This document shows, in pieces, positions 1 to 53,554 of a DNA stretch of 53,554 nucleotides. The translations under genes were made by a program, and so were the position numbers. The first letter of the stretch is position 1. Each line of letters begins with the position of its first letter. Under the pieces are notes generated by a model. That model made no database searches. It had not been told where the DNA came from and worked only from the letters and a program-made list of their open reading frames with translations. Origin of the DNA: an uncultured Bacteroidia bacterium (GTDB taxonomy: Bacteria; Bacteroidota; Bacteroidia; Bacteroidales; UBA932); NCBI GenBank assembly GCA_902794615.1, contig CADBHY010000001.1, positions 1 through 53,554 on the forward strand. Direction: 5' to 3'.

Positions 1-1752
1 TCTACGCTTTACGACAGTACCATTGGTAGCCCATACAACAACCGTGTAGCTGGTGAGAGCCTTCAGGCCGGTTGTGTAGGTATAGAATCCACCGGGAGCG
101 TTGATTTCGGCCAAGACGCTTGCCGACGCAACAGATACACCGCTTCCTGTTTCGGCAGCCTTCATTTCGGCCAGAATGGCTTCCTGCTTTTCTTTGAATG
201 TATCCGTCGCATAAATGTTGATGTGAGCTTCCTGAATGTTTTTGCCCATTACATAGAAAGCGAAGGAAGAGTTGGCGGGATAGTCACCGTAGCGGGCGGG
301 GACATCCTCTGTACCAACCTCAAGCTGAACAGCGTGGTCGGCCTGGTCATCGGCAGAGATGAAGTTGAATACGGTATGAGCCGAATTCTGGGCGGCCTTT
401 TTCTCATCCAGGGCAACGGCAACAATCGTATATTGACCGGCGGCCTTTTTCTCATCCAGGGCAACGGCAACAATCGTATATTGACCGGAGGTTTCCGGAG
501 AAACTTGGAGAGTAGCGTAGTTGATATCCTTCGTCTCATCGTACTCAAACTCGCTGAAACTTTCGGATTCTTCTTCCTTTGCAGCTATGGCCTCGGCCTT
601 CTTTTCTGCCTCGTTTTCGGAGAGCTTACCGGGATAGATGGCATACTGGAGGGTCTTCACATCGCGACCGGCTGTCACGTAAACGGGCGTTGCGCCGTTG
701 GACGGATAATCGGCCTCAAGGGAGAGGGAGTAATCCGTGCGGATGAAGCCTTCGCCGATACCGATAACATCATAGCTGTCCATGGTCCAACCACCGATGC
801 CCATCATATAACGGCCATGGGCGAAGAAGAACAGTCCGCCGTTGTTGTCATAGTAACCGAGCGGATAGTTGCTGCTGTAGTTCTTGGCGAAGTTAATCCA
901 GGAAACACCTTCCAGGGCAGCCTGGGGGTTATATACGGTAAAGTAGTAGTACCAGTCGTAGAGAACGACATCGGCATCATAAGAGCTGTGGTGGTAAATG
1001 ACGCTGGGAATCAGTTCCATGTACATGTTCCCGTCGGCATTCAACTCCTTGGAGTAAATCTTGAACTGGAGTTCGCCTTCGCCTTCAGCCTCGGCATTGC
1101 CCCAGAAGCCGTAACCGCCGGTGGCGGGACCGTACTGCTCGCCCTTGTACTCATGCAGGAAGGATTCCGTCTGGCAGGTCCAGACGCCGTCCAAGTCATA
1201 GTACTTCACATAGGCCCAGCAGGTCTCACCCCAGTACTCCTGAGTAAAGGTAAATACGGCCTTTTCTTTGGTCTGGGGATTGAGGATATACTGCCACGCC
1301 ACCACCATCACATCGAGTTTAAGTTCGGTGGGATTGCTGGCATAGAGGGAAGCATACTGAGGGTCTTCCAACTGGAGGGAGAGGTCGTATTTCACGCCCT
1401 CTTCCGCCTTGTCGAAGGTAATGTCTATCGTAGTTTCAGACTGGCCGCTGGCGAAAACGATTTCTCCGATCTGGAAGATATTCTCTTCGGAAGATTTCAC
1501 GGTATAGGGGACCTTGATTTCTTCATTGATGAGCGGTTGGTCGGCCTTACGGGCAACGGTAACGGTAATGATACGATCCATCTCGGGATCGAAAGTGTGG
1601 CTGCCGGAAGCCTCCTGGGTAGGGAAATAAACTCCGTAGCAGTTGGTCAGGTCGGGTTCTCCTGGCTCATAGGTCAATTCGGCCTTTTTGCAGGAGAACA
1701 GAACAAAGGGCAACAGGGCTGCAAGAACCCAAATTTTATTGATTGCTTTCAT
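1..1752 (-). CDS. Surface lipoprotein downstream of SusD, 3'-partial (runs off the window start)
   Basis: Not in the ORF track. ATG at 1752 reads MKAINKIWVLAALLPFVLFSCKKAELTYEPG (lipoprotein signal with Cys). The frame is open at the places read, including positions 1-60, and starts 12 bp after the susD stop. Confidence 0.8.
   Translation of the reverse strand, partial: MKAINKIWVLAALLPFVLFSCKKAELTYEPGEPDLTNCYGVYFPTQEASGSHTFDPEMDRIITVTVARKADQPLINEEIKVPYTVKSSEENIFQIGEIVFASGQSETTIDITFDKAEEGVKYDLSLQLEDPQYASLYASNPTELKLDVMVVAWQYILNPQTKEKAVFTFTQEYWGETCWAYVKYYDLDGVWTCQTESFLHEYKGEQYGPATGGYGFWGNAEAEGEGELQFKIYSKELNADGNMYMELIPSVIYHHSSYDADVVLYDWYYYFTVYNPQAALEGVSWINFAKNYSSNYPLGYYDNNGGLFFFAHGRYMMGIGGWTMDSYDVIGIGEGFIRTDYSLSLEADYPSNGATPVYVTAGRDVKTLQYAIYPGKLSENEAEKKAEAIAAKEEESESFSEFEYDETKDINYATLQVSPETSGQYTIVAVALDEKKAAGQYTIVAVALDEKKAAQNSAHTVFNFISADDQADHAVQLEVGTEDVPARYGDYPANSSFAFYVMGKNIQEAHINIYATDTFKEKQEAILAEMKAAETGSGVSVASASVLAEINAPGGFYTYTTGLKALTSYTVVVWATNGTVVKRR
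391..486. repeat. Perfect 2 x 48-bp in-frame tandem duplication
   Basis: ggcggcctttttctcatccagggcaacggcaacaatcgtatattgacc at 391 and 439; encodes GQYTIVAVALDEKKAA twice on the minus strand. Confidence 0.95.
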
Positions 1753-1764
1753 GGTGTTCCAATT

Positions 1765-3405
1765 TTATTCTTCAGTCCATTCAGGAACCGATTTTGTCGG
1801 ATCCGGGTTGTTGTAACCTTCAATAGCCGGGTTGCCATTGATTTCGCGGCGAGGGATGGGCCAGTTCCACCAAGGGGCATTTCCGGTCACGTTGTAGCGA
1901 TAACCTTCCTGAACGTTGGTTCCGGCATAACCCACGGTTACGCCTGCGCCCAGACGTTTGAAGTCAAAGAAGACAACACCTTCTCCCCAGAACTCAACTC
2001 TCTTCTGACGGAAAACTTCCTGCTGGAAGCGGGCCGGATCGGAGATGGCGTCACAGCTGTATTCGGGGTTGCGAGTTCTCATGAGTTCGTTGAGGACGGC
2101 TTTGCCTCCACCCAAATTGCCGGACATAGCCAGACCCTCGGCCTCAATCATCATCATCTCTTCCATACGCATGGCGCATACTTCGGAGGCGCCGCCGGCC
2201 TTGTAGTCGCTATAGTTTCCTCCGACCGGACGGAACTTCAGGTTGGAATAAGGCTTGACGACACGGCCACCGGCAGAGGTGAAGACGTCGCGGGACACTT
2301 TGTAAGCATAGTAGTCCGTCCCGTTGGGATCAATCCAGGAGTGTTTGCGCCAGTCGGTATCCGGGATGCTGGCGTAGAGGCTGCTGGAGATACCGCGCTG
2401 TACGGCAGAGCCGTAGGAGGTCCACATTTCCTCGTTGGACATGTGGGCGGTATAGTTGGCCAGGTTGCCCATATTGTCGGCAGAGTAGGCCAGATACCAC
2501 ATCCAGGAATTGGAGTTGGCCGAATAGGTGTTGAAACCGGTCGTCGGGCTTTCCCACTGGTCCTGGGTAAGCGGAGATCCGCCAAAGGTGTCCAGGGCCA
2601 GACGGGCATATTTGGCCGCATTGGCGTAATCTGCCAGGGCCAGGTAAGCACGGGCCTTGAAGCCATATACCACATCGATGGTAGGAAGCATCCGGCCGCT
2701 GACTTTCGCTTCCGCCAAATATCCTTCGGCGGCATCCAGGTCATCAAAGATGAACTTGTAGATAACATCTTTGGTTGCACGAGGGTTATTCTTTGCCTCA
2801 TCCTGGGTCAGTTTTTCATCTACGATAGGGACCGTGAGCCCGGCAATGTCGTTTTCCGGGGCATAGTCGGAGCGGACAGCAGGGTCTGTGGGGGCCTTGT
2901 ATTCATAAATCTGAGCAAGGTTCAGATAGCAGTAGGCACGGATTGCCCTTGCCTGTCCCAGGTAAATCAACTGCTGTTCGTTGGCCGTTTCCGGGTCTAT
3001 GGCGCTGATAACATCGTTGGCGCTCTTGATAAACATATACCAGGTGCGCCAGGCAATGTAAACGCTCTGGTAGACGTCTCCGAAGGGAGATTCATTGGTT
3101 CCCCAGGAAGAGAACCAGTCATAACCGGAGTTTCCGTTCACCACGATATCTCCGGTATTGGAGTCCGTCATGATAAACATGGACGGTATGCCGAAGTCGT
3201 AGTCATTACTGCTGCGCTGGCCAAGGGCGAGGTAGCTTTCCACCATCTGGGCCGGAATCGCGCTTACCATGGCTTCCAGGGCCGTGCTGGATTCACCCAC
3301 CTGCTCTACCGTGGCAATGCTTGTAGGAAATGTTTCCTTGATACAGCCGGAGGCCAGAAGGCCGGCACCAATAAGGATATATACAAAATTTTTGAACTTT
3401 TTCAT
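1765..3405 (-). CDS. susD: RagB/SusD family nutrient-binding lipoprotein
   Basis: Lipobox LLASGC; GQARAIRAYCY, RVEFWGEG and C-terminal WPIPRREI motifs; directly downstream of susC. Confidence 0.95.
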   Translation of the reverse strand: MKKFKNFVYILIGAGLLASGCIKETFPTSIATVEQVGESSTALEAMVSAIPAQMVESYLALGQRSSNDYDFGIPSMFIMTDSNTGDIVVNGNSGYDWFSSWGTNESPFGDVYQSVYIAWRTWYMFIKSANDVISAIDPETANEQQLIYLGQARAIRAYCYLNLAQIYEYKAPTDPAVRSDYAPENDIAGLTVPIVDEKLTQDEAKNNPRATKDVIYKFIFDDLDAAEGYLAEAKVSGRMLPTIDVVYGFKARAYLALADYANAAKYARLALDTFGGSPLTQDQWESPTTGFNTYSANSNSWMWYLAYSADNMGNLANYTAHMSNEEMWTSYGSAVQRGISSSLYASIPDTDWRKHSWIDPNGTDYYAYKVSRDVFTSAGGRVVKPYSNLKFRPVGGNYSDYKAGGASEVCAMRMEEMMMIEAEGLAMSGNLGGGKAVLNELMRTRNPEYSCDAISDPARFQQEVFRQKRVEFWGEGVVFFDFKRLGAGVTVGYAGTNVQEGYRYNVTGNAPWWNWPIPRREINGNPAIEGYNNPDPTKSVPEWTEE

Positions 3406-3423
3406 AACACTATCTCCTCTAAA

Positions 3424-6400
3424 TTAGAATTTGAAAGTGATACCGCCGGACAGCGTTCTGACCGGGAGATAGGAAGCAAAACTGGAACCGCCGGAGAAGG
3501 AGCTGCGCGGGTCGAAGCCTCTGCGGACCGACCAGTAGAAGACATTCTCACAGGCGACATACAGACGGAGACTCTGGATGCCGATCTTGCGGGTCCATTT
3601 AGCCGGGAAGGTGTAGCCGAGATTGACATTCTCGATGTTCAGATAGCTGGCATCGGTCATGAAACGGTCGGAGGTATAGGCGGTGTAAACGTCACCATAT
3701 ACGAAGCGGGGAATGGTGTCGCTGGGCTTGTCGGCCGTCCAGGACTTCAAGACGTCCACGTGGAAGTTGGTACCGGTATTGCCGGCGGTAGGAGGGCTCA
3801 TGAGAGCGGCATAACCGCTGTCATAGGCCTTGCCGCCAATCTGGTAGGAGAAGTTGATGGCAAAGTCCAGGCCCTTCCAGTAGAAGGATGTGCCGAAACC
3901 GCCGTACCACTTGGGAATGGAGTTGTCTCCCAGATAGTAGCTGGCCGAGGAGTAGTTGTTGGTTTTTTCCTCGCTTTCAACGTTGCCATCGGCATCCAGG
4001 TTCTTCTTCCACCACAGGGATTCACCCGTCTGGGGGTCCACCCCTGCGTATTTCTTGAGATAACGGGTATAGAGCGGCAGACCCTGGCCATAGAAGTAGG
4101 TGCCGTTGTTGTAGCCGTCATAGCCGTCCACATTGAGCGTCTTCACATCATCATGCAAGTAAAGAATCTTGTTCATCACCTTGGTGGCGTTTGCGGTTAC
4201 GCTCCAGCGGAGGTCTTTCTTGTTAAAGATATTGGCCGTGAGGGAAAGTTCAACACCCTGGTTGCGCATGTCGCCCACGTTGTCATAGTAGGAGGTGTAT
4301 CCCAGTGAAGGAGCCACCGTGAAGGCAAAGAGCATGTTCGTGGTGGTACGGTTGAAGTATTCGACGGAACCGTCCAAAATGCCTTTGAGGAGAGTGAATT
4401 CTGCACCGACGTTAAAGTTACGGTTGGTTTCCCAGGTAATGTCGCGTTTGCCTTTTCCGTCGAAGGTTACCGCGATATTGCCGTCAGAAGGAACGATATT
4501 ATATGTATCGGTGTACATGTAGCTGCCGATGTTGTCGTTGCCCTGTGAACCGTAGGAAGCTTTGAGTTTGAGCATGTCAACCCAGGATGCAGTAAACCAC
4601 TTTTCCTTGCTGATTATCCAGGCTGCGCCCACAGACCAGAAATTACCCCAGCGGTGATCCGGGTGGAAGCGGGAGGATGCGTCACGACGGAAGGAGGCGC
4701 TGGCGAAAATCTTGTTGTCGTAGTCGTACTGGGCACGGATGAAGTAACCCTCGTTGTTGTATTCCGTGGTATAGGAATTGGCGCTCTGGCTGTCCACGAC
4801 GGCACCGGCCAGTTCCTTGTTGGACTGGGAGAACATATTTCTCTTGCCCGCACCCAGATAAGCATACTTGCTGTCATACCACTCGTGGCCCAGCATGGCG
4901 CTTACCGTATGAAGGCCGAAGGATTGGGTGTAGTTGAGCAGTTGCTGGGTGTTCAGGTTGGTGGAACGGCTATGTGACTTGGAAACGGAACCGCCGGAAG
5001 ATACGAACTGTCCATAGTAAGGATTCAGAACCGTTGTTCCGCGTGTTTCGTCCAGGGCAAAGCTGGTATTGACCGTGAACTTGAAGTATTTTAGGAAGGT
5101 AAAGTCGGCTGCGCCACTGGCGGTGAAGGCGTTGCCTTCGCTGTTGCGGGTATTAAGCTTATTGGCCAGCAGGGCGTTGTTGTTCGGGAGGAAAGGACGG
5201 GTGAGTCCGGCGTTCATTTCTCCGTCACCATAGTCCAAAAGAGCGATGCCGTTCTGGTCGATAATCTGCTTGCCTTCTCCGTCACGGACCAGAAGGGGGT
5301 AGATGGGGGCCATCTGAGCTGTGTAAGCCCAAATGTTACCGGAGTCACCGGTGCCGCCGTCTCCCGAGAGGGAATTGTAATTGAAGTTGGTATAGGAGAC
5401 GTTTCCGGAGAATTTTACCCAAGGTTTTGCCTGATAATCGGCACGGAGGCGAGCTGTGAGACGCTGCATGTCGGAGTTATAGGTGACACCCTGGTTGTTC
5501 AGGTAGCCGACGGAAGCGTAAATGTTGGACTTGTCTCCGCCGCCGGAAACGCTCAGGTTGTATTCCTGGCGCAGGGAATTGCGGAAACCGGCCTTTTCCC
5601 AGTCGTCCGGGAGGAGGAGGAACTCCTGACCCTGATAAGTCACCTTGTTGCCCAAGGTGGCAGCGGGGTTGATTTTTCCGTTTGAGCCGATGAAGTACTG
5701 CCCGTCCGGAACGCTGTAAACCTGGTATCCCAGACCACCGGCGGCTGCAGGACCGGTAATGGTGCCGTTGGCACGGGCCCAAGCCGTTGCGGCAGAAGCT
5801 CCGCCGTTGATATAGGAGTCGTACAAGGCCTTGTAGTGCGTCTCATAATACATGGCAGGATCGGAAATCATGTCGTACTTGAGAAGGGCGTTGGAGTTCA
5901 CACCCACCTTTGCGTCCAGTGTAATGACGGCATCGCGCTCCTTGGAGCGCTTTGTGGTGATGATAATGACACCGTTGGCACCACGGGCACCATACAAGGC
6001 GTTGGAGGCGGCGTCCTTAAGAACGGTCATGGACTCCACGTCGTTCGGGTTGATGTTGTTGATGTCTCCGTCGTAAGGCATGCCGTCCACAACATACAGC
6101 GGGGCGTTTCCTGCTGAAATGGAGCTGAAACCGCGGATTCGGATGGCAGGAGTGCTGCCTGGAGCACCGCCGGTAACAGTGGTTTGCACGCCGGCCACCT
6201 GACCGGTAAGGGCGGACGTGACAGCGCTCACCTGGGAGTGACTCAACTGTTCTGAATTCACAACCTTCGCAGAACCAGTGAAGGATTCCTTGGTGGCAGT
6301 ACCGAAGGCCACAACAATGGTTTCATCCAACATTTGGCTGTCGCTTTCAAGGACGATGTTCAGAGCGGTGCGTCCGTTGACCGGAATCTGCTGCTCCACA

Positions 6401-6636
6401 AAGCCCAGGCTGCTCACGACAAGCGTCCCGTTGCCGGGAACGGAAATTTTGAAACTTCCGTCCATTCCGGTGAGGTCATAGACGGTCGTGGATCCGGCAA
6501 GGATCACGTTGGCGCCTACGATGGGGTCACCTGCTTCGTCTTTCACTGTACCGCTCACAGTGATGTTCTGTGCCACTGCGCTCAGTGCGGAAAGAGTCAA
6601 CGCTACAGCCGTGAAAAAAATCTTGAACTTTTTCAT
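3424..6636 (-). CDS. susC: SusC/RagA family TonB-dependent transporter (SusC1)
   Basis: Signal peptide, N-terminal extension, plug motif LKDAASNALYGARGANGVIIITTK, LTWET-type motif, C-terminal F. Confidence 0.97.
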   Translation of the reverse strand: MKKFKIFFTAVALTLSALSAVAQNITVSGTVKDEAGDPIVGANVILAGSTTVYDLTGMDGSFKISVPGNGTLVVSSLGFVEQQIPVNGRTALNIVLESDSQMLDETIVVAFGTATKESFTGSAKVVNSEQLSHSQVSAVTSALTGQVAGVQTTVTGGAPGSTPAIRIRGFSSISAGNAPLYVVDGMPYDGDINNINPNDVESMTVLKDAASNALYGARGANGVIIITTKRSKERDAVITLDAKVGVNSNALLKYDMISDPAMYYETHYKALYDSYINGGASAATAWARANGTITGPAAAGGLGYQVYSVPDGQYFIGSNGKINPAATLGNKVTYQGQEFLLLPDDWEKAGFRNSLRQEYNLSVSGGGDKSNIYASVGYLNNQGVTYNSDMQRLTARLRADYQAKPWVKFSGNVSYTNFNYNSLSGDGGTGDSGNIWAYTAQMAPIYPLLVRDGEGKQIIDQNGIALLDYGDGEMNAGLTRPFLPNNNALLANKLNTRNSEGNAFTASGAADFTFLKYFKFTVNTSFALDETRGTTVLNPYYGQFVSSGGSVSKSHSRSTNLNTQQLLNYTQSFGLHTVSAMLGHEWYDSKYAYLGAGKRNMFSQSNKELAGAVVDSQSANSYTTEYNNEGYFIRAQYDYDNKIFASASFRRDASSRFHPDHRWGNFWSVGAAWIISKEKWFTASWVDMLKLKASYGSQGNDNIGSYMYTDTYNIVPSDGNIAVTFDGKGKRDITWETNRNFNVGAEFTLLKGILDGSVEYFNRTTTNMLFAFTVAPSLGYTSYYDNVGDMRNQGVELSLTANIFNKKDLRWSVTANATKVMNKILYLHDDVKTLNVDGYDGYNNGTYFYGQGLPLYTRYLKKYAGVDPQTGESLWWKKNLDADGNVESEEKTNNYSSASYYLGDNSIPKWYGGFGTSFYWKGLDFAINFSYQIGGKAYDSGYAALMSPPTAGNTGTNFHVDVLKSWTADKPSDTIPRFVYGDVYTAYTSDRFMTDASYLNIENVNLGYTFPAKWTRKIGIQSLRLYVACENVFYWSVRRGFDPRSSFSGGSSFASYLPVRTLSGGITFKF

Positions 6637-6651
6637 AAGCTAAAGACATTA

Positions 6652-6719
6652 GTTAAACATAAATATTGATACTGATACAATAGGCATTACGGCATCTGTA
6701 CACTACAAAACGTCCGTTT
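6652..6719. repeat. Left inverted repeat: 29-bp block (6652-6680) and candidate invertase crossover site AAACGTCCGTTT (6708-6719)
   Basis: Exact reverse complements of 8882-8910 and 8839-8850. Confidence 0.9.
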
Positions 6720-6739
6720 AAAATTATGGGACTTGCCTG

Positions 6740-6770
6740 CAAAAATGCAAAACAAATTTTTAATTTGCAA
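6740..6770 (-). promoter_or_regulatory. Candidate Bacteroidetes housekeeping promoter facing susC1, inside the putative invertible segment
   Basis: Minus strand TTG-N20-CATTTTTG; one mismatch to the TAnnTTTG -7 consensus. Confidence 0.5.
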
Positions 6771-6978
6771 GCCCCTCAAAGGAGTCTAAAAGTGTAATTT
6801 AACAACGTTTTCTCGGTTTTTAAAAGTTTTTAATGTGTTTTCAGGCACAAGTTAGTTATAATTTTTGAAAGATTTATACAAAGAGCTTACAATTTTTAAT
6901 CGAAAAAAATTTTTCATTTCTATGCTTATTTCTGCACTTCTTTTGCGAATAGGTGAATACCAATAGCTTAAGACTGCT

Positions 6979-7569
6979 TTATTCATCTTTCAAATACCTC
7001 GCAAGGGTGTTGGGATGGATACCCAGTTTTCGGGCCAGCCGGTCGATAGTGACCCCTCGGGAGCGTTGTTCCAGAATATCGGTCTTCTGCATTTCAAACA
7101 GTAGTTTTTGGGCCGATGGTCCCGCTGGCCGTCCCAATTTGATGCCCGCCTGTTTTTTGGCAGCCAGCGCCTCGCGCGTGCGCTGGGAGATAAGGTTGCG
7201 CTCAATCTCGGCCGCCAATGAAAAGGCAAACGCGATGATTTTGGCGTTGAGGCTGTCCGAGAGCTCGAAATTGTCCTTGATGGAATACAGATGGATGTCT
7301 TTCTGGGAACAAGTGTTGAGGATAGACATCACCATCATCATGTTGCGGCCCAGGCGGGAGAGTTCCGTACATACCAGCGCGTCTCCGGGTTTCATCCTGT
7401 GCAGCAGGCGTCCCAGCGTGCGTTTTTCCAGTTTTTGGGTGCCGGAAACCTTTTCCTGTACCCATCGGCCTATTTCCCAGCCTCGGCGGAGGCTCCACTG
7501 CTCAATCTCATAGCGCTGGCCCTCGTAAGATTGCATTTCCGTGCTCACGCGGATGTAGGCGTAATTCAT
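6979..7569 (-). CDS. mpi: Serine site-specific recombinase (DNA invertase), Mpi family
   Basis: Likely start MNYAYIRVST at 7569 (catalytic Ser; AAGGAG upstream); ELSRLGR, AFAFSLAAEIERNLISQRTREAL, LGRP and a C-terminal HTH. Resembles the Bacteroides Mpi family. Confidence 0.88.
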   Translation of the reverse strand: MNYAYIRVSTEMQSYEGQRYEIEQWSLRRGWEIGRWVQEKVSGTQKLEKRTLGRLLHRMKPGDALVCTELSRLGRNMMMVMSILNTCSQKDIHLYSIKDNFELSDSLNAKIIAFAFSLAAEIERNLISQRTREALAAKKQAGIKLGRPAGPSAQKLLFEMQKTDILEQRSRGVTIDRLARKLGIHPNTLARYLKDE

Positions 7570-7695
7570 GGTTCTCCTTTTTAGTGATTGTAATACGATG
7601 ATGTTCCAGGGGCTTAAAATCGTAAGAAACACACAAAAAGCATGTAAAACAACACAACTTTTTTTACGATTGTAGGTTTTTCGGAGTCCTTGTTC

Positions 7696-7703
7696 TATGT
7701 TTG
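7696..7703 (+). promoter_or_regulatory. -7 promoter element of rpn copy 1
   Basis: TATGTTTG matches TAnnTTTG; conserved at 15656-15663 upstream of the paralogue. Confidence 0.6.
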
Positions 7704-7744
7704 TAAGTGTCGGATAACTCCGTCCGATACTAACAATCTTTTTT

Positions 7745-8725
7745 ATGAACCTCAAAATGACTCCTGCGCAGATGCGCAAATTCGTTGCCATCGTCAATGA
7801 GGTGGAACGATACCGGGACCTTACCGAGAAAGAGAAGGAACTTCTTGTCTTATCCATTCTGGACCATCCGTACATGGACCTTCGATGTGACTGGGCCTTC
7901 AAGCACGTGATGAAAAACACGGAGATTTTGAAGATGCTGCTGAACGACTTCCTGCCGGAAGAGATTGAGTCTGTGGAACCACAGTCCAACGAGATTGACA
8001 AGATGCGCCCGGATGACAAGAACGTGATCATGGACGTGCTGTGCCACACGGCGGACGGGAAGGAGTTTATTGTGGAGATGCAGCGGAAGAAGAAAACGAC
8101 GTTCAAGAACCGGATGCTGTACTATGGCGCCTCCATGCTGCATGCCCAATTGAAGCCACGGGAGCCGTATTCGGCCCTGAAACCGGTCTATGTGATTTGC
8201 TTCATGGATTTCAAGATGCACCATGAGACTGACCAGCTGGTGTACCGGTACTCGCTTTGCGAGCAGGCCTCCGGAGAGCGCTACAACGACCTGCTGTCCA
8301 TTTATTTTTGTGAACTGCCCCGCTTGCAAGCAACGGCCATTGAAGGTCTTGACCCAGTACAAAGTTGGTTTTATATTCTCGTAAATATGCGTATCTTTGC
8401 AGGAAAACCGGAAGATATGGGAAAACGTTATGCCGCCGTAGCAGAGGAAGCGCGGATGCCAGGCTTTCCGGAGGAAGAAGAACTGACAAAATATTTCCGC
8501 AATATGATTACCGAAGAAGAAAGACTGGATATAGGTACCGCCTACTATGAAGACGGTTTCAATGATGGTATGGAAAAAGGAAAGGCGGAAGGGCTGGCGG
8601 CGGGCGAAGCTAACGCCATGCGAAAGATGGCCCTGAGGATGCTTAAGGCCGGTGAGGAACCCTCCCGCGTGTCGGAGTTTACCGGATTAAGCCAGGAGGA
8701 AGTTTTGGCCCTTCAGGCGAAGTAA
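7745..8725 (+). CDS. Rpn family recombination-promoting nuclease/putative transposase (PD-(D/E)XK), copy 1
   Basis: DWAFKHVM, MDVLC..IVEMQ, RMLYY, VYVICFMDF, ELPR motifs; GMEKGKAEG repeats; C-terminal TGLS.EEV tail. Confidence 0.9.
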   Translation: MNLKMTPAQMRKFVAIVNEVERYRDLTEKEKELLVLSILDHPYMDLRCDWAFKHVMKNTEILKMLLNDFLPEEIESVEPQSNEIDKMRPDDKNVIMDVLCHTADGKEFIVEMQRKKKTTFKNRMLYYGASMLHAQLKPREPYSALKPVYVICFMDFKMHHETDQLVYRYSLCEQASGERYNDLLSIYFCELPRLQATAIEGLDPVQSWFYILVNMRIFAGKPEDMGKRYAAVAEEARMPGFPEEEELTKYFRNMITEEERLDIGTAYYEDGFNDGMEKGKAEGLAAGEANAMRKMALRMLKAGEEPSRVSEFTGLSQEEVLALQAK

Positions 8726-8748
8726 TAAACTCAATAATATCAGAGTCG

Positions 8749-8780
8749 AAGACGGAGTACGAAAGTGCTTCGTCTTTTTT
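8749..8780 (+). terminator. Intrinsic terminator after rpn copy 1
   Basis: aagacggagtac-gaaa-gtgcttcgtctt hairpin followed by a T tract. Confidence 0.8.
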
Positions 8781-8838
8781 GTGCCTTTCAAATCATAAGT
8801 TCAGCCATGGTTTTATGTCTGTTTTTGGATTCACAAAA

Positions 8839-8910
8839 AAACGGACGTTTATAAGTGTATTGGATACCTATTACAGACTATTTGTATCAGTATCAATATT
8901 TATGTTTAAC
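8839..8910. repeat. Right inverted repeat: AAACGGACGTTT (8839-8850) and 29-bp block (8882-8910)
   Basis: Exact reverse complements of 6708-6719 and 6652-6680. Confidence 0.9.
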
Positions 8911-8925
8911 CAAATTGTTCAGCTT

Positions 8926-11900
8926 ATGAAACAAGCGAAAGTTTTGTTTAGCTCCTTGTTCTTGTTCGCGAGCGTAGTCCTGTCTGCACAGAACATTACC
9001 GTTCGCGGTACGGTCAAGGACGCAACCACCGGTGATGCCATCCCTTATGCCGGCGTTCAGGTTAAGGGAACGAGCACCGGAGCTATCTCTGACATGGACG
9101 GTGTCTATGTTGTTTCTGTTCCCTCTCAAGGAACGCTCGTTATTTCTTCCGTAGGATACACAACGCAGGAAATACCTGTGAATGGACGCACCTCCATTAA
9201 TGTAACCTTGGAACAAGACAATGAGTCTCTGGAAGGTACTGTAGTTGTTGCCTTCGGAACAAAACGCAAGCAAGACCTTGTTGGTTCCGTTTCCAGCGTC
9301 AAGTCCGAGATTCTCCAGAACAACCAGTCGGCTTCAGTTACCAGCGCCTTGGAAGGTGCGGTTTCCGGCCTTCAGGTAATTACCTCTACCGGTCAGCCGG
9401 GAAGCGATGCCAGCATTTATGTCCGTGGTATCGGCTCCCTGAGCGCGAGCAATGCCGCCCTTGTGGTCGTAGATGGTGTTCCGTACAACGGAAGCATCTC
9501 GAATATCAATCCGCAGGATATTGAATCTATTTCCGTATCCAAAGACGCCGTCTCCAACTCCCTGTACGGTTCCCGTGCAGCTGGCGGCGTGGTTATGATT
9601 ACCACCAAAAGCGGAGCCAAAACCAAGGCGAACATCCAGTTCAGCGCCAATGCCGGTGTCTTGAGCCGCGCATACAAGGACTATAGCATGGTGACCGATC
9701 CCGCCGAATACTACCGCCTCACCTGGTACGGTATCCGCAATACGGAATTCGTCGCCGGTGCTACTGCTGAGGAAGCGGCAGAAACCGCCTCGAAAAACCT
9801 TCTGAAGGAATTGGGTAACTATAACTCCTTCATCATTCCCGACGGAGAGTATCTGGTGGATGTCAATGGCAACCTGAACAGCAAGGCAAAAGTACGTTAT
9901 AACGATTCCTTTGCCGACAATATGTTCAAGACCGCCGTGCGTCAAGAGTACAACATCTCCGCCTCCGGCAGCAATGACAAAGTAGATTACTACATGTCTA
10001 TCGGCTATCTCGATAACAAGTCCTACATTGTGGGTTCCAACTACAACCGCTTGTCTGCCCGTACCAATTTGACGGCGAAACTTACCTCCTGGCTCCGTGC
10101 GGGAATGAACCTCGCCTATTCCAAGACGCAGAGCAACGGTATGCAGGAAAGCACGACGGCAGCCTCCAACCCCTTCAGCGTAGCACGCAGCTGGGCTCCC
10201 ATCTACCCCGTCCATGCCTATGATGCCGAGGGTAACATGGTGAAGGACGAGAAAGGCAACCCCGTATGGGATGCCGGTACCGGCCAGACTGCAGGAACGT
10301 CCAAACGTCCTACTGCTACGAACCAGAACGTCATCTGCAACCTGACGGAAGACATTCGTCGCACCACCCGTCACAATGTAACCACCCGTGCATTTGTTGA
10401 AGCTAAATTCCTGAAACACTTCACGGCTTTGGTTAACTACAGTTATGACTTCCGTAATGGACAGGGCCTTACCTATTATACTCCCACCATCGGTGACGGC
10501 CAGTCCTTTAAGGGCCGTGGTACGCACAATGCCACCACTTCTACCGTGTCCAATTTGCAGGAAACCCTTTCCTATGAGAATATTTTTGGGGATAACCATA
10601 ATTTCTCCGCCAAGATAGGCCATGAGTATTACCAGTACAGGTATCGCTACCTGGAAGCCCAAAAGACTAACTTCTTTGATCCGGCCAACCCGGAACTGGC
10701 TAATGGTGGTCAGCAGCAATATAGCACCAGCGGTACAGACGCCCTGAATATTGAAGGCTTTTTCGGAATGGTTGACTATAACTACGCTTCCAGATATTAT
10801 TTCTCTGCCGCTTTTCGTAGGGACGGAACTTCCCGTTTCAATAAGAAGTGGGGTAATTTCTGGTCTGTCGGCGCTGCCTACCGTATCTCTGCAGAGCCAT
10901 TCATGGCCAGCACCAAATCCTGGCTTGACGATTTGAAAATCCGTGCCTCCTATGGTACTCAGGGCAACCAGGAAGTGGGAAACTACTACCCCGTCCATGA
11001 TCAGTACGAAGTTGGTTGGGACGGATCCAACCTGTACACCTCCTTGTCTTATTACGGTAATCCTGATCTTACTTGGGAAAAACAGAATACCTTTGATGTC
11101 GGTTTGGACTTCAGCTTCCTGGGTCGCATCAGGGGAAATATGGACTTTTTCATCCGCAAAACAGATGATATGCTGTTCCAGCGTCCGCTTGCCTATTCTA
11201 CCGCAGCCCGCCCCTATAACTGGGAAAACCTGGGCGCCATGAGAACAAACGGTATTGAGTTTGAAATCAGCGGTGATATTATCAAGAACCGCGATTTACG
11301 TTGGACCGTCACCCTCTTGGGCTCCCACTATGGTAACAAGATTCTCCGCCTGCCCGAAGAAAACAGGGAGGATGGTATCACCTCTGGCACCTATAAACTT
11401 ATGGAAGGCCGTGACCGGTACGAATACTATACTTATATGTATGCTGGAATGGATGAGAATGGAAATGCTCAATGGTATAAGGATGAGGTAGATGACAAGG
11501 GTAATAAGACCGGAAACAAAGTAGCAACCACCAAATACAGCGAAGCCACAAAGTATTATCTTGGCAAGACCGCCTTGGCAAAACTGAACGGCGGTATTAA
11601 CACTCAGTTGTATTGGAAGGGCTTGGACTTCAGCATCCAGACCTCTTACCAGATTGGTGGCTGGGCCTACGACTCCGAGTATCTGAGCGGTATGAGCGTC
11701 TCTTACTATGTGGGTCACAACGCAGACATGTGGAATACCTACGATCCCATCAAGAAGACCGGCTCCATCCCGGTATGGAATGCCAACAACACGTCCAACT
11801 CCTACAGTCAGACCTCCGATGCACATCTGGTTGATGCCTCTTATCTGAGCATCCGCAATATCACCATCGGATATACTCTGCCCAAGCACATCACCCGTAA

Positions 11901-12066
11901 ATTCTACGTGGAAGGTCTTCGCTTTTACGTTATGGCCGACAACGTAGCCCTCTTCTCCAAGCGCCAGGGATTCGATCCCAGGGTTTCTTTCACCGGCTCT
12001 ACCGGCAGCTTCCGCGGCTATGCCCCTATGCGCACGGTTTCCGGCGGTATAACCGTTACGTTCTAA
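8926..12066 (+). CDS. susC: SusC/RagA family TonB-dependent transporter (SusC2)
   Basis: Start at MKQAKVLF (signal peptide); KDAVSNSLYGSRAAGGVVMITTK plug motif, LTWEK, C-terminal F. Confidence 0.96.
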   Translation: MKQAKVLFSSLFLFASVVLSAQNITVRGTVKDATTGDAIPYAGVQVKGTSTGAISDMDGVYVVSVPSQGTLVISSVGYTTQEIPVNGRTSINVTLEQDNESLEGTVVVAFGTKRKQDLVGSVSSVKSEILQNNQSASVTSALEGAVSGLQVITSTGQPGSDASIYVRGIGSLSASNAALVVVDGVPYNGSISNINPQDIESISVSKDAVSNSLYGSRAAGGVVMITTKSGAKTKANIQFSANAGVLSRAYKDYSMVTDPAEYYRLTWYGIRNTEFVAGATAEEAAETASKNLLKELGNYNSFIIPDGEYLVDVNGNLNSKAKVRYNDSFADNMFKTAVRQEYNISASGSNDKVDYYMSIGYLDNKSYIVGSNYNRLSARTNLTAKLTSWLRAGMNLAYSKTQSNGMQESTTAASNPFSVARSWAPIYPVHAYDAEGNMVKDEKGNPVWDAGTGQTAGTSKRPTATNQNVICNLTEDIRRTTRHNVTTRAFVEAKFLKHFTALVNYSYDFRNGQGLTYYTPTIGDGQSFKGRGTHNATTSTVSNLQETLSYENIFGDNHNFSAKIGHEYYQYRYRYLEAQKTNFFDPANPELANGGQQQYSTSGTDALNIEGFFGMVDYNYASRYYFSAAFRRDGTSRFNKKWGNFWSVGAAYRISAEPFMASTKSWLDDLKIRASYGTQGNQEVGNYYPVHDQYEVGWDGSNLYTSLSYYGNPDLTWEKQNTFDVGLDFSFLGRIRGNMDFFIRKTDDMLFQRPLAYSTAARPYNWENLGAMRTNGIEFEISGDIIKNRDLRWTVTLLGSHYGNKILRLPEENREDGITSGTYKLMEGRDRYEYYTYMYAGMDENGNAQWYKDEVDDKGNKTGNKVATTKYSEATKYYLGKTALAKLNGGINTQLYWKGLDFSIQTSYQIGGWAYDSEYLSGMSVSYYVGHNADMWNTYDPIKKTGSIPVWNANNTSNSYSQTSDAHLVDASYLSIRNITIGYTLPKHITRKFYVEGLRFYVMADNVALFSKRQGFDPRVSFTGSTGSFRGYAPMRTVSGGITVTF

Positions 12067-12086
12067 TTTAAAGGAGAGTTTTTATT

Positions 12087-13652
12087 ATGAAAAAGAATAT
12101 TGCCATCTTATTCTCCATTGCTCTTCTGGGAGGTACGATAAGCTCTTGCATGAAGGATGCAGAACCCACAGGCCTGATTACCCAGGAGCATCTCAATACT
12201 GTATTGGAGGAGCATCCCGAAAAATTCGATGCCCTTGTACAAGGTATCTACACGGATATTCAATCGTTCGGCGACCCCGGAATATCCCATAACTACTTTG
12301 GACAGATGGGATTCAATTACTTGACCTCCCTGATGGGTAATGATATGATTATGACCGGCCGATATGGCATGAGTATCTATCACTATCTGCTGGACTACTG
12401 GCAGCAGGACTATAACGCAACCCTGACCCGCTGGAGAGAGTACTACCGCCATATCGCAAACGCAAACAACATCATTCGCCAGGCCCCTGCCGATGCAACA
12501 GATCCGGTTACGCTACAATATCGCGCCATTGCTCTGGGTATTCGGGCTTATGCTTACCTTCAGCTTTCCTACCTATATCAGTATTCCTACTATGTAGGTG
12601 CCGATGACACAGTTTGGGGTAAAGGTGCAAAGTATGATCACTCCAAAGATCTGCTTGTTCCCATCGTGGACGAGAAAACAACAGAAGATCAGCCGCGAAA
12701 GACCGTAGAAGATGTTTTCAACTTCCTTATCAAAGACTTCGAAGAATCCTATGCCATCTTTGAAAAGATAGGAGCGGTCCGCACATCTTCACCCACCGAC
12801 ATTGATGGTTGTGTAGTGGCCAATTACCTGGCCCGCGCCTATATGATCAAACATGATTGGGATAACGGTGCAAAATACGCCAAGGTTGTCATGGATAACT
12901 TTGATATTCTCTCTACGGAAGCAGATATTCTCCAGGGATTCAGCAATATCAATCTGGATGACGTGGTGTTTGGTTGTGACATCACTTCTGACAACTCGGG
13001 TATCTACAGGTCCTGGTTCTCCATGATGGACTATTTTGGCGACGGTTATGCCGGCATCGGTGTCTGGCGTGCCGCTTTTGGTCCGCTGGTAGATAGAATT
13101 GCCGATGACGACGTGCGTCGTGAATGGTTCCTGGATAAACGGAATCCGCTTACCATGCAGATAGCTGCTGTATTGTATCAGTCCATCAAATTCATTGGCG
13201 CAGGACGAAGTGCCGTCTTTAATTCCGGTTTTGACGGAACCGGCTGGGAGTTGGGCGACTACATCTATCTCCGCTCCGAAGAAGCCTATTTTATGTATGC
13301 TGAATGCCTTGCTCATCAAGATAATCTGACTGATGCCGTAGCGCTTCTTGAAGATATTATGTCCACCCGTCAGCCCAGTTACACTTGCAGTGCTACTACC
13401 AAAGAAGACTTCTTGGAAGAACTTATTTTCCAGAAGAGGGTTGAGTTCTGGGGAGAAGGAATGGAATTTTTGGACAACCGCCGTCTGAATATTCCTGTTG
13501 ACCGTACCGATGCTACCTGGACCAAGGAAAGGAATAATCACCTTGCTGCGGCTAAATTCAAGAAGGAACAGGAAACTGAGGAATTCCTCTACCAGTTGCC
13601 TATCTCTGAAATTGAAAACAACAAGAATATCAACGAGGAGGATCAAAACTAA
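12087..13652 (+). CDS. susD: RagB/SusD family lipoprotein
   Basis: Lipobox ISSC; IRAYAYLQL, RVEFWGEG, LPISEI..N motifs. Confidence 0.95.
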   Translation: MKKNIAILFSIALLGGTISSCMKDAEPTGLITQEHLNTVLEEHPEKFDALVQGIYTDIQSFGDPGISHNYFGQMGFNYLTSLMGNDMIMTGRYGMSIYHYLLDYWQQDYNATLTRWREYYRHIANANNIIRQAPADATDPVTLQYRAIALGIRAYAYLQLSYLYQYSYYVGADDTVWGKGAKYDHSKDLLVPIVDEKTTEDQPRKTVEDVFNFLIKDFEESYAIFEKIGAVRTSSPTDIDGCVVANYLARAYMIKHDWDNGAKYAKVVMDNFDILSTEADILQGFSNINLDDVVFGCDITSDNSGIYRSWFSMMDYFGDGYAGIGVWRAAFGPLVDRIADDDVRREWFLDKRNPLTMQIAAVLYQSIKFIGAGRSAVFNSGFDGTGWELGDYIYLRSEEAYFMYAECLAHQDNLTDAVALLEDIMSTRQPSYTCSATTKEDFLEELIFQKRVEFWGEGMEFLDNRRLNIPVDRTDATWTKERNNHLAAAKFKKEQETEEFLYQLPISEIENNKNINEEDQN

Positions 13653-13670
13653 TTCCTTGTAATTTCATTT

Positions 13671-13700
13671 AGGGAGCGGGAAATTCCCGCTCCCTTTTTT
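13671..13700 (+). terminator. Intrinsic terminator after susD2
   Basis: agggagcggga/tcccgctccct hairpin plus T tract. Confidence 0.85.
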
Positions 13701-13724
13701 CTTAAAAGACAATAACAACAGAAT

Positions 13725-15206
13725 ATGAAAAGAATCTTTTGGATTACCTTTCTGTGTTTCTTGGCACTGTCGGCCTGCAAGAAGGAAGACCAGCCCTATT
13801 CCACGGAGGGAGAGACTCCTGTAGTAGAGCAAGAAACCGAGCAGCAGAAAACCTGGAGGTATGCCAACATCTTTGCCATGAATACAATGAATCTCTACTA
13901 TCTGTGGCAGAAGGAGATTGCTTCCTCGTTGGAAACATGGAAGACCTCGGATAATCCCGTGGAGAAAGTCCAGAAAGTCCGTTACAAGGACGACCGTTGG
14001 ACAGAGATGATAGAGAACTTCTCCGACTTTCAGGGCAGTGTGTCGGGAACAGAAAAAACCTATGGATTTGACTTCATTCTGTATCCCTATGACAATCCGC
14101 TCACCACTCTTTGCGGAGTGGTTAAATACACCTATGAAGATTCTCCGGCCAGGAAAGCGGGTCTCAAACGGGGAGATGTCATCATGAAAGTGAATGGCAA
14201 GAGCATTCCCTATCCCAATTATACCAGTATAGTCTTCAATGAGTTGCTGGGAGGAGACAAACTTACGGTGGAACTCATGGACGGAAGGACCCTTACCATG
14301 GATTCGGTAGAGATGTATGAGAATCCGGTACTTCTTTCAAAGGTGTTCACGGCGGAAAGCAAGAAAATAGGCTATCTGCATTTCACCAGCTTCACGCTTG
14401 ATGCGTGCAGCGACCTAATAAAGGTGTTCAAGGAATTCAAGGAAGAGGGCGTATCGGAACTCATCCTGGACCTTCGGTACAACGGGGGCGGCTATGTGAT
14501 TACCGAAGAAGTGATGGCGTCGCTCATTGCTCCTGAAGAAGAGGTGCTGGCCGGAAGCGTTTTGTCAACCATGGTCTGTAACGAAGGATTGAGTGAGTAT
14601 TTCAAAAAACAAGGCACAGATACGAACACTTATTTCAAAACGAATTTCTCCTTTACCAGCAATGGGCAGAAACAGGAGCTGTCCACAATGGGAGCCAATC
14701 CCGGAATCCAGAAACTGTACGTAATCATGACATCCTCTACGGCATCGGCATCGGAGGCCATCGTTTGCGATTTAAGCCCGTATATGCCTGTCTCTTTGAT
14801 CGGCGAACAAACACACGGGAAATTCTGCACCGGACTCATGATGGATGCAGTAGAGTTCTTCGAGGATTATGCCGACCAGCTGGGAACCACTGTTTCCGAG
14901 CAGGGGAAAAAATACACCGAAAACTGGGGCTTATACATCATGTACTCCCGCTTTGCCGATAAAAACGGTGTAACCCTATGTATGCCGGACGGCCTGCACC
15001 CGGACTATGAGGCCGAGGATGACCCGCTGGACGGCTTCCAGCTGGGAGACCCCTCGGAAACCATGCTGGCCCGCGCCCTGGCGCTTTGCGGATACCAGGC
15101 CGATACGAAAGCCACTGCCGCGCCGGCCGTCAGCCTGGAGCGCACCCCTATTCCTTTCAAAGACAAAGCCTATCGCATCCTGCTTCCGGAACAGCTGCCC
15201 AAATAG
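13725..15206 (+). CDS. S41 family peptidase lipoprotein with PDZ domain, copy 1
   Basis: Lipobox LSAC; YYLW, SPARKAGLKRGD (PDZ), LDLRYNGGG, TASASE, GEQTHGK. Confidence 0.93.
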   Translation: MKRIFWITFLCFLALSACKKEDQPYSTEGETPVVEQETEQQKTWRYANIFAMNTMNLYYLWQKEIASSLETWKTSDNPVEKVQKVRYKDDRWTEMIENFSDFQGSVSGTEKTYGFDFILYPYDNPLTTLCGVVKYTYEDSPARKAGLKRGDVIMKVNGKSIPYPNYTSIVFNELLGGDKLTVELMDGRTLTMDSVEMYENPVLLSKVFTAESKKIGYLHFTSFTLDACSDLIKVFKEFKEEGVSELILDLRYNGGGYVITEEVMASLIAPEEEVLAGSVLSTMVCNEGLSEYFKKQGTDTNTYFKTNFSFTSNGQKQELSTMGANPGIQKLYVIMTSSTASASEAIVCDLSPYMPVSLIGEQTHGKFCTGLMMDAVEFFEDYADQLGTTVSEQGKKYTENWGLYIMYSRFADKNGVTLCMPDGLHPDYEAEDDPLDGFQLGDPSETMLARALALCGYQADTKATAAPAVSLERTPIPFKDKAYRILLPEQLPK

Positions 15207-15248
15207 AAAAAAAAATTATCCCGGCTTCCTTTCAGAAACCGGGATAAT
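15207..15248 (-). terminator. Terminator of the frdB/sdhB remnant, possibly bidirectional
   Basis: attatcccgg/ccgggataat stem with an A tract on its left side. Confidence 0.75.
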
Positions 15249-15265
15249 CATTTATACAAACCCTT

Positions 15266-15409
15266 TTACTCGCTGAAACGGGCTTTCAGGTACTCACGGT
15301 TCAGACGGGCGATATGGTCGATGGTAACGTGCTTGGGGCACTCCATCTCGCAGGCCCGGGTGTTGGTGCAGTTACCGAAGCCCAACTCGTCCATCTTGGC
15401 CGCCATGGC
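15266..15409 (-). pseudogene. sdhB: 3' fragment of succinate dehydrogenase/fumarate reductase Fe-S subunit
   Basis: Translates AMAAKMDELGFGNCTNTRACEMECPKHVTIDHIARLNREYLKARFSE*, matching the Bacteroidetes SdhB/FrdB C-terminal Fe-S motif; the 5' part of the gene is absent. Confidence 0.88.
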
Positions 15410-15531
15410 CAGCGGAAAGCTCACACTCACATCGGCCGGAGGAAAGGAAGTGGATACCTATACAAAGATATCCGCCATTCCCGCTACCGTAAGCGGAAAC
15501 ACCTATTAAACCTGATTCTTCCGCTAAATAG

Positions 15532-15558
15532 AACGGGGTCCGTTTGGGCCCCGTTTTT
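15532..15558 (+). terminator. Intrinsic terminator after an orphan gene 3' end
   Basis: aacggggtcc-gttt-gggccccgtt followed by TTT. Confidence 0.65.
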
Positions 15559-15702
15559 CATAGGAAGCCTGCCTTCAAATCGAAAGAAACACACAAAAAG
15601 CATCTAAAACAACACAACTTTTTTTACGATTATAGGTTTTTTGAAGTCCATGTTCTATGTTTGCTGCAAGGACAACTCCGTCCGGCATAAACTATCGGCC
15701 TT

Positions 15703-16686
15703 ATGAACAGAAAACTTGCTCCGGCGCAGATGCGCAAATTCGTTGCCATCGTAAATGAGGTGGAACGATACCGGGACCTCTCCGAGAAGGAGAAAGAACA
15801 ACTTGTCCTTTCTATCCTGGACCACCCTTATATGGACTTGAGATGTGACTGGGCATTCAAGCATGTTATGGAGAACACGGATATTCTCAAAATGCTTTTG
15901 AACGATTTCTTGCCTGAAGAGATTGACTCCGTGCAGATGCTGCCCAACGAGATTGACAAGATGCGGCCGGACGACAAGAATGTTATCATGGATATTTTAT
16001 GCCACTCCGTTGATGGAAAGGAATTCATTGTGGAAATGCAGCGGAGAAAGAAGACATCCTTCAAGAACCGGATGTTATATTACGGGGCCTCCATGTTACA
16101 TAGCCAATTGAAGCCTCGGGAGCCTTATTCTGCCTTGAAATCCGTATATGTGATTTGCTTTATGGATTTCAAAATGCAGCACGAGACAGACCAGTTGGTT
16201 TACAGATATGCTCTTTGTGAGCAGAATTCCGGCGAGCGTTACAATGATTTGCTGTCGGTCTATTTTTGTGAGCTGCCTCGTTTGAAAGCAACAGGTATCG
16301 AGGGGCTGGATCCGGTACAGAGTTGGTTTTATATTCTCGCAAATATGCGTATATTTGCAGGAAAGCCGGAAGACATGGGGAAACGATATGCTGCCATAGC
16401 AGAGGAAGCACGAATGCCAGGTCCTCCGGAGGAGGAAGAACTGATTAAATATTTCCGCAACATGATTACCGAAGAAGAAAGACTGGATATGGGAGCTGCC
16501 TACTATGAAGATGGCTTCAACGATGGTTTGGAAAAGGGAAAAGCGGAAGGAAAGGAGGAAGGAAAAGCGGAGGCCAAAACCGAGATGGCGAAAAGCATGC
16601 TTAAAGAAGGGATGGACCCATCCTTTATCTCAAAGGTAACAGGTCTTTTTCCGGCAGAAATACTTAAACTTAAAGAAAAGGAATGA
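15703..16686 (+). CDS. Rpn family recombination-promoting nuclease/putative transposase, copy 2
   Basis: Close paralogue of 7745-8725 with the same motifs; the last ~40 aa diverge. Confidence 0.9.
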   Translation: MNRKLAPAQMRKFVAIVNEVERYRDLSEKEKEQLVLSILDHPYMDLRCDWAFKHVMENTDILKMLLNDFLPEEIDSVQMLPNEIDKMRPDDKNVIMDILCHSVDGKEFIVEMQRRKKTSFKNRMLYYGASMLHSQLKPREPYSALKSVYVICFMDFKMQHETDQLVYRYALCEQNSGERYNDLLSVYFCELPRLKATGIEGLDPVQSWFYILANMRIFAGKPEDMGKRYAAIAEEARMPGPPEEEELIKYFRNMITEEERLDMGAAYYEDGFNDGLEKGKAEGKEEGKAEAKTEMAKSMLKEGMDPSFISKVTGLFPAEILKLKEKE

Positions 16687-18161
16687 AAAAAAATCTCTTC
16701 TTATTTTATATGTGCCTGCTGGCCCTGTGGGCCTGCGAGAAGGTAGTTCAGCCATCATCTGAACCCGGCAGTTCCGTCATCGAAGGAACCGAGCAGCAGA
16801 AAACCTGGGGCTATGCCAACGTGTTTGCCAAGAACACCATGAACCTGTATTATCTGTGGCAAAAGGAGATTGCCTCTTCACTGGACTCGTGGAAGTCCAC
16901 GGAAGACCCCGTGGAGAAGGTCAGGAAAGTCCGCTACAAGGACGACCGCTGGACAGAGATGATTCAAGATTTTTCGGCGTTCCAGAGCAGCGTCGCAGGG
17001 ACGGAGAAGACCTATGGATTTGACTTTGTGCTGTATCCGCTTGACAACCCGCTCACGACCCTCTGCGCCGCGGTCAAGTTCACCTACGAAGACTCTCCGG
17101 CCCGCAAGGCGGGGCTCAAGCGCGGGGACGTTATCATGAAGGTGAACGGAAAGAGCATCCCCTATCCCAATTATTCGGGCATCGTCTTTAACGAACTGCT
17201 GGGAGGAGACAAACTGACGGTGGAACTGAAGGACGGAAGAACCCTCACCATGGACTCGGTGGAGATGTATGAGAACCCCGTGCTCCTTTCCAAGGTGTTC
17301 ACGGCAGGGGATAAGAAGATAGGCTACCTGCATTTCACCAGTTTTACGCTTGATGCTTGCAACGAACTTGTGGAGGTGTTCAGGGAGTTCAAGCAGGAGG
17401 GGGTTTCGGAACTTATCATGGACCTGCGGTACAACGGGGGCGGATACGTGCTCACCGAAGAGGTGCTGGCGTCGCTCATCGGACCGGAGGAGGAAGTGCT
17501 GGCAGGAAGCGTCCTGTCAACCATGGTGTGCAACGAGGGCCTGAGCGAGTATTTCAAGAAGCAGGGAACGGATACGAACACCTACTTCAAGACCGAGTTC
17601 AGCTTTACCAGCAACGGGCAGAAACAGGCCCTGTCAACCAAGGGGGCCAATCCGGGCATTCAGAAGATGTATGTTATTATGACCGCATCCACCGCATCGG
17701 CCTCGGAAGCCCTCGTGTGCGACCTCAACCCCTATATGCCCATCTCCCTGATTGGAAAAAAGACGCACGGGAAGTTCTGCACAGGCATCATGATGGAGGC
17801 CGAAGAATTCTTCGACGACTATGCCGACCAGCTGGGCAAAACCGTGTCGGAGCAGGGAAAGAAATACACAAAAAACTGGGGCCTGTACATCATGTATTCC
17901 CGCTTTGCCGACAAGAACGGCCGGACCCTCTGCATGCCGGACGGTCTGAAACCGGACTATGAGGCCGAAGATGACCCCTTGGACGGCTTCCAGCTGGGAG
18001 ACCCCTCGGAAACCATGCTCGCCCGCGCCCTGGCGCTTTGCGGATACCAGGCCGATACAAAAGCCATCGCCGCACCCTCCAAGCGTCCGGAAAGAATCCC
18101 CCTTCCGCTCAAGGACAAGGCCTACCGCATCCTCCTGCCCGAACAGATGCCCGGGATTTAA
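16683..18161 (+). CDS. S41 family peptidase lipoprotein, copy 2
   Basis: Paralogue of 13725-15206; DLRYNGGG, TASASE; ATGA overlap with rpn copy 2. Confidence 0.93.
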   Translation: MKKNLFLFYMCLLALWACEKVVQPSSEPGSSVIEGTEQQKTWGYANVFAKNTMNLYYLWQKEIASSLDSWKSTEDPVEKVRKVRYKDDRWTEMIQDFSAFQSSVAGTEKTYGFDFVLYPLDNPLTTLCAAVKFTYEDSPARKAGLKRGDVIMKVNGKSIPYPNYSGIVFNELLGGDKLTVELKDGRTLTMDSVEMYENPVLLSKVFTAGDKKIGYLHFTSFTLDACNELVEVFREFKQEGVSELIMDLRYNGGGYVLTEEVLASLIGPEEEVLAGSVLSTMVCNEGLSEYFKKQGTDTNTYFKTEFSFTSNGQKQALSTKGANPGIQKMYVIMTASTASASEALVCDLNPYMPISLIGKKTHGKFCTGIMMEAEEFFDDYADQLGKTVSEQGKKYTKNWGLYIMYSRFADKNGRTLCMPDGLKPDYEAEDDPLDGFQLGDPSETMLARALALCGYQADTKAIAAPSKRPERIPLPLKDKAYRILLPEQMPGI

Positions 18162-19346
18162 TTACCAGAGGAAATTGTTGAAGGGGTAGCGCCCCGCATG
18201 AATCTCCGAGACAATCTTGTAAAGGTCGCCCCGGAGTTTTTCTATGCCAATCTTCTCTTTGGCCGATATGAAGATGCAAGGAGTCTTCTCTTGGGCAATC
18301 CAGCTGTTCTTGAGCTCCTCCAGCGTCCGGTTCACGGGCTGCTTGGGTTCCAGGGAGAACTCGTCGTAGGGCTCGTAGGTGTAGGCGTCCACCTTGTTGA
18401 AAACCACCAGTACGGGTTTCCCGGCGGCGCCGATGTCCCGGAGAGTCTGTTCCACCACCTGCATCTGCTCTTCGAATTCCGGGTGCGAGATATCCACCAC
18501 ATGCACCAGCACATCGGCCTCACGGACCTCGTCTAAGGTACTTTTGAAGGCCTCCACCAGCTGCGTGGGCAACTTGCGGATGAAGCCTACGGTGTCGCTC
18601 AGCAGGAAGGGCACATTCTCGATGACCACCTTTCTTACCGTAGTGTCCAGCGTAGCGAACAGCTTGTTCTCTGCAAACACGTCAGATTTGGCCAGTAAAT
18701 TCATCAAAGTGCTCTTGCCTACATTGGTATATCCCACCAGCGCCAAACGCACCAGAGAGCCTCTGTTGCCCCTTTGCGTGGCCATCTGCCTGTCCACCTT
18801 CTTGAGGTCTTCCTTGAGCTTGGAAATACGCTGCTTCACGATACGGCGGTCTATCTCTATCTGGGTCTCGCCCATGCCGCCGCGGGTGCCCATGCCGCCC
18901 CGCTGCCGTTCCAGGTGCGTCCACATGCCGGCCAGGCGCGGCAGCATGTAGTTGTAATGGGCCAGCTCCACCTGCATCTTGGCATAGGAAGTCTTGGCCC
19001 GCTGGGCAAAGATTTCCAGGATGAGGGACGTCCGGTCTATCACGTCCGAGCAGGCAATCACCTTCTCGATATTGCGCTGCTGCATGCCGGTGAGCTCGTC
19101 GTCAAAAATCACGTACTCAATCTCGTTCTCCTGGCAGTATTCCTTGATCTCCTCCAGTTTGCCCGGGCCGATATACGTGGCCTTGTCCGGCCTGTCCAGG
19201 CGCTGGGTGAACATTCTGTCCCCCACGGCGCCGGCCGTCTCGGCCAGGAAGCGGAGTTCTTCCAGGTATTCCTGCACTTTTCTGTCGGCCCCTTTCTCCA
19301 GGATAACGCCCACAAAAACGGCTTTGTTGCTTTTGAATTCACTCAT
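18162..19346 (-). CDS. hflX: GTPase HflX
   Basis: LPRL, GMGETQIEIDRR, GYTNVGKST, LFATLD, DTVGFI, NKVD; ATG at 19346 preferred over the upstream TTG. Confidence 0.97.
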   Translation of the reverse strand: MSEFKSNKAVFVGVILEKGADRKVQEYLEELRFLAETAGAVGDRMFTQRLDRPDKATYIGPGKLEEIKEYCQENEIEYVIFDDELTGMQQRNIEKVIACSDVIDRTSLILEIFAQRAKTSYAKMQVELAHYNYMLPRLAGMWTHLERQRGGMGTRGGMGETQIEIDRRIVKQRISKLKEDLKKVDRQMATQRGNRGSLVRLALVGYTNVGKSTLMNLLAKSDVFAENKLFATLDTTVRKVVIENVPFLLSDTVGFIRKLPTQLVEAFKSTLDEVREADVLVHVVDISHPEFEEQMQVVEQTLRDIGAAGKPVLVVFNKVDAYTYEPYDEFSLEPKQPVNRTLEELKNSWIAQEKTPCIFISAKEKIGIEKLRGDLYKIVSEIHAGRYPFNNFLW

Positions 19347-19353
19347 AGTCAAA

Positions 19354-22300
19354 TCAATCAAAGAAACGCATGGTGCGGAGCATCTCGAAAATCATGTCCA
19401 CGTACTTGGACGAGGTGTGGTCCCAGCTGAAGCCCAGCCGATAGAGCACCTGCATGGTAAAGTGGACGGAGGGCTGGTTCATCACCGTCTCGGCGTGGGA
19501 AGGAGACTGGGCATAGGCCACCAGGCTGCTCAGCTGCTGCGCCTTCCGGGAATCGGCCATCAGCGCCTGCATGCGGGCCATAAATTCCGGGAATTCGACG
19601 TATTCCAGCTTCCTGCCGTCAATCAGACTCAGGCGGGAGAGGATGTCTTCCATGGGGATGAGGTGGTTGTTGGAGACGTTGAAGACGCAGTTTTCGCGCG
19701 GGGTCCGGCACAGCAGCATCATGGCGCGGGCGCTCTCGTCAATGGGCGAGAACTCCATCTTGGCGTCCAAGAGCGAGTACGGGCAGGCGCCCAGCAGCTT
19801 GTAGGACCGGATGCGCCCCATGGCGGCATTGGCGTTCAGGTTCACCTGGAACTCGCCGTCCGAAGCACGCGGCGACAAGTTGCCGGCCCGCAGAATCTTG
19901 GCGTTCAAGGCCCCTGCAGCCATTTTTTCCAGGATGTAACGCTCGGCCAGGAACTTGGAATGGACGTACTGGTTGTCCGTTTGCTGGCCAAAGTACAGCT
20001 GCTGTTCCGACAGCTGCTTCGGGTGGCTGCCCATGCTCATGCCGGCCACGCTTTCCGTCGATACGTGCACCAGGCGGGCGCCCGTGGCTTCGCAGAAGGC
20101 GCAGAGGTTCTTGACCCCGCCGTAATTGATGTCCTCGATATCCGTTCCCTTGGAGAAGTGCTTCACGTTGGCGGCGCAGTTCACCACCAGCGTCCAGTGC
20201 GTTCCGGAGGTCTTGAGCGACTCAAAGACTTCCGTCTGGGTAATGTCTCCGTTTATCAGGCGGATGCGCTTTCCGATGAGGGGCCGATAGTCCTTCTCGA
20301 AATAATAGACCAGCATCTCACGCAGGCGCCGGTCCGTGCCGATGGTACCCTTGGGCCTGAGCAGGCACCAGATGACGGTGTCTTCGGGAGTGTTTTCCAC
20401 CAGTTCCCGCAGCATGTGGATGCCCAGGAAGCCGGTTGCCCCCGTAAGGAGAATCTGGCCCTCGACGCTCTGCATCCGGCCTCCGCCCAGCGCCTCCAGG
20501 GTATTGCCGGCAAGGAGGGTGTCGATGGCCGAATAGTCGTAGGAACTCACGTCGCCGTCTTCCTTGGGTGCCTGTACCCCCCCGCTCAGGAAAGCGGCCA
20601 GCTCACGGGCGGTGGGATGGGAGAAAACGTCGGCATAGGCAAACTGGAGGCCTTGTTTTTCGGCCTGCACCAAGACGTTGGTCACCATGAGCGAAGAGCC
20701 TCCCAGGTCGAAGAAATTGTCCGTCGCACCCACTTTTTCCATGCTCAGCACCTCGGCGAAAATCTCGCAGAGCTTCTTTTCCATCTCTCCCTCCGGGGCC
20801 ACGTAGTCCTGGCTGCTGTCGGGGGTGGGTTTGGGCAGGGCCTTGCGGTCCACCTTCTGGTTTACGTTCAGCGGAATCTTGTCCAGCTGCACAAAGGCGG
20901 CGGGCACCATATACGGGGGCTTCCGTTCCTTGATGAAGGCGGCGGCGGCCCGGCTGTCGAATTTTCCCTCGGCCACCACATAGGCGGCGATGAACTTGCC
21001 GCCGGAGGGGCTGTCGAAGGCCTGCACCGTCACGTCTTTCACGCCCGGGCACTCGCGCAGCACTTCCTCCACCTCCTTGAGCTCGATGCGGAAGCCGCGG
21101 ATTTTCACCTGGCCGTCCTGTCGGCCCACAAATTCAATATTTCCGTCAGGACGGAAGCGGACTATGTCTCCGGAGCGATAGGCCCGCATTCGGGCCGAAA
21201 ACGGGTTTTCTATGAAGGTTTCGGCGGTTTTATCCGGACGGTTCAGGTAACCGCGGCCCACACCGGCTCCGGCGATGAGCAGTTCCCCAGCCGCACCCAC
21301 GGGCAGGCGGCGGAAATCTCCGTCCGTCACATACATGAAACAGTTGTCCAGCGCATGGCCGATGGGAATGTTGGCCTCCTTCTTCCGGACGTCGAAGATG
21401 GTGGAGAAAATGGTGCATTCCGTGGGGCCGTAGCCGTTGTGGAAACCGTAGGAAGGCGGATCCATGGACACCAGCTTCTCTCCGCCCACGGAGAGGTGCT
21501 TCAGCGAGGGGTTCCGGGGGAAGTTCTTGGCATACATCACGCCCACCTGGGTGGTCATGAAGCTGTGGGTGATGCCTTTCCGGCTTATAAAGGCATCCAG
21601 CCGGCCCATGTCGTGGCGGGTTTCCTCCGGGATGATGCAAACGCAGGCTCCCGTGGTGAGGGCGGGATACAGGTCCATCATGCAGGCGTCAAAGCCGTAG
21701 CTGGCATAGGCCGCCACCTTGCTGCCGCTTTCCAGTCCGTAGTACCGGCGGTACCAGGCGCAGAAGTTCACCAGGTTCCGGTGCTCCAGCATCACGCCCT
21801 TGGGCACGCCGGTGGAGCCGGAGGTATAAAGCAGGATGAAGAGGTTTTCGGGCTTGGGGCCTTCCGGCACGGGGCCTTCGGGCAGCGTTTCCAGCTCTTC
21901 CGTGGTGAGCACGGGGCCCTTGTAGTCTTTGAGCAGCGGCAGCAGTTCCTTGTCGGCCACAAGGAGGCCCGCCGCGGCGTCGGCAATCATGAACTGCAGC
22001 CTTTCCTCCGGGTAGGAAGGGTCCAGCGGTTGGTAGGCGCATCCGGCCTTGAGGATGCCCAGGGAGGCCAGGGCCATCCATTCTCCCCGGCCGATAAGCA
22101 CGGACACCACGTCCTCGGCCCCGAGGCCCCTTGCGGCGATGGCGGCGGCAATGCGGTCGGTCAGGGCATCGGCCCGGGCATAGCTGTAGGTGATGTCCTG
22201 GAAGTTCACGGCCGGGGCGTCGGGCGTCATCCGAGCCTGCGTGCGGAAGAGGCTCACGATGGTTTGCGAGCCGTCCACCGGGAGGCTGTAGTGATTGAAG

Positions 22301-25300
22301 CCGTCCAGCTCCTTCAGGCGCTCTCCGTCCACAAAGGGAACCTCTTTCAGGAGCTTGTGCTCCAGCAGGCCGCGCACCACGCATTCCATGGCGTCGGCAA
22401 AGGCTTGCATGAGGGCGGGGCTGTACTTGCTGTCGTCATAGCCCAGGACGATGGACTCCTTGCCCTCGCTGCCATCGATATAGATGCTCAGGGGGAACTT
22501 GGGGGCGCCGGCCTCCAGGTTCTCGCCCGTGACGCTCTGTCCGTTCACGCGGTAATCGGCCAGGACGCCCACCTGGTAGGCCAGCATCACCTGCGGCTGG
22601 AAGCCGAAGTCGGCGGCTATTTTGGCGAAGGGGTATTCCTGGTGCTCCAGGGTGGCCTGAAAGTCTTGGTCGCACTGCTTCAGGAAGGCCTCGGTGTCCT
22701 CAATGGAGCAGTCTCCCTTCAGGGCCAGGGTGTTTACGAACATGCCGAAACTGTCGGCCGTCCGGAGGTTGCCGCGACCGTTGCTGATGGTACAGATATA
22801 AACCTTCTTGCTGGCGCTGTAGGCGCTCAGGCTAAGGTAGGCGGCGCCCAGATAGAAGCTGGCGGGAGAGATGCCCAGCGTCTTGCACAGGGGGTGGATA
22901 TTGGCGCCCACTTCCCTGCGCAGGAAGACCTCGCGGCCGCCCTGTCCGCCGGTCTCCAGGTCCGGAATAACGGCCGACGGGCTTTCCAGGCCGGCGAGCT
23001 GCCCGGCAAAGAATTCCCGGGCCCGGGCATAGGCCTCGCCGCTTTCGGCGGCCTGCTGCTCGGCAGAGTATTGGAAATAGGTATAGCTTTCCGGGGCGAT
23101 GTCCTTTCCTTCCAGCGCGGCGCAGATTTCCTGGATGAAGATGTCGTAGCTGCGGCCGTCGAAGACCAGGTGGTGGAAGTCGCTCAGAAGGTAGGTATGG
23201 CCGCTTTCGGAAAGGATTTCCACCTTGCCGAGGGGGCCTTTCCCCAGGTCGAAGGGGCAGGTGAAGCCTTCCCGTGCGGCCTGCAGGCTGCCTTCCCGCA
23301 CGGTGACGGGAACGGGAATGTCCGTGGGAACCTGGCAAATCTGTCCGTCCCGCTGCTCAAAGCGGCTCTGCAACGCCGGGTGGGCGGCCAGCACCTTTTC
23401 CACGGCCTGTTTGAGCGCCCCGGCCGACACTTCCCCGGGGAAGGTCCACAGCATGGGAATGTTGTAGATGGTCTCGTGGGGGGCTTTCATGCAGTCCAGG
23501 TACACGCCGGCCTGCTGGTTGGTGAGGGCCTGGGGGTGGAGCGCTTCTTCGCCCTGCGCGGAGCCGGAAGGGCCGCCCCCTTCCATGAGCTTTTTAAGCA
23601 CTTCGTTTTCAATGCTTTGCAAGGTTGCGGTTTTGGCAAAGCTGTTCATATCGGCCTGAACGCCGTAGCGCTTGAACAGCTCCGTTGCCAGGCGTAGGCC
23701 GCTCAGGGAGCTTAGCCCGTACAGCATCAGGGGTTCCGTGAGCCCGGCTCCTTCGATGCCGGTGGTTTCCTTCAGGAGGGCCGCCAGTTCCTGTTCCAGG
23801 ATGTTCAGCGGGGCGGCTTCCTGCCGGTCGGCCTTTTGCACCTGCGGCTTGGGCAGGGCCTTGCGGTCTACTTTCTGGTTTACGTTGAGGGGGATGACGT
23901 CTATCTGCATGGTAACGGCGGGTACCATGTAGGGCGGTTTGCGTTCCAGGATAAAGGCGTTAAGCGCCTTGATGTCAATTTGTTTATCGCTTACCACATA
24001 GGCGGCCATGAACTTGCCGCCGCCCTCCTGGTCGAAGGCCTGCACGGTGACGTCGCGGATGTCCGGGAATTCCCGGATGACGGCTTCCACTTCCTTGAGT
24101 TCAATGCGGAATCCGCGGATTTTCACCTGGGCGTCCTTCCGGCCGATAAATTCGATGTCTCCGTCTTCGCGGTAGCGCACGATGTCTCCGGTGCGGTACA
24201 GGCGCCTGTAAGCGGGGTTTTTGTCAAAGGGGTTGTCCAGGAAGGCCTCGGCCGTTTTTTCGGGCTTGCCCAGGTAACCGTCGCCCACCTGCTGTCCGGC
24301 GGTCCAGAGTTCGCCGGCGGCACCGGGAGGCAGCAGGGCACCGCCTTTGGACACCACATAGGTGCGGATGCCCGGCAGGGCCTGGCCGATAGGGATATTC
24401 TCTTCGGACACCTTCACTTCTTTGCTCAGCGTATAGCACAGGCTTTCGCTGGGGCCGTAGCAGTTGAACAGGCGGTAGTCGGGAAGCTGGATCCGGGGCA
24501 TTTTCTCGCCGCCGGTAAAGAGCACTTCCAGGCCTTTGCACTGCGGATAGGCGCTTACGAACTGCACGGCCACCTGTGTGGTCATCAGCACATGCGTGAT
24601 GCCGTTTTCTTCGTAATATTGGTGCAGGGCGGAGAGGTCCAGGCGGATTTCTTCGGGGACGATGTAAAGGCTGGCGCCGCTGACGCAGGCGTCGGCAAAG
24701 TCTCCCACAAAGGCGTCAAAGCCGAAGCTGGCATAGGCCGCCAGGCGGGAGCGGGAGCTGATGCCCAGGTTCACCGCACAGCGCCGGGCATACAGGGACA
24801 GGCTTCTGTGCGGCAGCATGCAGCCCTTGGGCTGTCCCGTGGTGCCGCTGGTGTACAGAAGCGTGGCCAGCATGTCCATGCCGGGCTTTGCCTTCGGGCT
24901 GCCTTCGGGGAGGGCGGCAATCTCTTCCGTTTTCAGGACGGGCCCCTGGAAGCCTTCGACCAGATGTCCGTCGGTGATAAGGAGGGCCGCATCGGCATCC
25001 TGAATCATGTATTGCAGACGTTCCGCGGGGTAGGAAGGGTCCAGCGGCTGGTAGGCGCAACCGGCTTTCAATACGCCAAGGGGCGCCAGGAACATGTATT
25101 CGTTGCGTCCCAGGATAATGGAAACGACTTTTCCGTTGCCGATATGCTGCTCGATATAGGCGGCCAGCTTGTCGCTCAGCAGGTCTGCCTCCCGGTAGGT
25201 ATAGCTGTGCTCTTTGTACCTTACAGCCGTCTGGGAGGGCGTTTTCCGGGCGTTTTCACGGAACAGGTCAAGCAGGTTTTTCTCCGGGTCAAGCCGGTCT

Positions 25301-26586
25301 TCCTGCGGCTGGAAGCCGTCCAGGGTTTTGAGCTGGGCGGGAGAGGCGAAGTCCAGCCGGCCCACGGTATCGGCCTTTTTGAGTGATAGGACAGCCGTCG
25401 AGAGGCTTAGGGCGAAGTTTCTGAGGATGCTTTCCGAGTATTGGTCCGGCCTATACCAGAAACGCATTTTGTAGGGGCCTTCCGCGGGCGTGAAGAATTC
25501 CGTGGACAGGCCGCCCAGCCCCGGAGGGTTGGTGCGGAGGTCTTCTCCCGGGATGGTCTCCCCTCCCAGGACAAGGCTGGGATTGGCGGGGACAAACTGT
25601 CCCTGGAAGCCGAAGTTGATGCCCGGGGTGAGGCCCAGGTAGGTGCTGCAGTCGGCTATCGAGAAGAAGGGACGGGCCCTGAGGCCCACAGCCTGGGCTT
25701 TCATTTGTTCCAGGACGTCTTTCAGCGGCGTTTCGGGGCCGGCATTCACATAGGCAGGCAGGGTGTGTACGCACATGGTGAAGGCGGTGCGGGAATCTGC
25801 GCCTTTGCGGCCGTTCCAGATGGTGGAGAAGCTGGCGGCGGTATCGGCGTTCCAGGCGGCCAGCGTCAGGCCGAAGAGGGCCGTGAAAAGGACGCTGTCG
25901 GCATAGCGGTAGCGCTCCAGCACTTCGCGCATGGCGGCGGCGGAGAGGGGCAGGTCCACCGTGAGCTCCTTGTAGGCCTGTTTCGGGGCGCCGTAAACGT
26001 CCGGGATTATGCGGCTTTCGGTGTCGGCGGCCGCGCCGAACTCGGCGGCAAACCACGTCTTGGCCTCCTCGAAGGCCTCGCTTTCGCGCAACTTCTGTTC
26101 CTCAAGGGCAAGCTGAGCGCCGCTTATCTTTTCGGCCGGAACTTCCCGGCCGTCGTAGGCGGCACTCAGGTGGTTCAGGATAATGGGGATGCAGGCCCCG
26201 TCGGCAATGATGTGGTGAAAGTCCACGTAGAGGTATGCGTCCGTGGGCGTTTTATAGATTTCCAGGCGGAAAAGCCTGTCCTGAAGTAGGTTCATGGGCA
26301 CGGCAAAGCCCTTTCGGGCCTCCTCGATGCTGCCCACCTCCTTAATCTCGGCCGTCCATTGCTCTCCGGACTCCACCATGACGGGGGCGCCGCTTTCGGT
26401 GCTGATGCGCGAGAGAATGTAGGGATGGGTGGACACCAGCGACTCCAAGGCCCCTTTCAGCTTTTCCAGCTCAATATGGCCGGGAAGCTTGAACAGCAGC
26501 GCCTGCTGGTAATTGCCGGAAAAACGGTCCAGTCCTTGGCTGGCAAGGAAGATGCTCAGTTGGGCTTGCGAGAGGGGGGATGTCAT
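19354..26586 (-). CDS. Bimodular NRPS, C-A-T-C-A-T-R (terminal thioester reductase)
   Basis: C motifs HHIIADG and HHLVFDG; A motifs YTSGTTGQPKG and YTSGSTGVPKG, YGPxE, RxGD, KIRGFRIEL, NQKVDR; T motifs YGLSSL and FFDLGGSSL; R motifs LLTGATGFLG and YVHSK. Start 26586 is preferred because a -7 element lies at 26608-26615; the ORF track start is 26625. Confidence 0.95.
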   Translation of the reverse strand: MTSPLSQAQLSIFLASQGLDRFSGNYQQALLFKLPGHIELEKLKGALESLVSTHPYILSRISTESGAPVMVESGEQWTAEIKEVGSIEEARKGFAVPMNLLQDRLFRLEIYKTPTDAYLYVDFHHIIADGACIPIILNHLSAAYDGREVPAEKISGAQLALEEQKLRESEAFEEAKTWFAAEFGAAADTESRIIPDVYGAPKQAYKELTVDLPLSAAAMREVLERYRYADSVLFTALFGLTLAAWNADTAASFSTIWNGRKGADSRTAFTMCVHTLPAYVNAGPETPLKDVLEQMKAQAVGLRARPFFSIADCSTYLGLTPGINFGFQGQFVPANPSLVLGGETIPGEDLRTNPPGLGGLSTEFFTPAEGPYKMRFWYRPDQYSESILRNFALSLSTAVLSLKKADTVGRLDFASPAQLKTLDGFQPQEDRLDPEKNLLDLFRENARKTPSQTAVRYKEHSYTYREADLLSDKLAAYIEQHIGNGKVVSIILGRNEYMFLAPLGVLKAGCAYQPLDPSYPAERLQYMIQDADAALLITDGHLVEGFQGPVLKTEEIAALPEGSPKAKPGMDMLATLLYTSGTTGQPKGCMLPHRSLSLYARRCAVNLGISSRSRLAAYASFGFDAFVGDFADACVSGASLYIVPEEIRLDLSALHQYYEENGITHVLMTTQVAVQFVSAYPQCKGLEVLFTGGEKMPRIQLPDYRLFNCYGPSESLCYTLSKEVKVSEENIPIGQALPGIRTYVVSKGGALLPPGAAGELWTAGQQVGDGYLGKPEKTAEAFLDNPFDKNPAYRRLYRTGDIVRYREDGDIEFIGRKDAQVKIRGFRIELKEVEAVIREFPDIRDVTVQAFDQEGGGKFMAAYVVSDKQIDIKALNAFILERKPPYMVPAVTMQIDVIPLNVNQKVDRKALPKPQVQKADRQEAAPLNILEQELAALLKETTGIEGAGLTEPLMLYGLSSLSGLRLATELFKRYGVQADMNSFAKTATLQSIENEVLKKLMEGGGPSGSAQGEEALHPQALTNQQAGVYLDCMKAPHETIYNIPMLWTFPGEVSAGALKQAVEKVLAAHPALQSRFEQRDGQICQVPTDIPVPVTVREGSLQAAREGFTCPFDLGKGPLGKVEILSESGHTYLLSDFHHLVFDGRSYDIFIQEICAALEGKDIAPESYTYFQYSAEQQAAESGEAYARAREFFAGQLAGLESPSAVIPDLETGGQGGREVFLRREVGANIHPLCKTLGISPASFYLGAAYLSLSAYSASKKVYICTISNGRGNLRTADSFGMFVNTLALKGDCSIEDTEAFLKQCDQDFQATLEHQEYPFAKIAADFGFQPQVMLAYQVGVLADYRVNGQSVTGENLEAGAPKFPLSIYIDGSEGKESIVLGYDDSKYSPALMQAFADAMECVVRGLLEHKLLKEVPFVDGERLKELDGFNHYSLPVDGSQTIVSLFRTQARMTPDAPAVNFQDITYSYARADALTDRIAAAIAARGLGAEDVVSVLIGRGEWMALASLGILKAGCAYQPLDPSYPEERLQFMIADAAAGLLVADKELLPLLKDYKGPVLTTEELETLPEGPVPEGPKPENLFILLYTSGSTGVPKGVMLEHRNLVNFCAWYRRYYGLESGSKVAAYASYGFDACMMDLYPALTTGACVCIIPEETRHDMGRLDAFISRKGITHSFMTTQVGVMYAKNFPRNPSLKHLSVGGEKLVSMDPPSYGFHNGYGPTECTIFSTIFDVRKKEANIPIGHALDNCFMYVTDGDFRRLPVGAAGELLIAGAGVGRGYLNRPDKTAETFIENPFSARMRAYRSGDIVRFRPDGNIEFVGRQDGQVKIRGFRIELKEVEEVLRECPGVKDVTVQAFDSPSGGKFIAAYVVAEGKFDSRAAAAFIKERKPPYMVPAAFVQLDKIPLNVNQKVDRKALPKPTPDSSQDYVAPEGEMEKKLCEIFAEVLSMEKVGATDNFFDLGGSSLMVTNVLVQAEKQGLQFAYADVFSHPTARELAAFLSGGVQAPKEDGDVSSYDYSAIDTLLAGNTLEALGGGRMQSVEGQILLTGATGFLGIHMLRELVENTPEDTVIWCLLRPKGTIGTDRRLREMLVYYFEKDYRPLIGKRIRLINGDITQTEVFESLKTSGTHWTLVVNCAANVKHFSKGTDIEDINYGGVKNLCAFCEATGARLVHVSTESVAGMSMGSHPKQLSEQQLYFGQQTDNQYVHSKFLAERYILEKMAAGALNAKILRAGNLSPRASDGEFQVNLNANAAMGRIRSYKLLGACPYSLLDAKMEFSPIDESARAMMLLCRTPRENCVFNVSNNHLIPMEDILSRLSLIDGRKLEYVEFPEFMARMQALMADSRKAQQLSSLVAYAQSPSHAETVMNQPSVHFTMQVLYRLGFSWDHTSSKYVDMIFEMLRTMRFFD

Positions 26587-26607
26587 GTCTTTTTCTTTAG
26601 GTCTGTA

Positions 26608-26643
26608 CAAATTTAGAATTTTCATTTGAATTATGTATCTTTA
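26608..26643. promoter_or_regulatory. Overlapping divergent promoters for the NRPS and the sensor phosphatase
   Basis: TAAATTTG on the minus strand at 26608-26615; TATCTTTA on the plus strand at 26636-26643. Confidence 0.6.
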
Positions 26644-26647
26644 CCGC

Positions 26648-28753
26648 ATGAAAATCGCCAAAAGAAACTGGCTCTTCCGTTTGGGGATTGTGGTGATTGC
26701 GGCTTTGCTGATGGAGTTAATCTCCTTTATCCAGTACAGCCAGACCCGTAAGATAATGGAAGAGGAGATGAATATCCGGTCCCGCGTGGTTCTGGGAGCC
26801 ATGGCCGACAGGATAGACCACGTCATGGAGCTCACGGAAGCCACCATGCGGGAGAACCTGCTGTATCTGAGGCGTAGCCTGGACCAGCCCGATTCGGCCT
26901 CCCGGGCACTTGTTTACCTGATTGACGACAATCCGCACGTGGTGGGAGGGAGCCTGGCCTTCATCCCCGCTTATTATCCGTCCAAGGGGCGCCTGTTCGA
27001 GCCTTACGCCACCAAGGAAAACGGCCGGATTGTGCTGCGGCAGATTGCCGGCGACAAGCACGACTATACCCGGACAGACTTTTACATAGACGCGCTCAGC
27101 TCCGGAAAGGCCGATTGGTCCGACCCTTATTCCTACACCGACGGACAAACCCGCAACCTCATCTCTTACTCCAGCCCCGTTACCGACGCTTCCGGCCGCA
27201 TCGTGGCTGTCTGCAGCCTGGACATGGACCTTTCCTGGATGGGAGACACCCTGAATGCCAGCCAGCGTTTTCCCTCTTCCTTCGGCCTGCTGCTTACGAA
27301 GGATTTCAGGCTGGTGGCCGGTCCCTTGCCCGACAAGATTTCCCCCGCCCTGGTGGAGCAGGCCCTGGGCCTCCTTCGCAGCGGGATGGAGAAATCGGCC
27401 GACGGAGACATTTTCCTGCGTACTTTGAGCCTGCGGAGAGACGCCTACTGGCAAATTGCCCAGGTTTACAAGTCGGACGAGGTTTATGCCCATATCCGCC
27501 AGATTCGCTCGCGGCAGGTGATACTCCTTCTGCTGGGCCTGGCCGTGCTCTTTTTTATGATAGACCGCTTTGCCCGGAGCGAGCGGAAGTTGAGGTCGGC
27601 ATCCGAGGAGCAGGCCCGGATTTCCGGCGAGCTGGCCGTGGCCCGGGACATTCAGCGGAAAATGCTGCCTACCGATTTCCCCGAGGGTGTTTTCGGCCGA
27701 TTGGAACCGGCCCTGGAGGTGGGCGGAGACATCTACGATTTCTATATCCGGGACGGAAAGCTGTTTTTCTGTATCGGCGACGTGAGCGGAAAGGGGGTTC
27801 CGGCCGCGATGGTGATGGCCGTGACGCACTCTTTGTTCCGGATGGTTTCCAGAAAGGAGGAGAGTCCTTCCCATATTTTGGCCGCCCTGAACGAGCAGCT
27901 TTGCAACAGCCGGGAGTCCAATATGTTTGTCACCTGCTTTGTGGGCTGCCTGGATTTATATACCGGGAAACTCCGCTTTGCCAACGCCGGGCACGACAAG
28001 CCTTTTGTGCTGTCGGCCGGTGTTTCGCTCCTTCCCGCCAAGGCCAATCTCCCGCTGGGTGTTTTCCCGCAGACGGCCTTTGTTGAGCAGGCGCTGGAAC
28101 TTTCTCCCGGAGACACGCTCTTCCTTTATACCGACGGCCTTACCGAGGCAAAGAACCTTTCCCGCAAGGCTTTGGGCCGTGACCGCGTCCAAGCGTGCCT
28201 TGCCGCCGGTCTTTCCTCCGGTGCAAATTCCGCCTCGCAGCTGGTTCAGGCCATGGCCCAGACGGTGCGTGCGTTTGTGGGAGAGGCGCCCCAAAGCGAC
28301 GACATGGCCCTTCTTGCCATCCGTTACCTGCCCGGCGATTTGTTGCGTGAGCAGATAGTCCTTACCAATATAAAATCCGAAGTATCCCGTTTGAGCGACT
28401 TTGTCAAGGCCTTTTTCGAGCGCCTCTCCTTGGACCGCAAACAGGCTTCCGGCCTCCGTCTGGCCTTGGAAGAGACGGTGGTGAACGTGATTAATTACGC
28501 TTATCCCGCCGGAGAAACAGGGGACGTTGCGGTTTATGCCGACAGCAACCACCGCGAGGTCCGTTTCACCGTTGTGGATTCCGGCTTTCCCTTTGACCCG
28601 ACGGCTGTTTTGTCGGCCGATACCACCCTGGATGCCAAGAACAGGCCTATCGGCGGGCTGGGAATCTATCTTACGCGGAAGCTTGTAGATTCGGTCTCCT
28701 ACTGCCGCAAGAACAATCAGAATGTATTAACTTTAACCAAATCCATATCATGA
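26648..28753 (+). CDS. Membrane sensor: Cache domain + SpoIIE/RsbU PP2C phosphatase + RsbW-like HATPase kinase
   Basis: TM-Cache(WSDPY)-TM; ARDIQRKMLP, EVGGDIYD, IGDVSGKG, NAGH, YTDGLTE, QSDD; then LALEETVVNVINYAY, DSGFPFDP, GGLGIYL. Confidence 0.92.
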   Translation: MKIAKRNWLFRLGIVVIAALLMELISFIQYSQTRKIMEEEMNIRSRVVLGAMADRIDHVMELTEATMRENLLYLRRSLDQPDSASRALVYLIDDNPHVVGGSLAFIPAYYPSKGRLFEPYATKENGRIVLRQIAGDKHDYTRTDFYIDALSSGKADWSDPYSYTDGQTRNLISYSSPVTDASGRIVAVCSLDMDLSWMGDTLNASQRFPSSFGLLLTKDFRLVAGPLPDKISPALVEQALGLLRSGMEKSADGDIFLRTLSLRRDAYWQIAQVYKSDEVYAHIRQIRSRQVILLLLGLAVLFFMIDRFARSERKLRSASEEQARISGELAVARDIQRKMLPTDFPEGVFGRLEPALEVGGDIYDFYIRDGKLFFCIGDVSGKGVPAAMVMAVTHSLFRMVSRKEESPSHILAALNEQLCNSRESNMFVTCFVGCLDLYTGKLRFANAGHDKPFVLSAGVSLLPAKANLPLGVFPQTAFVEQALELSPGDTLFLYTDGLTEAKNLSRKALGRDRVQACLAAGLSSGANSASQLVQAMAQTVRAFVGEAPQSDDMALLAIRYLPGDLLREQIVLTNIKSEVSRLSDFVKAFFERLSLDRKQASGLRLALEETVVNVINYAYPAGETGDVAVYADSNHREVRFTVVDSGFPFDPTAVLSADTTLDAKNRPIGGLGIYLTRKLVDSVSYCRKNNQNVLTLTKSIS

Positions 28754-29052
28754 CAACCCGCATTGAAGAAATTGACGGCAAGCTTGTCGCTACGCTCATA
28801 GGCGAACTGGACACGGCTGCCGCTCCCGAGACGGAAAAGGCCCTGCAGCCCCTTTTGGACTGCAAAGGAAAGGATATTGTTATTGACTGCACGGAGTTGG
28901 AGTATATTGCCTCCAGCGGCCTCCGTCTCCTTTTGGGAATACTGAAACAGGCTCAGGAGGTAGGTTCCCGCGTTGTCCTTAAAAACGTCAACGACGTGGT
29001 GAAGGACGTATTAGACCTGACAGGTTTCGTATCTATTTTTGAATTCGAGTAG
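28750..29052 (+). CDS. STAS domain anti-anti-sigma factor
   Basis: GELDT, LEYIASSGLR (phosphoacceptor Ser), VLDLTGF. Confidence 0.93.
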   Translation: MTTRIEEIDGKLVATLIGELDTAAAPETEKALQPLLDCKGKDIVIDCTELEYIASSGLRLLLGILKQAQEVGSRVVLKNVNDVVKDVLDLTGFVSIFEFE

Positions 29053-29053
29053 G

Positions 29054-29473
29054 ATGGTTTCATATTTCACCGAAGATTGCAAGTTTGCGTTCAAGGAAAA
29101 GCGTCTGACTTCCCGTTGGCTCAAGTTTGTGGCCGAGAGTGAGTCCAAGCGCCTGGGAGACATTTCCGTTATATTTTGTTCCGATAATTATATTCTGGAT
29201 GTCAATATAAAATATCTGCAACACGATTATTATACGGACATTATCACCTTTGACTACTGTGAGGGTGAGCGGCTTTCCGGAGACCTTTTTATCAGTGTTG
29301 ATTCCGTGCGTGAAAACGCCTCCTTCTATGGGACCGAGTTTGCCGATGAGCTTAACCGCGTGATTGTCCACGGCCTTTTGCACCTTATAGGATATGATGA
29401 CCATACCGAAGAGGACATTGCCCAGATGCGGGCCAAGGAGAATTACTACCTTTCCCAGCGCCCTAAGATATGA
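29054..29473 (+). CDS. ybeY: rRNA maturation RNase YbeY
   Basis: TDIITF, GDLFIS, HGLLHLIGYDD zinc motif. Confidence 0.95.
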   Translation: MVSYFTEDCKFAFKEKRLTSRWLKFVAESESKRLGDISVIFCSDNYILDVNIKYLQHDYYTDIITFDYCEGERLSGDLFISVDSVRENASFYGTEFADELNRVIVHGLLHLIGYDDHTEEDIAQMRAKENYYLSQRPKI

Positions 29474-31332
29474 GTAATCGCTTTGATGTGATTGTTGTGG
29501 GAGGCGGGCACGCCGGCTGCGAGGCGGCAATGGCCGCTGCCGGCATGGGCTGTTCCGTTCTTCTTGTTACGGCCGACCTGAACGGCTTGGCCAAGATGAG
29601 CTGCAACCCTGCGGTGGGCGGTATTGCCAAAGGGCAGATAGTCCGGGAGATTGATGCGCTGGGTGGATACTCCGCCCTGGTGACGGATGCCGCCACCCTT
29701 CAGTTCCGCATGCTTAACCGCTCCAAAGGTCCGGCGATGTGGAGTCCGCGGGCCCAGTGCGATAAACAGCGCTTTTCTGCAACCTGGCTCAAGACGCTTT
29801 TAAGCTGCTCTAACATAAGTATTTATGCTGATTTTGCCGAAAATCTTCTCTTTGAGAATCAAAAAGTTTGCGGCATCAAGACAACTACCGGGGCAATTTT
29901 TCATTGTCGGGCGCTTATTTTGACCGCCGGAACCTTCCTTAACGGGAAGATGTTCATCGGCCAGCACTCCTTTGAAGGCGGGCGCATCGGTGAGAAAGCG
30001 TCTTATGGAATTTCCGAGCAGCTGGCTTCTTATGGAATTCCGACAGCTCGCATGAAGACGGGCACTCCTCCCCGAATTGATGTCCGTTCCTTGGACCTCT
30101 CCCGTCTTCCCGTTCAAGAAGGAGACCCGGAGCCCGAGCGTTTCTCTTTTTTGGATATTCCTTCTTCCGTTCAGGCTTCCGGTAGGCAGATGAACTGTTA
30201 CCTTCTTCATACCAACGAGAAGGTTCATGATATTTTGCGCAGCGGCTTTGACCGCTCTCCCCTTTTTACCGGTATGATTCACGGACGTGGTCCGCGCTAT
30301 TGTCCCAGCATCGAAGACAAACTTCGCACCTTTGCCGATAAAGACTCCCACCAGCTCTTTCTTGAGCCGGAGGGTGCGGATTCCCCGGAATACTATCTCC
30401 AGGGTTTTTCTTCGTCTCTCCCTCTGGAGGTTCAGTTAGACGCTGTGCATGCCATTGAGGGTTTGGAAAACGCTGTTTTCTTCAAGCCTGCCTATGCGGT
30501 GGAGTATGATTACTTTGATCCGCAGCAGCTTTACGCTTCGCTTCGCTCGAAAATAATTGATAATCTGTTTCTTGCGGGACAGGTTAACGGTACTACCGGC
30601 TATGAGGAAGCCGCTGCGCAGGGCATTGTTGCCGGCATTAATGCAAGCTTGTATCTTGCTGAACGTGAGGCGTTTATCCTTCGTCGTGACCAGGCTTATA
30701 TCGGTGTTCTCATTGACGATTTGATTACCAAGGGCGTTGATGAGCCTTACCGGATGTTTACTTCCCGGGCCGAATACCGTATCCTTCTGAGGCAGGACAA
30801 TGCCGATTTCCGCCTTACTCCCCTTTCTCACTCCCTTGGGCTTGCCAGCGAGTCACGTTATGCTGCAGTCATGTCCAAGATGGATGAGGTTGAAAAGCTT
30901 ACTTCCCTCTGTCATTCAACCAAGGTTCGGGCCGATACCGTGAATCCGCTTTTGGAAACTTTGGACTCTACTCCTCTTTCAGAGGGGAAACATTTGGAAG
31001 AATTGATTGCTCGCCCCGAGCTTTCTTTGTCTGATTTGTTGCCTTTTGTTCCACGTGGAACTTCGTTCTCTCCGGAGGCTGTCTTTTCGGCCGAGATTGC
31101 TATTAAGTACGCAGGCTATGTCCAGCGTGAAAAATTGCAGGCAGAGAAGAACAACCGCTTGGAGTATATCCGCATTCCGCATGGCTTTGACTTTGATTCC
31201 TTGCAGGGTTTGAGCATTGAGTGCAGGCAAAAACTCAAAAAATATAAGCCCGAGACCATCGCTCAGGCTTCCAGGATTTCCGGAGTTTCCCCTTCTGATA
31301 TTTCGGTTTTACTGGTTTATTTCGGCCGATAA
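29470..31332 (+). CDS. mnmG: tRNA uridine modification enzyme MnmG (GidA)
   Basis: GGGHAGCEAA, MSCNPAVGGIAKG, GPRYCPSIEDK, EPYRMFTSRAEYR. Confidence 0.98.
   Translation: MSNRFDVIVVGGGHAGCEAAMAAAGMGCSVLLVTADLNGLAKMSCNPAVGGIAKGQIVREIDALGGYSALVTDAATLQFRMLNRSKGPAMWSPRAQCDKQRFSATWLKTLLSCSNISIYADFAENLLFENQKVCGIKTTTGAIFHCRALILTAGTFLNGKMFIGQHSFEGGRIGEKASYGISEQLASYGIPTARMKTGTPPRIDVRSLDLSRLPVQEGDPEPERFSFLDIPSSVQASGRQMNCYLLHTNEKVHDILRSGFDRSPLFTGMIHGRGPRYCPSIEDKLRTFADKDSHQLFLEPEGADSPEYYLQGFSSSLPLEVQLDAVHAIEGLENAVFFKPAYAVEYDYFDPQQLYASLRSKIIDNLFLAGQVNGTTGYEEAAAQGIVAGINASLYLAEREAFILRRDQAYIGVLIDDLITKGVDEPYRMFTSRAEYRILLRQDNADFRLTPLSHSLGLASESRYAAVMSKMDEVEKLTSLCHSTKVRADTVNPLLETLDSTPLSEGKHLEELIARPELSLSDLLPFVPRGTSFSPEAVFSAEIAIKYAGYVQREKLQAEKNNRLEYIRIPHGFDFDSLQGLSIECRQKLKKYKPETIAQASRISGVSPSDISVLLVYFGR
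31047..31062. other. parS site (15/16 match) inside mnmG
   Basis: TGTTCCACGTGGAACT. Confidence 0.8.
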
Positions 31333-31341
31333 GGGTAAATT

Positions 31342-31357
31342 TGTTCCACGTGGAACA
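31342..31357. other. parS site, perfect palindrome
   Basis: TGTTCCACGTGGAACA; the palindrome extends over 31339-31360. Confidence 0.92.
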
Positions 31358-31370
31358 AATGCGATTGTTG

Positions 31371-31961
31371 CTACAGCCGCTTGAGGGCGGCTTTTATGAT
31401 GTCCTCGACCTTGGCTGCGGGATTTTCCTTGAGAATGGCGGGCATAACTTTGGCGATATTGGCCCTGGAGAAGCCCAGCATGGTGAGCGCGGTGGTGGCT
31501 TCTTCTGCCGTGGCACTGTTGTCGGCCTTGGCAAAGAGGGCCGACTCTTCGCTGCCTTCTCCCTTCAGAACCTTGTCTTTTAGTTCCAAAACCATTCTCT
31601 GGGCACTTTTAAGGCCGATTCCCTTGACGGATTTGAGTTTGTTTACGTCTTCTGCCAGAATGGCCTGACGGATTTCTTCGGAGCTGAGGGAAGACAGCAT
31701 CATCCGGGCGGAAGCCACGCCTATGCCGGAGACGCTGATGAGGAGGCGGAACAGCTCCCGCTCGTCTTTGGTGGCAAAGCCGTAGTAGAGTTCTTCATCT
31801 TCTTTGAGATAGTGATGGATATACACCTTTGCCTGGCTTGCGCCTTGGAATGCCTCGTAGCTTTGAAGCGAGAGGAGAATGCTGTAGCCTATGCCGCCGC
31901 ATTCCAGAATGAGTTCCGTGGGGGTTAATTCCACGATTTGTCCCTTTATGTATTCAATCAT
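31371..31961 (-). CDS. ruvA: Holliday junction branch migration protein RuvA
   Basis: MIEYIKG, LYYGF, VSGIG, VKGIGLKSAQR..LELKDK, ALTMLGF. Confidence 0.97.
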   Translation of the reverse strand: MIEYIKGQIVELTPTELILECGGIGYSILLSLQSYEAFQGASQAKVYIHHYLKEDEELYYGFATKDERELFRLLISVSGIGVASARMMLSSLSSEEIRQAILAEDVNKLKSVKGIGLKSAQRMVLELKDKVLKGEGSEESALFAKADNSATAEEATTALTMLGFSRANIAKVMPAILKENPAAKVEDIIKAALKRL

Positions 31962-32002
31962 ATCGCAAATTTATGTAAATTTGCAGACTTATCAAAAAGC
32001 CC

Positions 32003-33223
32003 ATGTCGCTGCCTCTCATACGTGCGGACTTCCCCGCCCTGGGTACACAAGTGTACGGAAAAGCGCTTGTGTATTTGGACAATGCGGCCACGGCGCAGCG
32101 GCCCTCGTCCGTGATTGCTTGCCAAAAGGCCCTTGCAGAGGCGTCCAATGCCAATATTCACCGGGCGGTTCACCGTCTGGCCGTGGAGGCGACGGATGCC
32201 TATGAAAGGGCGAGGGACCGTGTGAAGTCTTTCTTGAATGCCGCCGCCCGGGAAGAGATTGTGTTTACTTCCGGGGCCACGCAGGCCGTGAATTTGGTAG
32301 CCTTTTCTTATGGGCAAGTATTTGTAAATGAGGGAGATGAGATTGTTGTAAGCGTTGCGGAGCATCATTCCAACATTGTGCCTTGGCAGATGCTTTGTGA
32401 ACGGAAGAAGGCCCGGCTGAAGGTGCTGGATATCCGGGAGGACGGACTGCTCCATCCGGAAGATTTGGAAAAGCTGCTTTCGTCACGCACTAAGATTGTT
32501 GCTATCTCTCACATTTCCAATGTGTTAGGTCTTGTTAATCCCCTTGCGGAGCTTATTTCTGTATGTCACAGGAAGGGTGTTCCGGTGCTGATAGACGGCG
32601 CCCAGGGAATCGTTCATGCTCCTGTGGATGTGCAGGCCCTGGATTGCGATTTTTACGTGTTCTCCGGCCACAAGATTTATGCGGCTACCGGAACGGGCGT
32701 GCTGTATGGGAAACGCCGTTGGCTGGAGGCCATGCCGCCGTATATGGGAGGCGGTGAAATGATTGAGACAGTGAAGTTTAGCGGAACTACGTACGCTCCC
32801 CTGCCCATGAAATTTGAGGCCGGTACGCAGAACTTTAACGCCGTCCCCGCCTGGGTTCCCGCTTTGGATTGCGCGCTGCGTTTGCGGGAAGATGAGGCGG
32901 TAAAGAAGGAACAGGCCTCCATTTTGGCCTTTGTTTACGCGAAACTGACTGAGGATAAAAGAATTACGTTATACGGAAAAGGCCTGGAGCACAAGGTTCC
33001 CGTCTTTTCTTTTGCCGTAAAGGGAGCCCATCATGAAGATTTGGCCCTCATTTTGGACAAGATGGGAATCGCCGTCCGTTCAGGGCAGATGTGTGCGGAG
33101 CCGCTGATGGACCGTTTGGGCGTTACGGGGCTGCTCAGGGCCTCTTTTGCGCCGTATAATACCTTGGAGGAGGCAGAATATTTTGTCATCTGTTTGGATA
33201 AAGCCATAGAGATGTTGGTATGA
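32003..33223 (+). CDS. sufS: Cysteine desulfurase, SufS family
   Basis: YLDNAAT, EHHSNIVPW, DGAQ, FSGHK (PLP Lys), RSGQMCA (catalytic Cys). Confidence 0.93.
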   Translation: MSLPLIRADFPALGTQVYGKALVYLDNAATAQRPSSVIACQKALAEASNANIHRAVHRLAVEATDAYERARDRVKSFLNAAAREEIVFTSGATQAVNLVAFSYGQVFVNEGDEIVVSVAEHHSNIVPWQMLCERKKARLKVLDIREDGLLHPEDLEKLLSSRTKIVAISHISNVLGLVNPLAELISVCHRKGVPVLIDGAQGIVHAPVDVQALDCDFYVFSGHKIYAATGTGVLYGKRRWLEAMPPYMGGGEMIETVKFSGTTYAPLPMKFEAGTQNFNAVPAWVPALDCALRLREDEAVKKEQASILAFVYAKLTEDKRITLYGKGLEHKVPVFSFAVKGAHHEDLALILDKMGIAVRSGQMCAEPLMDRLGVTGLLRASFAPYNTLEEAEYFVICLDKAIEMLV

Positions 33224-33642
33224 CACTGGAAGAAAAGAAACAAAGCATCGTAGAAGATTTTTCCCTCTACGAGGAGTGGTTGGACAAGTACGAGTACTTG
33301 ATTGAGCTGGGAAAGTCCCTGGCACCGTTCCCGGAGGAAAAAAAGACGGAGGAGCGTCTTATAAAAGGCTGTCAGTCACGTGTTTGGCTGGATTCCGAGC
33401 AGAAGGACGGAAAGCTTTATTTCACGGCCGACAGCGACGCCATCATTACCCGCGGCATCATTTCGCTGCTCGTCAGCGTTTATTCCGGACGCACGCCCGG
33501 GGAAATTGCCGGGGACGATTTTGGCTTTGTGGAGGAAATCGGCCTTAAAGAGAACCTCTCCCCTACCCGTGCCAACGGCCTTGTGTCCATGATTGAAAGG
33601 ATTAAACAAATAGCGACAGATTCTTCGCTTCGCTCAGAATGA
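33220..33642 (+). CDS. sufE: SufE sulfur acceptor
   Basis: IKGCQSRVW, ADSDAIITRG, LSPTRANGL. Confidence 0.95.
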   Translation: MTLEEKKQSIVEDFSLYEEWLDKYEYLIELGKSLAPFPEEKKTEERLIKGCQSRVWLDSEQKDGKLYFTADSDAIITRGIISLLVSVYSGRTPGEIAGDDFGFVEEIGLKENLSPTRANGLVSMIERIKQIATDSSLRSE

Positions 33643-33687
33643 CAAAACGCTCAGCCTTGTCATTCTGAAGACGAAGGCCGAAGAATC
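33619..33687. repeat. REP-like palindromic element pair
   Basis: GATTCTTCGCTTCGCTCAGAATGACA ... TGTCATTCTGAAGACGAAGGCCGAAGAATC; related copy at 38460-38484. Confidence 0.7.
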
Positions 33688-33698
33688 CGTATAGGAAA

Positions 33699-34082
33699 AT
33701 GGAAGAAAAGAAAGACATACTCACGGCAGAGGACGTAAAGGAGCTTCAACCCCTTTACGCTGCGGTCATATCGGCCTTGAAAGAGGTTTATGACCCGGAA
33801 ATCCCCGTGAATATCTATGATTTGGGGCTCATTTATGAGCTCACCATCAACAAAGCGCATGAGGTGAGCATCCTCATGACGTTTACGGCGCCCAACTGCC
33901 CTATGGCCGATCAGGTGATGATGGAGGTCCAGCAGGGCGTGGAAGGCGTCCCCGGGGTTTCCAAATGCACCATAGACCTTACGTTTGAACCCGAGTGGGA
34001 CCGCAGCATGCTCTCGGAAGAGGCGCGGGTAGAACTGGGCCTGGACTATGAGGAGGACGATTACGGCAAACTGAACGACTGA
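33699..34082 (+). CDS. sufT: Fe-S cluster assembly protein, SufT/PaaD (DUF59) family
   Basis: VYDPEIPVNIYDLGLIY, TAPNCP, FEPEW. Confidence 0.9.
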   Translation: MEEKKDILTAEDVKELQPLYAAVISALKEVYDPEIPVNIYDLGLIYELTINKAHEVSILMTFTAPNCPMADQVMMEVQQGVEGVPGVSKCTIDLTFEPEWDRSMLSEEARVELGLDYEEDDYGKLND

Positions 34083-34564
34083 TGGAAAGGGTGGATGTGT
34101 TTTTGGGCCTGGGCTCCAACCTGGGCGAGCGGGAAAAGAACCTCCTGAAGGCCATGAACCTGATGGACGAGGCTTTCGGGATGCACCCGGAACGCATTTC
34201 CCGTATTGTGGAAACGCCCGCCTGGGGCTTTGAGGGGCCGTCTTTCCTGAATATGTGCGTGCTGTATCGGCTTCCCCGGAAAGGAACGCCCCAGGAGCAC
34301 GGCCTGGAGATTCTGCGTCAGGTGAAGGAGATAGAAAAGGCCCTGGGACGCACGGAGGAGGCCCTTTTTGATGAGGAGGGCCGACGTATTTACCGTGACC
34401 GGATTATTGACATAGACATCCTCTGCTATGGCGCCCACCGGATTGATTTACCGGAGCTGACCGTCCCCCACCCCCTGATTGGCCAGCGGGATTTTGTGAA
34501 AAAACCGCTTTTGGAGATATCCAAGCCTGCCATCCGGGAGGCGTTTCCGGAACTGTTTGTGTGA
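34082..34564 (+). CDS. folK: 6-hydroxymethyl-7,8-dihydropterin pyrophosphokinase
   Basis: LGLGSNLG, ETPAWG, FLN, RIIDIDIL, LTVPHP, RDFV. Confidence 0.95.
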   Translation: MERVDVFLGLGSNLGEREKNLLKAMNLMDEAFGMHPERISRIVETPAWGFEGPSFLNMCVLYRLPRKGTPQEHGLEILRQVKEIEKALGRTEEALFDEEGRRIYRDRIIDIDILCYGAHRIDLPELTVPHPLIGQRDFVKKPLLEISKPAIREAFPELFV

Positions 34565-34588
34565 AGAATCTGTAAAAATTATTGCTAT

Positions 34589-36127
34589 ATGACACAAGAT
34601 GAACTTTTTAAGGTGCTGGTAGCCCATTGCAAGGAGTATGGCTTCATATTCCCTTCCAGCGAGATTTACGACGGTCTGGCCGCCGTTTATGATTACGGCC
34701 AGATGGGCGTCCAGCTCAAGAACAACATCAAAAACTATTGGTGGGAGGCCATGACGCGCCTCAATGAGAATATCGTAGGCATCGATTCCGCCATTTTCAT
34801 GCATCCGCGCATCTGGGAGGCCTCCGGCCACGTGAGTGCCTTCAACGACCCCCTCATCGACAACAAAGACTCCAAGAAGCGCTACAGGGCCGATGTCCTG
34901 ATTGAGGACTACCTGGGCAAGATTGAAGAGAAGATTGAGAAGGAAGTGGCCAAGGGCCGCAAGAAATTCGGCGACAGCTTCAACGAAGAGCAGTTCCGCG
35001 CCACCAACCCCAATGTGCTGCGTGAGAAGGCCAAATACGACGAAGTCCACAATCGCTATGTGGCGGCCGAAAAGGCCAATGATTTTGCCGAATATCGGCA
35101 GATTATCATCGACTGCGGCATCGTGTGCCCCATCAGCGGCACCTGCAACTGGACGGAGGTGCGTCAGTTTAACCTGATGTTCTCCACTTCCATGGGTTCC
35201 ACGGCCGAGGGCGCCAATACCATTTATCTGCGTCCGGAGACCGCCCAGGGCATTTTCGTGAACTATCTGAACGTCCAGAAGACCGGCCGCATGAAGATTC
35301 CCTTCGGTATCGCCCAGATTGGCAAGGCCTTCCGCAATGAGATTGTGGCCCGCCAGTTCATCTTCCGCATGAGGGAGTTCGAGCAGATGGAAATGCAGTT
35401 CTTCATCAAGCCCGGAACCGAGCTGGAATGGTTCAAGAAATGGAAGGAAACCCGCATGAAATGGCATGTGAACCTGGGTATGGGAGCCGAAAACTACCGT
35501 TTCCATGACCATGAGAAGCTGGCCCACTACGCCAATGCCGCCACGGACATCGAGTTCAACTTCCCCTTCGGCTTCAAGGAGCTGGAAGGCATCCACAGCC
35601 GCACAAACTTTGACCTGGGCAACCACCAGAAGTTCTCCGGCAAGAAGATTGAATACTTTGATCCAGAGGAGAATACCTCCTACACGCCCTATGTGATTGA
35701 AACATCCATCGGCGTAGACCGTATGGTGCTGGCCGTTCTCTCCCACTCCTACACGGTGGAGAAGCTGGAAAACGGTGAAGAGCGCGTTGTGATGAAGATT
35801 CCTGCCCCGCTGGCCCCCATCAAGGTGGCCGTGATGCCCCTGGTGAAGAAAGACGGCCTGCCGGAACTGGCCCAGAAGGTGGTGGACGAGCTCAAATATG
35901 ACTTCTCCTACCAGTACGACGAGAAAGACTCCATCGGCAAGCGTTATCGCCGCCAGGATGCCATTGGAACGCCTTTCTGCGTGACGGTGGACCACGACAG
36001 CCTGAACGACGGCTGCGTTACCGTCAGAGACCGCGACAACATGACTCAGGAGCGCGTCAAGATTAGCGAGCTCCGGGACATGATTGACAAGAAGGTCTCC
36101 CTTACCAATCTTCTCCGCAATCTCTAG
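34589..36127 (+). CDS. glyQS: Glycine--tRNA ligase (alpha2 type)
   Basis: YLRPETAQGIF, AFRNEI, FRMREFEQMEM, IGKRYRRQDAIGTP. Confidence 0.97.
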   Translation: MTQDELFKVLVAHCKEYGFIFPSSEIYDGLAAVYDYGQMGVQLKNNIKNYWWEAMTRLNENIVGIDSAIFMHPRIWEASGHVSAFNDPLIDNKDSKKRYRADVLIEDYLGKIEEKIEKEVAKGRKKFGDSFNEEQFRATNPNVLREKAKYDEVHNRYVAAEKANDFAEYRQIIIDCGIVCPISGTCNWTEVRQFNLMFSTSMGSTAEGANTIYLRPETAQGIFVNYLNVQKTGRMKIPFGIAQIGKAFRNEIVARQFIFRMREFEQMEMQFFIKPGTELEWFKKWKETRMKWHVNLGMGAENYRFHDHEKLAHYANAATDIEFNFPFGFKELEGIHSRTNFDLGNHQKFSGKKIEYFDPEENTSYTPYVIETSIGVDRMVLAVLSHSYTVEKLENGEERVVMKIPAPLAPIKVAVMPLVKKDGLPELAQKVVDELKYDFSYQYDEKDSIGKRYRRQDAIGTPFCVTVDHDSLNDGCVTVRDRDNMTQERVKISELRDMIDKKVSLTNLLRNL

Positions 36128-36128
36128 C

Positions 36129-36695
36129 ATGGGACCGCTTCTTCTCCTCATAACGGCCGTTCTGGCTACGCTGGTGCTGTATTTCTGGGCCCGCAAGGCC
36201 CAGCTGGAAAAGCAGCTCATAGAAGAGCGTGAGGAGAACGAGCGCATCATGAACATAGCTGAAGACTTGAAGGCCCGCCTGGGCGCCGCTTCCAAGCGCC
36301 AGACGGGCCGCAAGTTCGACGCTTTGGACCGCCTTTGCGAGCAATACTACATCTACGAAGGCACGGACAACCTCCAGCCCCGCATTCTGAAGGAGGTCAA
36401 ATCCATCGTGGACGGCCTCCGGGCCGATGAAAATGTCCGCCGGCAGCTGGAACAGGCCCTCAATGAGTCTTCAGATGGCGTTATAAACAAGCTGAAGGCC
36501 GATTTTCCCGGCATGAAACAAGAAGATTACATGCTCTTTCTTTTTACGGCATCCGGCTTTTCCACCACCACCATTTCCACGCTTTTGGAGAAGGACAAGC
36601 CCTATGTTTACAACCGGCTTTACAGGCTCAAAGAGCGCCTGAAACAGTCCGGCTCCGCCCATAAAACCCTGTATTTAACCTGTTTGGACAGGTAA
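36129..36695 (+). CDS. Membrane-anchored hypothetical protein with a possible C-terminal HTH
   Basis: N-terminal TM helix, coiled coil, GFSTTTISTLL..VYNRLYRLKERL tail. Confidence 0.7.
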   Translation: MGPLLLLITAVLATLVLYFWARKAQLEKQLIEEREENERIMNIAEDLKARLGAASKRQTGRKFDALDRLCEQYYIYEGTDNLQPRILKEVKSIVDGLRADENVRRQLEQALNESSDGVINKLKADFPGMKQEDYMLFLFTASGFSTTTISTLLEKDKPYVYNRLYRLKERLKQSGSAHKTLYLTCLDR

Positions 36696-36910
36696 CTTAC
36701 CCTGTTTGGTAAACGGCCGAAAATTGCGGGTTTTCGACGTCTTTTTACCGAAATGCGAGATTTTTATTTTCGACATCTCTCGCTACTGCTTGATAATTAG
36801 GCGTTTGCAAAAACACTTTTGCGAGATTGTTTTTCCCCCATTATTTGGAGGCAAAAATTATCTTTCCGAACTTTGCATCAGAAGAATACAAACCATTTAA
36901 TTTTTATACC

Positions 36911-37603
36911 ATGGAAGTAAAGAAATCCCCCAAAGCCAGCCTTGAGAACAAGCGCCTGCTCTTCACGGAGATTGGCCTTCTCGTTGCTCTGGGCATCGTG
37001 TACCTGGCCTTCAACTATTCTTCCAAAGACGCCAAGGTTGCCGTTCTTGAAGACACCACCCAGGCCGTCATCGAGGAAGAGATGGTTGCCATCCAGAACG
37101 AGCTCCCTCCGCCCCCGCCCGAGGCACCTAACATCCCTGTTCTGAGCGACCAGATTGACATTGTGGACGACGACATCAAGCTCGATGACGACCTGTTCAT
37201 GAACCTGGAAGACAACAACCAGGCCTTCGAGATTCAGGATTACAAGGAAGCCGTCGTTGAGGAGGAAGAGGTTGAGGAAGAAGCCATTCCTTTCCAGCTG
37301 GTAGAAAAGAAGCCGTCCTTCCAGGGCGGAGACGCCAACGAGTTCTCCAAGTGGGTGAATTCCCGTCTGGTTTATCCTGAAATTGCCAAGGAGAACGGCG
37401 TACAGGGCCGTGTAACCCTGCAGTTCACCGTAGAGGCCGACGGCCGCGTAACCAATGTGCGCGTGCTCCGTGGCGTGGACGAGTCCCTGGACAAAGAGGC
37501 TGTCCGCGTGGTTTCCAGCTCTCCCAAGTGGACGCCCGGCCGTCAGCGTGACCGCGCCGTGAAGGTTACTTACACCTTCCCGGTGATTTTCCAGCTGCGC
37601 TAA
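36911..37603 (+). CDS. tonB: Energy transducer TonB
   Basis: MEVKKSPKASLE, TM helix, PPPPP, YPEIAKENGVQGRV, WTPG.Q. Confidence 0.95.
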   Translation: MEVKKSPKASLENKRLLFTEIGLLVALGIVYLAFNYSSKDAKVAVLEDTTQAVIEEEMVAIQNELPPPPPEAPNIPVLSDQIDIVDDDIKLDDDLFMNLEDNNQAFEIQDYKEAVVEEEEVEEEAIPFQLVEKKPSFQGGDANEFSKWVNSRLVYPEIAKENGVQGRVTLQFTVEADGRVTNVRVLRGVDESLDKEAVRVVSSSPKWTPGRQRDRAVKVTYTFPVIFQLR

Positions 37604-37627
37604 CGCAAGCCTGTTTAAGCCGCATAG

Positions 37628-37660
37628 AGGCCGGTCAGAGTTTTCTGATCGGCCTTTTTT
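37628..37660 (+). terminator. Intrinsic terminator after tonB
   Basis: aggccggtcaga/tctgatcggcct hairpin plus T tract. Confidence 0.8.
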
Positions 37661-37739
37661 GTAAAAAATCCCCACAAATGATGATGGTGAAAAAAAGAAT
37701 TCATTTCTACCTTTGCAATCCCAAAATATAGCTTAAAGA

Positions 37740-38459
37740 ATGGCAGATAGTGTAATTAGCTGTGAACACCTGACGCATTTCTATGGAAAGCGCAAAATCT
37801 ATGAAGATTTGAACTTCGAGGTGGCTCCGGGCCGGATTGTGGGCCTTCTGGGCAAAAACGGCACCGGAAAAACCACCACCATCAATATCCTGATGGGATA
37901 CCTGAAGCCGCAGAGCGGCACCTGCCGTATCTATGGAGAGGATGTTCAGCACATCAGTCCCGCAACCCGCCGGCGCATTGCCCTGCTCCTGGAGGGGCAT
38001 GTTCAGTATGAGTATATGAGCATTGCCCAGATTGAGAAGTTCTACGCCGCGTTCTATCCCAAATGGAACCGCGAGGCCTACTACGGGCTGATGGAGAAAC
38101 TTCACGTGGCTCCGGGTCAGCGGATTTCCCGCATGTCCAACGGACAGCGCTCCCAGGTGGCCCTGGGGCTCATTCTGGCGCAGAATGCCGATTTGCTAGT
38201 GCTGGACGACTTCTCCCTGGGCCTGGACCCCGGGTACCGCCGTCTCTTCTGCGAGTACCTGAGAGACTATGCCAAGGCCGAAGGAAAGACGGTCTTCCTT
38301 ACCTCCCACATTATCCAGGACCTGGAAAAACTTGTGGATGAGGTGATTGTGATGGATTACGGCAGCATCCTGGTGCAGGAGGAAGCCGCATCCCTGATGG
38401 GCCGGTACCCGGGAATGACCTTGGAGGACATTTTCATTGAACTGACCGGAAAGTATTGA
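37740..38459 (+). CDS. ABC transporter ATP-binding protein
   Basis: GKNGTGKT, MSNGQ, LVLDD, TSH; TACCTTTG -7 element at ~37708. Confidence 0.93.
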   Translation: MADSVISCEHLTHFYGKRKIYEDLNFEVAPGRIVGLLGKNGTGKTTTINILMGYLKPQSGTCRIYGEDVQHISPATRRRIALLLEGHVQYEYMSIAQIEKFYAAFYPKWNREAYYGLMEKLHVAPGQRISRMSNGQRSQVALGLILAQNADLLVLDDFSLGLDPGYRRLFCEYLRDYAKAEGKTVFLTSHIIQDLEKLVDEVIVMDYGSILVQEEAASLMGRYPGMTLEDIFIELTGKY

Positions 38460-38484
38460 GATTCTTCACTTCGTTCAGAATGAC
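38460..38484. repeat. REP-like element, single copy
   Basis: GATTCTTCACTTCGTTCAGAATGAC, 23/25 identical to 33619-33643. Confidence 0.7.
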
Positions 38485-38507
38485 GGACAAGATTTCAGAG
38501 TGACGAT

Positions 38508-39179
38508 ATGAATAAAATGATATTGTATAAGGAATGGCTGAAGACGCGCTGGGTGCTGCTGGGTATCCTGCTGGTGTTTGCCGCCATCGGCTTTTACTGC
38601 TTTTTGAACCTGAGCAAGGTGGTGGAGATACGGGGCGGAGCGCTTCTTTGGGAGGCCATGGTGGCAAAAGACGCCATCCTGGTAGATGTTTTCCGCTATC
38701 TGCCCGCCCTCGCGGGCATTTTCCTGGGCCTGGCCCAGGCGGTCCCGGAAATACAGCACAAGCGGCTCAAGCTCACCCTTCACCTTCCCTATCCGCAAAA
38801 GAGGATGCTGCTGGTGATGGTGGCCTTCGGCCTGCTCATCCTTGCGCTGTTGTATGCCCTGCAGGCCTGTTTAAGCGCCGTTTTGCTGGCTCAATGGCTT
38901 GCTTCGGAACTGGTTTCCCGGATCCTTCGCACCATGCTGGTGTGGTATCTGGCCGGCTGGGCGGCCTACCTCTTTACCTGGGCCCTTTGCTTGGAGCCCA
39001 GCTGGAAAATGCGGGTGCCGGTCGTCGGGGTGGCATCGGCCTTCCTGTACCTGCTGTTCCTCTCACGAATGCCGGAGGCCTATAACGGCTTCCTGCCCTG
39101 GCTGCTGGCCTACACGCTCCTTTCCGGCGTTTTGCTGTTCCATGGCGTAGCGCGCTTCAAGGAGGGCGCCCAAGACTGA
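38508..39179 (+). CDS. ABC transporter permease-like membrane protein
   Basis: YKEWLKTRW start, about 6 TM helices, RLKLTLHLP; follows the ATPase gene. Confidence 0.8.
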   Translation: MNKMILYKEWLKTRWVLLGILLVFAAIGFYCFLNLSKVVEIRGGALLWEAMVAKDAILVDVFRYLPALAGIFLGLAQAVPEIQHKRLKLTLHLPYPQKRMLLVMVAFGLLILALLYALQACLSAVLLAQWLASELVSRILRTMLVWYLAGWAAYLFTWALCLEPSWKMRVPVVGVASAFLYLLFLSRMPEAYNGFLPWLLAYTLLSGVLLFHGVARFKEGAQD

Positions 39180-39180
39180 T

Positions 39181-40200
39181 ATGAAAAGAATCGGACAAAT
39201 TTTTCTTTGGGGCTCCCTGGCGCTTGTCGCGCTTTGGGTAATCCCCTCCGTGGTGAATCTGATGACCCTCGAGGGTTATTCCACGCCCTTTACCCTTTAC
39301 AGTTGCACCGTCCACGACTTTACGGCCCTGGACCGCGGAGAGGGGAGCGACTTCCGTTTCATCGACACCAAGGGAAATGTGTACGGAGACGAGGCCCAGC
39401 CCATGTTTTACGCCTCCCTCCTGGCCTCCAAGGGGGCCCTTCCGGACAGCATCGAAGGCCGGAAGATAAGCCTGGAAGAGATTGAGAAGAACAAAGTCAT
39501 CGTCAGCGTCCGTCCCAAGGACGTCAACAAGACATCGGCCCCGGTGTATCTTTTGATGGAGAGTGTACCCGAGCGCTTGGAGCTGCAGGACCCGGAAGAC
39601 GCGCTTGTTTCCCGCAAGGACGGAATCTATGTGTACAATATGGAGAAGAATGTCCTTTTGGAGGAGAAGACGGCCCGCCTGAGAAAGGCGCTGGATTCCC
39701 TGGGCTTTGCCTATCCCGCCAAGCTTTTTGCTGGCAATCCCAGCCACCACAAGGCCTACGACGAGGGATACCTGGTCACAGATGCCCGGAGCCGCGTTTT
39801 CCAGCTCAAGCAGGTGAACGGAACCGTGCAGGTGCGTACCTTCCCCCAGGCCGATAATCTGGGCGTCAAATACCTGACCATCACCGAGTTCGAGAACCAT
39901 GCCACCCTGGGATACCTGGTAGATGCCGACAGCAGGCTCCACATGCTTGTTCCGGACGGCCGGGTGCTGCCCACGGGCGTCACCTACGTTCCGGAAAAAG
40001 AAGACCTGCTGGTGGTAGGGGACCTCTTCTACTATACGGTGAAAACCTCCGACGACAAGGGCGAGCACTTCTGGGCCCTGAGAAGCAGCGACTTTTATCC
40101 TGTGGCCAGCTATGAACGGGCCTATCCCTCCGGCCGTTCCCTTCCCGGGCTCCGCTTCACCTCCTCCCTGGACAACTGGGTAAAACCGCGTTTCAAATGA
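39181..40200 (+). CDS. Membrane-anchored protein, DUF4857-like
   Basis: N-terminal TM, PFTLYS, GNPS.HK.YDEGYL; family assigned from memory. Confidence 0.7.
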   Translation: MKRIGQIFLWGSLALVALWVIPSVVNLMTLEGYSTPFTLYSCTVHDFTALDRGEGSDFRFIDTKGNVYGDEAQPMFYASLLASKGALPDSIEGRKISLEEIEKNKVIVSVRPKDVNKTSAPVYLLMESVPERLELQDPEDALVSRKDGIYVYNMEKNVLLEEKTARLRKALDSLGFAYPAKLFAGNPSHHKAYDEGYLVTDARSRVFQLKQVNGTVQVRTFPQADNLGVKYLTITEFENHATLGYLVDADSRLHMLVPDGRVLPTGVTYVPEKEDLLVVGDLFYYTVKTSDDKGEHFWALRSSDFYPVASYERAYPSGRSLPGLRFTSSLDNWVKPRFK

Positions 40201-42725
40201 GAAAAACCCTCCTCATAGGGTTTCTGATGCTGGGGATGGCGCCTGTGGCTGCCGCCCAGCAGAAGGATACGTCGGCCTCGTGGGTGTATCCGGACTCCCT
40301 GAGCTCGTTCACCATCCGCGAAGTGGTGGTGACCGCTACGGAAGAAAAAGGCGTCACAGCCACCTCCAAGATAGGGAAAGACGCCATCTCCCACATCCAG
40401 CCTTCCAGTATCCGGGACGTACTGGAACTCCTTCCGGGCGGCCGGGCCGTGGACCCCTCGCTTACCTCGCCCCAGATTGCCAATTTCCGCAGCGCCGCAT
40501 CGGTGAGCGGGAACTATGCCACATCGGCCCTGGGTACCGGCATCATCATTGACGGAAAACCTATCGGCAACAATGCCAATTTGCAATATACGCCGGCCTT
40601 CAGCTCCCTTGGAAGCGATTTTGTGAACTTGGGAACAGACCTGAGGACGGTGAGCACTGAAGACATCGAGTCGGTGGAGGTGGTTCGCGGCATTGCCTCC
40701 GTAGAGTACGGAGACCTCACCAGCGGCCTCATGAAAATCATCCGGAAACGCGGCGGAAACAACTTCAGGGCCCGTTTCAAGGCCGACATGAACTCCAAGC
40801 TGTTCTACCTTGGAAAGGATGCCGAGTGGAAGGGATTCACCCTCAACGCCGGCGTCAACTTCCTGAACGCGGAGGCCGATCCCCGCAACCCCCGGCAGAA
40901 TTACAAACGCCTGACCGGCACCCTGCGGATGGGAAAGACGTGGGAGACCGCCTGGCGGCACAGCGTGAACCTGTCCATAGACTACACCGGCTCCTTCGAC
41001 AATCAGAAGAGCGACCAAAACCTGGATTTCGGAGACATGGGGCCGGTAGAGACCTACAAGTCGTCCTATAACCGCGTGCAGGCCGGGGCCGATTATTCCG
41101 TCACGGCAACGGATAACGGAAGTTTCTTCCGCAGCTGGGTAACCCAGGCCTCCGTCAGCTTCGAGAAAGACCTGATAGACCGCTGGAAATACAACATATC
41201 GGCCACCGAGTCGCCGGTTTCCGTTGCTACGGAGCCGGGGGAGTGGGACGCCGTGATGGTTCCGGCCCGCTACGAGGCCACCCTGAAGGTGGACGGCCGG
41301 CCCTTCTATGTTTACCTGAGCTCCGTGGCCAGCTTCAAGACGGGGCTGCATAAGTTCAAGGGAGGCCTCCAGTGGACCTTGGACAAGAACTATGGAAAAG
41401 GTTCCATCTTTGACCCCGCGCTTCCTTTCACCACCTCCATGGGCACCCGTCCCCGTGCATATTCCGAGATTCCGGCCAACCATCAGCTGTCGGCCTTTGC
41501 CGAGGCCAGCGGACGCGCCCACGCCGGTGCCTGGGGCTTTGAATGGGCTGCAGGTGCCCGCATAAGTGTCCTGGCCGGTGCCGGAAAGGAATATGCCGTC
41601 AATTTCAAGCCCTACGTAGATCCCCGGGCCAATGTGCGGGTGGAATTCCCGCGGGCCTTCCTGGGAGACCATGCGTTGGAGGCGGGCGTGTATGCGGGCG
41701 CGGGGCAGCACACCAAGTTCCCCACCATGGATATGCTTTATCCTGCGCCGTATTTCTCTGATTATACGCAGTTTAACTACTGGCCCTCGGAGAAGGAGCT
41801 GCGCCGCGTGAACATGAAGGTGTTCAAGGTGAACCCCGTCAACTACGCGCTGGCCCCCGCCCGCAACCTCAAGGTAGAACTGGGTGCCGACGTCTCTTGG
41901 AACGGCTTCAACCTCACGCTGTCCCTCTTCCGCGAAAACATGAGCTCCGGTTTCCGGAGCGCCTCCACCATGGTGGAGAGGGAGTACAAGAAATATGACG
42001 GCAGCGGCATAGACAAGAGCACGCTTACCGGGCCGCCCTCCTTGGAAGGTCTCCCGTATGTACTGGACACCCTGCTTACGGCCTATTCCCAGACGGTAAA
42101 CGGCAGCCAGACCCTCAAACAGGGCATCGAGTTCACCTTTTCGGCCCCGCGAATCCGGGCCATCGGCACCCGCATCACCGCCAACGGCGCCTGGTTCGTG
42201 ACCAAGAACACCAACAGCGTTCCCGAGTGGGAGGTGCCGTCGGTGATGGTGGCCGGGGAGCGGTACCCCTATGCCGCATACTATGAGAGCAACGACGGAA
42301 GCACCTACGAGGCCCTGACCACCAACCTGATGACGGATACCCAGATTCCCTCGCTGGGGCTCATTGTATCGGCCTCTTTCCAGACCTCCTGGTACACCAA
42401 TCACCATCCCGTCCAGAAGAGCAGCCTGCCCTTGAAATGGGTGGACAAGGAGCTGCAGGAGCATCCCTTCACCCAGGCCGATGCTTCCGACCCGCTGCTC
42501 CGCTACATGGTGCGGGAGTATGATGAGCTGAATTACAGCTATCTGGTGCCTTTCGCCATGCATATCAACCTGAAAGTGACCAAGAAGTTTTATAGGGACA
42601 AGATAGGTGTGGCGCTGTTTGTGAACCGCCTGCTGTCCGTCTCTCCGGACTATACCCTCAACGGAAGCTATATCCGGCGCAACGTAACCCCGTACTTCGG
42701 GATGGAAATCAATTTCAGCCTATGA
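40197..42725 (+). CDS. TonB-dependent receptor (non-SusC type)
   Basis: EVVVTA TonB box, HIQPSS..DVLELLPG, GIASVEYGDLTSG plug, C-terminal YFGMEINFSL. Confidence 0.92.
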   Translation: MRKTLLIGFLMLGMAPVAAAQQKDTSASWVYPDSLSSFTIREVVVTATEEKGVTATSKIGKDAISHIQPSSIRDVLELLPGGRAVDPSLTSPQIANFRSAASVSGNYATSALGTGIIIDGKPIGNNANLQYTPAFSSLGSDFVNLGTDLRTVSTEDIESVEVVRGIASVEYGDLTSGLMKIIRKRGGNNFRARFKADMNSKLFYLGKDAEWKGFTLNAGVNFLNAEADPRNPRQNYKRLTGTLRMGKTWETAWRHSVNLSIDYTGSFDNQKSDQNLDFGDMGPVETYKSSYNRVQAGADYSVTATDNGSFFRSWVTQASVSFEKDLIDRWKYNISATESPVSVATEPGEWDAVMVPARYEATLKVDGRPFYVYLSSVASFKTGLHKFKGGLQWTLDKNYGKGSIFDPALPFTTSMGTRPRAYSEIPANHQLSAFAEASGRAHAGAWGFEWAAGARISVLAGAGKEYAVNFKPYVDPRANVRVEFPRAFLGDHALEAGVYAGAGQHTKFPTMDMLYPAPYFSDYTQFNYWPSEKELRRVNMKVFKVNPVNYALAPARNLKVELGADVSWNGFNLTLSLFRENMSSGFRSASTMVEREYKKYDGSGIDKSTLTGPPSLEGLPYVLDTLLTAYSQTVNGSQTLKQGIEFTFSAPRIRAIGTRITANGAWFVTKNTNSVPEWEVPSVMVAGERYPYAAYYESNDGSTYEALTTNLMTDTQIPSLGLIVSASFQTSWYTNHHPVQKSSLPLKWVDKELQEHPFTQADASDPLLRYMVREYDELNYSYLVPFAMHINLKVTKKFYRDKIGVALFVNRLLSVSPDYTLNGSYIRRNVTPYFGMEINFSL

Positions 42726-43105
42726 GAAAGTTCCTTCCTTTGATTCTGGCCCTGTGCCTGCTTTCCGGCTGCAGCAGAGACAACATCTGGTGCCAGCTTG
42801 TCCTTGTTCCTCAAATGCCTGAGGGAGAGGAGATTGCGGCACTTACCATAGACTCCTCCCTGCAGGGGAATTACTTGAGGAATATCAACACCTTGGAAAC
42901 GTATAACTTCCCTGCGCTGGTGGGAGGCCGTCTCCGCCTGACCGTTCTCAAAGGCTTCTATGCCATCTCTTTTGACGGGGTGGCCGAGCTCAGCTCCGGC
43001 AGAGAGAAAAAGGTCCGCTTTACGGCCTATTCCACCGAGGCCAATTCCGTATGCCTGGTGGAGGATGAATGTACCCTTACCCTTCCCTTGATTGTTCTGA
43101 AATGA
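42722..43105 (+). CDS. Hypothetical lipoprotein
   Basis: Lipobox LLSGC; overlaps both neighbours by ATGA. Confidence 0.75.
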   Translation: MRKFLPLILALCLLSGCSRDNIWCQLVLVPQMPEGEEIAALTIDSSLQGNYLRNINTLETYNFPALVGGRLRLTVLKGFYAISFDGVAELSSGREKKVRFTAYSTEANSVCLVEDECTLTLPLIVLK

Positions 43106-44583
43106 AAAAGCGCCTTCTGATACTCCTGTTTGCCGCTCTGCCCCTGACGGGCCGGGCGCAGGACAGTTTGGGCGTGGGCGCCCGTACCGCCGCCCGCCTG
43201 AACCCCCTGAGCGGGGAGGCTCAGACGCTGCTGTATAACGCGGCTCCTTCCTTCACGCAGGTGGATGCCGGGTACCTTCTCAGAGCCGAAGACCAGGCCT
43301 TCCTGCCGCAGGAGGGGAGAGGCCTGGGAGAATTCTTTGTCAAGGCCGATGCCCGCCACCGCCTGAACCGGAATACGGCCGTGAGCGGCGGGGCGTCCTA
43401 CCGGCGGGGCGTCAGGCGGGGCGTGTTCATGAACACCTCCTCCGATTGGGAGCTCCTGTATCCCTACCACACGGCCGATACCGTGGGAGGAAACCTCCAG
43501 AAGGAGCAGTACAGCTTTAACGGAGCCTATGTACACCGGATGGGCCGTTGGTTCGTGGGCGGGGCCCTCGATTTCCGCGCCCTGCACGAGTACCGCAGCG
43601 TAGATCCCCGCCCCCGGAACATCACTTCCAACTTGAACGGCAGCCTGACGGCGGGCCTGGAGACGGGCGGTCATGCCTTGTCGGCCCGCCTCCTCATAGG
43701 AAAATACCACCAGAGCCAGGACATCGAATTCATGGACCCGCGGGGCCACAACACCTCCATCCTTCACATGACCGGCCTGGGCCAGCATTACGGCCGATTC
43801 TCCGGCTCCGGCTCTTCCACCAACGCCCGTTTCCGGGGCCTGACGGCCGGTGCGGCGTTCTGCTTGGAGCCCCTTTCGGGCGAAGGAGCGTTTGCCCGGG
43901 CCGGATATACCCTGCACCGCTATATCCGGCACATCAAAAACCAGAACGAGGCTCCCATGAGCCGCCTCTATGTGCATGAGGTATCTGCCGTCGGCGGATG
44001 GAAAAACGGCCGCACACTGTATCGCGGCACGGTTTTGTACGAATACCGCAGGGGCTTGGAGGGCGTCCTGGACGTAAAAGGGGCCTATCAGTCCCTGACA
44101 GACCTTCCCTTGTACGGCCAGCATCGGCTGAGTGCCCGGGCCGACGCCGTTTTGAACTTTCCGGGCGCATCGGCCCTGTGGAGCCTGCGGCCCCGGCTGG
44201 GGGCGGAAACCCTTCAGAATGCCAATCTGAACCCCTACCGCGCCCTTTCCCTCACGGCTGCCGACGCCGGCGTTTCGGCCTGTCGCCTTTCGCATTCCGG
44301 AAAGTGGGTTTTCCTCTTGGAGGGGGCCCTGGACGGTCATTTCACGCTGGCCCGGCGGCTGAGCCTTCCTTCGGAAAAAACAGATCCGGCCCTTCTGGGT
44401 ATCTATTCGGCCCTTTATGGCCGCTGGGCCGACCATTGGGGCACCCTGCGCCTCGGGAGCTCCCTGACACGGGAACTGAGCGCCGGCATGGCCTTGAACG
44501 TTTCTTTGCAGGCGGAAGGCCGCCTGTATGCCACCGGACACCGCATGGGCGGCGTATCGGCCAGTATCGGATTAATTTTTTAA
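43102..44583 (+). CDS. Outer membrane beta-barrel protein, DUF6850-like
   Basis: Start MKKRLL (signal peptide); YPYHTADTVGG, YRSVDPRPRN, C-terminal F. Confidence 0.75.
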   Translation: MKKRLLILLFAALPLTGRAQDSLGVGARTAARLNPLSGEAQTLLYNAAPSFTQVDAGYLLRAEDQAFLPQEGRGLGEFFVKADARHRLNRNTAVSGGASYRRGVRRGVFMNTSSDWELLYPYHTADTVGGNLQKEQYSFNGAYVHRMGRWFVGGALDFRALHEYRSVDPRPRNITSNLNGSLTAGLETGGHALSARLLIGKYHQSQDIEFMDPRGHNTSILHMTGLGQHYGRFSGSGSSTNARFRGLTAGAAFCLEPLSGEGAFARAGYTLHRYIRHIKNQNEAPMSRLYVHEVSAVGGWKNGRTLYRGTVLYEYRRGLEGVLDVKGAYQSLTDLPLYGQHRLSARADAVLNFPGASALWSLRPRLGAETLQNANLNPYRALSLTAADAGVSACRLSHSGKWVFLLEGALDGHFTLARRLSLPSEKTDPALLGIYSALYGRWADHWGTLRLGSSLTRELSAGMALNVSLQAEGRLYATGHRMGGVSASIGLIF

Positions 44584-44595
44584 ATCATTCATACG

Positions 44596-46047
44596 ATGAA
44601 AAAAACACTTTTCATTTTCCTTGTCTCGCTGGCGGCTCTTGCCTGCCAGAAGGAAGGAGCCGACATGACGGTTTCCCGCAACGACATGAGTTTTGATGCC
44701 GCAGCCGGTGTTCAGAACGTTACCGTAACCACCCAGGGCCAGTTTACCGTGGAGTACACGGAGGGAGACTGGTACACCATTTCCTACTCCATCGCCAAGG
44801 GAATGGGCTATGGTTCCGTTACCGTCCAGGTGGAGCAGAACAAATCGGCCAGTTCCCGCAGCGGCGAGTTTGTTATCAAGACGCCCGCCAAAGAAGAGCA
44901 TGTGACCTTTGTACAGTCCCGTCCTGCAGTTCCTTCCACCCCGGAGGTGGGATATGTGACCCTGAACAGGCTGGCTCACAGCTTCGAGATTCCGATGCCG
45001 GCCGATTACGAGGCCAAGGCCGTTTCCAACGCCTCTTGGATTAAGGTGGAGGAAACCAAGGCGGCCGACAGCTGGACGGTGACCCTGGAGCCCAACACCA
45101 CCGGCGAGGCCCGCGAGGGCGAGGTGGTCATTGCCGCCATGGATGACCTCACCATTTCGGCCGTAGATATCGAGCAGGTGGCCGAAAGCGTACTGGAAGG
45201 CGAGCTGCTCATTGATGAAATCTACTTTGCCGGTGTTCTGCTGGAAGACGGAAAGAGCTCTACCGCTTCCGACGGAGACCAGTACATCATGCTCACCAAC
45301 AATACCGCCGAGACGGTGTATGCTGACGGCCTGTTGATTTGCACCTCCTCCTACATGTCCAACCGTTCTTCTACGGGCTCCTATTGGATTCCCCAGGAGA
45401 TTCCTGCCGAGGGAATCGGCATCAATACCGCCTACCAGATTCCCGGAGACGGCGACGATGTGCCCGTCCTGCCCGGAGCCTCCCTCATTTTGGCCGTCAA
45501 GGCCCAGGATTTCAGTGCCGATGGCGGCGCCGACCTCACCAAGGCGGCCTTTGAGTTCTACTACAGCGGCAGCGAGTCCTTCCCCGACGTGGACAATCCC
45601 GACGTGCCCAACCTGAACCTGTGGTTCCAAGCCTCCTTCTCCTATTTCTTCCTGCACCAGAGAGGCTACGAAAGCTATGCCCTGGTGCGTGTCCCCGACG
45701 GAATGGACGCCGAAAACTTCATGGCCGACCATGCCTGGACGGGCAAGGAAGATTTCTATCTGTTCGGCGAGCTTTACCGCACCCGCGACATCCGTTCCGG
45801 CAACTATCTGGTTCCCAACGAATGGGTGATTGACGGCGTGAACTGCGGTGTGGAGCAGTTCATGGGAGACCTGGCCTTCAACGCCACCGTCGATGCCGGT
45901 TACACGGGCTGCGGCAAGGTGGACTCCGACCCCGACCGCTTCGGGACCAGCGCACGGCGCCAGACCACGGAGGTAGGCATCTTGGCCGACACCAACAATT
46001 CCACCAACGATTTCCTCCGCAGCTCGAAGCCTTCCTTTATGGAATAA
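44596..46047 (+). CDS. Lipoprotein with BACON-like domains and DUF4876-like domain
   Basis: Lipobox ALAC; W..V...N....R BACON-like repeats; LLIDEIYFAG, DQYI.LTNN, DVDNPDVPNL, DTNNSTNDF. Confidence 0.8.
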   Translation: MKKTLFIFLVSLAALACQKEGADMTVSRNDMSFDAAAGVQNVTVTTQGQFTVEYTEGDWYTISYSIAKGMGYGSVTVQVEQNKSASSRSGEFVIKTPAKEEHVTFVQSRPAVPSTPEVGYVTLNRLAHSFEIPMPADYEAKAVSNASWIKVEETKAADSWTVTLEPNTTGEAREGEVVIAAMDDLTISAVDIEQVAESVLEGELLIDEIYFAGVLLEDGKSSTASDGDQYIMLTNNTAETVYADGLLICTSSYMSNRSSTGSYWIPQEIPAEGIGINTAYQIPGDGDDVPVLPGASLILAVKAQDFSADGGADLTKAAFEFYYSGSESFPDVDNPDVPNLNLWFQASFSYFFLHQRGYESYALVRVPDGMDAENFMADHAWTGKEDFYLFGELYRTRDIRSGNYLVPNEWVIDGVNCGVEQFMGDLAFNATVDAGYTGCGKVDSDPDRFGTSARRQTTEVGILADTNNSTNDFLRSSKPSFME

Positions 46048-46084
46048 TTTTGTATCTTTGTAGAAGTTAAATCGCTTCTACAAG

Positions 46085-47092
46085 ATGGCAGAATCTTTCT
46101 CAGACCTTGGAAAAGTAGAGGCGATAGACCAGCTCTATCGCCTCTCTGCGTATAATCCCGTCACGGGGCTCTCTTATACCTCCTCCAAAGGCGGCCGCAT
46201 CACTACGGCGGCCCGGATGTACCTTGAGGGCATCGACTTCAACCTGGTGTATTTCCCATTGAAACACCTCGGTTACAAATGTGTCGTTGGAGTAACAGGG
46301 GAGTTATATGCCGCGTTGGCGGCCCCCAAACTGCTGAATGTGGTGCTGGGGGTATCGGCCAAACTGGATTTTCCTCAGGTCAAAGACCTTTGGATGGGGA
46401 TTACGGTGGCGGCGAAAGAGCATGGTTATGAGGCGGTTAACCTGGATTTGCAGCCTTCGAACAATGGCCTTTATGTCTCTGTGTCGGCCACGGGAGAGAC
46501 GTCTCTTCTGACGGAAAAACGCCGTATGGCGGCCAAATCCAAGGACCTTATCTGCGTTTCCGGCAGCCTGGGCGCGGCCTATCTGGGCCTACAGGTGCTG
46601 GAAAGGGGTGCCCGGGAGTTCCAGGAAAAGGGCACGCAGCCGGATATGAGCCAGTACAAGATGCTGGTGGGTTCGTATTTAAGGCCCGAATTGGACGCTT
46701 CTGTGGTGTCCCGCCTGGAAGATGTGGAAATATACCCTTCCTATGGTTATTTTGTCACCAGGGGCCTTTCTGATGCCTTAAAACGCCTTTCCCGGGACAG
46801 CGGCTTGGGCGCCAAGGTGTATGCTGACAAAATTCCCTTCGAGGGCAACAGCTTCCAACTGGGAAAAGAGCTGGACATGGACCCGGTATCGGCCGCCATG
46901 AACGGGGGAGACGACAACCGCCTGCTCCTGGTGATTCCGCTCCTGCATTTCGAGAAATTCCGCCGGGAATTCCAGACGTTTGACGTGATAGGCCACCTGG
47001 CCCAAAAGGAGGTTGGCACGGTTTTGGTTACACCGGAGGGCGTAGAATTCCCGGTGAAGGCACAGGGCTGGCCGGAAGAAGAAACTAATTAA
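46085..47092 (+). CDS. thiL: ThiL (thiamine-monophosphate kinase)-like protein with a degenerate active site
   Basis: EGIDFNLVYFPLKHLGYK, DLICVSGSLGAAYLGLQVLER, AMNGGDD; several catalytic Asp motifs missing. Confidence 0.75.
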   Translation: MAESFSDLGKVEAIDQLYRLSAYNPVTGLSYTSSKGGRITTAARMYLEGIDFNLVYFPLKHLGYKCVVGVTGELYAALAAPKLLNVVLGVSAKLDFPQVKDLWMGITVAAKEHGYEAVNLDLQPSNNGLYVSVSATGETSLLTEKRRMAAKSKDLICVSGSLGAAYLGLQVLERGAREFQEKGTQPDMSQYKMLVGSYLRPELDASVVSRLEDVEIYPSYGYFVTRGLSDALKRLSRDSGLGAKVYADKIPFEGNSFQLGKELDMDPVSAAMNGGDDNRLLLVIPLLHFEKFRREFQTFDVIGHLAQKEVGTVLVTPEGVEFPVKAQGWPEEETN

Positions 47093-47105
47093 ACCCTAAA
47101 TAGTT

Positions 47106-47720
47106 ATGAAAAAAATCATCTCCCTTGTCATCGTTGTGGCCGCACTGGGCTTCAACGCCAATGCACAGAGCGTCCTGGACAAGCTGGGCAGCCTGGGCAA
47201 TGTCATTTCTAACGCTGCCGGCGTAGTGTATTCCGCGCCCATCAGCCTTAATGGCACCTATACGTACAACGGCATCGCCGTATCGGCAACCAGCTCCGAG
47301 GGCGGTATCCTCAAGAACCTGGCCGGTACCGCCGCCACCTCCGCCCTGGAAACCAAGGCCGACGAATACCTCTCCAAAGTGGGTATCAAGCCCGGCGCCG
47401 CCACCTTCACTTTCAATTCCACCGACAAGACCTTCACCCTGAACGTCGGCGGCATCTCCCTGCCCGGCACCTACACGGTGGGCGACGGCGAGAAGACGGT
47501 CTCCCTGGTGTTCGGCAAGAAGCTTCAGTTTTTCAGCATGACGGGCTCCCTGGAGTCTTCCCTGGGCAATGTGAAGATGGTTTTCCCGGTGAACAAGGCC
47601 ATGGGCCTCATCAAGAAAATCACCTCCGTGCTGGGTCAGAGCTCTTCCTCTGTGGCCTCCCTTGCCAAGCTGGCCGACGGCTACGACAACTACCGCCTGG
47701 GCTTCAAGATGAGCAAGTAA
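47106..47720 (+). CDS. Secreted lipocalin-like protein (DUF4923-like)
   Basis: Signal peptide; GTYTY.G, TFTFN..KTF, GTYT, LGFKMSK tail. Confidence 0.7.
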   Translation: MKKIISLVIVVAALGFNANAQSVLDKLGSLGNVISNAAGVVYSAPISLNGTYTYNGIAVSATSSEGGILKNLAGTAATSALETKADEYLSKVGIKPGAATFTFNSTDKTFTLNVGGISLPGTYTVGDGEKTVSLVFGKKLQFFSMTGSLESSLGNVKMVFPVNKAMGLIKKITSVLGQSSSSVASLAKLADGYDNYRLGFKMSK

Positions 47721-47741
47721 AACTTTTTGCAATATCAACAG

Positions 47742-47772
47742 ACCGCGACCTTTGAGGGGCCGCGGTTTTTTT
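47742..47772 (+). terminator. Terminator overlapping the dnaE promoter
   Basis: accgcgacc..ggccgcggt hairpin plus T tract; TTTG-N19-TACCTTTA overlaps it. Confidence 0.75.
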
Positions 47773-47785
47773 GTACCTTTACGCC

Positions 47786-50700
47786 ATGAGTTTCGTTCAC
47801 CTCCATGTCCACACCCAGTACTCCATCCTGGACGGACTTTCTTCCATAGAGCAGCTTTTCAACCGGGCCGATGAGCTGGGCATGCCTGCCATAGCCATCA
47901 CGGACCACGGCAACATGTACGGCGTAAAAGAGTTCTTCAAATACGCCAAGAAACACCCCAACGTGAAGCCCATCATCGGCTGTGAGATTTACGTTTCCAA
48001 AGGAGACCACCGGGTGCGGGAGAAGGGCTATTATCACCTAATTCTGCTGGCCAAGAACTACCAGGGATACCTGAACCTGGTGAAGATTGTCTCGGAAGCC
48101 CACATCAACGGGATGTACTATCGGCCCCGCGTAAGCCACGAGGTCATTGAGAAGTACCACGAGGGGCTCATCTGCTCATCGGCCTGTATGGCGGGAGAAG
48201 TGCCCCGGGCCATCCTGGCGCATGACGACGCCGCTGTGGAAAAGGCCATCGAATGGCACAAGCGGGTGTTCGGGGAGGACTACTATCTGGAGGTGATGAA
48301 GCACCGCACGGAGGTTCCGGGCCTGGACAACGAACTGTACAAGCAACAGTGCTACTATACGGAGGAAATCTTCAAGCTGGCCGACAAACACGGCATCAAG
48401 GTGATAGCCACCAACGACGCCCATTTTGTGCGCAAGGAAGACGGCCCCGTGCACGACCGTCTCATCTGCCTGAACACCAACGCCGATATCGACGACCCGG
48501 ACCGCCTGCGCTACACCCAGCAGGAGTACATCAAGACGGAGGAGGAGATGCTTGCGCTGTTCCCGGACCATCCGGAATGCATTGAAAACACCCTGGAAGT
48601 GGCCTCCAAGATAGAAAGCTACTCCATCGACCGGGACCCAGTGCTGCCTGTCTATGAGATAGACCCCGCCTTCATGGCCGATATTGACAAGTACCTGGAA
48701 AAGTACAGGGAGGTGATAGATGCAGGCCGGTGCGACAAGCACGGCACCTACCGCGGAGACGCTTTCTGCCACTCCGTGGCCTACCTGTGCCACCTCACCT
48801 ACCAGGGTGCGCACATGCGCTACGGGGAAAGCCTTACGCCGGAGCAGGAAGAGCGCATAGACTTTGAGCTCAAGACCATCTGCCGCATGGGCTACCCGGA
48901 CTATTTCCTCATTGTGCAGGACTATATTGCGGCCTCCCGCGCCATGGGCTCCATGGTGGGTCCGGGCCGAGGCAGCGCCGCCGGGTCGGTGGTGGCCTAC
49001 TGCCTCAAAATCACCAATCTGGACCCCATCAAGTACCAGCTCCTGTTCGAGCGTTTCCTCAACCCGGACCGCATTTCCCTGCCCGATATCGACGTGGATT
49101 TCGAGGACCTTACCAAGGCCCACGATTACGTGGAAAAGAAGTACGGGGCCTCGCATGTGTCCCGCGTGATAACCTTCGGCACCATGGCCGCCAAGAGCGC
49201 CATCAAGGACGTGGCCCGCATCAGCCGGGTAAGCATAGACGAGAGCAACCGCCTGTCCAAGATGATTCCGGACCGCCTGCAGAACGAAAAGGGAGAGGAT
49301 GTAAAGATTACCCTCAAAAACTGCCTCAAGTATGTCCCGGAAATGAAGAAGGAGCTGGAAAGCGGCCCCGAAATCAACCGGGAGGTGCTCAAATATGCGG
49401 CTGCACTGGAAGGGACGGTGCGGCAGGTGGGCATGCACGCCTGCGCCACCATTATCGGCCGGGGAGACCTCACGGACTACCTTCCCATCTGCCTGTCGAA
49501 GGACAAGGAAACCGGGCTGGACGTGCATACGTCCCAGTATGACGGCCATTATATCGAAGAGGTGGGCATGCTCAAGATGGACTTCCTGGGCTTGATAACG
49601 CTCCAGATTATCCACAACTGCCTGGACCTTATCAAAGAGCACCACGGAGAAGAGATAGACATTGAGGCCATTCCCATTGACGATAAGCCCACTTACGAGC
49701 TGTACGGCCGGGGAGACACCACCGCCGTGTTCCAGTTCGAATCCGAGGGCATGAAAACCTGGCTGCAGAAGTTGCGCCCTTCCCGTTTCGAGGACCTCAT
49801 TGCCATGAACGCCCTCTATCGGCCCGGGCCGATGGATTATATTCCGGACTTTGTGGCCCGCAAACTGGGAGAACAGGCCATCGAATACGACCTTCCGGAG
49901 ATGGAGGAGTTCCTGCAGGACACCTACGGCGTAACCGTGTACCAGGAGCAGGTGATGCTTTTGTCACAAAAGCTGGCCGGTTTCACCAAGGGCGAGGCCG
50001 ACAAGCTGCGCAAGGCCATGGGAAAGAAGCAGATAGACATCCTGAACTCCCTGAAAGACAAGTTCATGAGCGGCGGAACGGCCAAAGGGCATCCGGAGGC
50101 CGTTTTAGACAAGATTTGGAAAGACTGGGAAAAGTTTGCCCAATACGCCTTCAACAAGTCCCACGCCACCTGCTATGCCTGGGTGAGCTACCAGACCGGC
50201 TGGCTCAAGTGCCACTATCCGTCCGAGTTTTTCGCCTCCTGCCTGGACTGCGCCAAGAGCATGGACGAAATCATCAAAATCATGGACGACTGCAAAAGCC
50301 ACGGTATCAAGGTGCTGAGTCCGGATGTAAACGAAAGTGCCGGTCACTTTACCGTGAACAAGAACGGAGACGTGCGTTTTTCCCTGGGCTCCATCAAGGG
50401 CTTCGGCGGCAACGTGGTGGAAGCCATCATGAAAGAGCGGGAAGAAAACGGCCTCTTTACGGACGTCTATGACTTTGTGGAACGCATGGCCGGCAGCGTG
50501 AACCGCAAGAGTTTCGAGAACCTGGTGAATGCCGGCGCCCTGGACAGCCTGGGCCACAAGCGCAGCCTGTATTTCCAGCCGGGAAGGGGCGGAGAGTTCT
50601 TCATCGACCAACTTGTCCGGTACGGGGAGCTCTTCAAGCAGGACAGCCTCTCGGGCGGCGTCTCCCTGTTCGGAGACATGGAAGAAATGAAGCCGGAGCG

Positions 50701-51427
50701 CCCGCCCATGCCGGATTACGAGGGAGAGATGGACATCCTGGACATGCTGCAGAAGGAAAAGGAACTGGTGGGCATGTACCTGAGCTCCCACCCGCTGGAC
50801 CGTTACCGCTTCGAGATAGACAATTTCTGCAACTGCAAACTGAATAACCTGGGCCTCCTTGTGGCCGATTGTGAAAGCAAGAAGCAGACGGCCAAGGTAT
50901 ATGCGGCCGGTATCGTGACGGATTTCAAGCAGCTTACCACCAAAACCGGCAAGCCCTACTCCCGTACCACGCTGGAAGATTACAGCGGCTCTTACGAGCT
51001 CACGCTCTTCGGCAAGGACCATGAGGCGTTCATGCAATACATGACCCCGCATGCAACGCTGTTTTTAGAGGGCGTAGTGGAAGAAAAATTCTTCGTTAAG
51101 CCCGAAGAGCGTGCGCAGGGAAAAACGTCGCCATACGCCTTCAAACTGCGCAAAGTGACGCTGCTGGGAAACATTTCCGACGACATCCTCACCGGATTCT
51201 GCATGGACATCACCACGCCCATGCTCACCCAGCAGTTCCGCAAAGACCTGGTGACCGTGGTCAAGAAGCACAAGGGCAACATTCCCCTTACGCTCTACCT
51301 CTACGACCCCGTAACCCGCTACCGCATCCAGTTCTATTCCAAGAAATTCCAGATTGCCGTCACCTCTGACTTCCTTCAGGACCTTCACCGGATTGGGGTG
51401 GACAAATACGAAGTGATGAGAAAATAA
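47786..51427 (+). CDS. dnaE: DNA polymerase III alpha subunit
   Basis: FVHLHVHTQYSILDG (PHP domain), GPGRGSAAGS, PDIDVDF, YAFNKSH. Confidence 0.98.
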   Translation: MSFVHLHVHTQYSILDGLSSIEQLFNRADELGMPAIAITDHGNMYGVKEFFKYAKKHPNVKPIIGCEIYVSKGDHRVREKGYYHLILLAKNYQGYLNLVKIVSEAHINGMYYRPRVSHEVIEKYHEGLICSSACMAGEVPRAILAHDDAAVEKAIEWHKRVFGEDYYLEVMKHRTEVPGLDNELYKQQCYYTEEIFKLADKHGIKVIATNDAHFVRKEDGPVHDRLICLNTNADIDDPDRLRYTQQEYIKTEEEMLALFPDHPECIENTLEVASKIESYSIDRDPVLPVYEIDPAFMADIDKYLEKYREVIDAGRCDKHGTYRGDAFCHSVAYLCHLTYQGAHMRYGESLTPEQEERIDFELKTICRMGYPDYFLIVQDYIAASRAMGSMVGPGRGSAAGSVVAYCLKITNLDPIKYQLLFERFLNPDRISLPDIDVDFEDLTKAHDYVEKKYGASHVSRVITFGTMAAKSAIKDVARISRVSIDESNRLSKMIPDRLQNEKGEDVKITLKNCLKYVPEMKKELESGPEINREVLKYAAALEGTVRQVGMHACATIIGRGDLTDYLPICLSKDKETGLDVHTSQYDGHYIEEVGMLKMDFLGLITLQIIHNCLDLIKEHHGEEIDIEAIPIDDKPTYELYGRGDTTAVFQFESEGMKTWLQKLRPSRFEDLIAMNALYRPGPMDYIPDFVARKLGEQAIEYDLPEMEEFLQDTYGVTVYQEQVMLLSQKLAGFTKGEADKLRKAMGKKQIDILNSLKDKFMSGGTAKGHPEAVLDKIWKDWEKFAQYAFNKSHATCYAWVSYQTGWLKCHYPSEFFASCLDCAKSMDEIIKIMDDCKSHGIKVLSPDVNESAGHFTVNKNGDVRFSLGSIKGFGGNVVEAIMKEREENGLFTDVYDFVERMAGSVNRKSFENLVNAGALDSLGHKRSLYFQPGRGGEFFIDQLVRYGELFKQDSLSGGVSLFGDMEEMKPERPPMPDYEGEMDILDMLQKEKELVGMYLSSHPLDRYRFEIDNFCNCKLNNLGLLVADCESKKQTAKVYAAGIVTDFKQLTTKTGKPYSRTTLEDYSGSYELTLFGKDHEAFMQYMTPHATLFLEGVVEEKFFVKPEERAQGKTSPYAFKLRKVTLLGNISDDILTGFCMDITTPMLTQQFRKDLVTVVKKHKGNIPLTLYLYDPVTRYRIQFYSKKFQIAVTSDFLQDLHRIGVDKYEVMRK

Positions 51428-51430
51428 GAT

Positions 51431-51715
51431 ATGAATGGCCGCGTTCATATCCTCCTCGGTCTTTCCCTGGCCCTTGCCTCCTGTCACCCAGGAGCAAGGA
51501 GAACCCTGACACAAGCCCAAGCTTTGTTGCAGGATAGACCGGACAGCGCACTTACCCTGCTGCAAACATTGTCCGAAGACTCTCTCAAGGACAAGGAGAG
51601 AGCAAAATATGCATTGTCTTACATAACAGAACTGTACCATGAATGCACGTCGCCTCTTTTTTGTGTTGAGCCTATTGCTACTTTGTCACGCGCTGTCTGC
51701 ACAGATTCGGGTTGA
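51431..51715 (+). pseudogene. Truncated N-terminus of a TPR-type lipoprotein/regulator
   Basis: Lipobox LASC then RPDSAL..L...ERAKYAL, typical of much longer Bacteroidales proteins; breaks off after ~64 aa and runs out of frame into the next gene. Confidence 0.55.
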
Positions 51716-52184
51716 GCCCTCGATCGGTGCTTCCTTTCCCTTGAACGGCGCTTCGGGAACAAGACTTCCCTTCCCGTCCGTTGTTTGCGGGGTTAAATAT
51801 TATCCATCCAGCCGGCCCTTTTCCTTCGGTGTGGAAGGAGCCATGAACATTGCATATAGGAGAGAGGGTGCAACGAGAGAAAATGGAGTGGCTGAAGACT
51901 GGGCGCTAAGAAACCTATCCCTGCTGGCCGTTGTCGACTGGCATTTCTACACGAACCAAAACATCCGGTTGTTTCTGGGCTGCGGTGCCGGTCTGGCTCA
52001 TCGGCATCAGACACTTCCCGGTTTCAACACATACGATGCACCCGCCTTGGGCATATGCTGCTCTCCAAGGGTCGGTATCTATCTCAAAAACAGGTTGTTC
52101 TTTGCCTTGAATGCCTATGTGACGGAAAAAAACTTCAACACCATCGGCCTTCAGATTGGCTATTCCATCGGAAAAAAGAAGTAA
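51639..52184 (+). CDS. Small outer membrane beta-barrel protein
   Basis: Signal peptide, amphipathic strands, FLGCGAG, SPRVG, IGYSI terminus. Confidence 0.75.
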   Translation: MNARRLFFVLSLLLLCHALSAQIRVEPSIGASFPLNGASGTRLPFPSVVCGVKYYPSSRPFSFGVEGAMNIAYRREGATRENGVAEDWALRNLSLLAVVDWHFYTNQNIRLFLGCGAGLAHRHQTLPGFNTYDAPALGICCSPRVGIYLKNRLFFALNAYVTEKNFNTIGLQIGYSIGKKK

Positions 52185-52474
52185 GAAACACAAGTGGATT
52201 TTTCCGTCACCTCCACGCAAATACGAAGTGATGAGAAAATAAGCCACCCATTACACGTTTTAAGCCTTTAGCGTGTAACAAGTGGCATAATGAAACCACC
52301 CGCTACGCATTTTGTGACAGTAATGCGTAACGGGTGGCTTTGTTGGGCCCAGACAAGTTGTAAGAGCCTTGGACATTCCATTCGTCTTCTATCCCCACCT
52401 TGCCTTGGTTGTTGATGATGGCGGGATGACGGCGGAGGACTTCCTGAGCATTGACCCCATGGCGTTATTCAAGT

Positions 52475-52504
52475 AAAAAACCGCGGCCCCTCAAAGGTCG
52501 CGGT
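52475..52504 (-). terminator. Terminator identical to 47742-47771 in inverted orientation
   Basis: aaaaaaccgcggcccctcaaaggtcgcggt; lies just after the stop of 52523-53071. Confidence 0.8.
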
Positions 52505-52522
52505 TTATTGTGCCGCGGGGTA

Positions 52523-53071
52523 TTAAAAAATATAACCAACTCGCAAGAACAAGTTACGATTTGCATGATCCTCAAAAATATAGCCTAAACTTACCCGAAA
52601 ATGGTTGATGAACTCCAGACCCACCCGAGGCATAAAACAAAGGGGCGCCTTTTGGTTTTGACTCCAAACATATGTCCCTTCCCCTTTATATTCAACATCT
52701 TGAAGGTTGTCAAAAAAACCTATTCCTGCCCCGAAACCGACAAAGGCATTGAACCATCCGTGGTTATAGAAATAATAGTCTGCTACCACCATGATATTTT
52801 TTGAAAGGTAATCAAGGCCTTCTCCTTTGTTGAACTTCCTTGAAAAAATCTGGGCAGATGCAGACAGGCCGAAATCCAGAGGGATCTGTTTTAAATTATA
52901 TCGAACTTCACCATAGAGTACACCGCCGGGATATACGGTGTTAAAGTCCTCCTTATCAAAAGAATACAATACTCCGGCCCCCAATTCAACCGACACAACC
53001 CGTCTTTTATTCTGAGAAGAACCCTCGATGCTGAAGAATGACAGAAGAAGAAGTATTACAATCTTTTTCAT
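52523..53071 (-). CDS. Small outer membrane beta-barrel protein, homologous to 51639-52184
   Basis: Signal peptide, FVGFGAG, MPRVG, VGYIF terminus; AT-rich. Confidence 0.8.
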   Translation of the reverse strand: MKKIVILLLLSFFSIEGSSQNKRRVVSVELGAGVLYSFDKEDFNTVYPGGVLYGEVRYNLKQIPLDFGLSASAQIFSRKFNKGEGLDYLSKNIMVVADYYFYNHGWFNAFVGFGAGIGFFDNLQDVEYKGEGTYVWSQNQKAPLCFMPRVGLEFINHFRVSLGYIFEDHANRNLFLRVGYIF

Positions 53072-53554
53072 TTACTCGCAGGTTTATAGATTGACATTGC
53101 GCCTATTTTTCCATCGTATCTAACGGCAGCACGCACCTCACCGGAATGAAGCCTTGTATTAGGAAGACTATACGTTGTCTTCGCAATGGACGCCACCCAC
53201 GGCACCCAGTCGGAGGGCAAATTTAATAAATCCAGCGTTATTCCCAAAGAGAGTTCCTTGTAAAATACGTTGTTCGAGCTTGAAGTGTTATACTCGGATT
53301 TTCCGCCCGGAAGGTGTATAGTATAATACTTGCTTGGAGCAACAACGACAAGTTTGTCTGCGGAGGCCACGCTTGCCCCAGTTTTATTTTTAATTAAAGT
53401 CAGGAGCGACTGGAGGCCTTTCCCGATAGCCTGCATAATGGCCTGGTCTGTTAACTCTAATCCAAAAACATATGCGACGACCTCTCCCTTTCCTGTATAG
53501 TTGTTTTTTCCTGTTGTCGTAATAGTTGCGGCTCGAAGTTTTGTGGGATACTCA
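53068..53554 (-). CDS. Hypothetical protein, 5'-partial
   Basis: The frame stays open upstream of the Met at 53436 to the window end (EYPTKLRAATITTTGKNNY...); overlaps the next gene's start. Confidence 0.65.
   Translation of the reverse strand, partial: EYPTKLRAATITTTGKNNYTGKGEVVAYVFGLELTDQAIMQAIGKGLQSLLTLIKNKTGASVASADKLVVVAPSKYYTIHLPGGKSEYNTSSSNNVFYKELSLGITLDLLNLPSDWVPWVASIAKTTYSLPNTRLHSGEVRAAVRYDGKIGAMSIYKPASK

Follow-up and report, generated by a model that had tools for sequence, protein, structure and literature searches.

The window, by which we mean the whole stretch of 53,554 nucleotides analyzed here, is contig C1 of a 1,910,602-base assembly that is 89.8% complete. The public runs holding its sequence are chiefly bovine and sheep gut metagenomes, run X2 being a possible source of it, and the relatives that bear names are Bacteroidales MAGs. 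An earlier note on this DNA had described two divergent susCD loci around a serine invertase; the arrangement holds, as SusC1 and SusC2 both pass TIGR04056, and SusD1 and SusD2 match Pfam SusD families. The locus is composed as follows:

1765..3405, minus strand: susD1 (PF14322/PF07980)
3424..6636, minus strand: susC1, passing TIGR04056 at 788 bits; the promoter points at it in the window's orientation, and it is predicted ON
6637..6707, minus strand: fixed leader of susC1, without promoter (repeat I1)
6708..6719, plus strand: crossover site 1, AAACG-TC-CGTTT, with a full site of about 6699-6728 (from joints at 6707/6708/6720 and the site profile)
6740..6770, minus strand: predicted promoter TTG-N20-CATTTTTG(C), pointing outward and set 19 nt inward of site 1, its position kept in 23/25 loci
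6979..7569, minus strand: small serine recombinase of 196 aa, Mpi-like (PF00239; RVS and SRLGR motifs intact)
7574..8838, plus strand: optional passenger module made of a repeated upstream element, an Rpn/PD-(D/E)XK gene and a terminator-like hairpin (absent from L079/L080, present in L078; from skipping joints and folding)
7745..8725, plus strand: Rpn gene, passing TIGR01784
8748..8780: terminator-like hairpin (from folding)
8839..8850, minus strand: crossover site 2, the 12-mer of site 1 inverted (AAACG-GA-CGTTT), with a full site of about 8830-8859 (from joints)
8851..8925, plus strand: fixed leader of susC2, without promoter in a bipartite-promoter search
8926..12066, plus strand: susC2, passing TIGR04056 at 728 bits, predicted OFF in the window's orientation; product 39% identical to SusC1
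12087..13652, plus strand: susD2 (Pfam SusD families), followed by an S41 peptidase gene
13725..15206: S41 peptidase gene, 3' of susD2

The inverted 12-bp sites that had been reported are present, and their positions and 18/21 identity when lengthened (6699-6719 against 8839-8859) were reproduced. They are exact inverted copies, and AAACGTCCGTTT has just two occurrences in the 1,910,602-base assembly, one at 6708-6719 and its inverse at 8839-8850; a looser search for AAACG-NN-CGTTT returned no further copies anywhere in this 89.8%-complete assembly, though more degenerate sites may exist. The segment measures 2,143 bp between the outer ends of the sites (6708-8850). Site 1 lies 71 nt from the start of susC1 (6636) and site 2 lies 75 nt from that of susC2 (8926), within the spacing of about 70-90 bp given before, and the crossover thus falls upstream of the start codons and outside coding sequence. 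The susC1 leader and the susC2 leader plus gene start form a 67-nt inverted repeat, 81% alike (repeat I1).

The recombinase matches PF00239 at 120 bits, and its RVS (residues 7-9) and SRLGR motifs align with a solved DNA invertase; matches to a C-terminal HTH at residues 160-194 are weak and below cut-off, and relatives carry HTH families. Its assignment to the Mpi family was borne out in part: it is a serine recombinase, but its best NCBIfam match, the Mpi model NF009949, reaches 252 bits against a cut-off of 272. In an unrooted tree of 39 rows, 29 susC-linked invertases split from 10 paralogues at 100/100, the two groups differing also in similarity to the query; five very long rows, two short contigs labelled 'other' and the metagenome rows were omitted, an earlier tree having been disturbed by those seven. 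By these sequence comparisons the enzyme is placed on a susC-linked sister branch of Mpi, outside the Mpi equivalog. The paralogues have fimbrial genes, htpG, transposases or other TonB genes as neighbors, and two of them adjoin short classic invertible segments. On C92, which carries a paralogue of this same assembly, what looked like a terminal site turned out to be a palindrome at the contig break and not a partner site.

The Rpn gene noted on the segment is there, and it is best seen as an optional passenger: L079 and L080, whose invertases are 97-98% identical to that of the window, have a 78-nt spacer in place of the 1.27-kb module of the window and L078, and metagenome joints skipping the module occur in X6, X8 and X13 (sides 24-34). 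The Rpn family has been described as an anti-phage toxin-antitoxin system (10.1101/2023.05.02.539157). Of the terminator claimed on the same side, the hairpin stands (-19.5 kcal/mol and z -4.2 for the fold of 8748-8777), but a terminator scan made no call there.

The promoter-like TTG-N20-CATTTTTG was found where it had been placed, at 6770-6740(-), and the reported lack of a -7 box on the susC2 side was upheld, no NAnnTTTG being present on the plus strand within 8730-8926. The Bacteroides -7 consensus is TAnnTTTG (PMC4747536). Across relatives, 23/25 loci have a -7-like box 15-29 nt inward of the invertase-distal site, with TTG 19-20 nt upstream in 23/23, which is the spacing of this genome's own promoters; TTTGC occurs inside that site in 23/25 loci, versus 1/28 inside the other site. 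A strict bipartite pattern is found on 21/25 near sides versus 0/26 far sides ahead of the start codon, the one far-side match among the 26 loci lying within the susC2 coding sequence; a lone -7-like match exists on the far side in 8/26. The window's box starts with C, T being first in 187/218 AT-rich bipartite matches genome-wide, and the first base varies among the 23 loci (A 10, C 6, T 7), the usual T being absent from 16/23. With such a non-canonical first base, the predicted promoter may be deliberately weak, or it may depend on an activator. L034 and L125 have a third site plus a second promoter-like box, and the far gene in the L034/L125/L120 lineage appears to own a second promoter.

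No conserved promoter was found for the invertase gene itself (bipartite match in 1/21 loci). An antisense promoter in the fixed leader was considered as its driver and is unsupported (bipartite 1/21, lone -7 6/21). The leaders fold no better than shuffled sequences (z 0.28 and -0.79), and a sigma-70 promoter scan was set aside, as its model does not cover Bacteroidota promoters. Two RNA runs were compared with the locus: X15 gave low-depth contigs on both susC1 and susC2, and X16 gave contigs on susC1 and its leader to 6700 only. Both come from mixed populations, with the segment and the joints uncovered, and are therefore uninformative on exclusive expression.

Inversion was sought in metagenome contigs from six DNA runs of six studies, out of 14 DNA runs matching. 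The discordant joints that were to be looked for near 6713 and 8845 exist: in three of the six runs, flanks of the flipped form are joined exactly at the 12-mer, and two runs hold both reciprocal joints. X5 has opposite-strand joints 6707/8850 and 6720/8839, a reciprocal pair with 12 letters common to both sides; X6 has 6707/8850 and 6708/8851, also on opposite strands; X13 has the opposite-strand joint 6707/8850, its short side being only 30 letters. In X2, contigs span both sites in the window's orientation (X5, X6, X13 and X2 are drawn from four studies), and X7 has a variant contig over site 2 in that orientation. In X7 and X8, contigs start with the first base of site 1 (6708); this fits a branch in the assembly graph, but other flanking alleles as well. 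Among the contigs listed for the six DNA runs, none proves both orientations within one run. In the joints, each outer flank stays with its own gene and the breakpoints map to the 12-mer. Comparing orientation across relatives, as had been suggested, yielded four contig pairs in opposite orientations, broken at the sites, with shared-flank identities of 94-96% (L074/L098), 98% (flank, L119/L064), 87-89% (L057/L081) and 99.6% (L078/L079). Natural inversion of the segment 6708-8850 at the two sites is, in our view, practically certain.

The proposed layout, one promoter between two divergent susCD loci, is kept across relatives. In genome loci with a whole invertase, susC adjoins in 26/27, and divergent susC genes flank the invertase in 17 of the 19 loci long-flanked on both sides (L051 and L060 are the exceptions). 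The 62 metagenome loci comprise 30 with susC on both sides, 24 with susC on one side, 7 with none (short contigs) and 1 with another arrangement. The conserved order is susCD, site, invertase, outward promoter, site, susCD, on segments of about 0.8-2.9 kb; a minimal cassette consists of a site, 50-100 nt, the invertase, about 200 nt with the promoter, and a site. Position, polarity and promoter are the same in lineages whose invertases are 56-98% identical.

The consensus site is an imperfect palindrome of about 30 bp, CACTA-NN-AAACG-core-CGTTT, with a weaker GTG arm inside. Seven core types occur (GT, GG, TC, AG, AC, GA and TT), none of them palindromic, and the 2-bp core changes between lineages yet agrees inside each locus. 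Cores match within the locus in 21/21 retained genome loci (shuffle mean 4.8, maximum 14 in 100,000 shuffles), kin among these loci being non-independent; dropped beforehand were the duplicate L062, the weak matched pair L075, and the unmatched L037, L051, L054, L070 and L073, which have no divergent susC on the second side. When the duplicate alone is dropped, the count is 22/27, and the pairing step favored identical 12-mers. With sites picked by motif score regardless of core, cores match in 24/24 metagenome loci, drawn from the 30 two-sided ones (6 had no candidate on one side), many of which duplicate genome loci. Matched cores are what a serine recombinase requires, because strand exchange needs matched 2-bp overhangs, and matched, non-palindromic cores at two inverted sites are one mark of a Hin-type switch.

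Serine recombinases act as a tetramer at two sites, with cleavage about a 2-bp core. By this chemistry, a tetramer would bind both ~30-bp sites and cut around the core, and head-to-head sites with matched asymmetric cores should permit inversion only. Transcription would start just inside the promoter-side site, cross it and enter whichever fixed leader is attached; the opposite operon would be left promoterless, with additional shielding from the Rpn terminator in this strain. What the data show directly is the pair of sites, the inverted joints at exactly these sites, a layout kept across relatives, cores that match without being palindromic, and a promoter-like box of conserved position. 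We consider it probable that a single predicted promoter, on a segment inverted by what is likely its self-encoded invertase, drives either susCD1 or susCD2. The purpose would likely be bet-hedging between two surface transporters, with respect to a phage receptor and/or substrate range.

Several other explanations must be weighed. The switch could be real and flipped mainly in trans by the C92 paralogue, the internal invertase being redundant or weakly expressed. This serine recombinase, 44% identical to the internal one, reaches 294 bits on the Mpi model, above the cut-off of 272, and look-alike sites near its gene share inner arms with those of the segment; in B. fragilis, 13 distant regions are targets of Mpi (PMC4747536), and no conserved promoter was found for the internal gene. 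We nevertheless think this unlikely, as catalytic motifs are intact in 29/29 susC-linked copies examined, which form their own branch, the C92 type has its own local invertible segment of about 178 bp with a different core (L046), and any such gene was found in 21 of the 36 same-genus genomes searched. The dedicated branch, with its gene kept intact within the segment, points to the internal enzyme as the likely catalyst of the flip, to which C92 may add by cross-talk. Inversion might also have an outcome other than a clean either/or, both susCD loci keeping their own or regulator-dependent transcription while the flip tunes levels. The non-canonical first base of the -7 box, the extra site and extra promoter-like box of L034/L125 and the lone far-side -7-like matches (8/26 loci) would suit such tuning; the absence of any bipartite promoter ahead of the far gene's start (0/26, versus 21/25 near sides) and the constant TTG spacer (19-20 nt in 23/23 boxes) make it rather doubtful.

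Fixed differences between strains, produced by rare inversion or by homologous recombination between similar leaders, are a much weaker contender. The leaders do share the 67-nt, 81% inverted repeat, and no single run among the contigs listed is proven to hold both forms; but the joints map to the 12-mer with outer flanks staying with their own genes, cores are matched inside loci while varying between lineages, and flips recur in four other lineages, so that we hold this explanation to be very unlikely. Least credible of all is a transposon-type resolvase belonging to a mobile element inserted between the susC genes. PF00239 is common to resolvases and the passenger module comes and goes, but the two sites face each other with asymmetric cores that match, and the inversion joints already disfavor it, the same position, polarity and promoter recur in many lineages across the 56-98% range of invertase identity, and none of the joints listed corresponds to a contig from which the whole segment is missing.

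The probable either/or switch has its closest working analogies, in our view, in Salmonella Hin and Campylobacter fetus sap. Hin is encoded inside its own segment, one orientation of which drives fljBA, the alternative flagellin being chosen via a repressor; the likeness lies in an invertase and one outward promoter within the segment and a choice of two surface proteins. Here, unlike with Hin, the predicted promoter would directly drive either adjacent operon. In the sap system, a single promoter on an invertible segment is turned between opposed surface-protein genes, as proposed here, but inversion is RecA-dependent at long homologous 5' ends, and no dedicated invertase is known within the segment. 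Hin is a serine invertase (PMC11868660). B. fragilis Mpi (FinA) is of the same enzyme class, with the promoter just inside one repeat, and acts in trans as an ON/OFF switch on 13 regions, of which seven are capsule promoters (PMC4747536). The window's site agrees with the published Mpi repeat ARACGTTCGTN (PMC8375218) at 9/10 specified bases, the mismatch lying in the variable core, and L060 has the core TT, as in that repeat. Unlike Mpi, the gene here lies inside the 0.8-2.9-kb segment with a target operon at both ends, and the enzyme is below the family cut-off, on a separate branch.

DNA inversion among SusC/SusD transporters has been described for the B. fragilis Tsr0667 and B. thetaiotaomicron BT1041 shufflons, in which tyrosine recombinases swap susC 5' ends within coding sequence, whereas here a serine enzyme would move the promoter and both genes stay whole. 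Promoter inversion ahead of susCD is reported in Phocaeicola sartorii (PMC13648699). Mpi-family genes are enriched beside predicted inversions, and SusC is one of the targets (PMC9881135); the supplementary text of that study contains no match to Mpi or SusC, and its data tables may list such loci. A survey of gut invertons found nearby invertases generally outside promoter control (PMC11892184). The accessible text of PMC11868660, PMC11602134, PMC3090145, PMC4232325, 10.1101/2024.11.17.624012 and 10.1101/2025.06.06.658271 does not describe the present layout, and a search of the open-access literature (subscription papers being outside its scope) yielded no account of a cassette that encodes its own serine invertase and is placed between two divergent susCD operons. 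The system is judged a variant of known invertible-promoter phase variation, new in being self-contained with targets at either end. Bacteroidales invertible promoters, as far as the sources cited describe them, are ON/OFF with the enzyme outside the segment, whereas this one is self-contained and belongs to an uncultured lineage of ruminant gut metagenomes. Cells of the same genotype are predicted to display either of two outer-membrane transporters that differ widely in sequence (mostly 25-43% identity). Metagenomes could address whether phage or diet selects orientation and whether the transporters are phage receptors, and the cores that occur in nature provide a collection of invertase sites that should not recombine with one another.

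The cargo is more variable than the enzyme. The two SusCs of one locus are 25-43% identical in 18/20 rows and 81-86% in two, one row being a duplicate. Invertases are 97-98% identical among the window, L078, L079 and L080, yet their susC pairs differ: the SusCs flanking L078-L080 are at most 58% identical to those of the window, and matches of 79% and 69% occur in L036 and L037, which are distant. Shared blocks of cargo terminate at the sites. We suggest, quite tentatively, that these are portable either/or cassettes with exchangeable susCD modules, sites and leaders serving as docking points for swaps of transporter alleles, which would couple an integron-like supply to a Hin-like switch; homologous recombination in the conserved leaders accounts for the exchange equally well. 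If cargo exchange is true, a population would tap a large pool of receptors of which each cell displays one of two.

As to substrate, no glycoside hydrolase was found among the 29 window ORFs scanned, which together with the S41 peptidases after susCD2 leans towards peptides. RagAB-like peptide transport may be taken as a lead: the best solved relatives of both SusCs are 8aa4, then RagA 6sli (344 versus 327 bits for one, 331 versus 321 bits for the other), and a RagB match was obtained with SusD1 alone (E 8e-4).

Both susC genes that flank the invertible segment are preceded by the same short motif:

6652-6660, minus strand, and 8902-8910, plus strand: ATGTTTAAC, 15-24 nt upstream of both susC starts

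This motif occurs five times in the genome and recurs in related leaders (16 of 26 and 16 of 25), and a stop follows directly after the susC1 copy. It is possibly a translation signal.

Among the invertase-bearing loci compared with the window, two carry more than a single pair of sites:

L125:4164-4445 and L034:7022-7303: a third site and a second promoter-like box, about 270 nt outside the invertase-proximal site

Each of these two loci may be a nested, three-site switch. The long gap also exists in L120, where the analysis did not detect a third site. Other loci depart from the two-sided plan. In L051 there is neither a good right site nor a divergent susC, and L060 has both sites but no left susC; each is either a one-sided or a rearranged version. 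At L088:3716-4460, it is the middle of a susD gene that lies against the left site; the beginning of that gene and susC are missing, which may be due to aberrant recombination or to mis-assembly.

We also observed, at L045:5175-7549, two divergent TonB-type outer-membrane genes flanking an invertase of the other, paralogue branch, with matched AC cores at the sites and a nucleotidyltransferase as passenger. The promoter may be split here, with the -33 box on the inner side of each site and TAnnTTTGC immediately beyond it, and the locus is possibly a second, independent either/or cassette. Elsewhere, Mpi-type genes adjoin short segments:

L049:6044-6779 (contig C92 of the window's own assembly): second Mpi-type gene of this genome, then a short segment
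L046:6530-6707: short segment of about 178 bp, sites with TT/AA cores
L039:6890-7055: short segment of 166 bp, bounded by matched sites

In L049 and L046, a small ORF lies downstream of the segment of about 178 bp, between TT/AA-core sites, that trails the second Mpi-type gene; the end of C92 falls within this segment. In L039, DUF3575, DUF5119 and Mfa1 fimbrial genes come after the segment, an arrangement that reads as the classic external-invertase layout.

Within the window, the element at 7613-7703 has seven further copies elsewhere in the assembly. One copy, at 15573-15663, precedes the second Rpn gene; the Rpn-like genes number four in all. Other window genes include:

1-1752, minus strand: lipoprotein-like ORF, after susD1
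19354-26625, minus strand: two-module NRPS-like protein of 2,423 aa with a terminal NAD-binding reductase domain
37740-46047: gene cluster of ABC ATPase, DUF4857, TonB plug, DUF6850 and DUF4876/BACON

A Pfam search of the lipoprotein-like ORF gave no match; near the contig end it holds a tandem duplication of about 20 aa (GQYTIVAVALDEKKAA twice), which may be an assembly artefact. A SpoIIE/HATPase gene adjoins the NRPS-like gene.
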